Source: Malacoraja senta
Taxonomy: Eukaryota
Length of the DNA stretch: 64,000 nucleotides
Assembly (NCBI GenBank): GCA_038087875.1
Contig: CM075988.1
Span: 1,240,001 to 1,304,000, forward strand
Direction: 5' to 3'
The notes beneath the pieces were generated by a model. The model saw only the letters and a program-made list of their open reading frames with translations. It did no database searches and was not told where the DNA came from. How positions within the stretch are numbered: the first letter of the stretch is position 1; every line of letters starts with the position of its first letter. Shown here piece after piece: positions 1 to 64,000 of the stretch. A program made the position numbers and the translations under genes.

Positions 1-185
1 GGAGGAGATTATCAGTGGACGGATATAGGCTGATTCTCTGGTCGAGGAAGAACCGGAGGGCTTTGAGACCATCCTGGTGGGGGATGGAGGTGTAGAGTGA
101 CTGGACATCCATGGTGAAGATGAGGGGGTGAGGGCCTAGAGAGTGGAATGCCCGGAGTCAACCGAGAGTGTCTGAGGTGTCTTGA
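1..185 (-). mobile_element. Penelope-like element, reverse transcriptase fragment (runs off window start)
   Basis: Manual minus-strand translation gives LIFTMDVQSLYTSIPHQDGLKALRFFLDQR...PSTDNLL. MDVxSLYTxIP is the typical PLE RT motif. Confidence 0.8.
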
Positions 186-1450
186 ACATAGATATATAAA
201 TAGGAATAGAATTAAGCCATTCGGCCCATCAAGTCTACTCCACCATTCAATCATGGCTGATCTATCTTTCCTTCTCAACCCCATTCTCCTGCCTTCTCCC
301 CATAACCCGGCACCTGTACTAATCACTACCCGTACCATTGCCAAGCTTCTGTTTATGGGCAGCATGTGGAGCCGCTGCCTCACTGCTCCAGCGACCCGGG
401 TTTGACCCTGACCTCAGGCGTTGTCTGCACGTTCTCCCTGTAACTGAGGGTTTCCTCCAGTTGCTCTCGTTTCCTCTCACACTCCACAGACCTGCAGATT
501 GGTTAATTGGTGGCTGTAAATTATCCCGAGTATATCAATGGCTGATGGAGTCCTGGGAGAGATGATGGACGTGGGGGGGGTAAAGCCTGTGCAGCAGTTG
601 TTGGTTGGGGGGGGGGGGTGTTGGGAGCCAGAGGGGCTGTGTGGAGTTGAGTCGCTCTGTGTTAGTAAAGAGCTCCCACCATGATGAGGCACCAACACAG
701 GGGCCAGGAGGTGGAGGTCAGGTGAAGATGGAGTCTTGTGGGAGTGAGCTGGAGGGGCCCAGGGCCAGAGCTTGCCACAGGCCTGCTGGTGGCAGCCGCA
801 ACTTGTACAATTAAAACAAGAAATAAAACTGAAATTGCCATGGAGAGAGAAGGCATTGTTATTCTGGTTAATGATCTTTAGGAAAAGTTACAGATCAACC
901 AATTTGCAGAGGAAGAGGCAAGGATGGAAGGACGGCTTGTGCTGCTGTGGAAGGTAAATGCTCAAATGAGTGAGGTAGGGCAGCAAAGGGGGCAGTGAGG
1001 AGGTTAGTGAGAGAAGCAATGGTCGCAAGTGACAAAATACAAGCTGAGATCAGGAGATGCCTGGGGGCAGGGAGGCGGGGCTGTTTGACATTGCCGTGCC
1101 ATGCCAGGGGGCAAGGGGGTGTTGGGGCCTGGTTTTGCGGTCAGGGTCGAGAATAGGTGGTTGGCATGGACCAGTTACTGGAAGCTTGCCATGAGGTAAT
1201 GTTTCACAAAACATTCGCCCCGGTTGCTCTCCAAGCTTGGGTATGACCATTCACCTCTACATAATTATGGACATTGGACTTTATCCATCAATCTGGTGCA
1301 CTGCAATGCTGAGAACTATATCATACACTCCGTATCTTCCTCTTTGCTTTATCTATTGTACATGAGTTGGAAGCGCAAATCTTTGAAGGGAGAACACAGC
1401 TTGGAATCAAGGTAGGTACAGGTGCAACTTGTGGTGAAGAATTGTTTACA

Positions 1451-1765
1451 ATTTAGTTTAGTTAAGTTTAGAGATACAGCGCGGAAACAGGCCCTTCAGC
1501 CCACCAAGCCCACGGTGGCTAGCGACCACCCCGTACACTAGCACTATCCAACACACTAGGGACAACGTTACATTTTTATCAAAGCCAAATGAACTTACAA
1601 ACCTGTACGTCATTGGTGTGATATGAAACCTGAGCATTCAGAGAAAACCCATGCGGTCACGGGAAGAACATATAAACTCCGTACAGACAGCACCTGTAGT
1701 CAGGATCGAACCCGGGTCTCTGGCGCTGTAAGGCAGCAACTATACCGCTGCACCACCATGCCACT
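1451..1765 (-). mobile_element. tRNA-derived SINE (HE1-like)
   Basis: Reverse complement of the SINE at 29751-30060 and 33976-34277, with a tRNA-like head (GGTTCGATCC B-box), a CR1-derived 3' end and a (CTAAA)n tail. Confidence 0.75.
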
Positions 1766-3577
1766 CGGAGGCAAGGTGTCGACACTCTGGTGCCAGAATT
1801 AGAAGAGCTCTGATTTCAGTGAGGCATTAAAAACAATGGAGAATAGTATGTTGAAATATTGGTAGAAGAGTGGTATAGGGGAGATAGCACAGGTATGGTA
1901 AATCTAGAAGTATCAAAGGGTTGGGTCAAGTTACAGCTGCAGAAATAAATTCCTTTCGTAACACGAGATATCTGTCCCAATCACAGCTCTGTGATGAATG
2001 ACACCTTTCTCACTCATTTCACCACAGTTTACAGGAATGGGAATGGGGTGAGGGGGTTGTTTTGACAAGAATCAGAGCAGAGATAGCACTTACTCTGTTG
2101 TAGGAGGTCTTGGTTCATCCAATATAGGATCCAGACAAAACGCAACAATTCACATTCAGTCTGACGAAGGGTCCCAACCCAAAACATCACCTGTCCATGC
2201 TTTCCAGAGTACTGCTTGACCTGCTGAGATACTCCAGCAGTTTGTATCTTACTTTGTAGACCAGCATCTGCAGTTCCTTGTGTCTACATCTACTATGTGA
2301 CCAACATCGGGCAGTGCAGGTGTCTGCGGCCGTGATGAAGGATCTGATGCAAGGATACAGGTGGAACCGGGTCAGTATCAACCAGCGGCTAAAGCTATGG
2401 GGCGGCACAGTGGCGCAGTGGTAGAGTTGCTGCCTTACAGCGCCAGGTTTCCACGCTGTGTCTCCAAACTAATCCAAGCTAAACTGGCTCTTGGTCCCAC
2501 AATGTCCATGCTGAACATGAAGCCACATTACACAAATCTCCACAGCCTGCATGTCATCCATATCCGTCCATTCGCTGAATATCCACGTGCCTGTCTAAAC
2601 AAAACTGCAGGCAGGTTGAGTAGAATCATCTCCAGTCTACAACAGGAACGTACTCTGGGGCACTGACAAGGTATGTTTTAGTAATGCGTAAGAACTATAG
2701 ACCAATGAGAAAAATGGTAACAAAGCATTCTTGGGCTACGGATAGGAGAGGGAGACTGGAGATCAGACTGGACCTTGCGGGGAGAGGAGTCGAGGGTGGA
2801 TTCCTCTCAACAGAGGCTGGGATCAGCAACCACAGAGCAGTGAAATAAACCAGAGTAGGCTGCCTGAGAGACTAGAGACAGATGTGGGACAGGACGAATG
2901 ATCAGTTCTTGTGGCTGAGGGGAATTCCCAGCGCAATGCTATGGGCAGCAGGAAGAGCAATTGCTAGGTTCTATATACACTCACAGAGACTGGCGCCTGG
3001 TTAGATATCTTGGTCTGCAGGGACCAAGCAATAAGGTGAACAAGGTCTAATTTGTGTAAAGTAATTCATATAACCTTCAGGTGGCAAATGCAAGTTATAC
3101 TTCCTTCTGGGTGGAGGGGAAAAATATCTGAGGAGAGTAGTAGTGAACATCATCAGCTAACCTTCGACCCAGAAATTAAAACAATCCATGGTTTGGTCAC
3201 AATGGCATTGTGGGAACAGGAAATGAGTTTCACGGTGAGCATGGGGAGGTAGAATAGATAGAGTGGAAACAGGCCCTTCAGCCCAGCTTGCCAACACCGG
3301 CCAACATGTCCCATCTACACTAATCCCACCTGCCTGCATTTGGCTCAAATCCCTCTAAATCTTTCCTATCCATTGTTTCATGAACGTTGCTACAGACCCT
3401 GCCTCAACTTCCTCCTCCAGCAGCTCGTTAATACACACATCACCCTTGGCGTGAAAAAGTTACTGCTCAGGTTCCTATTAAATCTTTCCCCTCCTCACCT
3501 TCAACCTATGTCCTCTTGTTCTTGATTCTCCTACACTGGGCAAGAGACTCTGTGCGTCTACCGATCTATACCTCTCA

Positions 3578-6500
3578 TGATGGGATGGTTAATGACCCCA
3601 GAATTAACGGGAAAGGAAGCTCACAAAGGGATAGGAGAATATGGCCAAGTGTAATAGGGATCGATGTGAAAGGTGAGATGCGTAAGGAATTAAAAGTATT
3701 GTATATGAATGCGCGAAGTATAAGAAGTAAAGTAGATGAGCTTGAGGCTCAGTTAGAGGTTGGTAGATATGACATTGTGGGGATTACTGAGACGTGGCTG
3801 AAGGAGGATCGGGCCTGGGAACTTAATATTCAGGGTTATACATCCTATAGAAAGGACAGGCAGGTGGGCAGAGGAGGGGGGGGGGGTAGCTCTGCTGGTG
3901 AGGGATGGAATTCAGTCCCTTGCGAGGGAAGGCATAGGGACTGATGAGGTAGAGTCACTGTGGATTGAGTTGAGGAATTGTAAAGGCAAGAAGACACTAA
4001 TTGGTGTTATTTACAGACCCCCAAATAGTAGCCCGGATGTAGGGTGTAACTTGCAGCAGGAGTTAAAACTGGCATGTAACAAAGGTAATGCCACTGTGGT
4101 GATGGGGGATTTCAATATGCAGGTAGAGTGGGAAAATCAGGTTGGTTCAGGACCCCAAGAAAGAGAGTTTGTGGAGTGCCTCCGAGATGGATTCTTAGAG
4201 CAGCTTGTAATGGAGCCGACCAGAGAAAAGGCAATTCTGGATTTAGTGTTGTCCAATGAACCAGATATGATAAGAGAACTCGAGGTAAAGGAACCGTTTG
4301 GAGGTAGTGATCACAATATGATTAGTTTTAATCTGCAATTTGAGAAGGAGAAGGTTAAACCGGAAGTGGCAGTGATGCAGTTGAATAAAGGGGACTATGA
4401 AGGCATGAGAGGGGAGCTGGCCAAAGTAGACTGGAAAGGGATCCTAGCAGGAATGATGGTGGAACAGCAATGGCAGGTATTTCTGGGTATAATCCGGGAT
4501 ACGCAGGATCATTTCATTCCAAAAAGGAAGAAAGATTCTAAGGGGAGTAGGAGGCAACCGTGGCTGACAAGAGAAGTTAGGGATAGAATAAAACTAAAAG
4601 AAAAGATGTATAACACAGCAAAGAGTAGCCGGAAGCCCGAGGATTGGGAAACTTTCATAGGACAACAGAAGGAAACAAAACGGGCAATACGGGCTGAAAA
4701 GATGAAGTACGATGGGAAGCTGGCCAGGAATATAAAGAAGGACAGTAAAAGCTTCTTTAGATATGTTAAGGGAAAAAGAGTAGCAAAGTCAAATGTGGGT
4801 CCCTTGAAGGCAGACACGGGTGAAATTATTATGGGCAACAAGGAAATGGCAGAGAAGTTGAATAGGTACTTCGGATCTGTCTTCACTAAGGAAGACACAA
4901 ACAATCGCCCAGATGTACTGGAGGACTGAGGATCTAAGGGGGTAGTGGAACTGAAATAATTTTTCATTACACGAGAAATAGTATTGGGTAGGCTAATGGG
5001 ACTGAAGGATGATAAATTCCCTGGGCCTGACGGTCTGCATCCCAGGGTCCTCAGGGAGGTGGCTCTAGAAATAGTGGACGCATTGGTGATCATTTTCCAA
5101 TGTTCAATAGATTCAGGATCAGTTCCTGTGGATTGGAGAATAGCTAATGTTATCCCACTTTTCAAGAAAGGAGCGAGAGAGAAAACGGGGAATTACAGAC
5201 CAGTTAGCCTGACTTCGGTGGTGGGAAAGATGCTGGAATCAATTATTAAAGAGGTAATAATGGGGTATTTGGATAGAACTAAAAGGATTAGTCCAAGTCA
5301 ACATGGATTTATGAAAGGGAAATCAAGCTTGACTAATCTTCTGGAATTTTTTGAGGATCTGACAAGTAAAATGGATGAAGGGGTGCCAGTGGATGTAGTG
5401 TATCTAGACTTTCAGAAAGCCTTTGATAAGGTCCCGCATGGGAGACTGGTGACTAAAATTAGAGCACATGGTATTGGGGGTAGGGTGTTGACATGGATAG
5501 AAAATTGGTTGGCAGACCAGAAGCAAAGAGTAGGAGTGAACGGGTCCTTTTCAGAATGGCAGGCATGGCGAGTGGAGTGCCGCAAGGCTCGGTGTTGGGG
5601 CCGCAACTGTTTACCATATATATTAATGATTTGGAAGAGGGAATTAGGAGCAACACTAGCAAGTTTGCGGATGACACAAAGCTGGGTGGCAGTGTGAACT
5701 GTGAAGAGGATGTTAGGAGGTTGCAAGGTGACCTGGACAGGTTGAGTGAGTGGGCAGATGCGTGGCAGATGCAGTATAATATAGATAAATGTGAGGTTAT
5801 CCACTTTGGCGGCAAAAACAAGAGGGCAGATTATTATCTCAATGGGGTTCGGTTAGGTAAGGGGGAGGTACAGCGAGACCCTGGGTGTCCTTGTACACCG
5901 GTCACTGAAAGTTGGCGTGCAGGTACAGCAGGCAGTGAAGAAAGCTAATGGAATGTTGGCCTTCATAACAAGAGGATTTCAGTATAGGAGTAAAGAGGTT
6001 CTTCTGCAGTTGTATCGGGCTCTGGTGAGACCACATCTGGAGTATTGTGTACAGTTTTGGTCTCCTAATTTGAGGAAGGACATCCTTGTGATTGAGGCAG
6101 TGCAGCGTAGGTTCACGAGATTGATCCCTGGGATGGCGGGACTGTCATATGAGGAAAGATTGAAAAGACTAGGCTTGTATTCACTGAAATTTAGAAGGGT
6201 GAGGGGGGATCTTATAGAAACAAATAAAATTATAAAAGGACTGGACAAGCTAGATGCAGGAAAAATGTTCCCAATGTTGGGCGAGTCCAGAACCAGGGGC
6301 CACAGTCTTAGAATAAAGGGGAGGTCATTTAAGACTGAGGTGAGAAAAAACGTTTTCACCCAGAAAGTTGTGAATTTATGGAATTCCCTGCCACAGAGGG
6401 CAGTGGAGGCCAAATCACTGGATGGATTTAAGAGAGAGTTAGATAGAGCTCTCGGGGCTAGTGGAGTCAAGGGATATGGGGAGAAGGCAGGCACGGGTTA

Positions 6501-6604
6501 TTGATAGGGGACGATCAGCCATGATCACAATGAATGGCGGTGCTGGCTCGAAGGGCCGAATGGCCTCCTCCTGCTCCTATTTTCTATGTTTCTATGTTTC
6601 TATG
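3578..6604 (+). mobile_element. CR1-clade LINE (HER1-like), near-complete ORF2 (APE endonuclease + RT) with few disablements
   Basis: Motifs YMNARSI, GITETW, YRPP, GDFN, SDHN, PGPDG, NYRPVSLTS, YLDFQKAFDKV, GVPQGSVLGP and FADD lie across ORFs 3516-6504. The 3' tail is (TTTCTATG)n at about 6581-6604. Confidence 0.95.
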
Positions 6605-6635
6605 ATTTTGTGCACCTTTGTTCTGGTTTGTTTTG

Positions 6636-6942
6636 GAGGTACAGCGCGGGAACAGGCCCTTCGGCCCACCGAGTGTGCACCGACCAGTGATCCTCGCACA
6701 TTAACACTATCCTACACACACCAAGGAGAATGTTTTACATTTATACCAATTAATGGTGTAATTGGTATAATACCTGTACGTCTTTGGAGTGTGGGAGGAA
6801 GCCGAAGTTCTCAGGGAAAACCCACGCAGGTCACGGGAGAATGTACAAACTCCGTACAGACAAGCACCTGGATCGAACCTGGGTCTCTGGCGCTGTAAGC
6901 CCTGCAAGGCAGCAACTCTACTGCTGCACCACTGTGCCACCC
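6636..6942 (-). mobile_element. tRNA-derived SINE (HE1-like)
   Basis: Same family as 1451-1765 and 29751-30060. Confidence 0.7.
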
Positions 6943-8162
6943 TAAAGTGCGATCACCTCTATAAGATCACCCCTCATCCTCCTGCGCTCCAAGGAATAGA
7001 GTCCCAGCCTGCCCAACCTCTCCCTATAGTTCAGGCCCTTGTGTTCTGTCAACACCTCGCAAATCTTCTCTGCACCTTTTCCAGTTTGAAAACATCTTTC
7101 CAAGAACATGGTGTGCAAAACTGAACGCAATACTCTAAATGAGGCCTGACCAACGCCTTGCACAACTGCAGCATGACCTCCCAACTTCTCTAATCCTGTG
7201 GGGATGAAGTTCAGCCCAGAGGCAGCAGGGAAGTGGATGGATGGAGATGGGCAGCAGATACTAGTTAGCAGACACCAGCTACACCAGTCCCACCTGCCCA
7301 GCTGTATAGACAGGCCGGTCACGTCCAACAAGGTCCATCAGCTGCCCACATTTGTTGTGGGGACACAGGGGGCTCTGACGGAGGGGGCGGACTTGTCTTT
7401 GCGGTTCTGGATGATCTTTGAGCACCAGCCAGATCTTACGATGGACAGCAGGAGATATGGTGCCCAGCAGGACATGACCACAGTTCCCAGCAACTTATGG
7501 AGCAGAGTAAAGGGGCAGACAGAGTGGAAGTTAGAAATGTAGGTCCATCATTTCAGAAAGAGGGAAATAAAGCAAAATATCCATCTACAGATGATACCGG
7601 GAGGGGGGCGGGAGTGGTGCGAGAGTGGTGTGGGAGTGGTGCGGGAGTGGTGCGGGAGAGAGGTGGGAGGTGAATCTAGTGAATGACACGAGGCCGACAT
7701 GAATGGACAATGAAATGGCAGTCAGAAAACAATGCAGAGAATGGAGAGGTCATCCACTGTGCCGAAACACAGCAGGAAGGTTCCTCTCCCACCAAAGTGC
7801 GGAGGCGAAGGCTGAGTGCCACACGTCAGAGAGGCGGGCAGCTGAATCACCAGGTCCTGAAGACTTCAGTTCTCAGGAGAAAGTGGCTGCCTTGCCAACA
7901 GTCTGTCTGTCCTTTCTTCTTTCTGTTATTTTTAGTATGTGGTAAAAAGTATGTTTTCGTGTTCGTGGAGTTGGCGGCCTTTCGTGGAGACCGACCTGGC
8001 GCTCCAAGCCGCAGGAGTCTGACATCGCTGAGCTTGCAAACCCTTTGCCGGGGATCGAAGCTCCAACCGCAGGGCCTGTGGACTTTAACATCGTGAAGCC
8101 CGCGGTCTCTGGTAAGAAGAGGCCGACTCGGGAGCTTCATGCCACGGAGAGAGTTTCAACCG

Positions 8163-8541
8163 TGATAATGTTCACTACTTTAAAAACAGACAACTCGCAA
8201 AAACGTTAGGTAAGCCAACTCAAGCTTTACTGATCATCAGCCGGCAGAAGTGACGGGGATACACCAGTCAAGTAAGCAACAGGCACTTTACTTCCCCACA
8301 CCACTACTTCAATGAACAAAGATTTGCCCGGTGTTTTATACTGTGTCACATACCAAAGATGTTCGTCATGGTCACAAGATGTAGCCAATACACATCACCA
8401 CAGGACGAGTCTGAGCTTGTCTCTTATCAATTAGATATCAATTTCAAAGGCATCTTATCAGTTGGTACTTCCAGGATAAGACATTTCAAAGGCATCGGTC
8501 ATTGTCTCAATATACGTCAACCTGAGACAAGCCTGGGTTTG

Positions 8542-8572
<31 letters not shown>

Positions 8573-8643
8573 TTTGGAGTACAAGCTACAGTCAAGTATT
8601 CCACCAAGTATCTTTATGTATTTAAAAGCATTTAACCTTTTCA
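8163..8643 (-). mobile_element. Putative 3' LTR of an endogenous retrovirus
   Basis: On the minus strand it follows the env stop and a polypurine tract (AAAGAGGAGGGAA, 8644-8656). It starts TG at 8643, contains TATAAAA (8334-8340) and AGTAAA motifs, and ends ...TTATCA at 8163. Confidence 0.6.
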
Positions 8644-8684
8644 TTCCCTCCTCTTTATCATTTTGATGATAACAATTGCAGTCC

Positions 8685-9849
8685 TCACCGAGTACATAAG
8701 ATAGGCCATAAGCATCGCAACAGACAAATTAAGAGTACAATTAGTAATATAATCAATCCATAGTGGACAATAATTCCCCAAGTCCTTCCAAACATATTAT
8801 ATGGCCACCAACCGCCCCCAGAGCTATAATCATGGAATTCAGCTCCTACCTTCTTTATTCTAGCTACTTCCATTCTGACAAGTCGGTAATGTTGGAGGAA
8901 GTATTGGGGATAAAAGTACAACATTCTCGGCCAATTATGGCACACATCCCTCCTTTTACTGCTAGGATAAAATCTAGGGCCATTCTGTTCTGTAATACTA
9001 CAGTTCACATAGCTATAATCTCAGCTGTTACCCCTTCTATCTCCTTCTGGGTTGCACTCAAGGAGGCGGCAGTAGCATTCGCAATCATCTCCAATAATGG
9101 AGGCCATATTAACGAGTCCCCTTGATACGACCATACAACCATAGGACGGGAAGAGGATCATAAAAAAATTGCTCAGCCTTCGTTAGGCTTCGCTTTGAAA
9201 TCCCCATGTGCTGGTGTAACTGTTTCATACTTCTCATGTGTGGGACCACATATGCAACATAACAGCAACCTGTCCAGTGATGGGGTCCTTTTAGTCATTC
9301 CCAAGTTGCCCCTTCTGCCGGCGGCATTCCTGGTAACCATGGGTAGGCCCAGGATCCACATACAAAATATGTGCCATTAACCAGTCGGGGTGGGCCGGCA
9401 ATGGTGGCTGACTGGGTTGTCATACACGTACTGTTTTCCAAAAATACACCAGTGCCTTGATTGTGGCAAAAACAGGTAGTATTAATTGGCCTGTGCGGAT
9501 CTCTTACTATCTGCAGTTGGGGTATATCTGCTGCGCTTGTCATGTTTAATTTTGAATCTCGTTTAAAGTGAGGGGTGTACCATCCTTTAAATATGGGGTA
9601 GTCCTCAAGTTTGCCATTCTGAAGGCACCCATCAGTTGCTGTTTTATTGCGAAAACAGTGTAAGGCCATAAAATCTATCTGTGGCTGCTCATTCCCCCCC
9701 ATCCTTCCTCATCCTCATCCCCCTCATCCCCCTCATCCTTCCTCATCCTCCTCATCCCCCTCTTCCCCCTCATCCTTCCTCATCCTCCTCATCCCCCTCT
9801 TTCTGTTCCCTTGTATTGCTCTAACACACTCTGCACAAATATAACTTAT

Positions 9850-9850
<1 letters not shown>
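8685..9850 (-). pseudogene. env: Endogenous retrovirus envelope (gamma-type SU/TM), disrupted
   Basis: Piecing frames together gives SU NGTYFVCGSWAYPWLP...HWTGCCYVAY, a cleavage-like SKR|S, fusion peptide FFMILFPSYG, immunosuppressive domain LQNRMALDFILAVKGG, CX6CC (CAIIGRECC) and TM helix IIVHYGLIILLIVLLICLL. Several frameshifts and stops are present. Confidence 0.9.
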
Positions 9851-9885
<35 letters not shown>

Positions 9886-10041
9886 TGAATGCATGTTTGT
9901 GTGTGAGGCAAGGTAGAGATAATAGACCTCAAAGTTCCCTCATGGATCAGATGCAACAGATTTAAAGAAACGCTCTATTTCTCTTTATCTTATTTCTCAT
10001 GATGTATATATATACACATATATATATATATACACACATCA

Positions 10042-10074
<33 letters not shown>

Positions 10075-10118
10075 GTATATACACACACACACACATGCAT
10101 ACATATTTATTATATATA

Positions 10119-10163
<45 letters not shown>

Positions 10164-10229
10164 TATACACACATATATAGATGTGTGATGGACGTATATA
10201 AATACATAACACACTTATATATTTCTCTA

Positions 10230-10274
<45 letters not shown>

Positions 10275-10316
10275 TGCACATACACACATATATATTCACA
10301 TATATATTCATGATGC

Positions 10317-10349
<33 letters not shown>

Positions 10350-10402
10350 GTTGTGTGAGATATATATGTGCGTTATAAATATATAACACACACATATATA
10401 TA
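9848..10402. repeat. Compound (TA)n/(CA)n/(TG)n microsatellite tract
   Basis: Directly visible dinucleotide runs. Confidence 0.9.
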
Positions 10403-12282
10403 TTTCTTCAGTTTCTTTCTTGTGAATTCCTCTAATTATTTGTTGAGCAACCTTTTTTTCTTTCTTTCTTTCAACCTCTCTCCCTCTCCCTCTATGAAAT
10501 CCTAATGCTGTAAATAAAATATCAATGAACACATGCCAAGATATTTTTTCATACTTTCATTCTATATTAGTGTAATAAAATGTAGTGTATACATATGTAC
10601 ACTGATGCAGAAGTGCGAGCTTTAGACATGAATAATGTACATTGCTGCTATAGTTTAGTTTTTAATTTAACATATATTTGAGGGGGTTGGTGCAATATAG
10701 TGCTAACCCTCACTTTGTGACAAATGAGTACACTTTGTAACACTGAAGGAGCGATTTATGGACCAACCCCTTACGTGTCTCCACGGGAATCTACCTCAAA
10801 ACACCAATTTAACCTGATGGCGATCTCATGGCTGTAGGTCATGATGTGATATTTAAAATGGAAATGGTTGCTTCTGAATTTTGCATGTTATGATCTAGAA
10901 AAACATTGTGAGCTACTTTGTGGACAAATGGCAGGAAATCACAGGCTCTGACAATGGATGGACTATAAGCAGCATATGGCTGTTACTGATATTTTAGTGA
11001 CTGTGAAAATGAATCCTAAGATAGACACAAAAAGCTGGAGTAACTCAGCAGGACAGGCAGCATCTCTGGAGAGAAGGAATGGGTGACGTTTCAGGTCGAG
11101 ACCCTTCTTCAGCTTCAAATGAATCCTTCTTGGTCCAATAAGGGAAATTACTCCTGATGTATTTGCAGGAATCTGCAAGTTACTGTTTTCTATTTTATTT
11201 TACATGATGGGAACTGGAAATTAATATTTTTGATATTTTATGACTAAAAAGCAAAATACTCCTGATAGTTTGTCTAACATTCCAAGTTTTCCAAAATTAC
11301 AGTAAAACCAGCAATAATCTCCGGGCTACAGTGAATGGAGTTAAATCAGAAACGATAACTTAAAGAAGCAACTTAGCAAATAAGGTGTCAGTTGGAGTTC
11401 AAAATTGAAAAACAAATAAGATAAAGAAAATGAACTGATATCGCCATCATTGATGCCTGTACTAAAAGCCACATCTGAATATTACTATCTTTAAAAAAAA
11501 CCTAGAGACTAAATTTAATCATTTTAAAATGCCTCAGCCCCACGTTAAATGAAGATTGACAACGAAGTAATCTATTGATATCACAATTTCTAACCTATGT
11601 AGTCATATCACCCATTTAAATTATAAGTTATACCTAATACTTTAAAATACAACTTATGGTTGAAAGATGCAACAGTAATCAAATTGATCCTGAAGTTATT
11701 TCACAAAAACTGAGCCACTAACTTCTAGATCATAACAATGACAATCATTTCTAGATTATAATTCACAGAGTGCGTACATTTTTCACTGCAATCCCATTCA
11801 AAAAAGTTTGCACAATGAATTAAATTAATTGCATGGTCCAAACTTGGGAGAAATTACTTCCTCGAGAGATAACATGGTAAGTACATGGAGCTAGGAACGC
11901 TGTTGCTATGGTGCAAGCTGACTCGAATCGCGTAATCACGGCTGCAGACTAATGGGTCCCCATTAATGTGCCTTAATATAATAACATTCATGTGCGGCAC
12001 TGGCATTTCTAATGTGGTGCAGGCAAAGATACTAATCGCGAAGCCGGTTCCCAAGATGGCGCTACAAATTACCCATGACCTACTACGTCTTTTTCGCCGA
12101 GTGGACCATCTTGCTATGATCTTTGCTAATCACTGCCTGCCATTCTGAAAGGGACCCGTTAATCCCTACTCTTTGTTTCCTGTCTGCCAACCAATTTTCT
12201 ATCAGTGTCGGCACTCTACCCCCAATACCATGTGCCCTAATTTTGCCCACTAATCTCCTATTTGGGACCTTATGAAATATCA

Positions 12283-13769
12283 GTTGGCCAAGGTAGACTG
12301 GAAAGGGATCCTAGCAGGAATGACGGTGGAACAGCAATGGCAGGAATTTCTGGGCAAAATCCGGAAGACGCAGGATCATTTCATTCCAAAAAGGAAGAAA
12401 GATTCTAAGGGGAGTAGGAGGCAACCGTGGCTGACAAGAGAAGTTTGGGATAGAATAAAACTAAAAGAAAAGATGTATAACACAGCAAAGAGTAGCCGGA
12501 AGCCAGAGGTTTGGGAAACTTTCATAGGACAACAGAAGGAAACAAAATGGGCACTACGGGCTGAAAAGATGAAGTACGAAGGGAAGCTGGCCAGGAATAT
12601 AAAGGACAGTAAAAGCTTCTTTAGATATGTTAAGGGAAAAAGAGTAGCAAAGTCAAATGTGGGTCCCTTGAAGGCAGACACGGGTGAAATTATTATGGGC
12701 AACAAGGAAATGGCAGAAGAGTTGAATAGGTACTTCGGATCTGTCTTCACTAAGGAAGACACAAACAATCTCCCAGATGAACAGAGGGATCTTGGAATAA
12801 CTGTGCACAGTTCCCTGAAAGTGGAATCTCATGTAGATAGGGTGGTAAAGAAAGCTTTTGGTGTGCTGGCTTTTATAAATCAGAGCATTGAGTATAGAAG
12901 TTGGGATGTAATGTTAAAATTGTACAAGGCATTGGTGAGGCCAATTCTGGAGTATGGTGTGCAATTTTGGTCGCCTAACTATAGGAAGGATGTCAACAAA
13001 ATAGAGAGAGTACAGAGGAGATTTACTAGAATGTTGCCTGGGTTTCAGCAACTAAGTTACAGAGAAAGGTTGAACAAGTTAGGGCTTTATTCTTTGGAGC
13101 GCAGAAGGTTAAGTGGGGACTTGATAGAGGTCTTTAAAATTATGAGCGGGTTAGACAGAGTTGACGTGGATAAGCTTTTCCCACTGAGAGTAGGGAAGAT
13201 TCAAACAAGGGGACATGGGAATTAAGGGACAGATGTTTAGGGGTAACATGAGGGGGAACTTCTTTGCTCAGAGAGTGGTGGCTGTGTGGAATGAGCTTCC
13301 AGTGAAGGTGGTGGAGGCAGGTTCGTTTTTATCATTTAAAAATAAATTGGATAGTAATATGGACGGGAAAGGAATGGAGGGTTATGGTCTGAGCGCAGGT
13401 ATATGGGACTAGGGGAGAATACGTGTTCGGCACGGACTAGAAGGGTCGAGATGGCCTGTTTCCGTGCTGTAATTGTTATTATATGGTTATGTACTGGAGG
13501 GCAGAGGATCTAAGGGGGTAGAGGAACTGAAATAAATTTTCCTTTGGGGAGAAATAGTATTGGGTAGGCTAAAGGGACTGAAGGATGATAAATCTCCTGG
13601 GCCTGATGGTCTGCATCCCAGGGTCCTCAGGGAGGTGGCTCTAGAAATAGTGGACGCATTGGTGATCATTTTCCAATGTTCAATAGATTCAGGATCAATT
13701 CCTGTGGATTGGAGGATAGCTAATGTTATCCCACTTTTCAAGACAGGAGCGAGAGAGAAAACGGGGAAT
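12283..13769 (+). mobile_element. CR1 LINE, 5' part of the copy split by the hAT-type unit; itself interrupted by a different CR1 3' fragment (about 12779-13488)
   Basis: Highly similar to 4418-5193 of the first CR1 copy and ends at ...GAAAACGGGGAAT. The nested fragment encodes KKAFGVLAFI...RPILEYGVQFWSP. Confidence 0.9.
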
Positions 13770-14447
13770 CAGGGCCGGATTTAGAAGAGTTGTTCCACTT
13801 GTGAGGCCCCTCCCAATCCCCTACCCCCACGACTAGAGGAAGATGGTCCACCAGATTGACACCGATTTGCAGCCGAGCGTGGCAAATGAGATAAGGGGCT
13901 GGAAAGCCACGCTTTGTATTTATTTATTTATTGCCAGTGCTAATGTTGAGTTATTGGCTTAAAACACTATTATTCTGAAATGAAGGGCAAGGAAAATTAC
14001 TGAAGGGTTGTTTAGAGACTACAGTGCGTTGTGACAGCATATGTAAGAAAGGCCTATGACAGTGTCAAAAATATTATACACCTTGCAGGGCTCTCACTTA
14101 ATTTTTTTTCTCTGTTGTCAGCCGGGCAACCTTGGCAGCTTTTTAAGTTGCCAAATGACAGTTTAGGTGGTCATTTAAGACGGCTTGCATGACGCGTGCG
14201 ATAATGTGCTCGGTGAAGTGCGTAGTTACCAGTTGGAATTATGCTCAATGAAGCATTCACATATTATTTCTGCTTCAAATAAAGTCACAAACTAAACATA
14301 TTCACCAATCAAGACATGATATATACCACAATGACATGCAGCAAAATTATAATACAGTATCTCAACTCTTTTTACACGTTGCAATTAATGCAATTTCTAT
14401 TATTTCTTTCCACTTCCAAACAAAAATCTGGTTGGATTATTCAGCGC

Positions 14448-14900
14448 ATGATCAACCTCGGTGAGACAAAGTACAGGCTTGGCGATCACTTCGCACAACA
14501 CCTCCACTCAGTTCGCAATCACCAACCTGATCTCCCGGTGGCTCAACACTTCAACTCCCTTCCCATTCCGAATCCTACCTTTCTGCCTTGGGCCTCCCCC
14601 ATGGCCAGAGTGAGGCCCAACGCATATTGGAGGTGCAGCACCTCATATTTGCTTGGGTAGTTTACACCCCAGTGGTATGAACATTGGCTTCTCTAATTTC
14701 AGGTAGTCCTTGCTTTCTCCCTCCTTCCCCTCCCATTCCCAGCTCTCCCACAGCCTACTGCCTCCGCCTCTTCCTTTCTTTTTCGTGTCCCCCCACCGAA
14801 ATTAATCTGAAGAAGGGTCTCGACCCAAAATGTCGCCTATTTCCTTCGCTCCATAGATGCTGCCTCACCCGCTGATTTTATCCAGCATTTTTGTCTACCC
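14448..14900 (+). mobile_element. Penelope-like element 3' fragment (GIY-YIG C-terminus + terminal repeat)
   Basis: GETKYRLGDHFAQHLHSVRNHQPDLPVAQHFNS, followed by CTGAAGAAGGGTCTCGACCC at 14807. Confidence 0.85.
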
Positions 14901-17529
14901 ATTCACACAAGTTGTGTTATCCCACTTTCCTCACCCACTCCCTACACATTAGGTACAATTTTACAGAGACAAGTTAACAAACAAAGCCAATGCGTCTTTG
15001 TGATGTGGGAGGAAACCCACACGCTTGCAGGGAGAATGTGCAAATTCAACACAGACAGTGCCCGAGGACAGGATCGAACACAGATCTCTGGCGTGTGAGG
15101 CAGCAAGTCTACCAGCTGTGCCACTATATTTTGTTTTCCAACACACAAAAAATTATATGTTGATAACTTTGGTTACTAAAAAAATGAAAATATCCATTTT
15201 CAGTATTAAATCTCCAAGTGATGCTATGTTCCCCTTTACAGCTACTGTATGTTTTAATTAAGTTCAAGACTATGGGGCAGTACATTGGCCATAAAGTTGC
15301 TGCCTAAAAGTGCCAGAGACCCGGAATTGATCCTGAATATGGGTGCTGTCTATATGGAGTTTGCTCCTTTTCCTTTGATCACATGGGTTTTCTCCGGGTG
15401 CTCTTGTTTCCTTCCACATTCCAAAGGTGTGCAGGAACCTTTTTCAGACCCAACCCAAAACGTAATATTTTCCTTTTGTTCAGAGATTCTGTCTGACATG
15501 TTGAGTTACTCCAGCTTTTTGTGTCTATCTTCAGTTTAAACCAGCATCTGCAGTTCCTTCCTACACACACGATACTATACGATAGAACTTTATTAATCCC
15601 TGGAGGGAAATTGAGTGTGTGTGGGTGTATATATATACACACACACGCACACATATATATAGTTATATAAATATACACCGTTTTGTTTTCTCGTTTATAA
15701 CATTGTTTACAGAGTACTATGTTTACATATTCTGTTGTGCTGCTGCAAGTAAGGATTTCATTGTTCTAACTAGGACGTGAGAGAATAAAACACTCTTGAC
15801 TCTTGACTTACTCCGTTAAGGTGTGGGATAGAACTAGTGTACGGGTGATCTGTGGTCGGCGTGGACTCGGTGGGCAGAAGGGCCTGTTTCCACGCTGTAT
15901 CTTTAAATTAAACTAAAAACACTAAAACCAGAGGGAGTCTAAAGAAGGGTCTCTACCCGAAACGCCAATGTCTTCTATCCAGAGATGCTGGCTGCTCCAT
16001 GGAGTTCCCCCGCGCAATTAAAGCATGGAATAGTCTTCAGCCTTCCATAGTTACCCAACCAGACGCAACTAAATTCAAGGTACCTCGTTTTTCCCCAGGA
16101 TCCCTTTTTTGCTTCACTCCAAGTCAAGATTCAAGATTTATTATCATGTGTCCAGGATAGGACAATGAATTTCTTGCTTGCTGCAGCACAAAGTTCAGTG
16201 TGTTTATATACCATAAACCATATATCGTGGTCAGGAAAAGGCCAGATGTCACGTGCCAGCCCTCGTAGCTACTGACGAGGGTTCGACCATAAATGGTCTG
16301 TGTATCAGCCGACGCCACAATATATACACAATAAATAAACAGATAAAATGCAATAGGCTGTTATTATTCAGCCCTCCACCACCTCCAGTTAAAATTCCAT
16401 TTAGAATATTTATGGAGGACCAGGAAACCAGAAGCAAGAGTTACTCCAGGGAGTTACTCCAGATCCAGGGTCAGACAGTGATTCTGCGTTGGTTTTCAGC
16501 GGTCGTGGCGAGGCGGCGACCGGACAGCTATGGCGGCCAGATCTCCCACAAGTCAAAGCAAGGGAGAAAGTGCCCAGCGCCGACCAGTTGCCGTGGCAGT
16601 GCGCATGCGCAGGGCGGCCTATGATGTGCCGGCCGTGGTTGTGCGCATGTGCAGGGGGAGGATGTGCTGGTGGTAGCAGTGCGCATGTGCAAGGCGGCCT
16701 GCCGTGCCGGCGGATGAGGAACGAAGAGCAGAGCCCTTGCGGCCCGGACACGGATAGCGGGCAGAGACGGAGATTGACAGACAGAGAGAGAGAGAGAGAG
16801 ATAGAGAGGGGGGCCCGCCCAGAGTTCAACGGAGACCCCCTCGATTTCGAGGCCCTAGGCTTCAGCCTATGAAGCTTAGTGGTAAATCTGGCTCTGCGAG
16901 GCCCCCCTAGATCTCGAGGCCCTAAGCTTGTCAAGCTTATACGTAAATCCGGCCCTGCTTTTCACTCTGCCATGTGGTGCCGTAAGTGGCAGCCTCACCA
17001 ACTGCCTGTCTCGTCCCTTTCTTCTTTTCTTGGTTTTAGTCAATTTTATTTGTATGTTTTAATGTATCTTTAGTTTTTGTATTATGTGGGGGTTGGGGGT
17101 TGGGGGAAACTTGTTTCATCTCTTCCCTCGACAGAGATGTGACTTTTTCTGTATTATATCTCCGTCCGCACTGCGGCCTTAACATCGTGGAGCTGGCAGT
17201 CCCTTTGTTAGGGATTGACTTCTGGAGCTCCAACTGCAGGAGCTTCGACCGCCCCGATTGCAGGAGCCTCGATCGCCCCTTTGCGGGGGCTTCAATCGCG
17301 CTGACTGCGTATGTTTTGATCGCCCTGACTGTGGGAGAAAAGGAGGAAGGAAGGTGAAAGTTATTCGCCTTCCATCATAGTGGGGAATGTGAGGATGCCG
17401 AAAGAGAAGATGGACGTGCTGCCTGCACTGGTGGGGACTAGTAGGGAGTGTCGTGAGTGCAGTGATCTCTGTGTTTGCGGGGATATGGCGCCATGAGAAC
17501 ATCCTGGTATCTGGTGCGAGTGTGGATAG

Positions 17530-19971
17530 CTTTCTTTTTTTTTTAATTAATATTTTTATTAGAAGCAAAAACATATTATGGTACAAATATTTAATGTATA
17601 TCTATCATACATTATTAATATTATCAATTGTGGATTGATACTGCTTCTAGTTTTTTTTTTATAGATAGAAAGTAAGAAAGCAAGAGAGAAAAAACCCCAC
17701 AAATGTCAAGATTTTAAAAAAAAGAGTGGAATGATTTACTAATAATACATCATTGGAGAGGTTCGTAGGTTATAAAGTATAACTATTCATCTATTCCTAA
17801 GTTCAAGCTTCAGTTATGTTCTGTATCGTCTTGGTGAGACCACACCTGGAGTATTGCGTACAGTTTTGGTCACCAAATCTGAGGAAAGACATTCTTGCCA
17901 TAGAGGGAGTACAGAGAAGGTTCAACAGACTGATTCCTGGGATGTCAGGACTTTCATATGAAGAAAGACTGGATAGACTCGGCTTGTACTCGCTGGAATT
18001 TAGAAGACTGAGGGTTATTCTTATAGAAACTTACAAAATTCTTAAGGGGTTGGACAGGCTAGATGCAGGAAGATTGTTCCCGATGTTGGGGGAGTCCAGA
18101 ACAAGGGGTCACAGTTTAAGGATAAAGGGGAAATCTTTTAGGACTGAGATGAGAAAAACATGTTTTACACAGAGAGTGGTGAATCTCTGGAATTCTCTGC
18201 CACAGAAGGTAGTTGAGGCCAGTTCATTGGCTATATTTAAGAGGGAGTTAGATGTGGCCCTTGTGGCTAAAGGGATCAGGGGGTATGGAGAGAAGGCAGG
18301 TACAGGATACTGAGTTGGATGATCAGCCATGATCATATTGAATGGCGGTGCAGGCTCGAAGGGCCGAATGTCCTACTCCTGCACCTATTTTCTATGTTTC
18401 TATGTTCCCGTGCCGAACCGATCTACCCCTTCAAATAGTCAATGAATGGAGACCATATTCTAACAAAAAGTTATTGTTTGTCCATTAAGACAAGTTTGAT
18501 TCTTTCCAGGTGTAGGGTCTCCGACATTTCCATAATCCACATTTTAATTGTGGGGGTTATAGGGCTTTTCCAAAATTTTAATATTAATTTTTTCCCAGTT
18601 ATTATACTGTAGTCTAGGAAGTTTCTTTGGCTTGTTGTGAGTGTTAGACTTTGTTCTGATATTCCAAGTATTATTAGTTTTGTCGGGATCCAATTTAGTA
18701 TTGACAACTTCAGAAATTATTCTAAAAATATCAATCCAGACATTTTTAATATTTATGTGTTAAGTTAGCCTCTAGATGCTGACATTTATCACAGATAGGA
18801 GAGATATGTGGGAAAATTCTATTTAGCTTTGCTTTAGAATAATGTAATCTGTGTAATACTTTAAATTGTATTAAAGCATGTCTGGCATTTAACGAGCATT
18901 GATGTATATATTGTAGACTTTCGTCCCAAATATCTTTCATTATAGGTTGGCCTAATTCATTTTCCCATGTATATGATTCCATCGATGGGACCTCATTATC
19001 TAAGAGGGTGTTATAAATACAAGTTATTAATTTTTCTGTATTGGATTCAAACATTCGTCAAGGATTTCTGGTTCCCTAGTCCTATAATTTTGTGTATTGG
19101 ATTTAACATAATCTCTAAGTTGTAGATATCTGAAACAATTATTTGAGTGTAGTCCGTAGATCTGTTGTAACTCCTGGAATGAAAGAAAAGTGCCTTTCCT
19201 ATAAAGATGTCCCATCTTTTTAATTCTGTAATTTTTCCATTGTGTGAAACCTTTATCCAATATGGAAGGTTTAAATAAAGGGTTGTTTACAATGGGAAAA
19301 TAAAGTGATATATTATCCAATTTGAAAGCCTTTTTTAATTGTTTCCAGATTCGTATACCACTATGTATTATAGGGTTTTCCCTATAGGTTTTTGTTGTAC
19401 AATTTTGTGGGAGCAAACATAATCGCACCAATTTCAAAAGGCAAACAGTCTTCCTTTTCCATCCTTAGCCAATCTGGTTGCTCATCCATTTCTTCCAGCC
19501 AGAAATTCATGTTTTTAATATGGACTGCCCAAAAATAAAACAAAAAATTTGGCAAAGCTAAACCTCCATTTATCTTTGATTTACATAAATGTTTTTTGCA
19601 TATTCTATGATTCTTATAATCCCAGATGAAACTTGTAACAATGGAATCGACTTTAAAAAAAAAAATTGGGGGATATATGTCGGAATTGATTGAAATAGGT
19701 ACAGTAATTGCGGTAAAAAAATCATTTTTAGTTAATTTTTATAGCATTAACTCTACCAAACATTGAAATGGGAATTGTTTTCCAATACTGAATATTCTTA
19801 TGTAGTTTATTCTGTAAAGGTGGGAAGTTTAATTTAAATAAAAGAGTATATGTCTTAGTTACATAAATTCCTAAATATTTAAATTTTTCCTTAACTATTT
19901 TAAAAGGAAATTGTTGTAGTGTATGTAAATTCAGTTCCGTTATTGGCATGATTTTGCTTTTATTCCAATTC
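17530..19971 (-). mobile_element. L1/Tx1-type LINE, 5'-truncated, with a nested CR1 3' fragment (about 17830-18405, +)
   Basis: Minus ORFs contain FKYLGIYVT, GRVNAIK, FRYLQLRDY and QFKVLHRLHYS...CDKC. Poly-T lies near 17535. The TSD is TATCTGGTGCGAGTGTGGATAG at 17508-17529 and 19972-19993. Confidence 0.85.
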
Positions 19972-20463
19972 TATCTGGTGCGAGTGTGGATAGGTTTCTG
20001 ACTGTTCGGGCGGACAGGGACTGCAGAGAGAGTGACAGCGGTCAGAACAACTCTGGTCACATCACAGTGAATGAGCATGTGTGTGTGTGTGGCCTGGACA
20101 TTAAACTGATGGCTGTGGGTCTCCGCGTATGCTGTGTGCCCTAGGGATTCTCACACGCCGCTGTAGTGGCTGTTTATGTTTAATCTTTATGTAGTTTTGT
20201 GTCTTGTTGCTTTATTGATATGACTGTATGGTAAATCAAATTTCACTGTGACAATAAAGGACCATTGAACCATACCTCAATACACGCGATAATAATCATG
20301 ACGACACGACTCATGCCACGTCACAGCACATGTGGAGGGACCCATTCCTCGTGCAGTCACCAGAGTTATGTTTCTTGCTTCACCCACTCTACTCTCCACG
20401 AGGCTCCTTCCCTGGTCAACTCTATCTAGCTCTGAGAACTCCATGGGCCAGGTTAGTGATTGA

Positions 20464-20573
20464 CCAATTACAATTGATGAGCAATAACCTTCAGTTGGGC
20501 CTTTTGTTGGGTGTGTGATTGGATGGAGATGCAATTGACTAAACAAGCAGGGAGAGGAGTGGATGTATTTAAA
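20464..20573 (+). promoter_or_regulatory. Putative H2B-variant core promoter (CCAAT, inverted CCAAT, TATA-like)
   Basis: CCAAT at 20464-20468, ATTGG at 20518-20522 and TATTTAAA at 20566-20573, about 80 bp upstream of the ATG. Confidence 0.55.
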
Positions 20574-20650
20574 GGTGTGGGTTGGGCAGTGTGTTTGTTG
20601 TTGTTGGGGTGAGAGGTTCTTGGTTATTCACTGCTCTGGGACTGAACATC

Positions 20651-22113
<1,463 letters not shown>

Positions 22114-22138
22114 GGCTGGCACCATGCCCTGCCACCCC

Positions 22139-22144
22139 AATAAA
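22139..22144 (+). terminator. Polyadenylation signal of the H2B variant
   Basis: AATAAA 25 nt after the stop codon, followed by GT-rich sequence. No histone stem-loop is present. Confidence 0.7.
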
Positions 22145-23309
22145 GGGGAAACCTTGCCTGTGTGTACGTATGCACTATGTGTGGTGGTGGTGGTGAGGGG
22201 GGGGAAGGGAGGACATCGATGGGCACCCCCACACTGCTGCCTGACCCCCTCTGTGGGGGCAGTCATTCACCCCCCTCAATGCCCTCGGTCCAGGCATTGA
22301 GCTGAGGAAGAGTCATGGTCACATAGCAGGGCAACTGGCCCTTCGGACCAACTTGCCCAAGTTGGCACACTGGTCCAGTTCCATTTTCCCACGTTGAGTT
22401 TATTGTCATGTGTACAGTGCTATCCAGTCATCACAAAGACTATACATGATTACAATCAAGCCGTTCACAATGTACACATATAGGATAAAGAGAATAATGT
22501 TGAGTGTATGATAAAATCCGATTAAAGATAGTCTGAGGGTCTCCAATGAGGTAGATGGTAGGTCAGGACTGCTCTCTAGCTGGTGATAGGATGGTTCAAC
22601 AGCTGGGAAGAAACTGTTCCTGCATCTGGAGGAGATGAAATGTGTAGGAAGGAACTGCGGATGAGGTGTGTGTTTTCACACTTCTGTACCTCCTGCCTGA
22701 TGGGAGAGGTGGAGTGACTGACTGGTGCTTGATTATGCTGCTATCCTTGCTGAGGCAGCAATGGAAGGGAGATTGATGGTCTGGGCTACGTCCACTCCGT
22801 AATTTCTTGCGATCTTGGATGGAGCTGTTCCCAAACCATGTTGTAATGTATCCCGATAAAATACTTTCTACGGCACATCTGTAGAAGTTGGTGAGAGTTG
22901 TTGGGGTTATGCTGAACTTCCTAAGCCTTCTAAGGAAGTAGCAGTGTTGGTGTGCTTCAATATGGCTGGTGCAGGTGGTGGGTGGTCAGGGTGTAGGGGG
23001 GGTATGAGGACTGTAGTGTGGGTGGGGAGGAGCTGGGGTCACATGGTTTGAGGGGAATGGGGAAGACCCAGTCGAACAGCCACTGAAGTCACCATGTTTG
23101 GGGGGCTAGCACTAGGACCCAGCGCAGTCAAACTCGGGGGAGTTGGAGTCTGCAGCGTGGAAACAGCGCCACCGATGGTAGGGTTTGTAACAACGCCACT
23201 ATGTCAAAGGTTTTATACACCTTGGTGGAGCGGGCCGAGGCCCCCCTAGATCTCGAGGCCCTAAGCTTAAGCTTGTCTAGCTTATACGTAAATCCAGCCT
23301 GCGGGGAAT

Positions 23310-24694
23310 TACAGACCAGTTAGCCTGACTTCGGTGGTGGGAAAGATGCTGGAGTCAATTATTAAAGAGGTAATAATGGGGCATTTGGATAGCAGTAAAA
23401 GGATTAGTCCATGTCAACATGGATTTATGAAAGGGAAATCATGCTTGACTAATCTTCTGGAATTTTTTGAGGATGTGACAAGTAAAATGGATGAACGGGT
23501 GCCAGTGGATGTAGTGTATCTAGACTTTCAGAAAGCCTTTGATAAGGTCCCGCATGGGAGACTGGTGACTAAAATTAGAGCACATGGCATTGGGGGTAGG
23601 GTGTTGACATGGATAGAAAATTGGTTGGTAGACCAGAAGCAAAGAGTAGGAGTGAACGGGTCCTTTTCAGAATGGCAGGCAGTGGCGAGTGGAGTGCCGC
23701 AAGGCTTGGTGTTGAGGCCGCAACTGTTTACCATATATATTAATGATTTGGAAGAGGGAATTAGGAGCAACACTAGCAAGTTTGCAGATGACACAAAGTT
23801 GGGAGGCAGTGTGAACTGTGAAGAGGATGTTAGGAGGTTGCAGGGTGACCTGGACAGGTTGAGTGAGTGGGCAGATGCGTGGCAGATGCAGTATAATATA
23901 GATAAATGTGAGGTTATCCAATTTGGCGGCAAAAACAAGGGGGCAGATTATTATCTCAATGGGGTTAGGTTAGGTAAGGGGGGGGTGCAGCGAGACCTGG
24001 GCGTCCTTGTTGGCGTGCAGGTACAGCAGGCAGTGAAGAAAGCTAATGGAATGTTGGCCTTCATAACAAGAGGATTTCAGTATAGGAGTAAAGAGGTTCT
24101 TCTGCAGTTGTATAGGGCTCTGGTGAGACCACATCTGGAGTATTGTGTACGGTTTTGGTCTCCTAATTTGAGGAAGGACATCCTTGTGATTGAGGCAGCG
24201 CAGCGTAGGTTCACCAGATTGATCCCTGGGATGGCGGGACTGTCATATGAGGAAAGATTGAAAAGTCTAGGCTTGTATTCACTGGAGTTTAGAAGGATGA
24301 GGGAGGTTCTTATAGAAACATATAAAATTACAAAAGGACTGGACAAGCTAGATGCAGGAAAAAATTTCCCAATGTTGGGTGAATCCAGAACCAGGGGCCA
24401 CAGTCTTAGAATAAAGGGGAGGTCATTTAAGACTGAAGTGAGAAAAAAAAATTTCACCCAGAGAGTTGTGAATTTATGGAATTCCCTGCCACAGAGGGCA
24501 GTGGAGGCCAAGTCACTGGATGGATTTAAGAGAGAGTTAGATAGAGCTCTAGGGGCTAGTGGAGTCAAGGGATATGGGGAGAAGGCAGGCATGGGTTATT
24601 GATAGGGGACGATCAGCCATAATCACAATGAATGATGTTGCTGGCTCTAAGGGCCGAATGGCCTCCTCCTGCACCTATTTTCTATGTTTCTATG
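23310..24694 (+). mobile_element. CR1 LINE, 3' part of the copy split by the hAT-type unit
   Basis: Resumes at TACAGACCAGTTAGCC exactly where 13769 stops. It carries a 422-aa RT ORF (23334-24602) and a (TTTCTATG)n tail. Confidence 0.95.
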
Positions 24695-24799
24695 CTTTCT
24701 GAAAGTTCAGGTACACTACATCCACTGGCTCTCCCTTGTCCATTTTCTTAACTCCTGCAATGTGTTGCTCCTGACAACACCTCGTAAATGTGATCTTTA

Positions 24800-25200
24800 G
24801 GAGGATGTTGCCAGGACTCGAGGGTCTGAGCTATAGGGAGAGGGTGAGCATGCTGGGACCCTATTCCTTGTAGCGCAGGATGATGAGGGGTGATCTTATT
24901 GAGGCGTATAAAATCATGGGAGAAATAGATCAGGTGCACGGTCTCTTGCCCAGAGCAGGTGGATCGAGGGCCAGAGGATATAGGTTTAAGGTGATGGGGA
25001 AAAGATTTCATAGGAATCCGAGAGGTAACTTTTTCACACAAAGGTGGTGGGTGTATGGAACAAGCTGCCAGAGGAGGTAGTTGAGGCTGGGGCTATCCCA
25101 ACGTTTAAGAAACTGTTAGATAGGACAGGTTTGGAGTGATATGGACCAAATGTGGGCAGGTGGGACTAGTGTGGCTGGGACATGTTGGCCAAGTTGGGCC
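24800..25200 (+). mobile_element. CR1 3' fragment (different subfamily)
   Basis: RGDLIEAYKIM...RGNFFTQR. Confidence 0.75.
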
Positions 25201-25299
25201 AAGTTGGACAGAGACTGCAGCACATGGCACCAAGGAAACAAATTGTCTCGAAGTTGTGGGTCTACCTCGGCACTGCCTAGAATCATTGATTAGACGTCA

Positions 25300-25800
25300 G
25301 TCATCACTGGTTTCATCAAGAGATGCATTGATGACTGCATTCCGATGAAATCAATGAGGGTCTATCCTCACCAGAAACTAGGGCTGACCAGGGAGATTCA
25401 CTCTCTGCTAAAGTCCAGATCCAAGGTGTTCATGGTGGATGATCTCACACTGAACAAGTGTGATCTCCACAAGCTGCCCGAGATGCCGAGAGACAATTGC
25501 TAAACAAGCTTGAGGCAATTCAGTCAAACATCTGCTGAGTGACAGTGGTGGGTCCCGAATACCATCACGGGCTACAAGCTGAAGTCAGGGTGACTGACAA
25601 ACACATTTCTACTAGACAATCTCAATTCTTTTTACACCATTTTGAACAGACGGAGTTCCAGACACACTCCCTCCCTGTCCCCCACTGGCCTGACCCATCC
25701 ATCTCAGTGGCACAAGTCAGATGTACTTTCATCAGGGCAAGCTCCCAGCAAGTGGCTGGCACAGATGCAGTCGCTGGGTTCCGAAACCGTGCACAAACCA
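25300..25800 (+). mobile_element. Decayed Rex1/Babar-like LINE fragment
   Basis: VITGFIKRCIDDCIPMKSMRVYPHQK resembles the Rex1/Babar ORF segment upstream of the RT. Confidence 0.5.
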
Positions 25801-26859
25801 AATGGCCACAGTCATCACCAACATCCCACCCACAGTCCGCATCTCCTTCCTCTCACTTCCATAGTCTACATCTTCATCAGCTTCACGCAAACCTCCATCA
25901 ACATGTCCCATCTACACCAGACCCACCTGCCTGCATTTGGCCCATATCCCTCTAAACCTATCGTATCCATGTACCTGTCCAAATGTTTCATAAACATTGC
26001 AATAGTCCCTACCTCCTCCAGCAGTTTGTTCCACACATCCACCACCCTTTGTGTGAAAAGGTTACCCCTCATTTTCCTATTAAATCTTTCCCCCGTCACC
26101 TTAAACCTGGTTTACACCGAAGACACCAAATGCTGGAGTAACTCAGTGGGTCAGGCAGCATCTCTGGTGGCTGCTCCATTCTTTACCGCCTCAACCTGTA
26201 GAGTGTGGTGAACATGCCCAGTCCCCCTCTCCCTCTCCCTCCTTTACCGCCTCAACCTGTAGAGTGTGGTGAACATGCCCAGTCTCCCTCTCCCTCTCCC
26301 TCTCCCTCTCCCTCGAAAGTTCGGACATGCAGACTTAAGAACAGCTTCCTTCCCACTGGTTTAGGTTTAAGTTTATTATTGTCACAAATACGGAGGTTCA
26401 ATGCAGTTTTGTTTTGCTTGCTATCCAACCAAATCAGATAATACAATTCATAATATAATCAAGCCAAACTCAAGTACAATAGATAGAGCAAAAGGATAGA
26501 GAGCAGAATATAGTTCTCAGCATTGTAGCGCACCATAGTCTTACAGCATGGAAACAGGCCCTTCGGCCCACCTATTTCATGCCGATCAGCGATCCCTGCA
26601 CACTAGTTCTATCCTACACACGAGGGACAATTTACAGAAGCCAATTAACCTGCACGCCTTTAGAATGTCTTTTAAATGTTGTATCTGCCTCAACTACCTG
26701 CTCTGGCTTTTTGTTCCATATACCCACCAGTGTGAAAATATTGTCTCTCGGGTTCCTATTAAACCTTTCCCCTCTCACCTTAAACCTATGAGCTCTGATT
26801 CCTGATTCCCTTACTCTGGGTAAAAGACTATGAATTTACCCGATCTATCCCTCTCATGA

Positions 26860-27690
26860 TCTTTCTTATACACCTCTATAAGATAATAATTATAATAGAT
26901 TTTATTTATATAGCGCTTTTCAGGACTCAAAGTCGCTTCTCACCCCTCAGCCTCCTGTGTTCCAAGGAATAAAGTCCTAGCCTGTTCAATGTCTGCCTAT
27001 AGCTCAGGCCCTCAAGTCCTGGCAATATCCTTGTAAATCTTCTCTGCGCTCTAACTCCGCTTAATGGCATTGTTGCCACAGCAGGGTGACCAAAACTGAA
27101 CACAAGTGTGTCCTCACCAATGTCTTGTACAACTTTAACATGCCATCCCCACTTCAATACTAAACACCATGAATGATGAATACCAATGACCCAGAACCTT
27201 CTTGACCACCCTATCATTCTGCGTCATCACTTTCACGCAACCATGTACCTGCACTTCTAGACCCCTCGACTCTACAACACTCCCCAAACCCTGTCATTCA
27301 CTGTGAAGGTACAGCCATGGATTGACTTCCCAAAATGCAACACCTCACATTTATCTGTTCAACTATTCCTCAGTCCACTTGCTCAACTGATCAAGATCCT
27401 GTTGTGATTTTTGATAACCATCTTCGCTGTCTACTATACTACCCACTTTAGTGTCATCTGCAAACTTACTAATCATGCCTTGTACATCCTCATCCAAATC
27501 ATTGATATTAACCACAAACACCAATGGGCCCAGCACTGATCCCTGAGGCACACCACAGGCCTCTAGTCTGAAAAACAACCCACCACCATCCTCTGCTCCC
27601 TTCCATGAAGCCAATTTTCTATCCAGTCAGCTATCTCTCCCAGAATCCCATTGATCTAACTTTCCAGAGCAGCCTACCATGTGGAACTTT
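26860..27690 (-). mobile_element. CR1 RT fragment
   Basis: GVPQGSVLGP...INDLD...KFADDTK and QRRFTRILPG. Confidence 0.8.
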
Positions 27691-28757
27691 AGCAAATGGT
27701 TCCACATGGTTCCATTTCCAAACACAAAGTCCAATGTCCGCCATGGGCTAGCAGTGAATGGGACAGTACCCTGGTTTATGGACGGGCTGTTCAGAAGCCT
27801 GATGACAGAGGTGAAGAAGCTGTTCCTGAGTGTGGTAGTGCTTTCAAGCTTCTGTACCTTCTGCCGGACGGGAGTGGGGAGAAGGAGGAATGACAGGATG
27901 GGGCGTCTTTGGTGATGTTGGTTGATTTTCCGAGGCAGTGTGAAGTGTAGCTGGAGCCAATGTAGGGGAGGCTGGTCTGTGTGATGGACTGGGCTACATC
28001 CACAACCCTCTGCAATATCTTGAGGCCTTGGGCACTGCTATCAGTCTCCCGAACCAGTCGCCTCTTTCATACCCCCCCCCCTTCCCAGAGGTGCTGCTAT
28101 GTTATCTGAATTCAGTTATTCCATCATTACACTTTAGTAATCTTTAGCACTACTTCACATTGCACGACAATCTTTGCACCTTTCCTGTTTTTTATTTATT
28201 GTATTTATCATTGCTACGTGTAGTGTTTACTCTGTGGGCAGATAAGGAATGTCATTGCTCCCTGGTGTGTTCTACAATAAACTAATCTGAATCTCATATC
28301 TTCATTAAGTACTCTGCCAAGTTTACATTGATAACAAGTCTATTCAATTCTATTTTCCGATCCAAAACATCATCCATCCTTTTCCTCCGGAGATGGTGCA
28401 GACCCGCTGAGTTACTCAGGCACTGTGTTTACCTTTGGTATAAAGCAGCATCTGCAGTTCAATTTCTGTCACAAGCCAGTACTGGACTGAGGAAGCAGTA
28501 AGTGGGCCAGACTGACAGATGAGACCATTGTTAATGTTATTTTCAACAGCTGTTACAGTGAATCAACTAAATGTAAGACAGGAACCTGCAAAAATATAGG
28601 ATTCTACTGATCCTTTCTTCTAAACATTAACTGGGTGCTGGAGGCTGAGAGAAATCTACCAGGTCAACAGGCCCTTCAGCCCTCCGCGTTTGTGCTGACC
28701 ATTAACTAGACATTTATCCCATATTATGCTCTCGCACGTTCTCATCAACTACCTTAA

Positions 28758-29437
28758 AGGGCCTGTCCCACGGCCATCATTTACGTGACAGGCCATTAGT
28801 GACTGACGCGCGCGTCATCATGCGTCCACACAGCCGTCTGGAGCGCGTGACGTCATTTGAAGATAGACACAAAATGCAGGAGTAACTCAGCGGGACCGGC
28901 AGCATCTCTGGAGAGAAGGAAAGGATGATGTTTCGGGTCGAGACGCTTCTTCAGTCTGAAAAAGGGTCTCGACCCGAAACGTCACCCATTGCTTCTCTCC
29001 AGAGATGCTGCTGGTCCTGCTGAGTTACTCCTGCATTTTGTGTCTATCTCCAATCGTCTTGGTCCCGCTCTGGGGGTAGGAGTGGGGGCGGATCCGGATC
29101 TGCAACGGCCGTGAGCCCCAGGCCGAGCTCGGCGATTGTTTGCCTGCTTCTGCTGCTGTTGGAGGTGAAACGCGCCAGGGTCTTGGGCCTGTCCCACTTT
29201 GGCCGTCAGTTACGCGACAGGCTGGTGGTGCGTGAAGATTTAGTACAGGACGAAGTCCACACTCCTCCACGCCACTCCACTCCACACCACTCCACACTCC
29301 TCCACTCCACACCACTCCACACTCCTCCACGCCACTCCACACTCCTCCACACCACTCCATGCGCCCGTCCCGAGCTACCCACGCGCTAGCAGGTCGTGTA
29401 AATGGCGCGTGAATGACGGCCAAGTGGGACAGCCCCT
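28758..29437. mobile_element. PIF/Harbinger-type MITE containing a palindromic Penelope-end insertion
   Basis: TIRs AGGGCCTGTCCCAC and GTGGGACAGCCCCT, with flanks TAA and TCA. The TIR is the same as at 42521-43047. Confidence 0.65.
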
Positions 29438-29750
29438 TCAGATTCTCCCACTCACGGTGGGGGAGGGGCAATTTACAGAGGCCAATTGACGTAGCAACCT
29501 ACCATGAAGGGTCTCAACCCGAAACGTCACCTATTCCTTTTCTCCAGAGATGCTGCCTGACCCATTGGATTACTGCAGCATTTTGTGTCAGTCTAACATG
29601 GCTTGTGGGAGGAAACGGAGCACTCAGAGGAAATCCACACAGTCAGAAGGAAAACGTGCAAACTCCACACACAGTCTCCGAGATCAGAATTGAACCGGGA
29701 TCTCTGGTGTGTTTTTATAGCTGTGCCATTGTGCTGCCCTACAATAACTT

Positions 29751-30060
29751 GGGTGGCACAGAGGTCCAGCGGCAGAGTTGCTGTCTCACTGCACCAGAGT
29801 CCCGTGTTCGATCCTGACTACGGGTGCTGTCTGTACGGAGTTTGTATTCTCTCCCCGTGACCGCGTGGGTTTTATCCAGGTGCTCCGGTTTCCTCCCATG
29901 TTCCAAAGACATTCAGGTTTGTACGTTCATTAGCTTGGTATAATTGTAAATTGTCCCTAGTGGGTGTAGGATAATGTTAGTGTGTGGGGATCACTGGTCG
30001 GTATGGACTCAGTGGGCCGAAGGGCCTGTTTCCACACTGTATCTCTAAACTAAACTAAAC
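29751..30060 (+). mobile_element. tRNA-derived SINE (HE1-like)
   Basis: Head GGTGGCACAG..., B-box GTTCGATCC, CR1-like 3' end GGGCCGAAGGGCCTGTTTCC and a (CTAAA)n tail. Confidence 0.8.
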
Positions 30061-33000
30061 TCCATGTCAACCCAACTTTAGATTAGAACAAGCTCTGGAA
30101 AACGGTTTGTGGCATAGAAACAAACAACTGCAGGTGCTAGAGTAACTCAGCGGGTCAGTACCATCTCTGGAGAAAAAGGATGGATGATGTTTCGGGTTGG
30201 GACCCTTCTTCAAGTTTTTAACCTGATTTTATGTTGTGCTTCCTGCTCTGTTTGCACAGTGCAGATGCTGCTGTTGACCTGCCTGAGGGCAAGGTGTGTT
30301 GGGATTTATACGTCACAAGGAGGTGTAGTTTTGATGTGGACTGGTGTAACTCACGGTTACAAAACATCATGGATGTAAATGTAAACCTCAATTGCTGGAA
30401 ATCGGAAACAAAAACAGAAAGTGCTGGAAACACTCAACAGGCCAGGCAGCGTCCGTGGAGACGGCTCCTTCCAGCATCCGTGTTCTGATGAAGGATCAGC
30501 CTTCACCATTACCTGGTGGTCTCCTCACACATCCCGTCCAACCAGGCTGCCAGCACTGTCTGACTTTGTGAGAAAACACCAGACAGACACTCGGCTCACC
30601 CATGTTTTTAGAGAACATACTCAAGAACATCCAGCATTAGGCCTGACCACCCACACAACCAGGACCCTTCTCTCCAACTGCCCCCGACGCCCACAGCCCA
30701 CCCATCACCTGCCCACAATCCCCAGCACAACTGCCCTGGCACTCCCCTTGTTCCCATCCCACAGAACTTAGATTTCCCTCCTCCATTTCTCCCCTTTCCC
30801 CATTGATCCGTCCACACCTGTGTCTCCCGTGTCTTCTGAAGCCCCTTGTCAAACCGGCGGGGGGGCTGCCAGCTGCCCCATGCGGAGTCAGGCCCACTCC
30901 ACCGCTGTGAGAAGATACAACCGTTCAATAAACCTTTTGTAACTTTGTCGGCGCCAGAAACAAGGTGACTTTTTGTGTACTGCCGAGGTGAGGTCAGGCC
31001 TGCTGTAGGATGCACCAGATTGTAGGCAAAAACAAAGACTTTCACTGCACCAGGTACACATGACAATGTATCGTGGAACGTGCGAAGGGGGGGGGGGGGA
31101 GAGATGATGGGGTTGAGGGGGAGGGAGATGGGGGGGGGAGGGAGATGGGGGGGGGGGTGGGGGAGAGAGATGATGGGGTTGAGGGGGAGGGGGATTGGGG
31201 GGGGGGGAGAAGACGCTGTGCCTCTGCTGAAGGAAGAAGCTCTAGACCAGCCCAGTGAGGGACACAGGTTGTGTAACCATGGCAATGATGAGCATGTTGG
31301 GACCATCAGCTGGCTGTGTCTGAACTCCAATGGTGAGACTTTCAGTACAGGTGCCTTCCTCCTGCCCTGACATCACTGATAACAGAGCCCTTGACTGCAT
31401 TTCATCCATTTTCTCTCAATCTCCTCTCCCCAACACAGAACTCAAGGTCCCTGGTTCTTGTCTTCCACTCCACCAGCCTCCACATTCAACAAACTGATCC
31501 CCAACATTTCCAACAGATCCCCTTGAAAACTAAAGGACTTTTAATCTCAAACATCTCTGGTTCTGCATTAGTGCTTCCAGCATTGAGTCATTCTTTCTTC
31601 TGCCTTTAACCATACAGCACAGAAACAGGCCCTTCGGCCCACCATGTCCATGCCAACATTTACCCATCTACACCAACACCATTTGCCTGCATTAGGACAA
31701 TATGCTCCCATGCCTTGCTTGTTTGTGCCTATCTCAATGCCTCAAACAATGATTGCAGCCAATTCCACCTATATCCAGACGATGGCAAGTGGACGCTGGG
31801 TCACCAGACGACACACAGTGGAGGTGGACATTCCAGCTGCTTCTGATGGTCTACAGCAGCTCTTCAGTGGCCAGCTCCAAGCACCTACATCCATTCTGAG
31901 CGTGTTTTGTGTACGTGTAGACCACACTGCATGGAGGGTGTCGTCAATGTGCTGGGGAGGAGGGTGTTGGTGCCTTGCGATTGTGCACTGATCACATTTA
32001 GCAATCCTGCTGTGGCAGGTCAAGGGGTTTATCTCTTGGTGGGGACCCAGTCTAGCAGCCTAGTCCTTCATGGCTTGGGTCAGTGATTGTGCAGTGGCCA
32101 CCACAAGCCCCATCTAGATCACATCGTGAACTTGCTGGACACAGATTCATCAGCTGAAGGAGGTCTGAATATTGAGGGAGGACCCACCATTACCGAATAG
32201 TGAGAGGCTTGGATAGAGTAGATGTGGAGAGGATGTTTCCACTAGTGGGAGAGCCTAGGACTAGAGGTCATAGCCTCAGAATAAAAGGATGTTCTTTTAG
32301 GAAGGAGATGAGGTGGAATTTCGTTCATCAGATGGTGGTGAATCTGTGAAATTGCCACAGAAGGATGTGGAGGCCAAGTCAATGGATATTTTTTAAGGCA
32401 GAGATAGATTCTTGATTAGTGCGGGTCAGAGGTTATTGGGAGAAAGGAGGAGAATGGGGTTAGGAGGGTGAGATAGATCAGCCATGATTGAATGGGCTTG
32501 ATGGGCTGAATGGCCTGATTCTGCTTTTATCACTTGAACTTGTGACTCCAGATGGCAATGAGGAGGATCATTGCCCACACGTGACCCGAGGCTGTTGGCA
32601 CTCAATGTTCAGCAGTGCCAACACTGACCGGTGCACGAGGGCACGGAGCTCAATGCTGTGCACTGCCCACCATGGGGACAGGACCTTCCCAGAGAGTCTG
32701 CCAACAGCTCCGGCTACTGACCCCAGTCCCTTGGTGCCCATGAGGACTTTGTGAGACTGACTGGGTCAGTTGTGTCTGCGAATGCTGTAAATTCTGGTCT
32801 CTGGGTTGATGGACCTTGGGCGAGGGTTGCTAGTGCAGAAAGGTTTCGCTGTCAATGGGGAAACGCCAGGGGAACGGTCTGTAATAAAACAAATGCGTGG
32901 TAACATTTCACAACAGTCACTTCATCTGTCCTGGAATATTCGTGTCAAAACAACACTGGCAAAGCTGGAGAACAAGATCAACAGGGAAATTTGTCAAACC

Positions 33001-33975
33001 TCTAGTGACCTTAAAGACGGAGCACAAGGAACTGCAGATGCTGGAATCCTGAACAAAACACAAAGTGCTGGAGGAACTCAGCAGGTCAGGCAGCATCCGT
33101 GGAGGGAATGGACATGTGACGGTTCAGACCAGGACCTTTCTTTAGACTGAAGATGAGTGAGGGGGCGGTGGAGCTGAGAGAATGACCAGTGTGGCAGCAT
33201 CAGGACTTCCCTAGACTCTGAACCCAGCCATGCATCACCAGCAGCAGCACCAACTGAGCCCATGGTGAATCTGTGGAATTCATTGCCACAGAAGACTGTG
33301 GAGGTCATCAATGGATATTTCCAAGGCAGAGATAGATAGATTCTTGATTAGTACAGATGTCAGAGGAGGGAGAGATAGATCAGCCATGATTGAATAGCGG
33401 AGTAGACTTGATGGGCCAAATGGCCTAACTCTACTCCTGTCACTTATGAACTTGCCAGAGAATCGATTTCACCAGCAACGGTAGACAGCTGAACACTGGC
33501 CGGAAACAGTACCATGGTTATGCTACATCCTCCTAGGATTTGGACAGCTTCATGTTTCACCCTGGCATTCATCTGTCAGAAAATGACATTGAGTGCTGGA
33601 GTAATTCAGCGGGTCAGGCAGCATCTCGGAGAATACGGATAAGTGACGTTTTGGGTCGGGAAACTTCTGCAGACTGGTTGTAGTGTCTCGACCCAAAATG
33701 TCACTTATCCATGTTCTTAGAGATGCTGTCTGACCCGCTGAGTTACTCCAGCACTTTGTGCCTTTTTATGTATTAACCAGCACCTGCAATTCCTTGTTTC
33801 TACATTAGTTTGTCATCTCTGTCCCTGTGGCAGCAGCCGTGTGGGTAGGGATTACATGCGGGGGTCTCCACTGATCCCTGCATTAGTCCTGGATGACCAC
33901 AGCACAAACAGCGGACCCCCCCAACCCACCCGCCTCGAGTGACGAGAGAGAAGCAAAACACTGCAGCTGCCTAAA

Positions 33976-34277
33976 GGGCGGCACGGTGATGCAGAGGTAG
34001 AGCTGCTGCCTCACAGCACCAGAGACCCGGGTTGGATCCTGACTATGGCTGTTGTCTGTAAAGAGTTTGTACGTTCTCCCTGTGACCGCGTGGGTTTTTG
34101 GCCGGGTGCTCCCGTTTCCTCCCACACTCAAGACATGCAGGTTTGTTCGTTAATTGGCTTGGTATAAATGTAAATTGTCGCTTGAGTGTGTGGGATAGTG
34201 TTAGTGTGCAGGGATCAGTGCAAACTCGGTGGGCCGAAGGGCCTGTTTCCGCGTTGTATCTCTAAACTAAACTAAAC
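33976..34277 (+). mobile_element. tRNA-derived SINE (HE1-like)
   Basis: Same structure as 29751-30060. Confidence 0.8.
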
Positions 34278-36330
34278 TCTCAAAGAAACCAAATTGCTGG
34301 AGATAGTCAGCAGCGCTTGAGCAGGAAGGGCCCGGGTTTCATATTTCAACTTTCGTTACAAAGGTTATCAACCAGAAGTGAAACTTCTCGCCACACTGCT
34401 CAGCTGACTCGCTGAGTATTTCCCAGCATTTTGTTTTTAATTACGAACAGAAACTTGCCAGGTTGTAAACTTCAGGTGACTCAGCGGCACCTGCAGAAAG
34501 CCGTTTATCCTTGCATCACGGTTCACTATTACTCATCTGATTTGGTTTCGAAGACATGGATGGTTCATTTCACTGATCCACCCCCACTGTGCCCAAATCT
34601 AGCGACATCAGCCGTGAGTCACGGTCCCAGTCCCAGTCTCGTCCCAACCCATCCACACTCACTGCTGGAGGAGGAGATAAGCAAAACCAGGAGCAAGAGA
34701 CTGGGAACTAACACCTGGGCCTCAACACTGTTTACACTCAGAACACAGAACAGCACAGGAACAGGCCCTTCAGCCCACAACATCCGTGCCCTGACATGAT
34801 GCCAAGTTAAACTAATCTCCACTGCCTGGCCGGGATGACATTTCCACCCTCGACAATTGACTAAACAAAAGCCCGAGGGAGATGGTGGAGTCACTGGGAC
34901 ATTGTCCTTCACAGCTGGTAGAGCTGCTTTCCGAGTGCACACATTTAAGAAAAGTTTCACCCGTCTTATTTTTATCCTGATATGAAAATCGAGCAACTGA
35001 TGATCACTCTTCACCAGCGACCCTTCATCGCAGATAACAAACCGTATTCCACAATACCCGATCTGAACATTGCTGTTCCTGGGTTCTGGGACCAGCTCTA
35101 CATATGCACACAGCTCATGGTTAATTAATTAATTTGATTTGTCCAAACTATAAAATGCAAGTTACCCACCAGTGCCATTCTCCCTCTAATGTCATGATCT
35201 CATGCCCACATGCCCACTAAACACCCCCTCCCCAGTCATTCCTCTATCCCCAGGGGTACTTTATACTGACCAGTTGGCCCATCTTTGGGATGTGGGAGAT
35301 AATGGGGGCATTGGGAATCCCTGTGGTCACAGGAAGGTCTGGTGGGGAGGGTTGTAGTCACAGCAGCTCTGCCTGCTGTCAACAACTGTCAAAGCCATTA
35401 CGTACATCTATGTCCACAACAACCCTCACTAACTCCTACAGATGCACCACAGAAAACATTTGTCAGGATGTATCACAGCTTGGTTTGGGAACAGCTCCAT
35501 CCAAGACCACAAGAAATTGCAAAGATTTGTGGATACAGCCCAGACCATCACACAAACCAACCATTGGTTCCATTGACTACACCTCTCGCTGATTCACCAA
35601 GGCAGCAGCATAATCAAGTCTCACCACACTCCCATCAAGCAAGAGATACAGACGTGTGAAACACACCTCCAGATTGGGGGATAGTTTCTTCCCGGCTGGT
35701 CCGTCCTCTCACCAGCTAGAGTTCGGTCCTGACCTCCCAGTTACCTCTTTAGAGTCCTTTGAACTATCTTTAATCATACTTTATCTAGCACTAAACACTG
35801 CCCCCTTTACTCCTTATCTGTGTACAGCTTGATTGTATTCTTGTGTGGTCTTTTCTTTGACTGGATAGCACGTGAACAAAAGCTTTTCACTGTACCTCGG
35901 TACACATGACAATAATAAACTAAACACTCTCTGCAGCAGAGAGGGGTGAGTGCCTGTGGTCAGTGCCCACACCCCGACTTCCCAAAGCCACCCCAGTATC
36001 GACCACCACAGGGGGTGGGGGATTGTGAATGGAATGCCTTCATTCAGTCCAGCCCAGCCTGGTTCACTGTAACGTAAGTGAACGTTTAAAAACTACAGGT
36101 GCTGGATATCCACACTGAACGTCTCTAGTGGAGGACTTGTCTCTGGTGGAGGACTTGTCCAATCTGACCCTTGGCATGTCCTCCAGCTCTTGACGTTCCC
36201 ACCACCACGGTCTCTGTCCCTGTTCTCATTCTCTGAAGAAGACTCAGAACGTCACCTATTTCTTTTCTCCAGAGATGCTGCCTTACCCGCTGAGTTACTC
36301 CAACATTTTGTGTCTATCTCCCATTCATTG

Positions 36331-36530
36331 NNNNNNNNNNNNNNNNNNNNNNNNNNNNNNNNNNNNNNNNNNNNNNNNNNNNNNNNNNNNNNNNNNNNNN
36401 NNNNNNNNNNNNNNNNNNNNNNNNNNNNNNNNNNNNNNNNNNNNNNNNNNNNNNNNNNNNNNNNNNNNNNNNNNNNNNNNNNNNNNNNNNNNNNNNNNNN
36501 NNNNNNNNNNNNNNNNNNNNNNNNNNNNNN
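36331..36530. other. Assembly gap (200 N)
   Basis: Run of N. Confidence 1.
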
Positions 36531-36802
36531 GATAGAGATCGGTAGAGACCGATGTCAGGAAGCTCCAAATGACGGAGAAGGTTCGACCAGCCCCGACCCG
36601 GGGTCAAGAACGCCTGGTGCGGGGGAGCTGAGATTCCCCCCTGATGCAAGAGCTTGATCGCCCCGATGTGAGGACCCCAAACGTCGCCAGCTACGGGAGC
36701 CAAGATCGTCCCGTCAACGGAAGGCTGGAGCATAAAGAAGGGAAGAGATTAAACTTTTTTTAGCCTTCCATCAAAGTGATTTATTAAAGCTTAACATGTG
36801 AA

Positions 36803-38316
36803 TCTATCTATATCTATTCATAACTAAAACTCTGATCTTGTGCTCTTCCGGTTTGCGGTTTTTTTCTATTTGCGCAAAACCGGTATGCGATAGCGGTACG
36901 ATTTTTTCGCCAGGTTACTCACCATTCTGTGCTGCGAGTGCAATAAGTTTCATTCCGATCGGTGGTATATTGTAAAAGTTATCGAAGTTTAAAAATCTTA
37001 AAAACCGCGTGTGCCACACGCAGTCAGCGCCACGCAGATTGGTCTCTTCTCCTGTCAGTCAATGCCACGGCCGAGATGGCGATGCCCCATCCTGCACTGC
37101 TGCAGCCCGTCCCACCTCACTTACAAACTCCTCTCACCCACCCTCAGTAACTTGTCCACCACCCCCCGCGGTGGTGGCCGCGGGGGGGTTCAGTGGAGGC
37201 CCTGGTCCCGTCTCTCTCTCCCTCGTCACTCACCCCTCTCATCCACCCGCCCTCTGCGGCAATGGTGGTCCCGTCTACCCGTCCCCCCGGGTCCGTCTCC
37301 TCCGCTGACACCGCCATTGCGGTAACTCACCCTCACAGCCTTCTCGGAGATTTTCTCCACCAGCTCACTCGTGGTGCCCACGAACACCAACTCCATCCCC
37401 GCGGCCCGGAGGCGGCAGTGAGCAGGCAGGCAGGTAGGCGAGTGGGCAGGGCGAGGACAGGCCGAGTGACGTCTGAGCTGGAGTGGGTTGAGGGAGGAGG
37501 GAGAGTCGGGATGCAGGGTGGCCAGGCAGTTTGTGCGGAGCTTGAATAATTCGCAGACACACACACACACCCACACACCCTCGCACACACACACACACAC
37601 ACACATCCTCGCATACGCACACACACACACACCCACACACGCCCTCGCATACACACACACACACAATGCAAACTGGTCCAATCTTCAAGTCAAGGGATCT
37701 AAACCACAGCTAACAATGAATGACCTGTGGTGGAAGGAACTGCAGATGCTGCTTTTTATGGATGGAGGGAGGGAGTGACAGAGGGTGGGGGAAAGGAGAG
37801 GGGGGAGGGGAGGAGAGGGGAAATATCCTGGGGAGGGGAGGAGGGAGAATGGGGGGATTGAGGGAGTGGAAGGGGTGGAAAGAGGGGGAAAGTGGGGAGG
37901 TGAGGAGAGTGGGGAAGAGGAGGAATAGAGGGAGACGAGGGGAGGAGTGGGGGAGAAAGGGAGTGGGGAATAGAGGAGAGGAGGGCAGTTGGGGAGGTCA
38001 GGAGGGATAGCGGGGGGATAGAGGGAGGTGAGGAGTGGGGAATAGAGGGATAGGAGGGTGTAGGGAGGGAGGGAGTGACTGAGGGTAGGGAAAGGAGAGG
38101 GAGGAAGAGGTGATTGGGAGGGGAGGAGGAGAGGGGAAAGAAGAGGGAGGGTGAAGAGGAGGAGGAAGGAGTGCTGGGGTTGGGGAAATGAGCAGCCCCT
38201 GCGCAGTTGGGGGCTATGGGTGAGTGGTGGAATATTGCATTGGGAATGGATTGCGTTGGGGACAGGGACCCAACGGTGGGCCCTGTCTCCCGTGTGACAG
38301 GGCCCACTTAGTCTTG
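36803..38316 (+). mobile_element. Non-autonomous Helitron
   Basis: 5' end TCTATC..., and a 3' hairpin region followed by CACTTAGTCTTG (CTAG in the sister copy at 60355). It is inserted between A and T with no TSD in GTGAA^TAACT, and the empty site is seen inverted near 39268-39277. Confidence 0.7.
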
Positions 38317-40060
38317 TAACTCTTAAAATATAACAACAATTTAACGTTAAAGATGAGATTCATTCAGTCCAATCTTTCTTGTTGCGTCTCTTGTTGCATT
38401 CTGCAGCGGGGGGATGGGGACGGCTTCAGCCGGTGCCTTTCGTGGGCCGGTGGGGGGGGAGCGCTGCTGTGGACTACCACTGCCGTGGCCTATCGATGTC
38501 TACCGCAGTCACTCCCCATTGGATTCAGGCGGGGACCGGTGGGGGGAGAGCGTCGTGCAGCGGGGGAGAGGGACGGCTTCAGGCGGGGGGTGGAGGGGAG
38601 TGTCCTGTAGCCGGGGGAGGGAGATGGCTTCAGGCGGGGGCTGTCGGCTGCAGATGGGGCCTCCCCACCCCACACCACACCCTCCCCACCCCACACCCTT
38701 CTCCCACCCACTCCTCCCCCTCCCCCTCCACTCCCACACCCTTCCCTCTCACACACCACTCCCCTCACACACCCCTCCGCCCACACCTCCCTCCCCCACA
38801 ACCCCCTCCCCCCACAACAACTTCCCCACACCCCCCTTCTCCGCACACCCTCCCCCCCAACACCCCTCCCCCCAAATCCCACATCGTTCCCCCACCCCCT
38901 AACCCCCCCTCCCCCCTAACCCCCTCCCCCCACCCCCCCTTACCCCACCCCCCCTTACCCCACCCCACCCTTACCCAACCCCCCCTCCCCCCTAACCCCC
39001 TAACCCCCCTCCCCCCACCCCCCCCAACCCCCCTTACCCAACCCCCCTCCCCCCACCTGAAGCCGTCCCTGTCCCCCAGCTGCAGGACATTTCCCCCTCC
39101 ACCGGCCCCCGCCTAAAGCTATCCCCCTCTCCGGGTTGCAGGACGCTCCCCCCCCCCACCGGCTCCCGACTGAAGGGCGGTGGGAAGCGGCAGCGTTAGG
39201 CAACAAGAGATGCAAAAAGGAAAGAATGGACTGAATAAATCTCATCTTTAACGTTTAAATTGTTGTTAAGTTATTCACATTTTAAGCTTTAATAAATCCC
39301 GTTTCCACTTGCCGTGCCCGTCAGCTGCGCCTGCGCAGTAATACCTGCGTGTTCCACGGCACAATGGGAAACTAATGGGCGGGAATGTCCGCGCCGCTGG
39401 AGAGCTGCGAAGAGTAGATGGGGTTTGAGGGGGGATGTAGTGAGTGCAGCATTCTCCCTCCCACCCCCATTGGCCTCGACAGCCCCCGCCTGAAGCCGTC
39501 CCGTCCCCAGCTACAGGACACTCCCGCCCCACCAGCACACGCCTGAAGCTGTCGAATCCCCAGCTGCAGGATGCTCAATGGTGGGGAGCATCCAGCAGTG
39601 GGACGGGACGGCTTTAGGCAGGGGCCGTGGGGGGAGCGACCTGCAAGTGGGGGAGGGGGACGGCTTCAGAGGGGGCTGTTGGGAGCCGGGTGGGGGAGCG
39701 TCCAACAGCGGTAGGCCACGGCAGCGGCTCCCACTGAACCCTGACAGGCCCCGTGGGACTGGGGAGCTGCCTCAATGACTAACATCTGGGAGCTCCTCCA
39801 CTGTAATCAAGAGCTTCCACAGGACGATTATGCTTCAGAAACTACCTGGATCCAATTCAGACAGCCTGTGGCCACAACAGATCAGTGGTACACACACTGA
39901 CTCTCCACGCTGCCCTGCACTGTGGGATAACAGGGACACATAGATCAGGCTGCTTGCTGTTCATCGACTACAGCCTGGCCACTTAACACTATGATCCCCT
40001 CCATTTTGCATATTTTTGATTCATTGTTCTTTATCTCTCTGCATTATCATCTATCCCTCC

Positions 40061-41708
40061 CTTCTTCTTCTTCTCTCATGTGTCTTTTAGACCTGCAGCT
40101 CCGTTGAGGCGAGCCAGGCCACGTGTCATCGTCCAGGTCAATCAGACCTCGTTCACCATTCGGTGGCCGTGTTTGGGGCAACTGGTGACTATGTGCTCCA
40201 CTGTCTGTTGGGTCCCCACACTCGCGGGAGGCACTCGCTGTCCACGAGGCCCCACCTCTTCATCGCTACTCCATAGCGTCCGATGCCTGTCCTCAAGAAC
40301 TGCTTTCGGGGCAGTCCTGGCCAGGGACGTCCATGGGGTCATCGATGTAATGGTGTAGCCTAGATGGTTCCGCTGACTTCCACTGGTCTCTCCATCTCGT
40401 CTTGACCCAGGCAGCCTTAGAAGCGTCAGCCGGTGTTGTGCAGAGCAGCTCTTGGGCTTGCGTGGCAAAGGGGTGCCGTGACTTGAGGCGCACTCGTCGT
40501 GGTGTCTCTGTGACGATCTGATGGAGGAGGTGGGATTCACTGGTCTGTGCCTTTCGAGAGAGGGCCAGCGTGGCTGCTTCTCGTCTGATGTTGGCTGGGG
40601 CGATGCCAGCGAGGACGGGCAGTTGGTTTACTGGGGTGCTCGTAGGCATCCGGAGACAGTCCGCAGGGTGCTGTTGAGGGCAGCATCCAGCTTCTTGGCG
40701 TGAGGGCTACGGCACCAGACTCAGCGGCTGAGAACACCAGGGTCACTGTGGTGCCGGCTAGGCGGCGAATCAGTGCGGCACGGGCGATTGTCTTTGCCTT
40801 GGCACCTTCCAGGTGTTGTTTGAATGACAACGTTCTGTCGAGCTTCACACCGAGGTACGTGGGGCCAGGCTGGGACCGTAACCGGGCGTTATCCACCATG
40901 ACGTTCATCTCGCGGACGCTTCCTGTTGTTGAGGTGGAACATTGAAGATGTTGTCTTACCCCTGCTGAGCTTGAGGCGCCAGTTCCTCAGGTATGAAGAC
41001 AGGATGTTCATGTCTTCAGAGAGGCCCTCTTGTGCTGCTTCCCAGGATGGCTTACTAAGTAGGATGGCCAGGTCATCAGCATAGCCATACTTCTTTGACT
41101 GGGTTGCAGGCAGTCATGGATATAGATATTGAACAGCATTGGTGCCAGCACTGAGCCCTGTGGGACGCCGTTCTTAAGTTTCCTCACCCTGCTGCATTTC
41201 CCGTTGCTGTGTGTAGCCTGAAGCTACGGTTGCTCAGCATCTCCATGATGAAGCTCACCATGTGCTTGTCTGGGATGTTTTCCAGAAGCTTCATGTGAAG
41301 TCCAGCAGCCAGACAGTATCATATGCAGCTGTGAGTCCAAGAAGACAGCGCCAGCCTTCTCCCCTGCCTGGAAGCTGTCCTCTACGTCTTGGCACAGGAG
41401 GGTCACCTGGTCCGCCGTTGACCTACCGCCGTGGAAGCCAGTCTGTTCTTTAGGCAGCTGGGGGTCGATCACAGATTGAGACGTGTGTGGAGGAGACGTT
41501 CCAGGAGCTTGTATGGAACACACAGCAGTGAGATGGGTCGGTATCCCTTGGGGTCATCGCTAGGCTTGTTTGGCTTCGGCAGAGCGATCACCTTGGCACG
41601 GCGCCAGATCTTTGCTGCTTCAGGCAGCGAAACACGTGGAGAGGAAGGAGCACAACCAGTCAGTTGCCTTCTTGCCTTGGTGTTTATGTATTCCGGGTGG
41701 ATGCCGTC
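40061..41708 (-). mobile_element. Ingi/Vingi-like non-LTR retrotransposon, 5'-truncated and degenerate
   Basis: EQTGF..GRSTADQV, KNGVPQGSVLAPMLFNIYI, YGYADDLAI, YLGVKLDRTLSF, C-terminal QTVEHIVTSCP and a (GAA)n tail. The clade assignment comes from motif recollection. Confidence 0.7.
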
Positions 41709-41716
41709 GGGGGGGG

Positions 41717-41760
<44 letters not shown>

Positions 41761-42377
41761 CTATCTATTTATTTATTGGCAGACATGAATTGTGCTGTGT
41801 ACTAACTTCGAGTGCTGTCTGTATGGAGTTTGTACTTTCTCCCAGTGATCACCTGGGATTTTTCTGGGTGCTCCGGTTTCTTCCCACATTCCAAAGACAT
41901 ACAGGTTTGTACATTAATTGGCTTCTGTAAATTGTCCCCAGTGTGTCGGGTAGAACTAGTGTACAGGGTGAGCATTGGTCGGCAGTCCCCACTATGTCGA
42001 CTAATTGGGCCAAAGGTCTGTTCCACGCTGGGTGTCGTTCGTTAGTTGAAACGATAACAAGCAAGTAAACACCAGAAGTTTAATGAATAGTTCTGTCTTT
42101 AAATTGAAAGTGAGGGGAGAGCACGAATGCAGTCGCCACCACCACAATGTGCAATGGAGGATCCCACATTTGGGGACACGGCAGGCGGCAGCAGCTTTGC
42201 AGTGTAATGGGAAGCCTCAGCCTGGGTAAGCAGTCGCTGTGATCACTGACCCGACCCTGCCAGGTAAGTATGGCCCACACTGCCGCTCATACCCAGCCAA
42301 CCGCAAACATTTCCTCAGCATGAAGCAACGCTTTAACTATTCAAATGTTATGTTCCAGTTGAAGCGTCCAGCAACAG

Positions 42378-45300
42378 GTAGCTCTGTTCATTTCCTTTAC
42401 TTTCTGTAACTCACACAGGTTGAAGCACAAGCATCTTTATTGTCCAGGTCATTAACTACTATGCAGATCATCACACGTTCACACTGCTACTCTGACTGGT
42501 AGACAGTGGGTAGGATCTTAAGGGCCTGTCCCACGAGCATGCGACTACATGCGGTGAGCACGACCTAACGTGGTCGCTTGAGCCGTACGGCCTCGCGGGG
42601 CCGGTCCCACTTCGATCGCCGGAGCCGTATGGAGTTGTGCAGGGCTGGTCCCGACATCGCGTGGGGCTCCGAAAAACTGACACTGTCCAAAAATCCCACT
42701 CGCCAACGGCCTGTCGGCCCACAGCCACATTGAGGCCATACGCAGCGTCTTGACGCCGTACACAGCGTCTTGACGGCGTACGCCTAGCACGTGGCGTTGC
42801 CCGATGACGTCACCGCCCGGCGTGCCGTTGCGTGATGACGTCACCGCCCGACACCGTGCGACGTCCAAATTCAGTCGGCCCGCCTCCTGCCCAGCTGATT
42901 GGTGAGTATGATGTCGGGACCAGCCCCGCACAACTCCAGACGTCTCCGCGGTTGGAAGTGGGAACAGCCCCACGAGGCCGTACGCCTCAAGCCACCATGT
43001 TTGGTCGCGCTAGACGCATGCAATCGCATGCTGGTGGGACAGGCCCTTTACACTATGAATGTTATAATTAGGCGGGGTTATAATTACTAAGCATTCTAAT
43101 TGGCTAACATGCTATAGCCAATCTACATCTCTTCTATAAATGAAAAGTAGATGGTGCGTTATCACTACAATGAATACATAAATTATTAAATGCAAGATAC
43201 CATATCTAATAATATCAGCTAAACATAATCGGTTAAAGATTGATTAAACATAGTCACCATATCTAACAGACGGCTTGCTAACCCGCCCGGTCCTCGTACG
43301 GTAAGGAGCTGCCTCATCAACCTTTTCTTCCGAAAAGTTGAGGGCACATTTGGGTGAGGCCGAGGGGCTCTGGGGTGAAACCGTAGGGGAAGACCGTCGC
43401 GGGGGTACCGATGAACCGGTTACAAAAGGGGAAGGGGGAGCAGACCAACACAGGGAGTGATGGGGAGCAGCAGCAGCGGCAGCAGGTACTGGAACGGCTG
43501 GAACTGCGATCACTTTAAAGTTCAGTGGAGGGGCGTCAGGACCCTAGAGTGCCGGACATCGTTCCTTCACTGGAAGGAGGTGTTGACCACCGACATCGAC
43601 AAGGTTCGAGTGTGGAACCCCAGTTTAGTAGGTCCTTTGTCTGTCTGTAGACGGACCACTTGGCCTTGGATTAGGGGCTTAAGTGGCTTACTGGATTTGT
43701 CGTAGGCACGTTTCTGCGTGTCTCGATTGGATTGCACGCGTTTTTGAACTACAGCAGGGCTGAAAACTTTCTGCTTTGTGATCCTGTGTCACTTGCAGTG
43801 GAGGTCTTGTCCAGCAGGACATCAGTCGCTGGGCTGGAGAGCCTAGAACATTGTCTCTGGCGATATTTCTCAAGTTCAACAGTTCCAGGTAGATGTCAGA
43901 TTTAGCCAGATAGTAGCGTTCCATGAGTTGTCTAGCACTACCAACAGCACGTTCGGCAAGTCCATTGGACTGTGGGTATTCTGGGCTGCTGGTAACATGT
44001 TGAAAGTTCCACCGTTTGGCAAAGTCTCTGAACCTTTGGCTGGTGAATTGCGTCCCGTTGTCAGTCTGAAGGCGGGCTGGAATGCCATGTACGGAGAAGT
44101 GTTGTCGGAGTTTCTGGACGACTATTTCTGAGGAGATGGTTGGCAGAAAATCAATTTCGAACCAACTCGAGTACGAGTCCACTAACACGGGATAGTGCTT
44201 CCCATGCCAGTCGAAGATATCGGCGGCCACAGACGACCAAGGTAAAGAGGGTGCATGTTGGGACAGCATTGGTTGTTTTTGCTGGTGTGGTACCTGTCTG
44301 TTACAGATCGCGCATGATTCTGTTGTCTCCCAAATGTACTTTGTCATTCCAGGCCAATAGATCATTTATTTAGTGCTCTGTAGGGTGGCTTCAACGCCTG
44401 GCTGGCCACTGTGGATCGCCTCATAATATTTGTTTCGCAGAGAGGGAGGGATGACCGTCTTGTGACCCTTCACTATCACACCATCCTGTAGCACCAGTTC
44501 GTCACGGACCAAAAAGTAAGGTCGTAGTTCAGCGGGAGTGTTGGACTGCTTGTTTGGCCAGCCGCCTTTAATGATGGAGGTTAGCAGCTGGGAGATTTTA
44601 TCTGCGGCAGTGTGTTCGACGAGGCGGCGCAGGCGGTCAGTTGGAACGAAGGAAACTTTTAGAACAGAGAATTCTTCTTGTTCGAATGGGTGTTGTTCGC
44701 TGGTGGCGTGTGGAGCTCGAGATAGAGTGTCTGCGATGTGCATGTCTTTACCATTTTAGTAGACGATGCGAAAATCAAAGCATTGTAGCTGCATCATCAT
44801 GCGTGGGCTGCATGAATAGGCTTGCTCAGGATGGTGACCAACGGCTCGTGATCAGTTTCTACCGTGAAAGTTTTGCCGAAAGTAAAGTCTTTAAATTTGG
44901 ATCAGGTAAAAACCACGGCAAGCAGTTCTTTCTCTATCCGGGCATAGCGCTGTTCGGTGTCCGTCAGGGTTCGTGAAGCGTAGGATACCGGCATAACATC
45001 GCCGTTGAAAGAGGTCTGCAGGCATGCTGCACCTAGTCCATACTGGGATTCATCCCAGGTAATTGTGACTGGCAGGTCGATATTGAAGGTGGACAGAGTA
45101 GGAGCACTGGCGAGCTGTAGCTTTAACGTTTCGAAAGCTCGCTGGTGGTTTGGGTACCAGGACCAGGTGTTGTCCTTGTGGGTTAGTTGATGCAGGGGGG
45201 CTGAGATTGGGGATACATTTTCCCAGGTAGTTGACCGTGCCTAGAAATCGTTGCAGGCTGGGGACGTCAGTTGGTACCGGCAGCTCGTTGATTGCTGCAG

Positions 45301-46720
45301 TCTTCAGCGGATCAGGTTTTAGCCCAATGTTGGTGAACACGTGACCTACGTAGGTGACCGGGAACCCTGAACTTGCACTTCAGTGGGTTCAGTTTTAAGT
45401 TCTTGTCTCTGGCACGGTCCAGTACTTTATGTAGGTTGGCATCGTGCTCGGTGGCATCGTGGCCATAAACTAGAATGTCGTCAACAATGATGGCACAGGG
45501 GAATTCTGCAAACAGTTGTTCCATAGCACGCCGGAAAACTTCGCTGGCAGAGTTGATGCCAAAGGGAATTCTTAGGAATCAGTAACATCCGAACGGGGTG
45601 GCAAAGGTTGTTTATGCCGATGAGGCACAGTCTAACGGGATTTGCCAGAAAGAGTTTTTGGCATCCAAGACTGAGAACACCGTTGCGTTACCGATTTGTG
45701 CTGCTACATCTTCGGTGGTCCTCATCGGGTAGTGTTGGCGTTTGATTGCTGTGTTCAAATCTTTAAGATTGATGCAGATGCGTAACTCCTTCTTGTCTTT
45801 CTTTGTGGTGACAACCATAGTGGAGACCCAGTCGGAGGGCTCGCTGACTTCGGCAAGAACACCGATGGAGACCATACGTTTCAGTTCATCGTGTATTTGC
45901 TCACACATACCATGCGGGACGTGGTGAGGGGCACGCACGATTGGGGTGACTGTATGGTCGACAACGATCTTGTATGTTGAGGGTAGTTTGCCGAGTTTGT
46001 TGTTAAACAAATCTTTGTAGTTGGATAGCATCTGTATGGTTGGTTCCTCCGTCAAACAGAGTTTGTGGACAGCACGCCCGAAAGACCAAACCCAGGACAT
46101 GGCACGCATCGATGCCTAGCAGGGTTTCAGAACTTGGCTGAACGATGTAAAATAGCAAGTCCTTGGTCTGTTCATTGATGGTACATTTAAAGTCAGCTTT
46201 ACCCAGCGGGTGAAGAATTTCTCCTCCATAAGCACGTAGAGTGGAGGAGTCTTTTTTCATGAGCTCAGTGGTTCTTATCTTGTTGAACACTTTGAGTGAC
46301 ATGATGTTCACCGGTATTGACTTTGCCGATCAGGGGTTTGTTATTGATTATCATGGTCACAGCAGGATCAGTTACTTTGCCTGGGGTGCGCAGGTTTAGG
46401 GAAAGTACGGTAGACTCAGTGTCTGTGTTATCAGAGTCGTTCCCGTGGGAAGATTCGTCCTGTTCATGGGAATCAGAATCAGACGGGTTTTGTTGAATCA
46501 GGTGCAGCTTTGTCCTTGGAGCTGTAGTCCCACTGGATCGACAACTATTAGCAAAGTGGTTGAGCTTTTTGCAATTATGACATACTTTCCCATGGGCTAC
46601 GCAAATGGTGGTGGAAATAGCTAGTTTGTGCAACTCGTATTAGGCATGTTCTGAGCTTTGCTGGACGCATTGAGAAATCTTTGCGGAGAGTAACTAGCCA
46701 AATTCACATTCAACTGTTGA
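42378..46720 (-). mobile_element. Ty3/Gypsy LTR retrotransposon (gag-PR-RT-RH-INT, degenerate) with putative 3' LTR about 42378-43127
   Basis: Gag knuckle CHNCKKLNHFANSC, RT LDAKNSFWQI and IVDDILVYG, RNase H YASRTLTDTEQRYA, integrase VDSYS/TDNG/SNGLAE, and terminal RTRTGRVSKP. A purine tract precedes TGTAG at 43127, and AATAAA lies at 42436-42441 on the minus strand. Confidence 0.9.
42521..43047. mobile_element. PIF/Harbinger-type MITE inserted in the Gypsy LTR
   Basis: TIR AGGGCCTGTCCCAC...GTGGGACAGGCCCT with extended inverted arms, and TTA on both sides (42518-42520, 43048-43050). Confidence 0.85.
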
Positions 46721-48659
46721 TTAGCATTTGTGCTATCAAAATCAGACAGTGCTGCCACAGTCTAAGCCATTCTACAAGCATGAATTGCTTGCTCTAAAGT
46801 CAGTTCTGCATTCTGCAGCAGTTTGGCTCGCAGCTCATTCCTCCCACAATTTTATCGCAAACGAACTCATTTTTCAACTCACCAAATCTGCATCGAGAGC
46901 TGATGTGTCTCAGTTCACTGATGAATCATTCCACTCATTGATTGGCCGCCAAATAATGAGGCACAAAAAAAATTGACAAATAGGAAAACAAGCGACCACG
47001 TTTGGGCGCGCTAGAAGCATGCAATCGCATGCTGGTGGGACAGGCCCTTCAGGCTGCTGTCGGACTGAAACTAGCTCTTTATCTTTTTGTTTCACAGAAT
47101 CACTTTAAGCCCGGTCTCTGCATTATAAGTGCAACATGAACAGTGATGGAAATGGGTTTTAGGAACTAGGGGTACGCTAAGGTCCGTAAGGATGAGGTTG
47201 GGAAGGAAGGGAGGGGGGGGGGGGTGGGGGTAGATGCTATAAGCCCCCCATGAGAAATTTTATTTCTCTGAAATTAAATATAGACATAAAGCTGGAGTAA
47301 CTCAGCAGGACAGGCAGCGCAGTGATTATGGAGAGAAGACCCTTGTTCAGACTGAACTGAACACTCGTCGGTGAGAGTACTTGTGATTGTCTGAAGAAGG
47401 GTCTCGACCAGAAACGCAACCCTCTACCCAGAGCCCATGCCCATCCCGCTGAGCCACCTTCAACTTCAGAGCCAAACAAACAACACAGAGTGTTGGAGGA
47501 ACTCAGGGGGCAAGGCGGCATCCGCGGAGGGAACGGACCAGGAGCCGCCATGGGCCAGAACTCTCTCTCGCTCTCCCTCCCCCACCCACCAACAGAAAGG
47601 AATCGCAGATGAAGCCGTCACCGCAAAACGTTTAAGAAGGAAAATCGAAGGTAGACAAAAATGCTGGAGAAACTCAGCGGGTGAGGCAGCATCTATGGAG
47701 CGAAGGAAATAGCCAACATTTCGGGCTGGGTCTGATGAAGGGTTTCGGCCCAAAACGTTGCCTATTTCCTTCGCTCCATAGATGCTGCCTCACCCGCTGA
47801 GTTTCTCCAGCATTTTTGTCTACCGCAAAACGTCAATGATTCTGGGAATACCGAGGCGACAGGGTGAGAGAGAGGGAGTGTGAGAGCTGAGATGGGGAGC
47901 AGCAGAGACGAGATGGGGAGCGGGAGAGAGAGCGCGAGAGAGAGAGAGGGAGGGAGAGAGCAAAAGACAGAGAGACACAACGTGGGTCGGTAGTTGAATG
48001 ACTAACCTGCACACCAAGAAGAAGCCCCTTCGGAGCCCTCAATCATGATGGTGAGTTTTAAGAAATTCCCAATGTGTCATTAATGCATCGATCTACATTC
48101 CTCAGTAAATGTAATTGTGTTTTGAACGAGTATTAATGACGCCGCGTGAATTTTATTCAAAGGACGTGGTGTCATTAATACTTGTTCAAAACACAATTAC
48201 ATTTACTGAGGAATATGGATCGATGCATTGATGAGCGGTTGTTATCCATGTTCGTTTTTTTTTAAAATCCGGATGGCGAATGTTTTATTAAAAATCTTTA
48301 TTTAACAAAGCAAATTCATATTTCCGTAAGAAATGCGGAACATTAGTGCGGGGCCCAATTGGGAGCAATCGGTCCAATCGGCTTAAGGCCGGCCCTGCAC
48401 CCACCTATTTGTGAGCAGTAGGGGTGCAGTTCCGAGCCCGCCGGCTCCAGGTGGCGCTGTACGGGCCCGCGGGGCTCATTGATAACTGCAGCGCCTGCTG
48501 CCACCTGCTGGCTGCTCTGTGTTACTGCAGCTGCCCTCTCCCGGACATCTCTCCAAACTAACTCCACTACCAGAGATAGACACAAAATGCTGGAGTAACT
48601 CACATCTGCAGCACCCTCAACTCCCCCAAATAACGTCACTAGCACAGTGCAGTGCCCTT

Positions 48660-49730
48660 TACTCTCCAAGGAAAGATAGCTGAATGGATAGAAAGTTGTC
48701 TCCTTGGAAGGAAGCAGAGGGTGATGGTGGAAGGTTGCTTCTCAGAATGGAGGCCTGTGACTCCAGGTTCGGTGCTGGGCCCGTTACTGTTTATCTTCTA
48801 CATCAATGATTTGGATGAGAACATACATGGTGAGACTAACAAGTTTGCAGATGACACAAACGTGGGTGGTTTTGCAGATAGTGAAGATGGTTGTGAAAAG
48901 TTGCAGCAGGATCTGGATCGATTGGCCAGTTGACAGAGAAATGGTTGATGGAATTTAATACAGAGAATTGTGATATGTTGCATTTTGGGAAGTCCAACAA
49001 GGGCAGGACCTACACAGTGAACGACAGGCCTCTGTGGAGTGTTGTAGAGCAGAGGGATCTAGGAGTACAGGTGCATGGTTCCTTGAAGGTCGAGTCGCAG
49101 GTAGATGTGGTCAAAAAGGCTGTTGGCACATTGGCCTTCATCAGTCACAGTATTGAATATAGAAAGTTATGTTGCAGTTGTATAAGACGTTGGTGAGGCC
49201 GCATTTAGAGTATTGTGTTCAGTTCTGAGTACCATGTTATAGTAAAGACGATGTCAAGCTTGAAAGGATACAGAGAAAATTTACGAGGATGTTGCCCGGA
49301 CTAGAGAGTCTGTGCTATAGGGAGAGGTTGAGTAGGCCTGGACTCTATTCCCTAGGGCACAGGAGAATGAGGGGTGATCTTACAGTATCATGAGAGAAAT
49401 AGATTGGGCAGCTGCACAGACTCTCTTGCCCAGATAGATAGGTGAATCGAAGACCAGAGAACATAGGTTTAAGGTGTAAAGATTTAATAGGAATCTGAGG
49501 GGTAACTTTTTCACACAAAGGGTGTTGGTTGTATGGAACAAGCTGCCAGAGGAGGTAGTTGAAGCTGGGACTATCCCAACATTTAAGAAACGGTTAGGCA
49601 AGTATATGAATAGGACAGGTTTGGAGGGATATGGATCAAACGCAGGCAGGTAGGACTAGTGTAGCTGGGACATTGTTGGCCAGTGTGGGCGTTGGGTCGA
49701 AGGGCCTGTTTCCACACTATATGACTATGA
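48660..49730 (+). mobile_element. CR1 RT/3' fragment
   Basis: GSVLGPLLFIFYINDLD...KFADDT plus the CR1 3' end. Confidence 0.8.
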
Positions 49731-49829
49731 CGCAAAAGTGAGTGGTATTATAGATAGTGAAGTAGTGGAATCACAGGTAGATAGTGTGGTCAAAAAGGCT
49801 TTCAGCACATTGGCCTTCAGTCAGAATAT

Positions 49830-52800
49830 ACATAGATACATAGACAATAGGTGCAGGAGTAGGCCATTCGGCCTTTCAAGCTAGTACCGCCATTCAATGT
49901 GATCATGGCTGATCATCCACAAATCAGTACCCCGTTCCTGACTTCTCCGCATACCCCTTGAAACTTTTTCACCCAGAGAGTTGTGAATCTGTGGAATTCT
50001 CTGCCGCGGAAGGCAGTGGAGGTCTATTCCCTGGATGCTTTCAAGAGAGAGTTAGTTAGAGCTCTTAAAGATAGCGGATATGGAGAGAAGGCCGGAACGG
50101 GGTACTGATTATGGATAATCAGCCATGATCACAATGAATGGCGGTGCTGGCTTGAAGGGCCGAATGGCCTACTCCTGCACCTATTGTCTATTGTCCATCC
50201 CTTATTCTTAAACTGTGACCCCTGGTTCTGGACTCCCACAACATCGGGAAAATGTTTCCTGCATCTAGCGTGTCCAATCCCTTAATAATTTTATATGTTT
50301 CTATAAGATACCCTCTCATCCTTCTAAATTCCAGTGAATATAAGCCCAGTGGCTTTATTCTTTCAATCATATGACAGTCCTGCCATCCTGAGAATTAACC
50401 TTGTGAACCTCCGCTGCACTCCCTCAATAGTAAGAATGTCCTTCCTCAAATTAGGAAAACAAAACTGCACACAATACTCCAGGTGTGGTCTCACCAGAAC
50501 CCTGTACAACTGCAGAGGGGCCTCTTTGCTCCCAAACTCAACTCCTCCCATTATGAAGGCCAAAATGCCATTAGCTTTCTTCACTGCCTGTTGTGCCTGC
50601 ATGCTTACTTTCAGTGACTGATGTACAAGGACACCCAGGTCTCGTTGTACTTCCCCTTTTCCTAACCTGACACCATTCAGATAATAATCTGCCTTCCTGT
50701 TCGTGTCACCAAAGTGGATAACCTCACATTTATCCACATTATACTGCTTCTGCCATGCCCACTCACCCAACCTATCCAAGTCACCCTGCAGCCTCATAGC
50801 ATCCTCTTCACAGTGCACACTGCCACCCAGCTTTGTGTCATCTGCAAATTTGCGAATGTTACTTTTAATTCTTTCAACTAAATCATTAATGTATATTGTA
50901 AATAGCTACGGTCCCAGCACTGAGCCTTGCGGCACCCCACTAGTCACTGCCTGCCATTCTGAAAGGGACCCGTTAATCCCTACTCTTTGTTTCCTGTCTG
51001 CCAACCAATTTTCTATCCATGTCAGCACCCTATCCACAATACCATGTGCTCTAATTTTGCCCACTGATCTCCTGTGTGGGACCTTATTAAAGGCTTTCTG
51101 AAAGTCCAGGTATACTACATCCACTGGCTCTGCCTTGTCAATTTTACTTGTTACATCCTCAAAAATTCCAGAAGATTAGTCAAGCAAGATTTCCCCTTCG
51201 TAAATCCATGCTGACGCGGACCGATCCTGTTACTGCTATCCAAATGTGCGGCTATTTCATCTTTGATAATCGACTCCAGCATCTTCCCCACCACCGATGT
51301 CAGGCTAACTGGTCTATAATTACCTGCTACCTCTCTCCCTCCTTTTTTAAACAGTGGGATAACATTAGCTGCCCTCCAATCCACAGGAACATTGGAAAAT
51401 GATCACCAATGCGCCCACGATTTCTAGAGCCACCTCCTTGAGTACCTTGCGATGCAGACCATCAGGCCCAGGGATTTATCAGCCTTCAGTCCCATCAGTC
51501 TATCCAACAGCAGTTCCTGACTAATGTGAATTTCCTTTAGTTCCTCCGTCACCCTAGGTCCTCTGTCCCCAAGTACATCTGGGAGATTGTTTGTGTCTTC
51601 CTTAGTGAAGACAGAACCAAAGTACCTGTTCAACCCATCTGCCATTTCCTTCTTTCCCATAATAAATTCACCTGTTTTTGTCTTCAAAGGACCCACATTT
51701 GTCTTAACTAATGTTTTCCTCATCACATACTGTACCTAAAGAAGCTTTTACTATCCTCCTTTATATTCTTGACCTTCGTATTTCATCTTTTCTCCCCGTA
51801 TTGCCTTTTTAGTTATCTTCTGTTGATCTTGAAAAGTTACCCAACCCGCTGGCTTCCCGCTCATCTTTGCTTTGTTATGTCTTCTCTTTTATTTTTATAC
51901 TGTCCTTGACTTCACTTGTCAGCCAGGTCGCCTCTTACTCCCCTTAGAATCTTTCTTCCTCTTTGGAATGAACTGATCCTGCACCTTCTGTATTATTCCC
52001 AGAAATACCTGCCATTGCTGTTCCACTGTCATCCCTGCTAGGGTCTCTTTCCAGTCAACTTTGGCCAGATCCTCCCTCAACAGTCCCCTTTGTTGCAATA
52101 CTGACACTTCAAATGTTACCTTCTCCCTCTCAAATTGAAGATTAAAACATCATATCATGGTCATTACCTCCTAAAGGTTCCTTCACCTCAAGGGTAGACA
52201 AAAGTGCTGGAGAAACTCAGTGGGTGCAGCAGCATCTATGGAGCAAAGGAAATAGGCAACGTTTCGGGCCGAACCCCTTCTTCAGACTCAATAGGCAAAG
52301 TTTCGGCCTGAAACGTTGCCTATTTCCTTTGCTCCATAGATGCTGCTGCACCCGCCGAGTTTCTCCAGCATTTTTGTCTACCTTCGATTTTCCAGCATCT
52401 GCAGTTCCTTCTTAAACAAATTCCTTCACCTCGAGTTCCCTTATCAAATCCGGTTCATTACACAACACTAAATCCAGAATTATCTGCTCCCTGGTAGGCT
52501 CCAGTACAAGCTGCTCTAAGAATCCAACTTGGAGGCACTCCACAAACTCCCTTTCTTGGGGTCCAGTTCCAACCTGATTTCTCCCAGTCTACCTGCATGT
52601 TGAAATTTCCCATAACCACCATAGCATTACCTTTGTTACATGATAATTTTAACTCCAGATGCAACTTGCACCCTATCTCCAGGCTACTGTTTGGGGGCCT
52701 GTAGATAAGTCCCAGTAGGGTCTTTTTACTCTTCCACCCTATCTCCAGGCTTCTCAGCCAATTTCTCAGTTCTATCCATACTGACTCTACATCTCCTGAT

Positions 52801-55300
52801 TCTATGTCACCCCTCGCAAGGGACTCAATTTAATTCCTTACCAGCAGAGCCACCCCACCCCCTCTGCCCACCTGTCTGTCTTTTCAATAGGACGTATACC
52901 CCTGAATATGTAGTTCCGAGCTCTGATCCTCTTGCAGCCATGTCTCTGTAATGCCCACAACATCATACTCACCAATTTCTAACTGAGCCTCAAGCTCATC
53001 CACTTTATTTCTTATACTTTGCGCATTCATATATAACACTTTTCATTTGGTACTCACCTCCCCTCTCCTCTTTCACCTAATCTTGGGTAGACAAAAGTGT
53101 TGGAGAAACTCAGCGGGTGCGGTAGCATCTATGGAGCGAAGGAAATAGGTAACGTTTCGTGTCGAAACCCTTCTTCATACTGATGTAGGGTGGGGGGGGG
53201 GGGGTGGGGCGGGAAGAAGAAAGGAAGAGGAGGAGCCTGAGGGCTGAGGGGGAGCTGAGAAGGGGAGGAGACAGCAAGGGCTACCGGAAATTGGAGAAGT
53301 CAATGTTCAGGCCACCGGGATGCAGACTGCCCAAACGGAATATGAGGTGCTGCTCCTCCAATTTCCGGCAGTGCTCACTCTGGCCATGGAGGAGGCCCAG
53401 GACAGAAAGGTTGGATTCGGAATGGGAGGGAGAGTTGAAGTGCTGAGCCACAGGGAGGTCAGGTTGGTTATTGCGGACCGAGCGGAGGTGTTCGGCGAAA
53501 CGATCGGCAAGCCTATGCTTGGTCTCACCGATGTAGATCAGCTGACATCTAGAGCAGCGGATGCAATAGATGAGGTTGGAGGAGATGCAGGTGAACCTCT
53601 GTCGCACCTGGAATAACTGCTTGTGTCCTTGAATGGAGTCGATGGGGGAGGTAAAGCGACAAGTGCAGCATCTCCTGCGGTTGCAAGGGAAAGTGCCCGG
53701 GGAGGGGGTGGTGCAGGTGGGAAGGGAAGAATTGACCAGGGTGTTACGGAGGGAGCGGTCTTTGCGGAAAGCAGAAATGGGGGCAGATGGGAAGATGTGG
53801 CGAGTGGTGGGGTCATGTTGGAGGTGGCGAAAATGATGGAGGACTATTTGTTGTATGTGACGGCTAGTGGGGTGGAAGATGAGGACTAGGGGGACTCTGC
53901 CCTTGTTACGAGTGGGGGGGTGGGGAGAGAGAGCAGTGTTGCGGGGTATTGAAGAGACGCTGGTGAGAGCCTCGTCTATAGTAGGAGAGGGGAAGAATGA
54001 GGACATTTCCGATGCCCTGGTGTGGAACACCTCGTCCTTGGAGCAGATGCGGCGTAGACGGAGGAATTGGGAGTAGTGGGTGGAATCCCCTAATCTTACT
54101 CTTATCCCTTCTTGAACTTTCTGTCCCATTATGGGTGTCTTTCTTAACTTTTCCTTTACTGTCCTCCCTTTCAACTACATCTTTATACTCCCAATTTGTC
54201 AACCCTTCCCCCCACTATGTAGTTTAAACCCACCCGTGCAGCACTAGCAAACCTGCCTGCCAGAATGTCGGTCCCCCTCCAGTTAAGGTGTAACCCACCC
54301 CTTTTGTACAGGTCACCCCTACCCCAGAAGAGATCCCAGTGGTCTATAAATCTAAATCCTTGCTCCCTGCACCAGACCCTCAGCCACACATTCAGATCCC
54401 CTATCTCCCTGTTCCTGTCCGCACTAGCACGAGGTACTGGAAGGAATCCAGAGATAACCACCCTGGAAGTCCTGCTTTTCAGCCTTCTCCTAACTCTCTA
54501 AACACACGTTGCAGAACCTCCTTCCTCTTCTTCCCGATGTTGTTTCTTCCTACGTGCACAACTACTTCTGGCTGCTCCTCTCGAGGATTTTCTTAACTCG
54601 GTCCGAGACATCTTGAACCCTGGCACCAGGGAGGCAACAGACCATCCTCGAGACTCGCCTGCCGCCACAGAATCTCCTGTCCGCACCTCAGACAATGGAG
54701 TCATCCACCACTATGGCTCTGCCCGACGTCAGCCTCGCCAGTCGAGTCTCATCGCTAGGATTGGAGCCATCGACCTGTCCGCTGCTCGGTCTGGAAGTGT
54801 CATCTGCCCCGACAGCTCCCAAGAAAGTGTACCTGTTTTCATTAGGTATAGCCACCAGAGTCTCCTGCACTCCATGTTTACTCCTCTTTCTCACAGTCAC
54901 ACACCTTCGCTCTTCCTGTATCTTTGGCGTGACAACCTCACTGAAGGTCTTGTCCAGGGAAATGCTTCTCCAGTTCCCAACACGTTCATTCAGGAGCTGC
55001 ACCTGGACACAATTTCTGCAGGTGTAATTCCAGAAGCACCAGCGGTGTTCCTGACTTCCCACATCCTGCAGGAAACACACTGCACCAACATGACTGCCAT
55101 TACTTCAGTGGACCAAAAATCACAACTACCTCATTTTGATCAAGTGTAGCCTCCTTGCCTCAGCCTCATCGCCAAAGACTCTGGAGCCAAAGACTCACAC
55201 TTTACTCACCAAGGCACTTCACATCAACAAGGCCATGTCCTGCTTTTTTTTGCTGTTCAATTAACTAATTAGCTAATTTGCAGATTTAGTTTCCGGTTTT
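49830..55300 (-). mobile_element. Near full-length degenerate CR1 LINE (ORF1 with esterase-like domain + ORF2), with nested insertions
   Basis: ORF2 motifs lie in minus ORFs 50188-52664. ORF1 remnants at about 54183-55080 include CRNC, VVDDSIV, VISGFLPVP and GLHLNWRG, typical of the SGNH esterase-type CR1 ORF1. Confidence 0.85.
53085..54088 (-). mobile_element. Penelope-like element (GIY-YIG endonuclease), 5'-truncated, inserted in CR1
   Basis: NLIYCIRCSRCQLIYIGETKHRLADRFAEH...HFN...GLN, with TSD CCTAATCTT at 53076-53084 and 54089-54097. Confidence 0.9.
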
Positions 55301-57672
55301 TAAATGACCCACTCTTGAAAACTCACTAAAGCTTTAACTTCTGCAGCCAATCCCCACACTCGATCCTTCATCTGCCACTCCACTGCCGGCCTTGAAGGTT
55401 CTGTATGTGTTGTACGCTGGCCCCGACCAGTTTGGGTATAGAAGTAAGGAGGTCATGTTACAGTTGTACAAGACAATGGTGAACCACATTTAGAGTATTG
55501 TGTGTAGACAAAAAATGCTGGAGAAACTCACCGGGTGAGGCAGCATCTATGGAGAGTAAGAATTGGCGACGTTTTGGGTCGAGACCCTTCTTCATACTCT
55601 TTTTGTATGGTGTGGTCTCCATGTTATGGGGAAAATGTTGTCAAGCTGGAAATGGTACAGAGAAAATTTACGAGGATGTTGCCAGGACTCAAGGGCCTGA
55701 GCTATAGGTAGAGGTTGAGCAGGCTGGGACTCTATTCCCTGGAGCGCAGGAGGATGAGGGGTGATCTTATAGAGGTTCAAGTTCAAATTCACATATATTG
55801 TCAAATGCTCCAATTGGTACAGTGAGACTTGTGTTACCATACAGCCATATAAATAGAAAGTACACAATACAATTTAACATAAATATCCACCACAGTGGAA
55901 TCAACATTTCTCACTGTGATGGAAGACAATAAAGTTAAGTCAATCTTCCTCCTTTTGTTCACCCGTGGTCGGGGCCTAGAACGTTAACCGCAGTTGCCGC
56001 GACGGACAGCCCGATGTACTGGCCCTCTCGCCAGGATGATCGAAACTCCGACGTCGGGACGGATGGGAAGGCATTCTGAGACTTGGAGTTTACGAATCGG
56101 CCGCTTCTTACCAGAGACCGTGGCTTCTGATGTTAAAAGTCCACAGGCCCCGCTGAACGGATCTCCAACACTGGTGATCCTCGGCAAAAGATCCCAGGCT
56201 CTGCGATGTTAAAGTCAGCGCCCGCCCACGGCTAGAAGCTCCGCAGACCACAGCTCCATGATGTTAAAGTCAGTGGTCGGAGCTCCAACACTGGCGATCC
56301 TCGACAAGGATCCCAGTCATTTCCGCAGGTAATTCCGTGCTGTGCCTGCCGCTGGAACTCTGGGCCGGTCTCCGGTCGGAAAGGCCGCGCCAATCCAGTT
56401 GGTAGGCCGCGAGGGGGGGGCGAAGTTGCGACGCATCTCTGTCCAGGTAAGTGTCTGAAAATCGGTTTCCCCCTATTTCCCCCTCCACCCCCCACATAAG
56501 CAGAGCCGGATTTACCTAGGGGGCCTCCGGCCAAGGCAGGACACCTGCCGTTCAACTCTGAGCGGGCCCCCCTCTCTATCTCTCTCTCCGTCTCCCCCCC
56601 CCCAATCCGTATCCGTGTCTGGGCCGCCGGGTCTCCGGCCGCTCCTCATCCGCCGGCATGGCAGGCCGCTTTGTACAGGCGCACTGCTACGGCCAGCACA
56701 TCCTCCCTCTGCACATGCACACAACCACGGCCAGCACATCATCGGCCACCCTGCACATGCGCACTGCCACGGCAACTGGTCGCCGCTGGGCACTTTCTCC
56801 CTCACTTTGAATTGTGGGAGATCTGGCCACCATTGCTGCCGGTTGCCGCCTCGCCACGACCGCTGAAAACTGGAACAGGAGTAACTCTTGCTTCTGGTTT
56901 CCTGGTCCTCCAAAAATATTCTAAATGGAATTTAAACTGGAGGTGGTGGAGGGTCCATCACCAAACTGCAAACTCTGAACAATAACAGCCTATTGCATTT
57001 TATCTGTTTCTTTATTGTGTATATATATAGTCTATGGTATATAGACACACTGAACTGTTATCTCCTGTTCTGTATTATGTTTACATATTCTGTTGTGCTG
57101 CAGCAAGCAAGAATTTCATTGTCCTATCTGGGACACGTGACAATAAAACTCTCTTGACTTGGACTTAAGCAAAAAAGGGTTCTTGGGGAAAAAAGAGCTA
57201 CCTTAAATTTAGTTGCGTCTGGTTGGGTAACTATGGAAGGGTGAAGACTATTCCATGCTTTAATTGTGTGGGGGAACTCCATGGAGCAGCCAGCAACTCT
57301 GGATAGAAATAATTGGGTGACGTTTCGGGTAGAGACCCTTCTTTAGACTCCCTGTGGTTTTAGTGTTTTTAGATTAATTTAAAGATACAGCGTGGAAACA
57401 GGCCCTTTAGCCCAACGAGTCCACGCCAACCACCGATCACCCGTACACTAGTTCTATCCCACACATTAGTGAAGTAAGTCAAGAGTCAAGAGTGTTTTAT
57501 TCTCTCACGTCCCAGTTGGAACAATGAAATCCTTACTTGCAGCAGCACAACAGAATATGTAAACATAGTACTCTGTAAACAATGGTATAGACGAGAAAAC
57601 AAAACTGTGTATATTTATATATGAATATATAACTATATAAATATATATATATGTGTGTGTGTATAATATATA

Positions 57673-57739
<67 letters not shown>

Positions 57740-59119
57740 ACACACACACACACAATTTCCCTCCTGGGATTAATAAAGTTCTATCGTACAGTATCGTGTG
57801 TGTAGGAAGGAACTGCAGATGATGGTTTAAACTGAAGATAGACACAAAAAGCTGGAGTAACTCAACAGGTCAGACAGAATCTCTGGTCAAAAGGAAAATA
57901 TTAAGTTTTGGGTTGGGTCTGTGGAATGTGGAAGGACAGCATGCAGGTACAGCAGGCAGTGAAGAAAGCGAATGGCATGTTGGCCTTTATAACAAGAGGT
58001 ATCGAATATAGGAGCAAAGAGGTCCTTCTGCAGTTCTACAGAGCCTTAATGAGACCACACCTGGAGTATTGTGTGCAGTTTTGGTCCCCTAATTTGAGGA
58101 AGGACATTCTTGCTATTGAGGGAGTGCAGCGTAGGTTTACAAGGTTAATTCCCGGGATGGCGGGACTGTCATATGCTGAGAGAATGGAGCAGCTGGGCTT
58201 GTACACTCTGGAGTTTAGGATGAGAGGGGATCTCATTGAAACATATAAGATTATTAAGAGTTTGGACATGCTAGAGGCAGGAAACATGTTCCCGATGTTA
58301 GGGGAGTCCAGAACCAGGGGCCACAGTTTAAGAATAAGGAGTAAGCCATTTAGAACGGAGACGAGGAAACACTTTTTTTCACAGAGAGTGGTGAGTCTGT
58401 GGAATTCTCTGCCTCAGAGGGCGATGGAGGCAGGTTCTCTGGATGCTTTCAAAAGAGAGCTAGATAGGGCTCTTAAAAATAGCGGAGTCAGGGGATATGG
58501 GGAGAAGGCAGGATCGGGGTACTGATTGGGGGTGATCAGCCATGATCACATTGAATAGTGGTTCTGGCTCGAAGGGCCGAATGGCCTACTCCTGCACCTA
58601 TTGTCTATTGAAACAAGAGCAACCGGAGAAAACCCATGTGATCAAAGGGAAAAGGAGCAAACTCCATCCAGACAGCACCCATATTCAGGATCAAATCCGG
58701 GTCTCTGGCACTTTTAGGCAGCAACTTTATGGCCAATGTACTGCCCCATAGTCTTAAACTGAATTAAAACATACAGTAGCTGTAAAGGGGGACATAGCGT
58801 CACTTGGAGATTTAATACTGAAAATGGATATTTTCATTTTTTTAGTAACCAAAGTTATCAACGTATAATTTTTTGTGTGTTGGAAAACAAAATATAGTGG
58901 CACAGCTGGTAGACTTGCTGCCTCACACGCCAGAGATCTGTGTTCGATCCTGTCCTCGGGCACTGTCTATGTTGATTTGCACATTCTCCCTGCACGCGTG
59001 TGGGTTTCCTCCCACGTCCCAAAGACGCATTGGCTTTGTAGGTTAACTTGTCTCTGTAAAATTGCCCCGAATGTGTAGGGAGTGGGTGAGGAAAGTGGGA
59101 TAACAGAACTTGTGTGAAT

Positions 59120-60297
59120 GGGTAGACAAAAATGCTGGAGAAACTCAGCGGGTGAGGCAGCATCTATGGAGCGAAGGAAATAGGCAACGTTTCGGGTCGT
59201 GACCCTTCTTCAGACTGATGTGAGGGTGGGGGGGATGGGAAGAAGAAAGGAAGAGGCGGAGACAGTGGACTGAGGGAGAGCTGGGAAGGGGAGGAGAAAG
59301 CAGGGTCTACCTTAAATTGGAGAAGTCAATGTTCATAGAGCTGGGATGTAAACTGCCCAAGTGAAATATGAGGTGCTGCTCCACCAATTTACAGTGGGCC
59401 TCACTCTGGCCATGGAAGAGGCCCAGGACAGAAATGTCGGATTTGGAATGGGAGGGGGAGTTGAAGTGCTGAGCTACCGGGAGATCAGGTTGGTTATTGC
59501 GGACCGAGCGGAGGTGTTGGGCGAAGCGATCGCCAAGCCTGCGCTTGGTCTCACCGATGTAGCGCAGCTGACGCCTAGAGCAGCAGATGCAACAGATGAG
59601 GTTGGGGGAGGTGCAGGTGAACCTCTGCTGCACCTGGAAAGACTGCTTGGGTCCTTGAATGGAGACAAGGGGGGAGGTAAAGCGACAAGTGTAGCATTTC
59701 CTGCGGTTGCAAGGGAAAGTGCCAGGAGAGGGGGTGGTTTGGGTCGGAAGGGATGAATTGACCAGGGAGTTACGGAGGGAGCAGTCTCTGTGGAAAGCCA
59801 ACAGGGGAGGAGATGGGAAGATGGGGCTAGTGGTGGGATCCCATTGGGAGACAAAAAAGCTTGAGAAAATCAGCGGGTAAGGCAGCATCTATGGTGCGAA
59901 GGAGCAGGTGACGTTTCGGGTCGAGACCCTTCTTCAGATTGATGTCGGGGGGGGGGACACACGAAATAGAAAGGAAGAGGCGGAGACAGTAGGCTGTGGG
60001 AGAGCTGGGAATGGGAGGGGAAGGAGGGAGAAAGCAAGGACTACCTGAAATTAGAGAAGCCAATGTTCATACCACTGGGGTGTAAACTACCCAAGCAAAT
60101 ATGAGGTGCTGCTCCTCCAATATGCGGTGGGCCTCACTCTGGCCATGGAGGAGGCCCAGGACAGAAAGGTCAGATTCGGAATGGGAGGGGGTGTTGAAGT
60201 GTTGAGCCACCGGGAGATCAGGTTGGTTATTGTGAACTAAGTGGAGGTGTTGTGCGAAGCGATCGCCAAGCCTGCGCTTGGTCTCACCGAGGTTGAT
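59120..60297 (-). mobile_element. Tandem Penelope-like 3' fragments (GIY-YIG)
   Basis: ORFs 59307-59888 and 60067-60300 (YIGETKRRLGDRFAQH), each followed by the terminal repeat. Confidence 0.85.
59910..59937 (-). ncRNA. Minimal hammerhead ribozyme core in Penelope terminal repeat (best-preserved copy)
   Basis: Minus strand reads CTGAAGA-A-GGGT-CTCG-ACCC-GAAAC-GTC, giving the CUGANGA box, stem II, GAAA and a GUC cleavage triplet. Confidence 0.6.
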
Positions 60298-60354
60298 CAT
60301 ACGCTGAATAATCCAACCACATGTTTGTTTGGAAGTGGAAAGAAATAATAGAAA

Positions 60355-61672
60355 CTAGACTAAGTGGGACCCGTTAGGTCCCATGTTCACATGAGAGGGC
60401 TGGTTCCCCCAACACAATATTCCACATCTCCACCAATTCCAATATTGGTGGCCAGTGGGGGAGGGGAGGTGGCTTTCTGGAACGCTACTATGGGTGGTGT
60501 GGGCTGAAGGGACTGGTTTCCAGAGGGCTAGTATGGACATTGTGGGCCAAATGGATTCTTGGGGTGGCAGTTCAGTCACTCAAGCCTGATGTGCTGGCAG
60601 CTCACTCACGGCTGGTGGGCTGGCAGTTGACTCACGGCTATTCCTTGAAATTCCATTTCAAGCAGGGTGCAAGGCCACCCAAATTCAAATGCAGTTTCCT
60701 ATCATTTGAAGCAGGGTGCAAGGCCACTGAATTCAAGTGCAGTTTCTTACCACTTCAAGCAGGGTGCAAGACCACCAAATTCAAGTGCAGTTTCGTACCA
60801 CTTCAAGCAGGGTGCAAAGGCCACCAAATTCAGGTGCAGTTTTCTACCACTTCTAGCAGGGTGCAAGGCCACCAAATTCAAGTGCAGTTTCCTACCACTT
60901 CAAGTAGGGTGCAAGGCCACCAAACCCAAGTGCAGTTTCATGCCACTTCAAGCAGGGTGCAAGGCCACTAAATTCAAGTGCAGTTTCATGCCACTTCAAG
61001 CAGGGTGTAAGGCCACCAAATTCAAGTGCAGTTTCATGCCATTTCAAGCAGAGTGCAAGGCCACCAAATTCAAGTGCAGTTTCATGCCATTTCAAGCAGG
61101 GTGCAAGGCCACCAAATTCAAATGCAGTTTCCTATCATTTGAAGCAGGGTGCAAGGCCACTGAATTCAAGTGCAGTTTCTTACCACTTCAAGCAGGGTGC
61201 AAGACCACCAAATTCAAGTGCAGTTTCGTACCACTTCAAGCAGGGTGCAAAGGCCACCAAATTCAGGTGCAGTTTTCTACCACTTCTAGCAGGGTGCAAG
61301 GCCACCAAATTCAAGTGCAGTTTCCTACCACTTCAAGCAGGGTGCAAGGCCACTGAATTCAAGTGCAGTTTCCTACCACTTCAAGTAGGGTGCAAGGCCA
61401 CCAAACCCAAGTGCAGTTTCATGCCACTTCAAGCAGGGTGCAAGGCCACTAAATTCAAGTGCAGTTTCATGCCACTTCAAGCAGGGTGTAAGGCCACCAA
61501 ATTCAAGTGCAGTTTCATGCCATTTCAAGCAGAGTGCAAGGCCACCAAATTCAAGTGCAGTTTCATGCCATTTCAAGCAGGGTGCAAGGCCACCAAATTC
61601 AAGTGCAGTTTCTGACCACTTCAAGCAGGGTGCAAGGCCACCAAATTCAAGTGCAGTTTCATACCACTTCAA
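60355..61672 (-). mobile_element. Helitron 3' end (related to 36803-38316) carrying a minisatellite
   Basis: Minus strand reads GGGACCTAACGGGTCCC hairpin + ACTTAGTCTAG|T. It is inserted at an AT dinucleotide, with the empty site GAAA^TTGC at about 14390-14397 (inverted). The 5' extent is uncertain. Confidence 0.7.
60650..61672. repeat. 48-bp minisatellite, about 21 copies
   Basis: Unit GCAGGGTGCAAGGCCACCAAATTCAAGTGCAGTTTCATGCCACTTCAA, repeated head-to-tail. Confidence 0.95.
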
Positions 61673-61674
61673 GA

Positions 61675-61954
61675 AGGGGTGATGTGGTCCCTTTTTCGGG
61701 TGCCTGTCAGGAGTCTCGCTGCGGCGTTTTGGACCAGTTGCAGGCGGGACAGGGAAGATTGGCTGATGCCAGTGTAAAGGGAGTTGCAGTAATCGAGGCG
61801 GGTGGAGATAAATGTGTGGATGATCTTTTCGAGGTAGTCAAATTGGAGGAATTGTTTTATTTTAGCTATCGTCCGAAGCTGGAAAAAGCTGGCTTTTACC
61901 ACGGCATTGACTTGTTTGTCAAATTTCAGTGCTGAGTCAAATATCACGCCAAGG
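61675..61954 (-). mobile_element. L2-clade LINE fragment
   Basis: FDSALKFDKQV...TRLDYCNSL...LQLVQNAAARLLTG. Confidence 0.85.
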
Positions 61955-64000
61955 TTTTTTCTTTCTTTCCAAATCTTTTTATTAATTTTTCACAAAAAAA
62001 AGATAAACATAAGAGTGATATTAATACATAGGGATCAGGATTACATTAACAACAAATGTAACCTAAATATAAATCCAGTGTCAAAATACATATTGGGTAC
62101 AGACCTCCCAGTCTCTATGTCAATATAGATAAACGGTTAAAAGAGATCTTGTATATATTTAAAAAAAGATAAAAAGACAAAAAAAGAGAAAAACAAAACC
62201 CTCTAAACTAAAGTAAGCAAACTAAAACAAAACAGAATCTGAAATCAGTTCCACCGTATAAAGGTACAAAATTATTATAACGGCTGGAGAGGGAACAATT
62301 TATATCATGTGAGAATATTGAATAAAGCTTCCCCAAGTCCTATCAAATTTAACCGAGAGTTCCACAATGTCACTCCTAAGTTTTTCTAAATTTAAACATG
62401 ATATTGTTTCAGAGTGCCAATGGAGTGTGGTAGGAGGATTAGAGTCTCTCCATTTAAATAAAATAGACCTTCTGGCAATTAATGTAGTAAATGCAATCAA
62501 CCGACAGGCTGAACGGGACAGATGAGTAGAATCTAACATTGGTAGCCTAAAAATTGTAGTAATAGGATGAGGTTGTAAATCAATACCTAAAACTACAGAA
62601 ATAGTATCAAAAATGTATTTCCAATATTTTTCCAAAAGTGGGCAAGACCAAAACATATGAGTCAGCGAAGCCACTTCAGAATTACATCTGTCACAAGTAG
62701 GATTTATATGACCATAAAAACGAGCTAACTTATCTTTTGACATATGTGCTCTGTAAACCACCTTGGTATCTGAGCGTCAGAACGGAGACGAGGACCCACT
62801 TTTTCTCACAGAGAGTGGTGAATCTGTGGAGTTCTCTGCCTCAGAGGGTGGTAGAGGCAGGTTTTCTGGATGCTTTCAAGAGAGAGTTAGATAGGGCTCC
62901 TAAAAATAGCGGAGTCAGGGGATATGGGGAGAAGGCAGGTACTGATTGGGGATGATCAGCCATGATCACATTGAATGGCGGTGCTAGCTTGAAGGGCCGA
63001 ATGGCCTACTCCTGCACCTATTGTCTATTGTCTATTGCACACATTGAAGAGGTATTGACTAATTGAAGAATCCTCTCCCATCTCTCTATAGGTAAAGAAA
63101 TTTGAAGTGCTCTTTCCCAATCATTCTTAATTTTATCAGATGAACCTACTTGTAATTTCATAATCAACTCATAAATAGCCGTCATTAAACCTTTCTGATA
63201 AGGGTTCAAATGTAATTTTTTTTCCGTGATTTCGGTTTGATGTGATAACGGAAAAGAGGGTAGAGTAGCCTTCAAAAAATGTCTAATTTGTAAATATCTA
63301 AAAAAATGTGAATTAGGTAGATTATATTTATTGGATAGTTGTTCAAAGGACATAAAACAACTGTCTAAAAACAAATCACGAAAAAATACTAATCCCTTCC
63401 TCTTCCATTGCAGAAAGGCTTGATCAGTACTAGAGGGTTGAAAGAAAAAATTAGATATGATAGGACTCAATAAGATAAAATCATTCAATCCAAAAAACAT
63501 ACGAAATTGAAACCATATTCGCAATGTGTGTCTTATTATTGGGTTAATCTTATATTTATTCAATCTTGCAATTGTAAATGGTAATGAGTCCCCTAGGATA
63601 GAAGCCAATGATAACCCTTGCATAGAATCACATTCACGATTTATCTATCCTGGACAATGGGTATCTTCTAAATCTTTTGTCCAAAACTATAATAACGAGC
63701 ATTAACTGCCCAATAATATAATCTAAGGTTTGCAATGCCAAACCACCATCTTTTTTAAAATTTCTGTAAGTATTTTTTACTTGGTCTGGGATTTTTATTC
63801 TGCCATATATATGAAGAAATTTTTGAATCCATAATAACAAAAAAAAGATTTAGAAATAAAAATAGGTATAATCTGAAATAAGTATAAAAATGTAGGTAGA
63901 ATAAACATTTTAATTGCACTGATTCGGCCGATTAGGGATAAGGACATTGGTGACCATTTAGTAAACTGTTGTCTGACATGGTCAATTAAGGGCTTAAAAT
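61955..64000 (-). mobile_element. L1/Tx1-type LINE ORF2 3' part with a nested CR1 3' fragment (about 62765-63035)
   Basis: GGLAL, FFRYLQIRHF and CDRC...THMFWSC motifs, with poly-T at 61955. Confidence 0.85.

What the first reader, a model, noticed from the sequence alone, without database searches (positions are those of the whole stretch)
13762..23309. A hAT-type DNA transposon unit that carries a complete, intact histone H2B-variant gene
Seen: a well-preserved CR1 ORF2 is cut at AAAA-CGGGGAAT-TACAGACC (uninterrupted site at 5182-5201). The 8-mer CGGGGAAT is duplicated on both sides of a 9532-bp insert bounded by CAGGGCCGGATTTA and TAAATCCAGCCTG. The insert contains the promoter, both exons, the intron and the poly(A) signal of an undisrupted H2B variant, and no recognisable transposase. 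Established: short CAG-starting TIRs with 8-bp TSDs are hAT hallmarks, and gene capture by non-autonomous DNA transposons (Pack-type elements) is well known in plants but usually involves gene fragments. Inference: the whole gene was moved or duplicated by cut-and-paste transposition, recently enough that the target CR1 is still nearly intact. This would be a 'Pack-hAT' route for relocating or amplifying a histone variant in a vertebrate.
Basis: partly seen in the sequence, partly recalled or inferred. Interest (0 to 1): 0.92.

Follow-up and report, generated by a model that had tools for sequence, protein, structure and literature searches.

The report
Histone H2B.K gene inside hAT composite
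A 9.5-kb block bounded by hAT transposon ends sits inside a LINE element of what appears to be a skate genome, and it carries the assembly's only intact copy of an intron-containing H2B.K-type histone gene, a layout that matches the two-element "composite insertions" known from maize Ac/Ds.

Summary
A CR1 ORF2 is split at 13769/23302 by a 9,532-bp insert. The insert is flanked by the 8-bp duplication CGGGGAAT and ends in CAGGGCCGGATTTA and TAAATCCAGCCTG.

The insert is not a simple Pack-type element. It has three parts:
- 13770-16957 is a complete 3.2-kb copy of a high-copy non-autonomous hAT element, with a perfect 14-bp TIR of its own.
- 16958-22975 is 6 kb of host DNA that starts exactly at that element's inner TIR and holds a whole H2B.K-type gene (promoter, two exons, intron, AATAAA).
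- 22976-23301 is a 326-bp broken-off right end of a related, transposase-derived hAT subfamily, joined to the host DNA with almost no homology.

Relatives with the same ends make 8-bp duplications. One carries an ORF with the hAT dimerisation domain above Pfam's cut-off.

The assembly has two other copies of the gene, without hAT ends, and both are degenerate. The window copy is the only intact one.

The anatomy best fits a two-element (alternative) hAT transposition, either a composite insertion or a macrotransposon. Gap-repair capture in situ is the main rival.

No read-level, RNA or cross-species check was possible. The block is single-copy and no donor locus was found.

The parts
13489..13769 (+). 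Left arm of the target CR1 (5'-truncated ORF2, ends ...FKTGAREKTGN)
   Evidence: ORF 13536-13784. One search aligns it to 4913-5193 of the intact sister copy (94.3%).
13762..13769 (.). Left copy of the 8-bp target-site duplication CGGGGAAT
13770..16957 (+). Complete non-autonomous hAT element ('hAT-A', 3,188 bp). Left TIR is 13770-13783 and right TIR is 16944-16957, a perfect 14-bp inverted repeat. Two tandem 61-bp right-end units lie at 16836-16896 and 16897-16957. The interior is a mosaic that includes a Penelope-like (GIY-YIG) derived stretch at 14449-14901.
   Evidence: (I11); 1,533 candidates, 40 scored, all 91-100% identical; 19 of 19 other loci end in the same terminus next to unrelated flanks; 16560-16957 found full length in 39 other scored copies; the PLE-like part.
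16958..22975 (+). 6,018 bp of host DNA carried between the two hAT pieces. It is homologous to C3936:7268-10741 and, from 20448 on, to C1:357.73 Mb.
   Evidence: The homology starts exactly at 16958 and stops at 22975, while the two other copies stay alike for about 1.09 kb further.
16958..16965 (.). CTTTTCAC, the likely right-hand TSD copy of hAT-A at its former (donor) site (inference)
   Evidence: The window and C3936 alone share CTTTTCACTCTG to the left of the natural 5' end of the next repeat. Homology ends at the TIR.
17536..19972 (-). Later L1-type retro-insertion (T-run at its left edge, L1-like ORF2 remains on the minus strand plus a CR1 3' piece). It is flanked by a 27-bp duplication at 17509-17535 and 19973-19999 and is absent from C3936.
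20464..20573 (+). Promoter elements of the H2B gene: CCAAT at 20464-20468 and TATTTAAA at 20566-20573
   Evidence: The region is 92-93% conserved in both paralogs.
20651..20770 (+). H2B.K-type gene, exon 1 (40 codons, [11 protein letters not shown]...KVLKQ)
20771..21876 (+). Phase-0 intron (GT...AG). It contains a 130-bp SINE at 20787-20916 with a 14-bp TSD at 20773-20786 and 20917-20930.
   Evidence: the SINE is 99-100% identical to many genome copies and is absent from both paralogs.
21877..22113 (+). H2B.K-type gene, exon 2 (78 codons plus TAG; histone fold)
   Evidence: PF00125, E=1.1e-13; 91-95% identical to 117-119-aa 'H2B type 2-K1 / H2B.L4-like' proteins.
22139..22144 (+). AATAAA poly(A) signal. 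No histone 3' stem-loop was found.
   Evidence: no Rfam histone stem-loop match at E<=1 in 13000-24500.
22417..22975 (-). Old LINE 3' fragment shared by all three gene copies. The host/hAT-B junction lies inside it.
   Evidence: ORF 22596-22985 hits PF09004, a frequent LINE-tail match..
22976..23301 (+). Truncated right end (326 bp) of a second, transposase-derived hAT subfamily ('hAT-B'). Its decayed TIR is at 23289-23301.
   Evidence: 16 other full-length matches at 87-95%; all 15 aligned copies continue upstream with shared internal sequence that the window lacks; that interior encodes hAT transposase remains.
23302..23309 (.). Right copy of the TSD CGGGGAAT
23302..24602 (+). Right arm of the target CR1 (open 436-codon ORF2 remainder)
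   Evidence: ORF 23292-24602; 96.8% to 5186-5880; 94-96% to the closest genome copies.

Best explanation
A single hAT integration event placed a two-element composite into a CR1.

Shown:
- The unit's left terminus is the left end of a complete non-autonomous hAT element (13770-16957).
- Its right terminus is the right end of a second, truncated hAT element (22976-23301).
- One 8-bp TSD brackets both termini.
- The 6 kb in between is host DNA that begins exactly at the inner TIR of the complete element.
- That DNA contains an entire, intact H2B.K-type gene.

Inferred: transposase paired the ends of two neighbouring elements at a donor locus, where hAT-A sat just upstream of an H2B.K copy (alternative transposition).

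The anatomy best matches the maize Ac/fAc 'composite insertion'. In that model, reversed ends insert into an unreplicated site. The element and its flank are re-replicated, and the forks abort. The broken ends are then joined with little or no homology. That single event would explain the truncated second element and the GG-only junction at 22975/22976, and it would copy the gene. The same structure could instead have formed earlier and moved here as a macrotransposon by cut-and-paste, which would relocate the gene.

In either case the carried copy kept its promoter, splice sites and poly(A) signal. It is the only intact H2B.K-type gene in this assembly.
For: - TSD and contiguous CR1.
- Complete inner element with a perfect 14-bp TIR. 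It belongs to a family of at least 1,500 candidates whose copies all end at the same terminus next to unrelated flanks (19 of 19 loci). Its right end, including 16957, is canonical (39 other scored copies).
- hAT identity: 2 of 2 short relatives that hold both ends have perfect 8-bp TSDs. L068 carries the same terminus plus an ORF hitting PF05699 at 26.5 bits (cut-off 21.4). The Atlas's nearest clusters are PF05699 at 0.95. There are 674 candidate transposase-remnant loci.
- Host segment: homology to C3936 starts exactly at 16958, 12 bp outside the next repeat's natural end. It ends at 22975, whereas C3936 and C1 continue alike for about 1.09 kb. The window copy is therefore the derived, clipped one.
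- Truncated second element: all 15 aligned relatives continue upstream with conserved sequence that the window lacks.
- The left end is hAT-A type from about nucleotide 20 on and the right end is hAT-B type. That is natural for two elements and awkward for one resident element.
- Precedent, read in named sections of PMC4270019: composite insertions consist of Ac plus its flank joined by 0-9 bp of microhomology to fAc plus its flank. They are bounded by 8-bp TSDs, and one case has a truncated Ds. Macrotransposon excision is described in passages of PMC9910405.
- Gene integrity: the 118-aa ORF aligns end to end with elasmobranch, bird, amphibian and coelacanth 117-119-aa proteins. Window-lineage CDS changes are 7 synonymous against 3 non-synonymous nucleotides.
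Against: - No donor locus was found. The hAT-A|CTTTTCAC junction occurs once in the assembly, plus one unrelated 3-mismatch hit. The maize model predicts that the donor, and often a linked duplication, persists.
- Neither paralog (C3936, C1) has hAT ends within the fetched flanks. C3936 shows no excision footprint at the equivalent site.
- The block is single-copy, so its mobility as a unit is inferred from one TSD only.
- The internal junction shares just 2 bp (10 of 14 loosely), which fits any end-joining origin.
- hAT-A and hAT-B share about 85 bp at the left end and about 66 bp at the right end. A one-element gap-repair history is therefore not excluded.
- No sequencing reads could be laid on the junctions, so the assembly is unverified here.
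- Expression is untested.
Confidence: 0.55

Rival explanations
1. Abortive gap repair (Pack-type capture) in situ. An ordinary single hAT element first inserted into the CR1 and made the TSD. After it was excised or broken, repair synthesis from the left end switched to an ectopic hAT-A copy lying upstream of an H2B.K paralog. Synthesis ran off that copy's right end through 6 kb of flank. It was then end-joined to the 326 bp already resynthesised from the right end. In this reading the gene was copied.
For: - The structure (left end, foreign DNA, low-homology junction, short right end) is also what template switching gives.
- The two subfamilies share about 85 bp at the left end and about 66 bp at the right end, which would allow re-invasion.
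- The left subterminal region has an odd 13-bp deletion that could be a scar.
- hAT-A itself is a mosaic of captured repeats, so the family has a history of acquiring DNA.
Against: - It needs a resident element that is A-type from about nucleotide 20 on the left yet B-type on the right. No such chimera was seen among the loci examined.
- It needs more than 9 kb of ectopic synthesis through a complete element end.
- The donor should persist, but its junction is absent from the assembly.
Confidence: 0.22
2. Assembly artefact. The contig was mis-joined through near-identical hAT copies, so the H2B.K segment does not really lie between these CR1 halves.
For: - The region is almost wholly repeats.
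- hAT-A has thousands of copies at 91-97% identity.
Against: - Every junction is biologically exact: TIR ends, an 8-bp TSD restoring one CR1 reading frame, and host homology starting at the first base after a TIR.
- A mis-join inside a repeat would not create the unique 22975/22976 junction between a LINE fragment and an internal point of hAT-B.
Confidence: 0.08
3. Local rearrangement. Ectopic recombination or gene conversion between two similar CR1 and hAT insertions brought the gene between the CR1 arms, with no transposition of the gene itself.
For: CR1 and hAT copies are abundant nearby. These include a second inverted hAT-A copy at 56501-60354 and sister CR1s at 4.9-5.9 kb and 50.6-51.6 kb.
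Against: - Recombination between different insertions would pair unlike flanks. Here both arms belong to one CR1 with one matching TSD.
- The host segment is bounded by hAT termini, not by CR1 or other long homologies.
Confidence: 0.05

Closest known systems
Ac/fAc composite insertions made by reversed-ends alternative transposition with re-replication in maize (Zhang et al. 2014, PMC4270019; sections 6, 8, 9 and 10 read)
   Same: - hAT superfamily.
- The unit is bounded by the termini of two different elements, one complete and one fractured.
- A single 8-bp TSD.
- Host DNA is contiguous with the inner end of the complete element.
- The internal junction has 0-9 bp of microhomology.
- Size is about 10-23 kb.
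- There is a precedent for a truncated element inside the unit (bz1-m4-D6856).
   Different: - This one is in a vertebrate (cartilaginous-fish-like) genome.
- It was found as a fixed or assembled natural product, not a pedigree-tracked allele.
- No donor, tandem duplication or reciprocal deletion was identified.
- The fractured side was copied for only 326 bp.
- It carries a whole intact gene with its promoter, not enhancer or exon pieces.
Ac/Ds macrotransposons (passages of PMC9910405 read; Huang & Dooner 2008 cited there, not read)
   Same: Two hAT ends in direct orientation mobilise everything between them, with an 8-bp TSD. The size range (10-28 kb) covers this case.
   Different: Excision or re-insertion is shown genetically in maize. 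Here a single insertion is all the evidence, and the second end is a 326-bp stump whose origin would need an earlier event.
hAT capture and amplification of histone H3 in Dothideomycete fungi (Dhillon et al. 2019, PMC6710886; abstract and outline read)
   Same: A hAT element carrying a core-histone-family gene.
   Different: - In the fungi, the coding sequence was transduplicated into one element, amplified to hundreds of copies and inactivated by RIP, while the original stayed intact elsewhere.
- Here the block is single-copy, includes the intron and regulatory DNA, and the carried copy is the only intact one.
Pack-MULE-type transduplication in plants (PMC5861414, seen in a search listing only)
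   Same: Non-autonomous TIR elements containing host gene sequence.
   Different: Pack elements usually hold gene fragments inside one element and occur in many copies. This unit contains a complete second set of element ends and a complete gene.
Vertebrate H2B.K (Raman et al. 2022, PMC8857922; passages read)
   Same: - An intron-containing H2B variant with a histone fold close to canonical H2B and a divergent short N-terminal tail.
- The best-named database relatives are 'H2B type 2-K1' proteins of 117-119 aa.
   Different: - The paper traces H2B.K to bony vertebrates in shared synteny, and reports intronless retrocopies as its duplicates.
- Here the gene is in a cartilaginous-fish-like genome. 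Its duplicates keep the intron (DNA-level duplication), and one copy lies inside a hAT composite.
- Orthology by synteny or phylogeny was not tested.

Membership tests
hAT superfamily DNA transposon | 8-bp target-site duplication | tested here: met
   The composite has CGGGGAAT on both sides. Two of 2 relatives that hold both ends in the fetched loci (L065, 1,214 bp; L066, 1,223 bp) have perfect 8-bp TSDs.
hAT superfamily DNA transposon | Short terminal inverted repeats beginning CAG (the YARNG-type terminus is recalled, not from a call) | tested here: met
   There is a 14-bp perfect TIR between 13770-13783 and 16944-16957. The same terminus is present in 19 of 19 other left-end loci and at the right end of 15 of 15 aligned hAT-B copies (13 intact, 2 with decayed final bases).
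hAT superfamily DNA transposon | Transposase with the hAT C-terminal dimerisation domain in elements bearing these termini | tested here: met
   L068 has the terminus at 346 and an ORF at 1568-2440 that hits PF05699 (26.5 bits, cut-off 21.4, E=5.4e-6). A second copy, L049, scored below the cut-off (19.6 bits) because its ORF is cut by a stop. The Atlas's nearest clusters are PF05699. The window's own unit has no such ORF.
hAT superfamily DNA transposon | An intact autonomous copy able to supply transposase | tested here: inconclusive
   674 candidate loci, 135 scored. The longest open frames around the match are 587 and 570 aa, each with one stop inside the match. The N-terminal half of the copies examined is replaced by unrelated sequence.
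Composite insertion / macrotransposon from alternative hAT transposition | Outer termini come from two separate elements and are bracketed by one TSD | tested here: met
   The left end is hAT-A type and the right end is hAT-B type. There is one TSD.
Composite insertion / macrotransposon from alternative hAT transposition | Carried host DNA is contiguous with the inner end of a complete element | tested here: met
   Homology to paralog C3936 starts at the first base after the TIR (16958). That point is 12 bp outside the next repeat's own boundary.
Composite insertion / macrotransposon from alternative hAT transposition | Internal junction made by end joining (little or no homology) | tested here: met
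   At 22975/22976 a LINE fragment of the host segment abuts an internal point of hAT-B. Two bp (GG) are shared, or 10 of 14 loosely.
Composite insertion / macrotransposon from alternative hAT transposition | Donor locus with the two elements close together, and/or a linked duplication or deletion, or an excision footprint | tested here: not met
   The junction pattern is unique to the window. There are no hAT termini in the fetched flanks of C3936 or C1 and no footprint in C3936. The donor may have been lost or left unassembled.
Pack-type (transduplicating) non-autonomous element | Host sequence replaces the interior of a single element | tested here: not met
   A complete element with both of its own TIRs lies inside the unit, and a second truncated end closes it.
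Pack-type (transduplicating) non-autonomous element | The gene-bearing element is itself amplified | tested here: not met
   Only three loci carry the variant's promoter and exon 1 (7 candidates, all scored). Only the window has hAT ends.
H2B.K histone variant | H2B histone fold close to canonical H2B, with a short divergent N-terminal tail | tested here: met
   PF00125, E=1.1e-13. The protein aligns end to end with 117-119-aa proteins named 'H2B type 2-K1', 'late histone H2B.L4' and the like from skate, rays, sharks, birds, frogs, caecilians, coelacanth and arowana.
H2B.K histone variant | Intron at the conserved position in the histone-fold region | tested here: inconclusive
   A phase-0 intron lies between Q40 and V41. 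The paper says all H2B.K genes have an intron, but the passages read do not give its position.
H2B.K histone variant | Polyadenylated, replication-independent type of gene | tested here: met
   AATAAA lies 26 nt after the stop. There is no histone stem-loop match at E<=1. The canonical H2B genes of this genome are intronless and only 78-82% identical.
H2B.K histone variant | Shared synteny or phylogenetic placement with H2B.K | not testable with these tools
   No eukaryotic relatives' genomes are held. No host genes were recognised in the 64-kb window.

The most novel reading that the evidence does not exclude
The species' only functional H2B.K gene is now cargo of a hAT composite. H2B.K is a germline or early-embryo histone variant otherwise kept in conserved synteny across bony vertebrates. 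In this reading, hAT alternative transposition with re-replication both produced the H2B.K copies of this lineage and moved the surviving functional copy, with its own promoter, into a TE-rich region, while the ancestral-type copies decayed. That would be a natural vertebrate case of whole-gene duplication and relocation by cut-and-paste transposon machinery.
Probability: 0.3. Interest if true: 0.78.

Novelty: new variant of a known kind. Interest (0 to 1): 0.62.

Why it matters
Alternative transposition of paired hAT ends is known almost entirely from maize genetics as a way to duplicate and move multi-kilobase host segments. My searches turned up no vertebrate example of a whole, intact, promoter-bearing gene carried this way.

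If the structure is real, DNA transposons that were recently active in cartilaginous fishes can relocate complete genes, not just fragments. That gives a DNA-level route for the turnover of histone-variant genes alongside the retroposition route described for mammalian H2B.K.

It also gives a concrete, testable case of a functional gene leaving its ancestral neighbourhood, because the carried copy is the only intact one of three.

As a side result, an H2B.K-type intron-bearing gene in elasmobranchs suggests the variant may be older than the 'bony vertebrate' origin given in the literature.

Tried and rejected
- **RNA.** The look-up of sequencing runs listed no RNA holder. Two runs of one organism held 0.55 and 0.50 of the sampled words. 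None of this was laid, so it is not used as evidence.
- **Donor locus.** The junction pattern search found only the window itself, plus one 3-mismatch site that looks like another element with a chance-similar flank.
- **Paralogs as donors.** Neither C3936 nor C1 has hAT termini in the fetched flanks, and there is no footprint at the C3936 equivalent site. Pairwise K2P distances among the three copies are 0.04-0.065 and nearly equal. Lineage-specific non-coding rates are 2.4-3.1%. No copy can therefore be named parent of another. I first read the lower BLAST identities (87-93%, gaps counted) as showing a much older split and withdrew that.
- **Synteny.** An ORF and Pfam scan of the whole window found only LINE, LTR-retroelement and Penelope-like domains (87 of the 160 ORFs of 95 aa or more were scanned; the 73 left out were mostly overlapping-frame or already-examined ORFs). 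No host gene could anchor synteny.
- **C15:825750.** This hit is an intronless canonical H2B, not a fourth paralog.
- **Other Pfam scans.** The hAT-A interior ORFs gave nothing. Rfam gave only sub-threshold miRNA-like hits in a TG/CA-rich palindrome.
- **Earlier notes of this scan.** Three look-ups (place, sequence, words) returned nothing.
- **Genome allowance.** Right ends and TSDs of full-length hAT-A copies could therefore not be collected. The TSD statistic rests on 2 short relatives plus the window.

Full report
**1. The observation**

A CR1 ORF2 is interrupted after ...AAAACGGGGAAT at 13769 and resumes with CGGGGAATTACAGACC at 23302. Aligned to the uninterrupted sister CR1 in the same window, the left arm 13489-13769 covers 4913-5193. 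The right arm 23302-23997 covers 5186-5880. The two arms overlap by exactly 8 bp on the intact copy, so this is a genuine 8-bp target-site duplication in one CR1.

The insert (13770-23301, 9,532 bp) starts with CAGGGCCGGATTTA and ends with TAAATCCAGCCTG. These pair at 12 of 14 positions.

**2. What the insert is made of**

*(a) 13770-16957: a complete non-autonomous hAT element ('hAT-A').*
- The repeat search found a perfect inverted partner of the left TIR inside the insert, at 16944-16957 (pair I11).
- Its first 300 bp have 1,533 candidate matches in the 1.94-Gb assembly. All 40 scored were 91-100% identical.
- In all 19 other loci fetched, the shared sequence stops at the same CAGGGCCGGATTT-type terminus next to unrelated flanks.
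- The last 398 bp, up to 16957, are found full length in 39 other scored copies.
- So 13770-16957 is a complete 3,188-bp member of a high-copy TIR family.
- It carries a private 13-bp deletion just inside the left TIR.
- Its interior is a mosaic that includes a Penelope-like stretch. Region 14449-14901 resembles 53084-53540, which lies within an ORF with a GIY-YIG hit.
- A second, inverted copy lies at 56501-60354.

*(b) 22976-23301: the broken-off right end of a related subfamily ('hAT-B').*
- Sixteen other places match it over its full length at 87-95%.
- All 15 copies aligned continue upstream with a conserved internal sequence that the window lacks. The window diverges at about 22976.
- That interior encodes hAT transposase remains. 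L049 has an ORF ending in the ...TNCSGERSFSRLKRIKN motif region. It scores PF05699 at 19.6 bits, below the cut-off because a stop cuts the domain.
- The Atlas's nearest clusters carry PF05699 at a score of 0.95.
- A longer copy, L068, has the same terminus at position 346 and an ORF at 1568-2440 that passes Pfam's cut-off (26.5 against 21.4 bits, E=5.4e-6).
- The genome holds 674 candidate loci for this ORF. The longest open frames are 570-587 aa and most carry stops.
- Two short relatives that hold both termini (1,214 and 1,223 bp) have perfect 8-bp TSDs.
- These short relatives share about 85 bp of left end and about 66 bp of right end with hAT-A.
- On TSD length, TIRs and transposase domain, the family is hAT.

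*(c) 16958-22975: host DNA.*
- It is collinear with an unplaced contig, C3936:7268-10741. From 20448 on it is also collinear with C1:357.73 Mb, minus strand.
- Two later insertions are private to the window. One is an L1-type retro-insertion at 17536-19972 with a 27-bp TSD. The other is a 130-bp SINE at 20787-20916 with a 14-bp TSD.
- Homology to C3936 begins at the first base after the hAT-A TIR. The next repeat's natural 5' end lies about 12 bp further right. Only the window and C3936 share the intervening CTTTTCACTCTG. I read CTTTTCAC as the TSD copy that hAT-A brought from its former site; this is an inference.
- On the right, the window's homology stops at 22975, inside an old LINE fragment. 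C3936 and C1 remain alike for another 1.09 kb or so.
- The window copy is therefore the clipped, derived version, bounded on both sides by hAT sequence.
- The 22975/22976 junction shares only GG (10 of 14 loosely) with the hAT-B consensus.

**3. The gene**

- Exon 1 (20651-20770) and exon 2 (21877-22113) are separated by a GT..AG phase-0 intron. Together they give a 118-aa H2B.
- CCAAT and TATTTAAA lie upstream. AATAAA lies 26 nt after the stop. No histone 3' stem-loop was found at E<=1.
- Exon 2 hits PF00125.
- The protein aligns end to end with 117-119-aa proteins. Their sources name them 'histone H2B type 2-K1', 'late histone H2B.L4' and similar, from a skate, rays, sharks, birds, amphibians, coelacanth and arowana.
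- Raman et al. 2022 (PMC8857922, passages read) describe H2B.K as an intron-bearing, ovary- and embryo-expressed variant. They trace it to bony vertebrates in conserved synteny.
- I therefore call this an H2B.K-type gene. Orthology by synteny, tree or intron position was not tested.
- Only three loci in the assembly carry its promoter and exon 1 (7 candidates, all scored). The other H2B hits are intronless canonical genes at 78-82%.
- The C3936 copy keeps an open frame but has four in-frame indels and five lineage-specific replacements in conserved histone-fold positions.
- The C1 copy has an insertion of roughly 85-95 bp in exon 2 that brings a premature stop.
- The window copy has 7 synonymous and 3 non-synonymous lineage-specific nucleotide changes.
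- The numbers are small, but they fit purifying selection on the window copy alone. It is the only intact copy.

**4. Timing**

- Gap-free distances among the three copies are nearly equal (K2P 0.04-0.065). Lineage-specific non-coding change is 2.4-3.1%.
- The target CR1 is 94-96% identical to its closest relatives.
- The insertion must be younger than the CR1, so it falls in the same broad age range as the split of the gene copies.
- I cannot say whether the event that made this block also made the gene copy.
- The SINE in the intron is 99-100% identical to many copies and is much younger.

**5. Mechanism**

One TSD around two unlike termini means one integration that used ends from two elements, or later internal remodelling of one resident element.

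The layout is a complete element, then its contiguous flank, then a junction with almost no homology, then a truncated second element, all inside an 8-bp TSD. This is the published anatomy of maize composite insertions (PMC4270019, sections 6, 8, 9 and 10). In that model:
- Reversed Ac/fAc ends transpose into an unreplicated site.
- The elements and their flanks are re-replicated, and the forks abort.
- The ends are joined by NHEJ or MMEJ with 0-9 bp of homology.
- One reported case includes a truncated Ds.

A structure of this kind can also move afterwards as a macrotransposon (PMC9910405, passages).

I put 0.55 on a two-element alternative-transposition origin (composite insertion formed here, or macrotransposition).

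The main rival (0.22) is abortive gap repair with template switching in a resident element. It is possible because the two subfamilies share their terminal 66-85 bp. It requires a resident element that is A-type from about nucleotide 20 on the left and B-type on the right, which I did not see among the loci examined.

Misassembly (0.08) and recombination between separate CR1 and hAT insertions (0.05) fit the exact junctions poorly.

**6. Weaknesses**

- No donor locus exists in the assembly, although the maize model predicts one.
- The block is single-copy.
Neither the assembly nor expression is verified.
- No related genome or syntenic marker was available.

**7. Novelty**

- hAT capture of a histone gene is known in fungi. 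There, H3 was amplified and then inactivated (PMC6710886, abstract).
- Two-element hAT transposition is well documented in maize.
- Four literature searches surfaced no vertebrate case of a complete gene carried this way. That covers the held library only.
- I rate it a new variant of a known kind, of moderate-to-high interest, pending read-level and comparative confirmation.

Noticed in passing
window 56501-60354 (minus orientation): A second copy of the same hAT-A family, inverted relative to the first. It has a variant single-unit right end (CAGAGCCGGATTTA at 56501) and a CR1 piece inserted at about 58050-58608. Its other end was not found within the window.
   Followed up: partly
window 17536-19972, with repeats at 17509-17535 and 19973-19999: A 2.4-kb L1-type retro-insertion on the minus strand (T-run at the left edge, L1-like ORF2 remains plus a CR1 3' piece). 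It is flanked by a 27-bp duplication (26 of 27 identical) and is absent from paralog C3936.
   Followed up: partly
window 20787-20916: A 130-bp SINE sits 16 nt into the H2B.K intron, with a 14-bp TSD (AACAAGGTAACATT). It is 99-100% identical to dozens of genome copies, so the SINE family looks very recently active. Its closeness to the splice donor could matter for splicing.
   Followed up: partly
window 14449-14901 versus 53084-53540 and 59843-60354: The abundant non-autonomous hAT-A element carries a Penelope-like (GIY-YIG region) fragment and SINE-like pieces in its interior. The family had therefore already picked up foreign repeats before it amplified.
   Followed up: partly
window 20651-22113; database proteins: H2B.K-type 118-119-aa proteins are annotated in skates, rays and sharks. 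The variant is therefore probably older than the 'bony vertebrate' origin stated in PMC8857922. That paper itself says its estimate may be too young.
   Followed up: no
L044 (C1:357730001-357740000), about 10900-11090, downstream of the C1 paralog: An insert of roughly 200 bp that looks like a small-subunit rRNA fragment interrupts the sequence that C1 shares with C3936. The rRNA resemblance is recalled from memory, not tested.
   Followed up: no
L008 and L014 (C4:52.576 Mb and 52.594 Mb); L056 and L057 (C1:196.318 and 196.354 Mb): These pairs of hAT copies have identical flanks 17-36 kb apart, which points to local segmental duplications that include the elements.
   Followed up: no
window 43691-46639 (minus strand): Remains of an LTR retrotransposon: integrase, RNase H, RT and a zinc knuckle. 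The whole 64-kb window showed only transposon-derived domains and no host gene other than the H2B.
   Followed up: no
window 15612-15658: A TG/CA-rich palindrome inside hAT-A gives sub-threshold miRNA-family hits (31.8 bits against a gathering score of 90). This is almost certainly chance.
   Followed up: no
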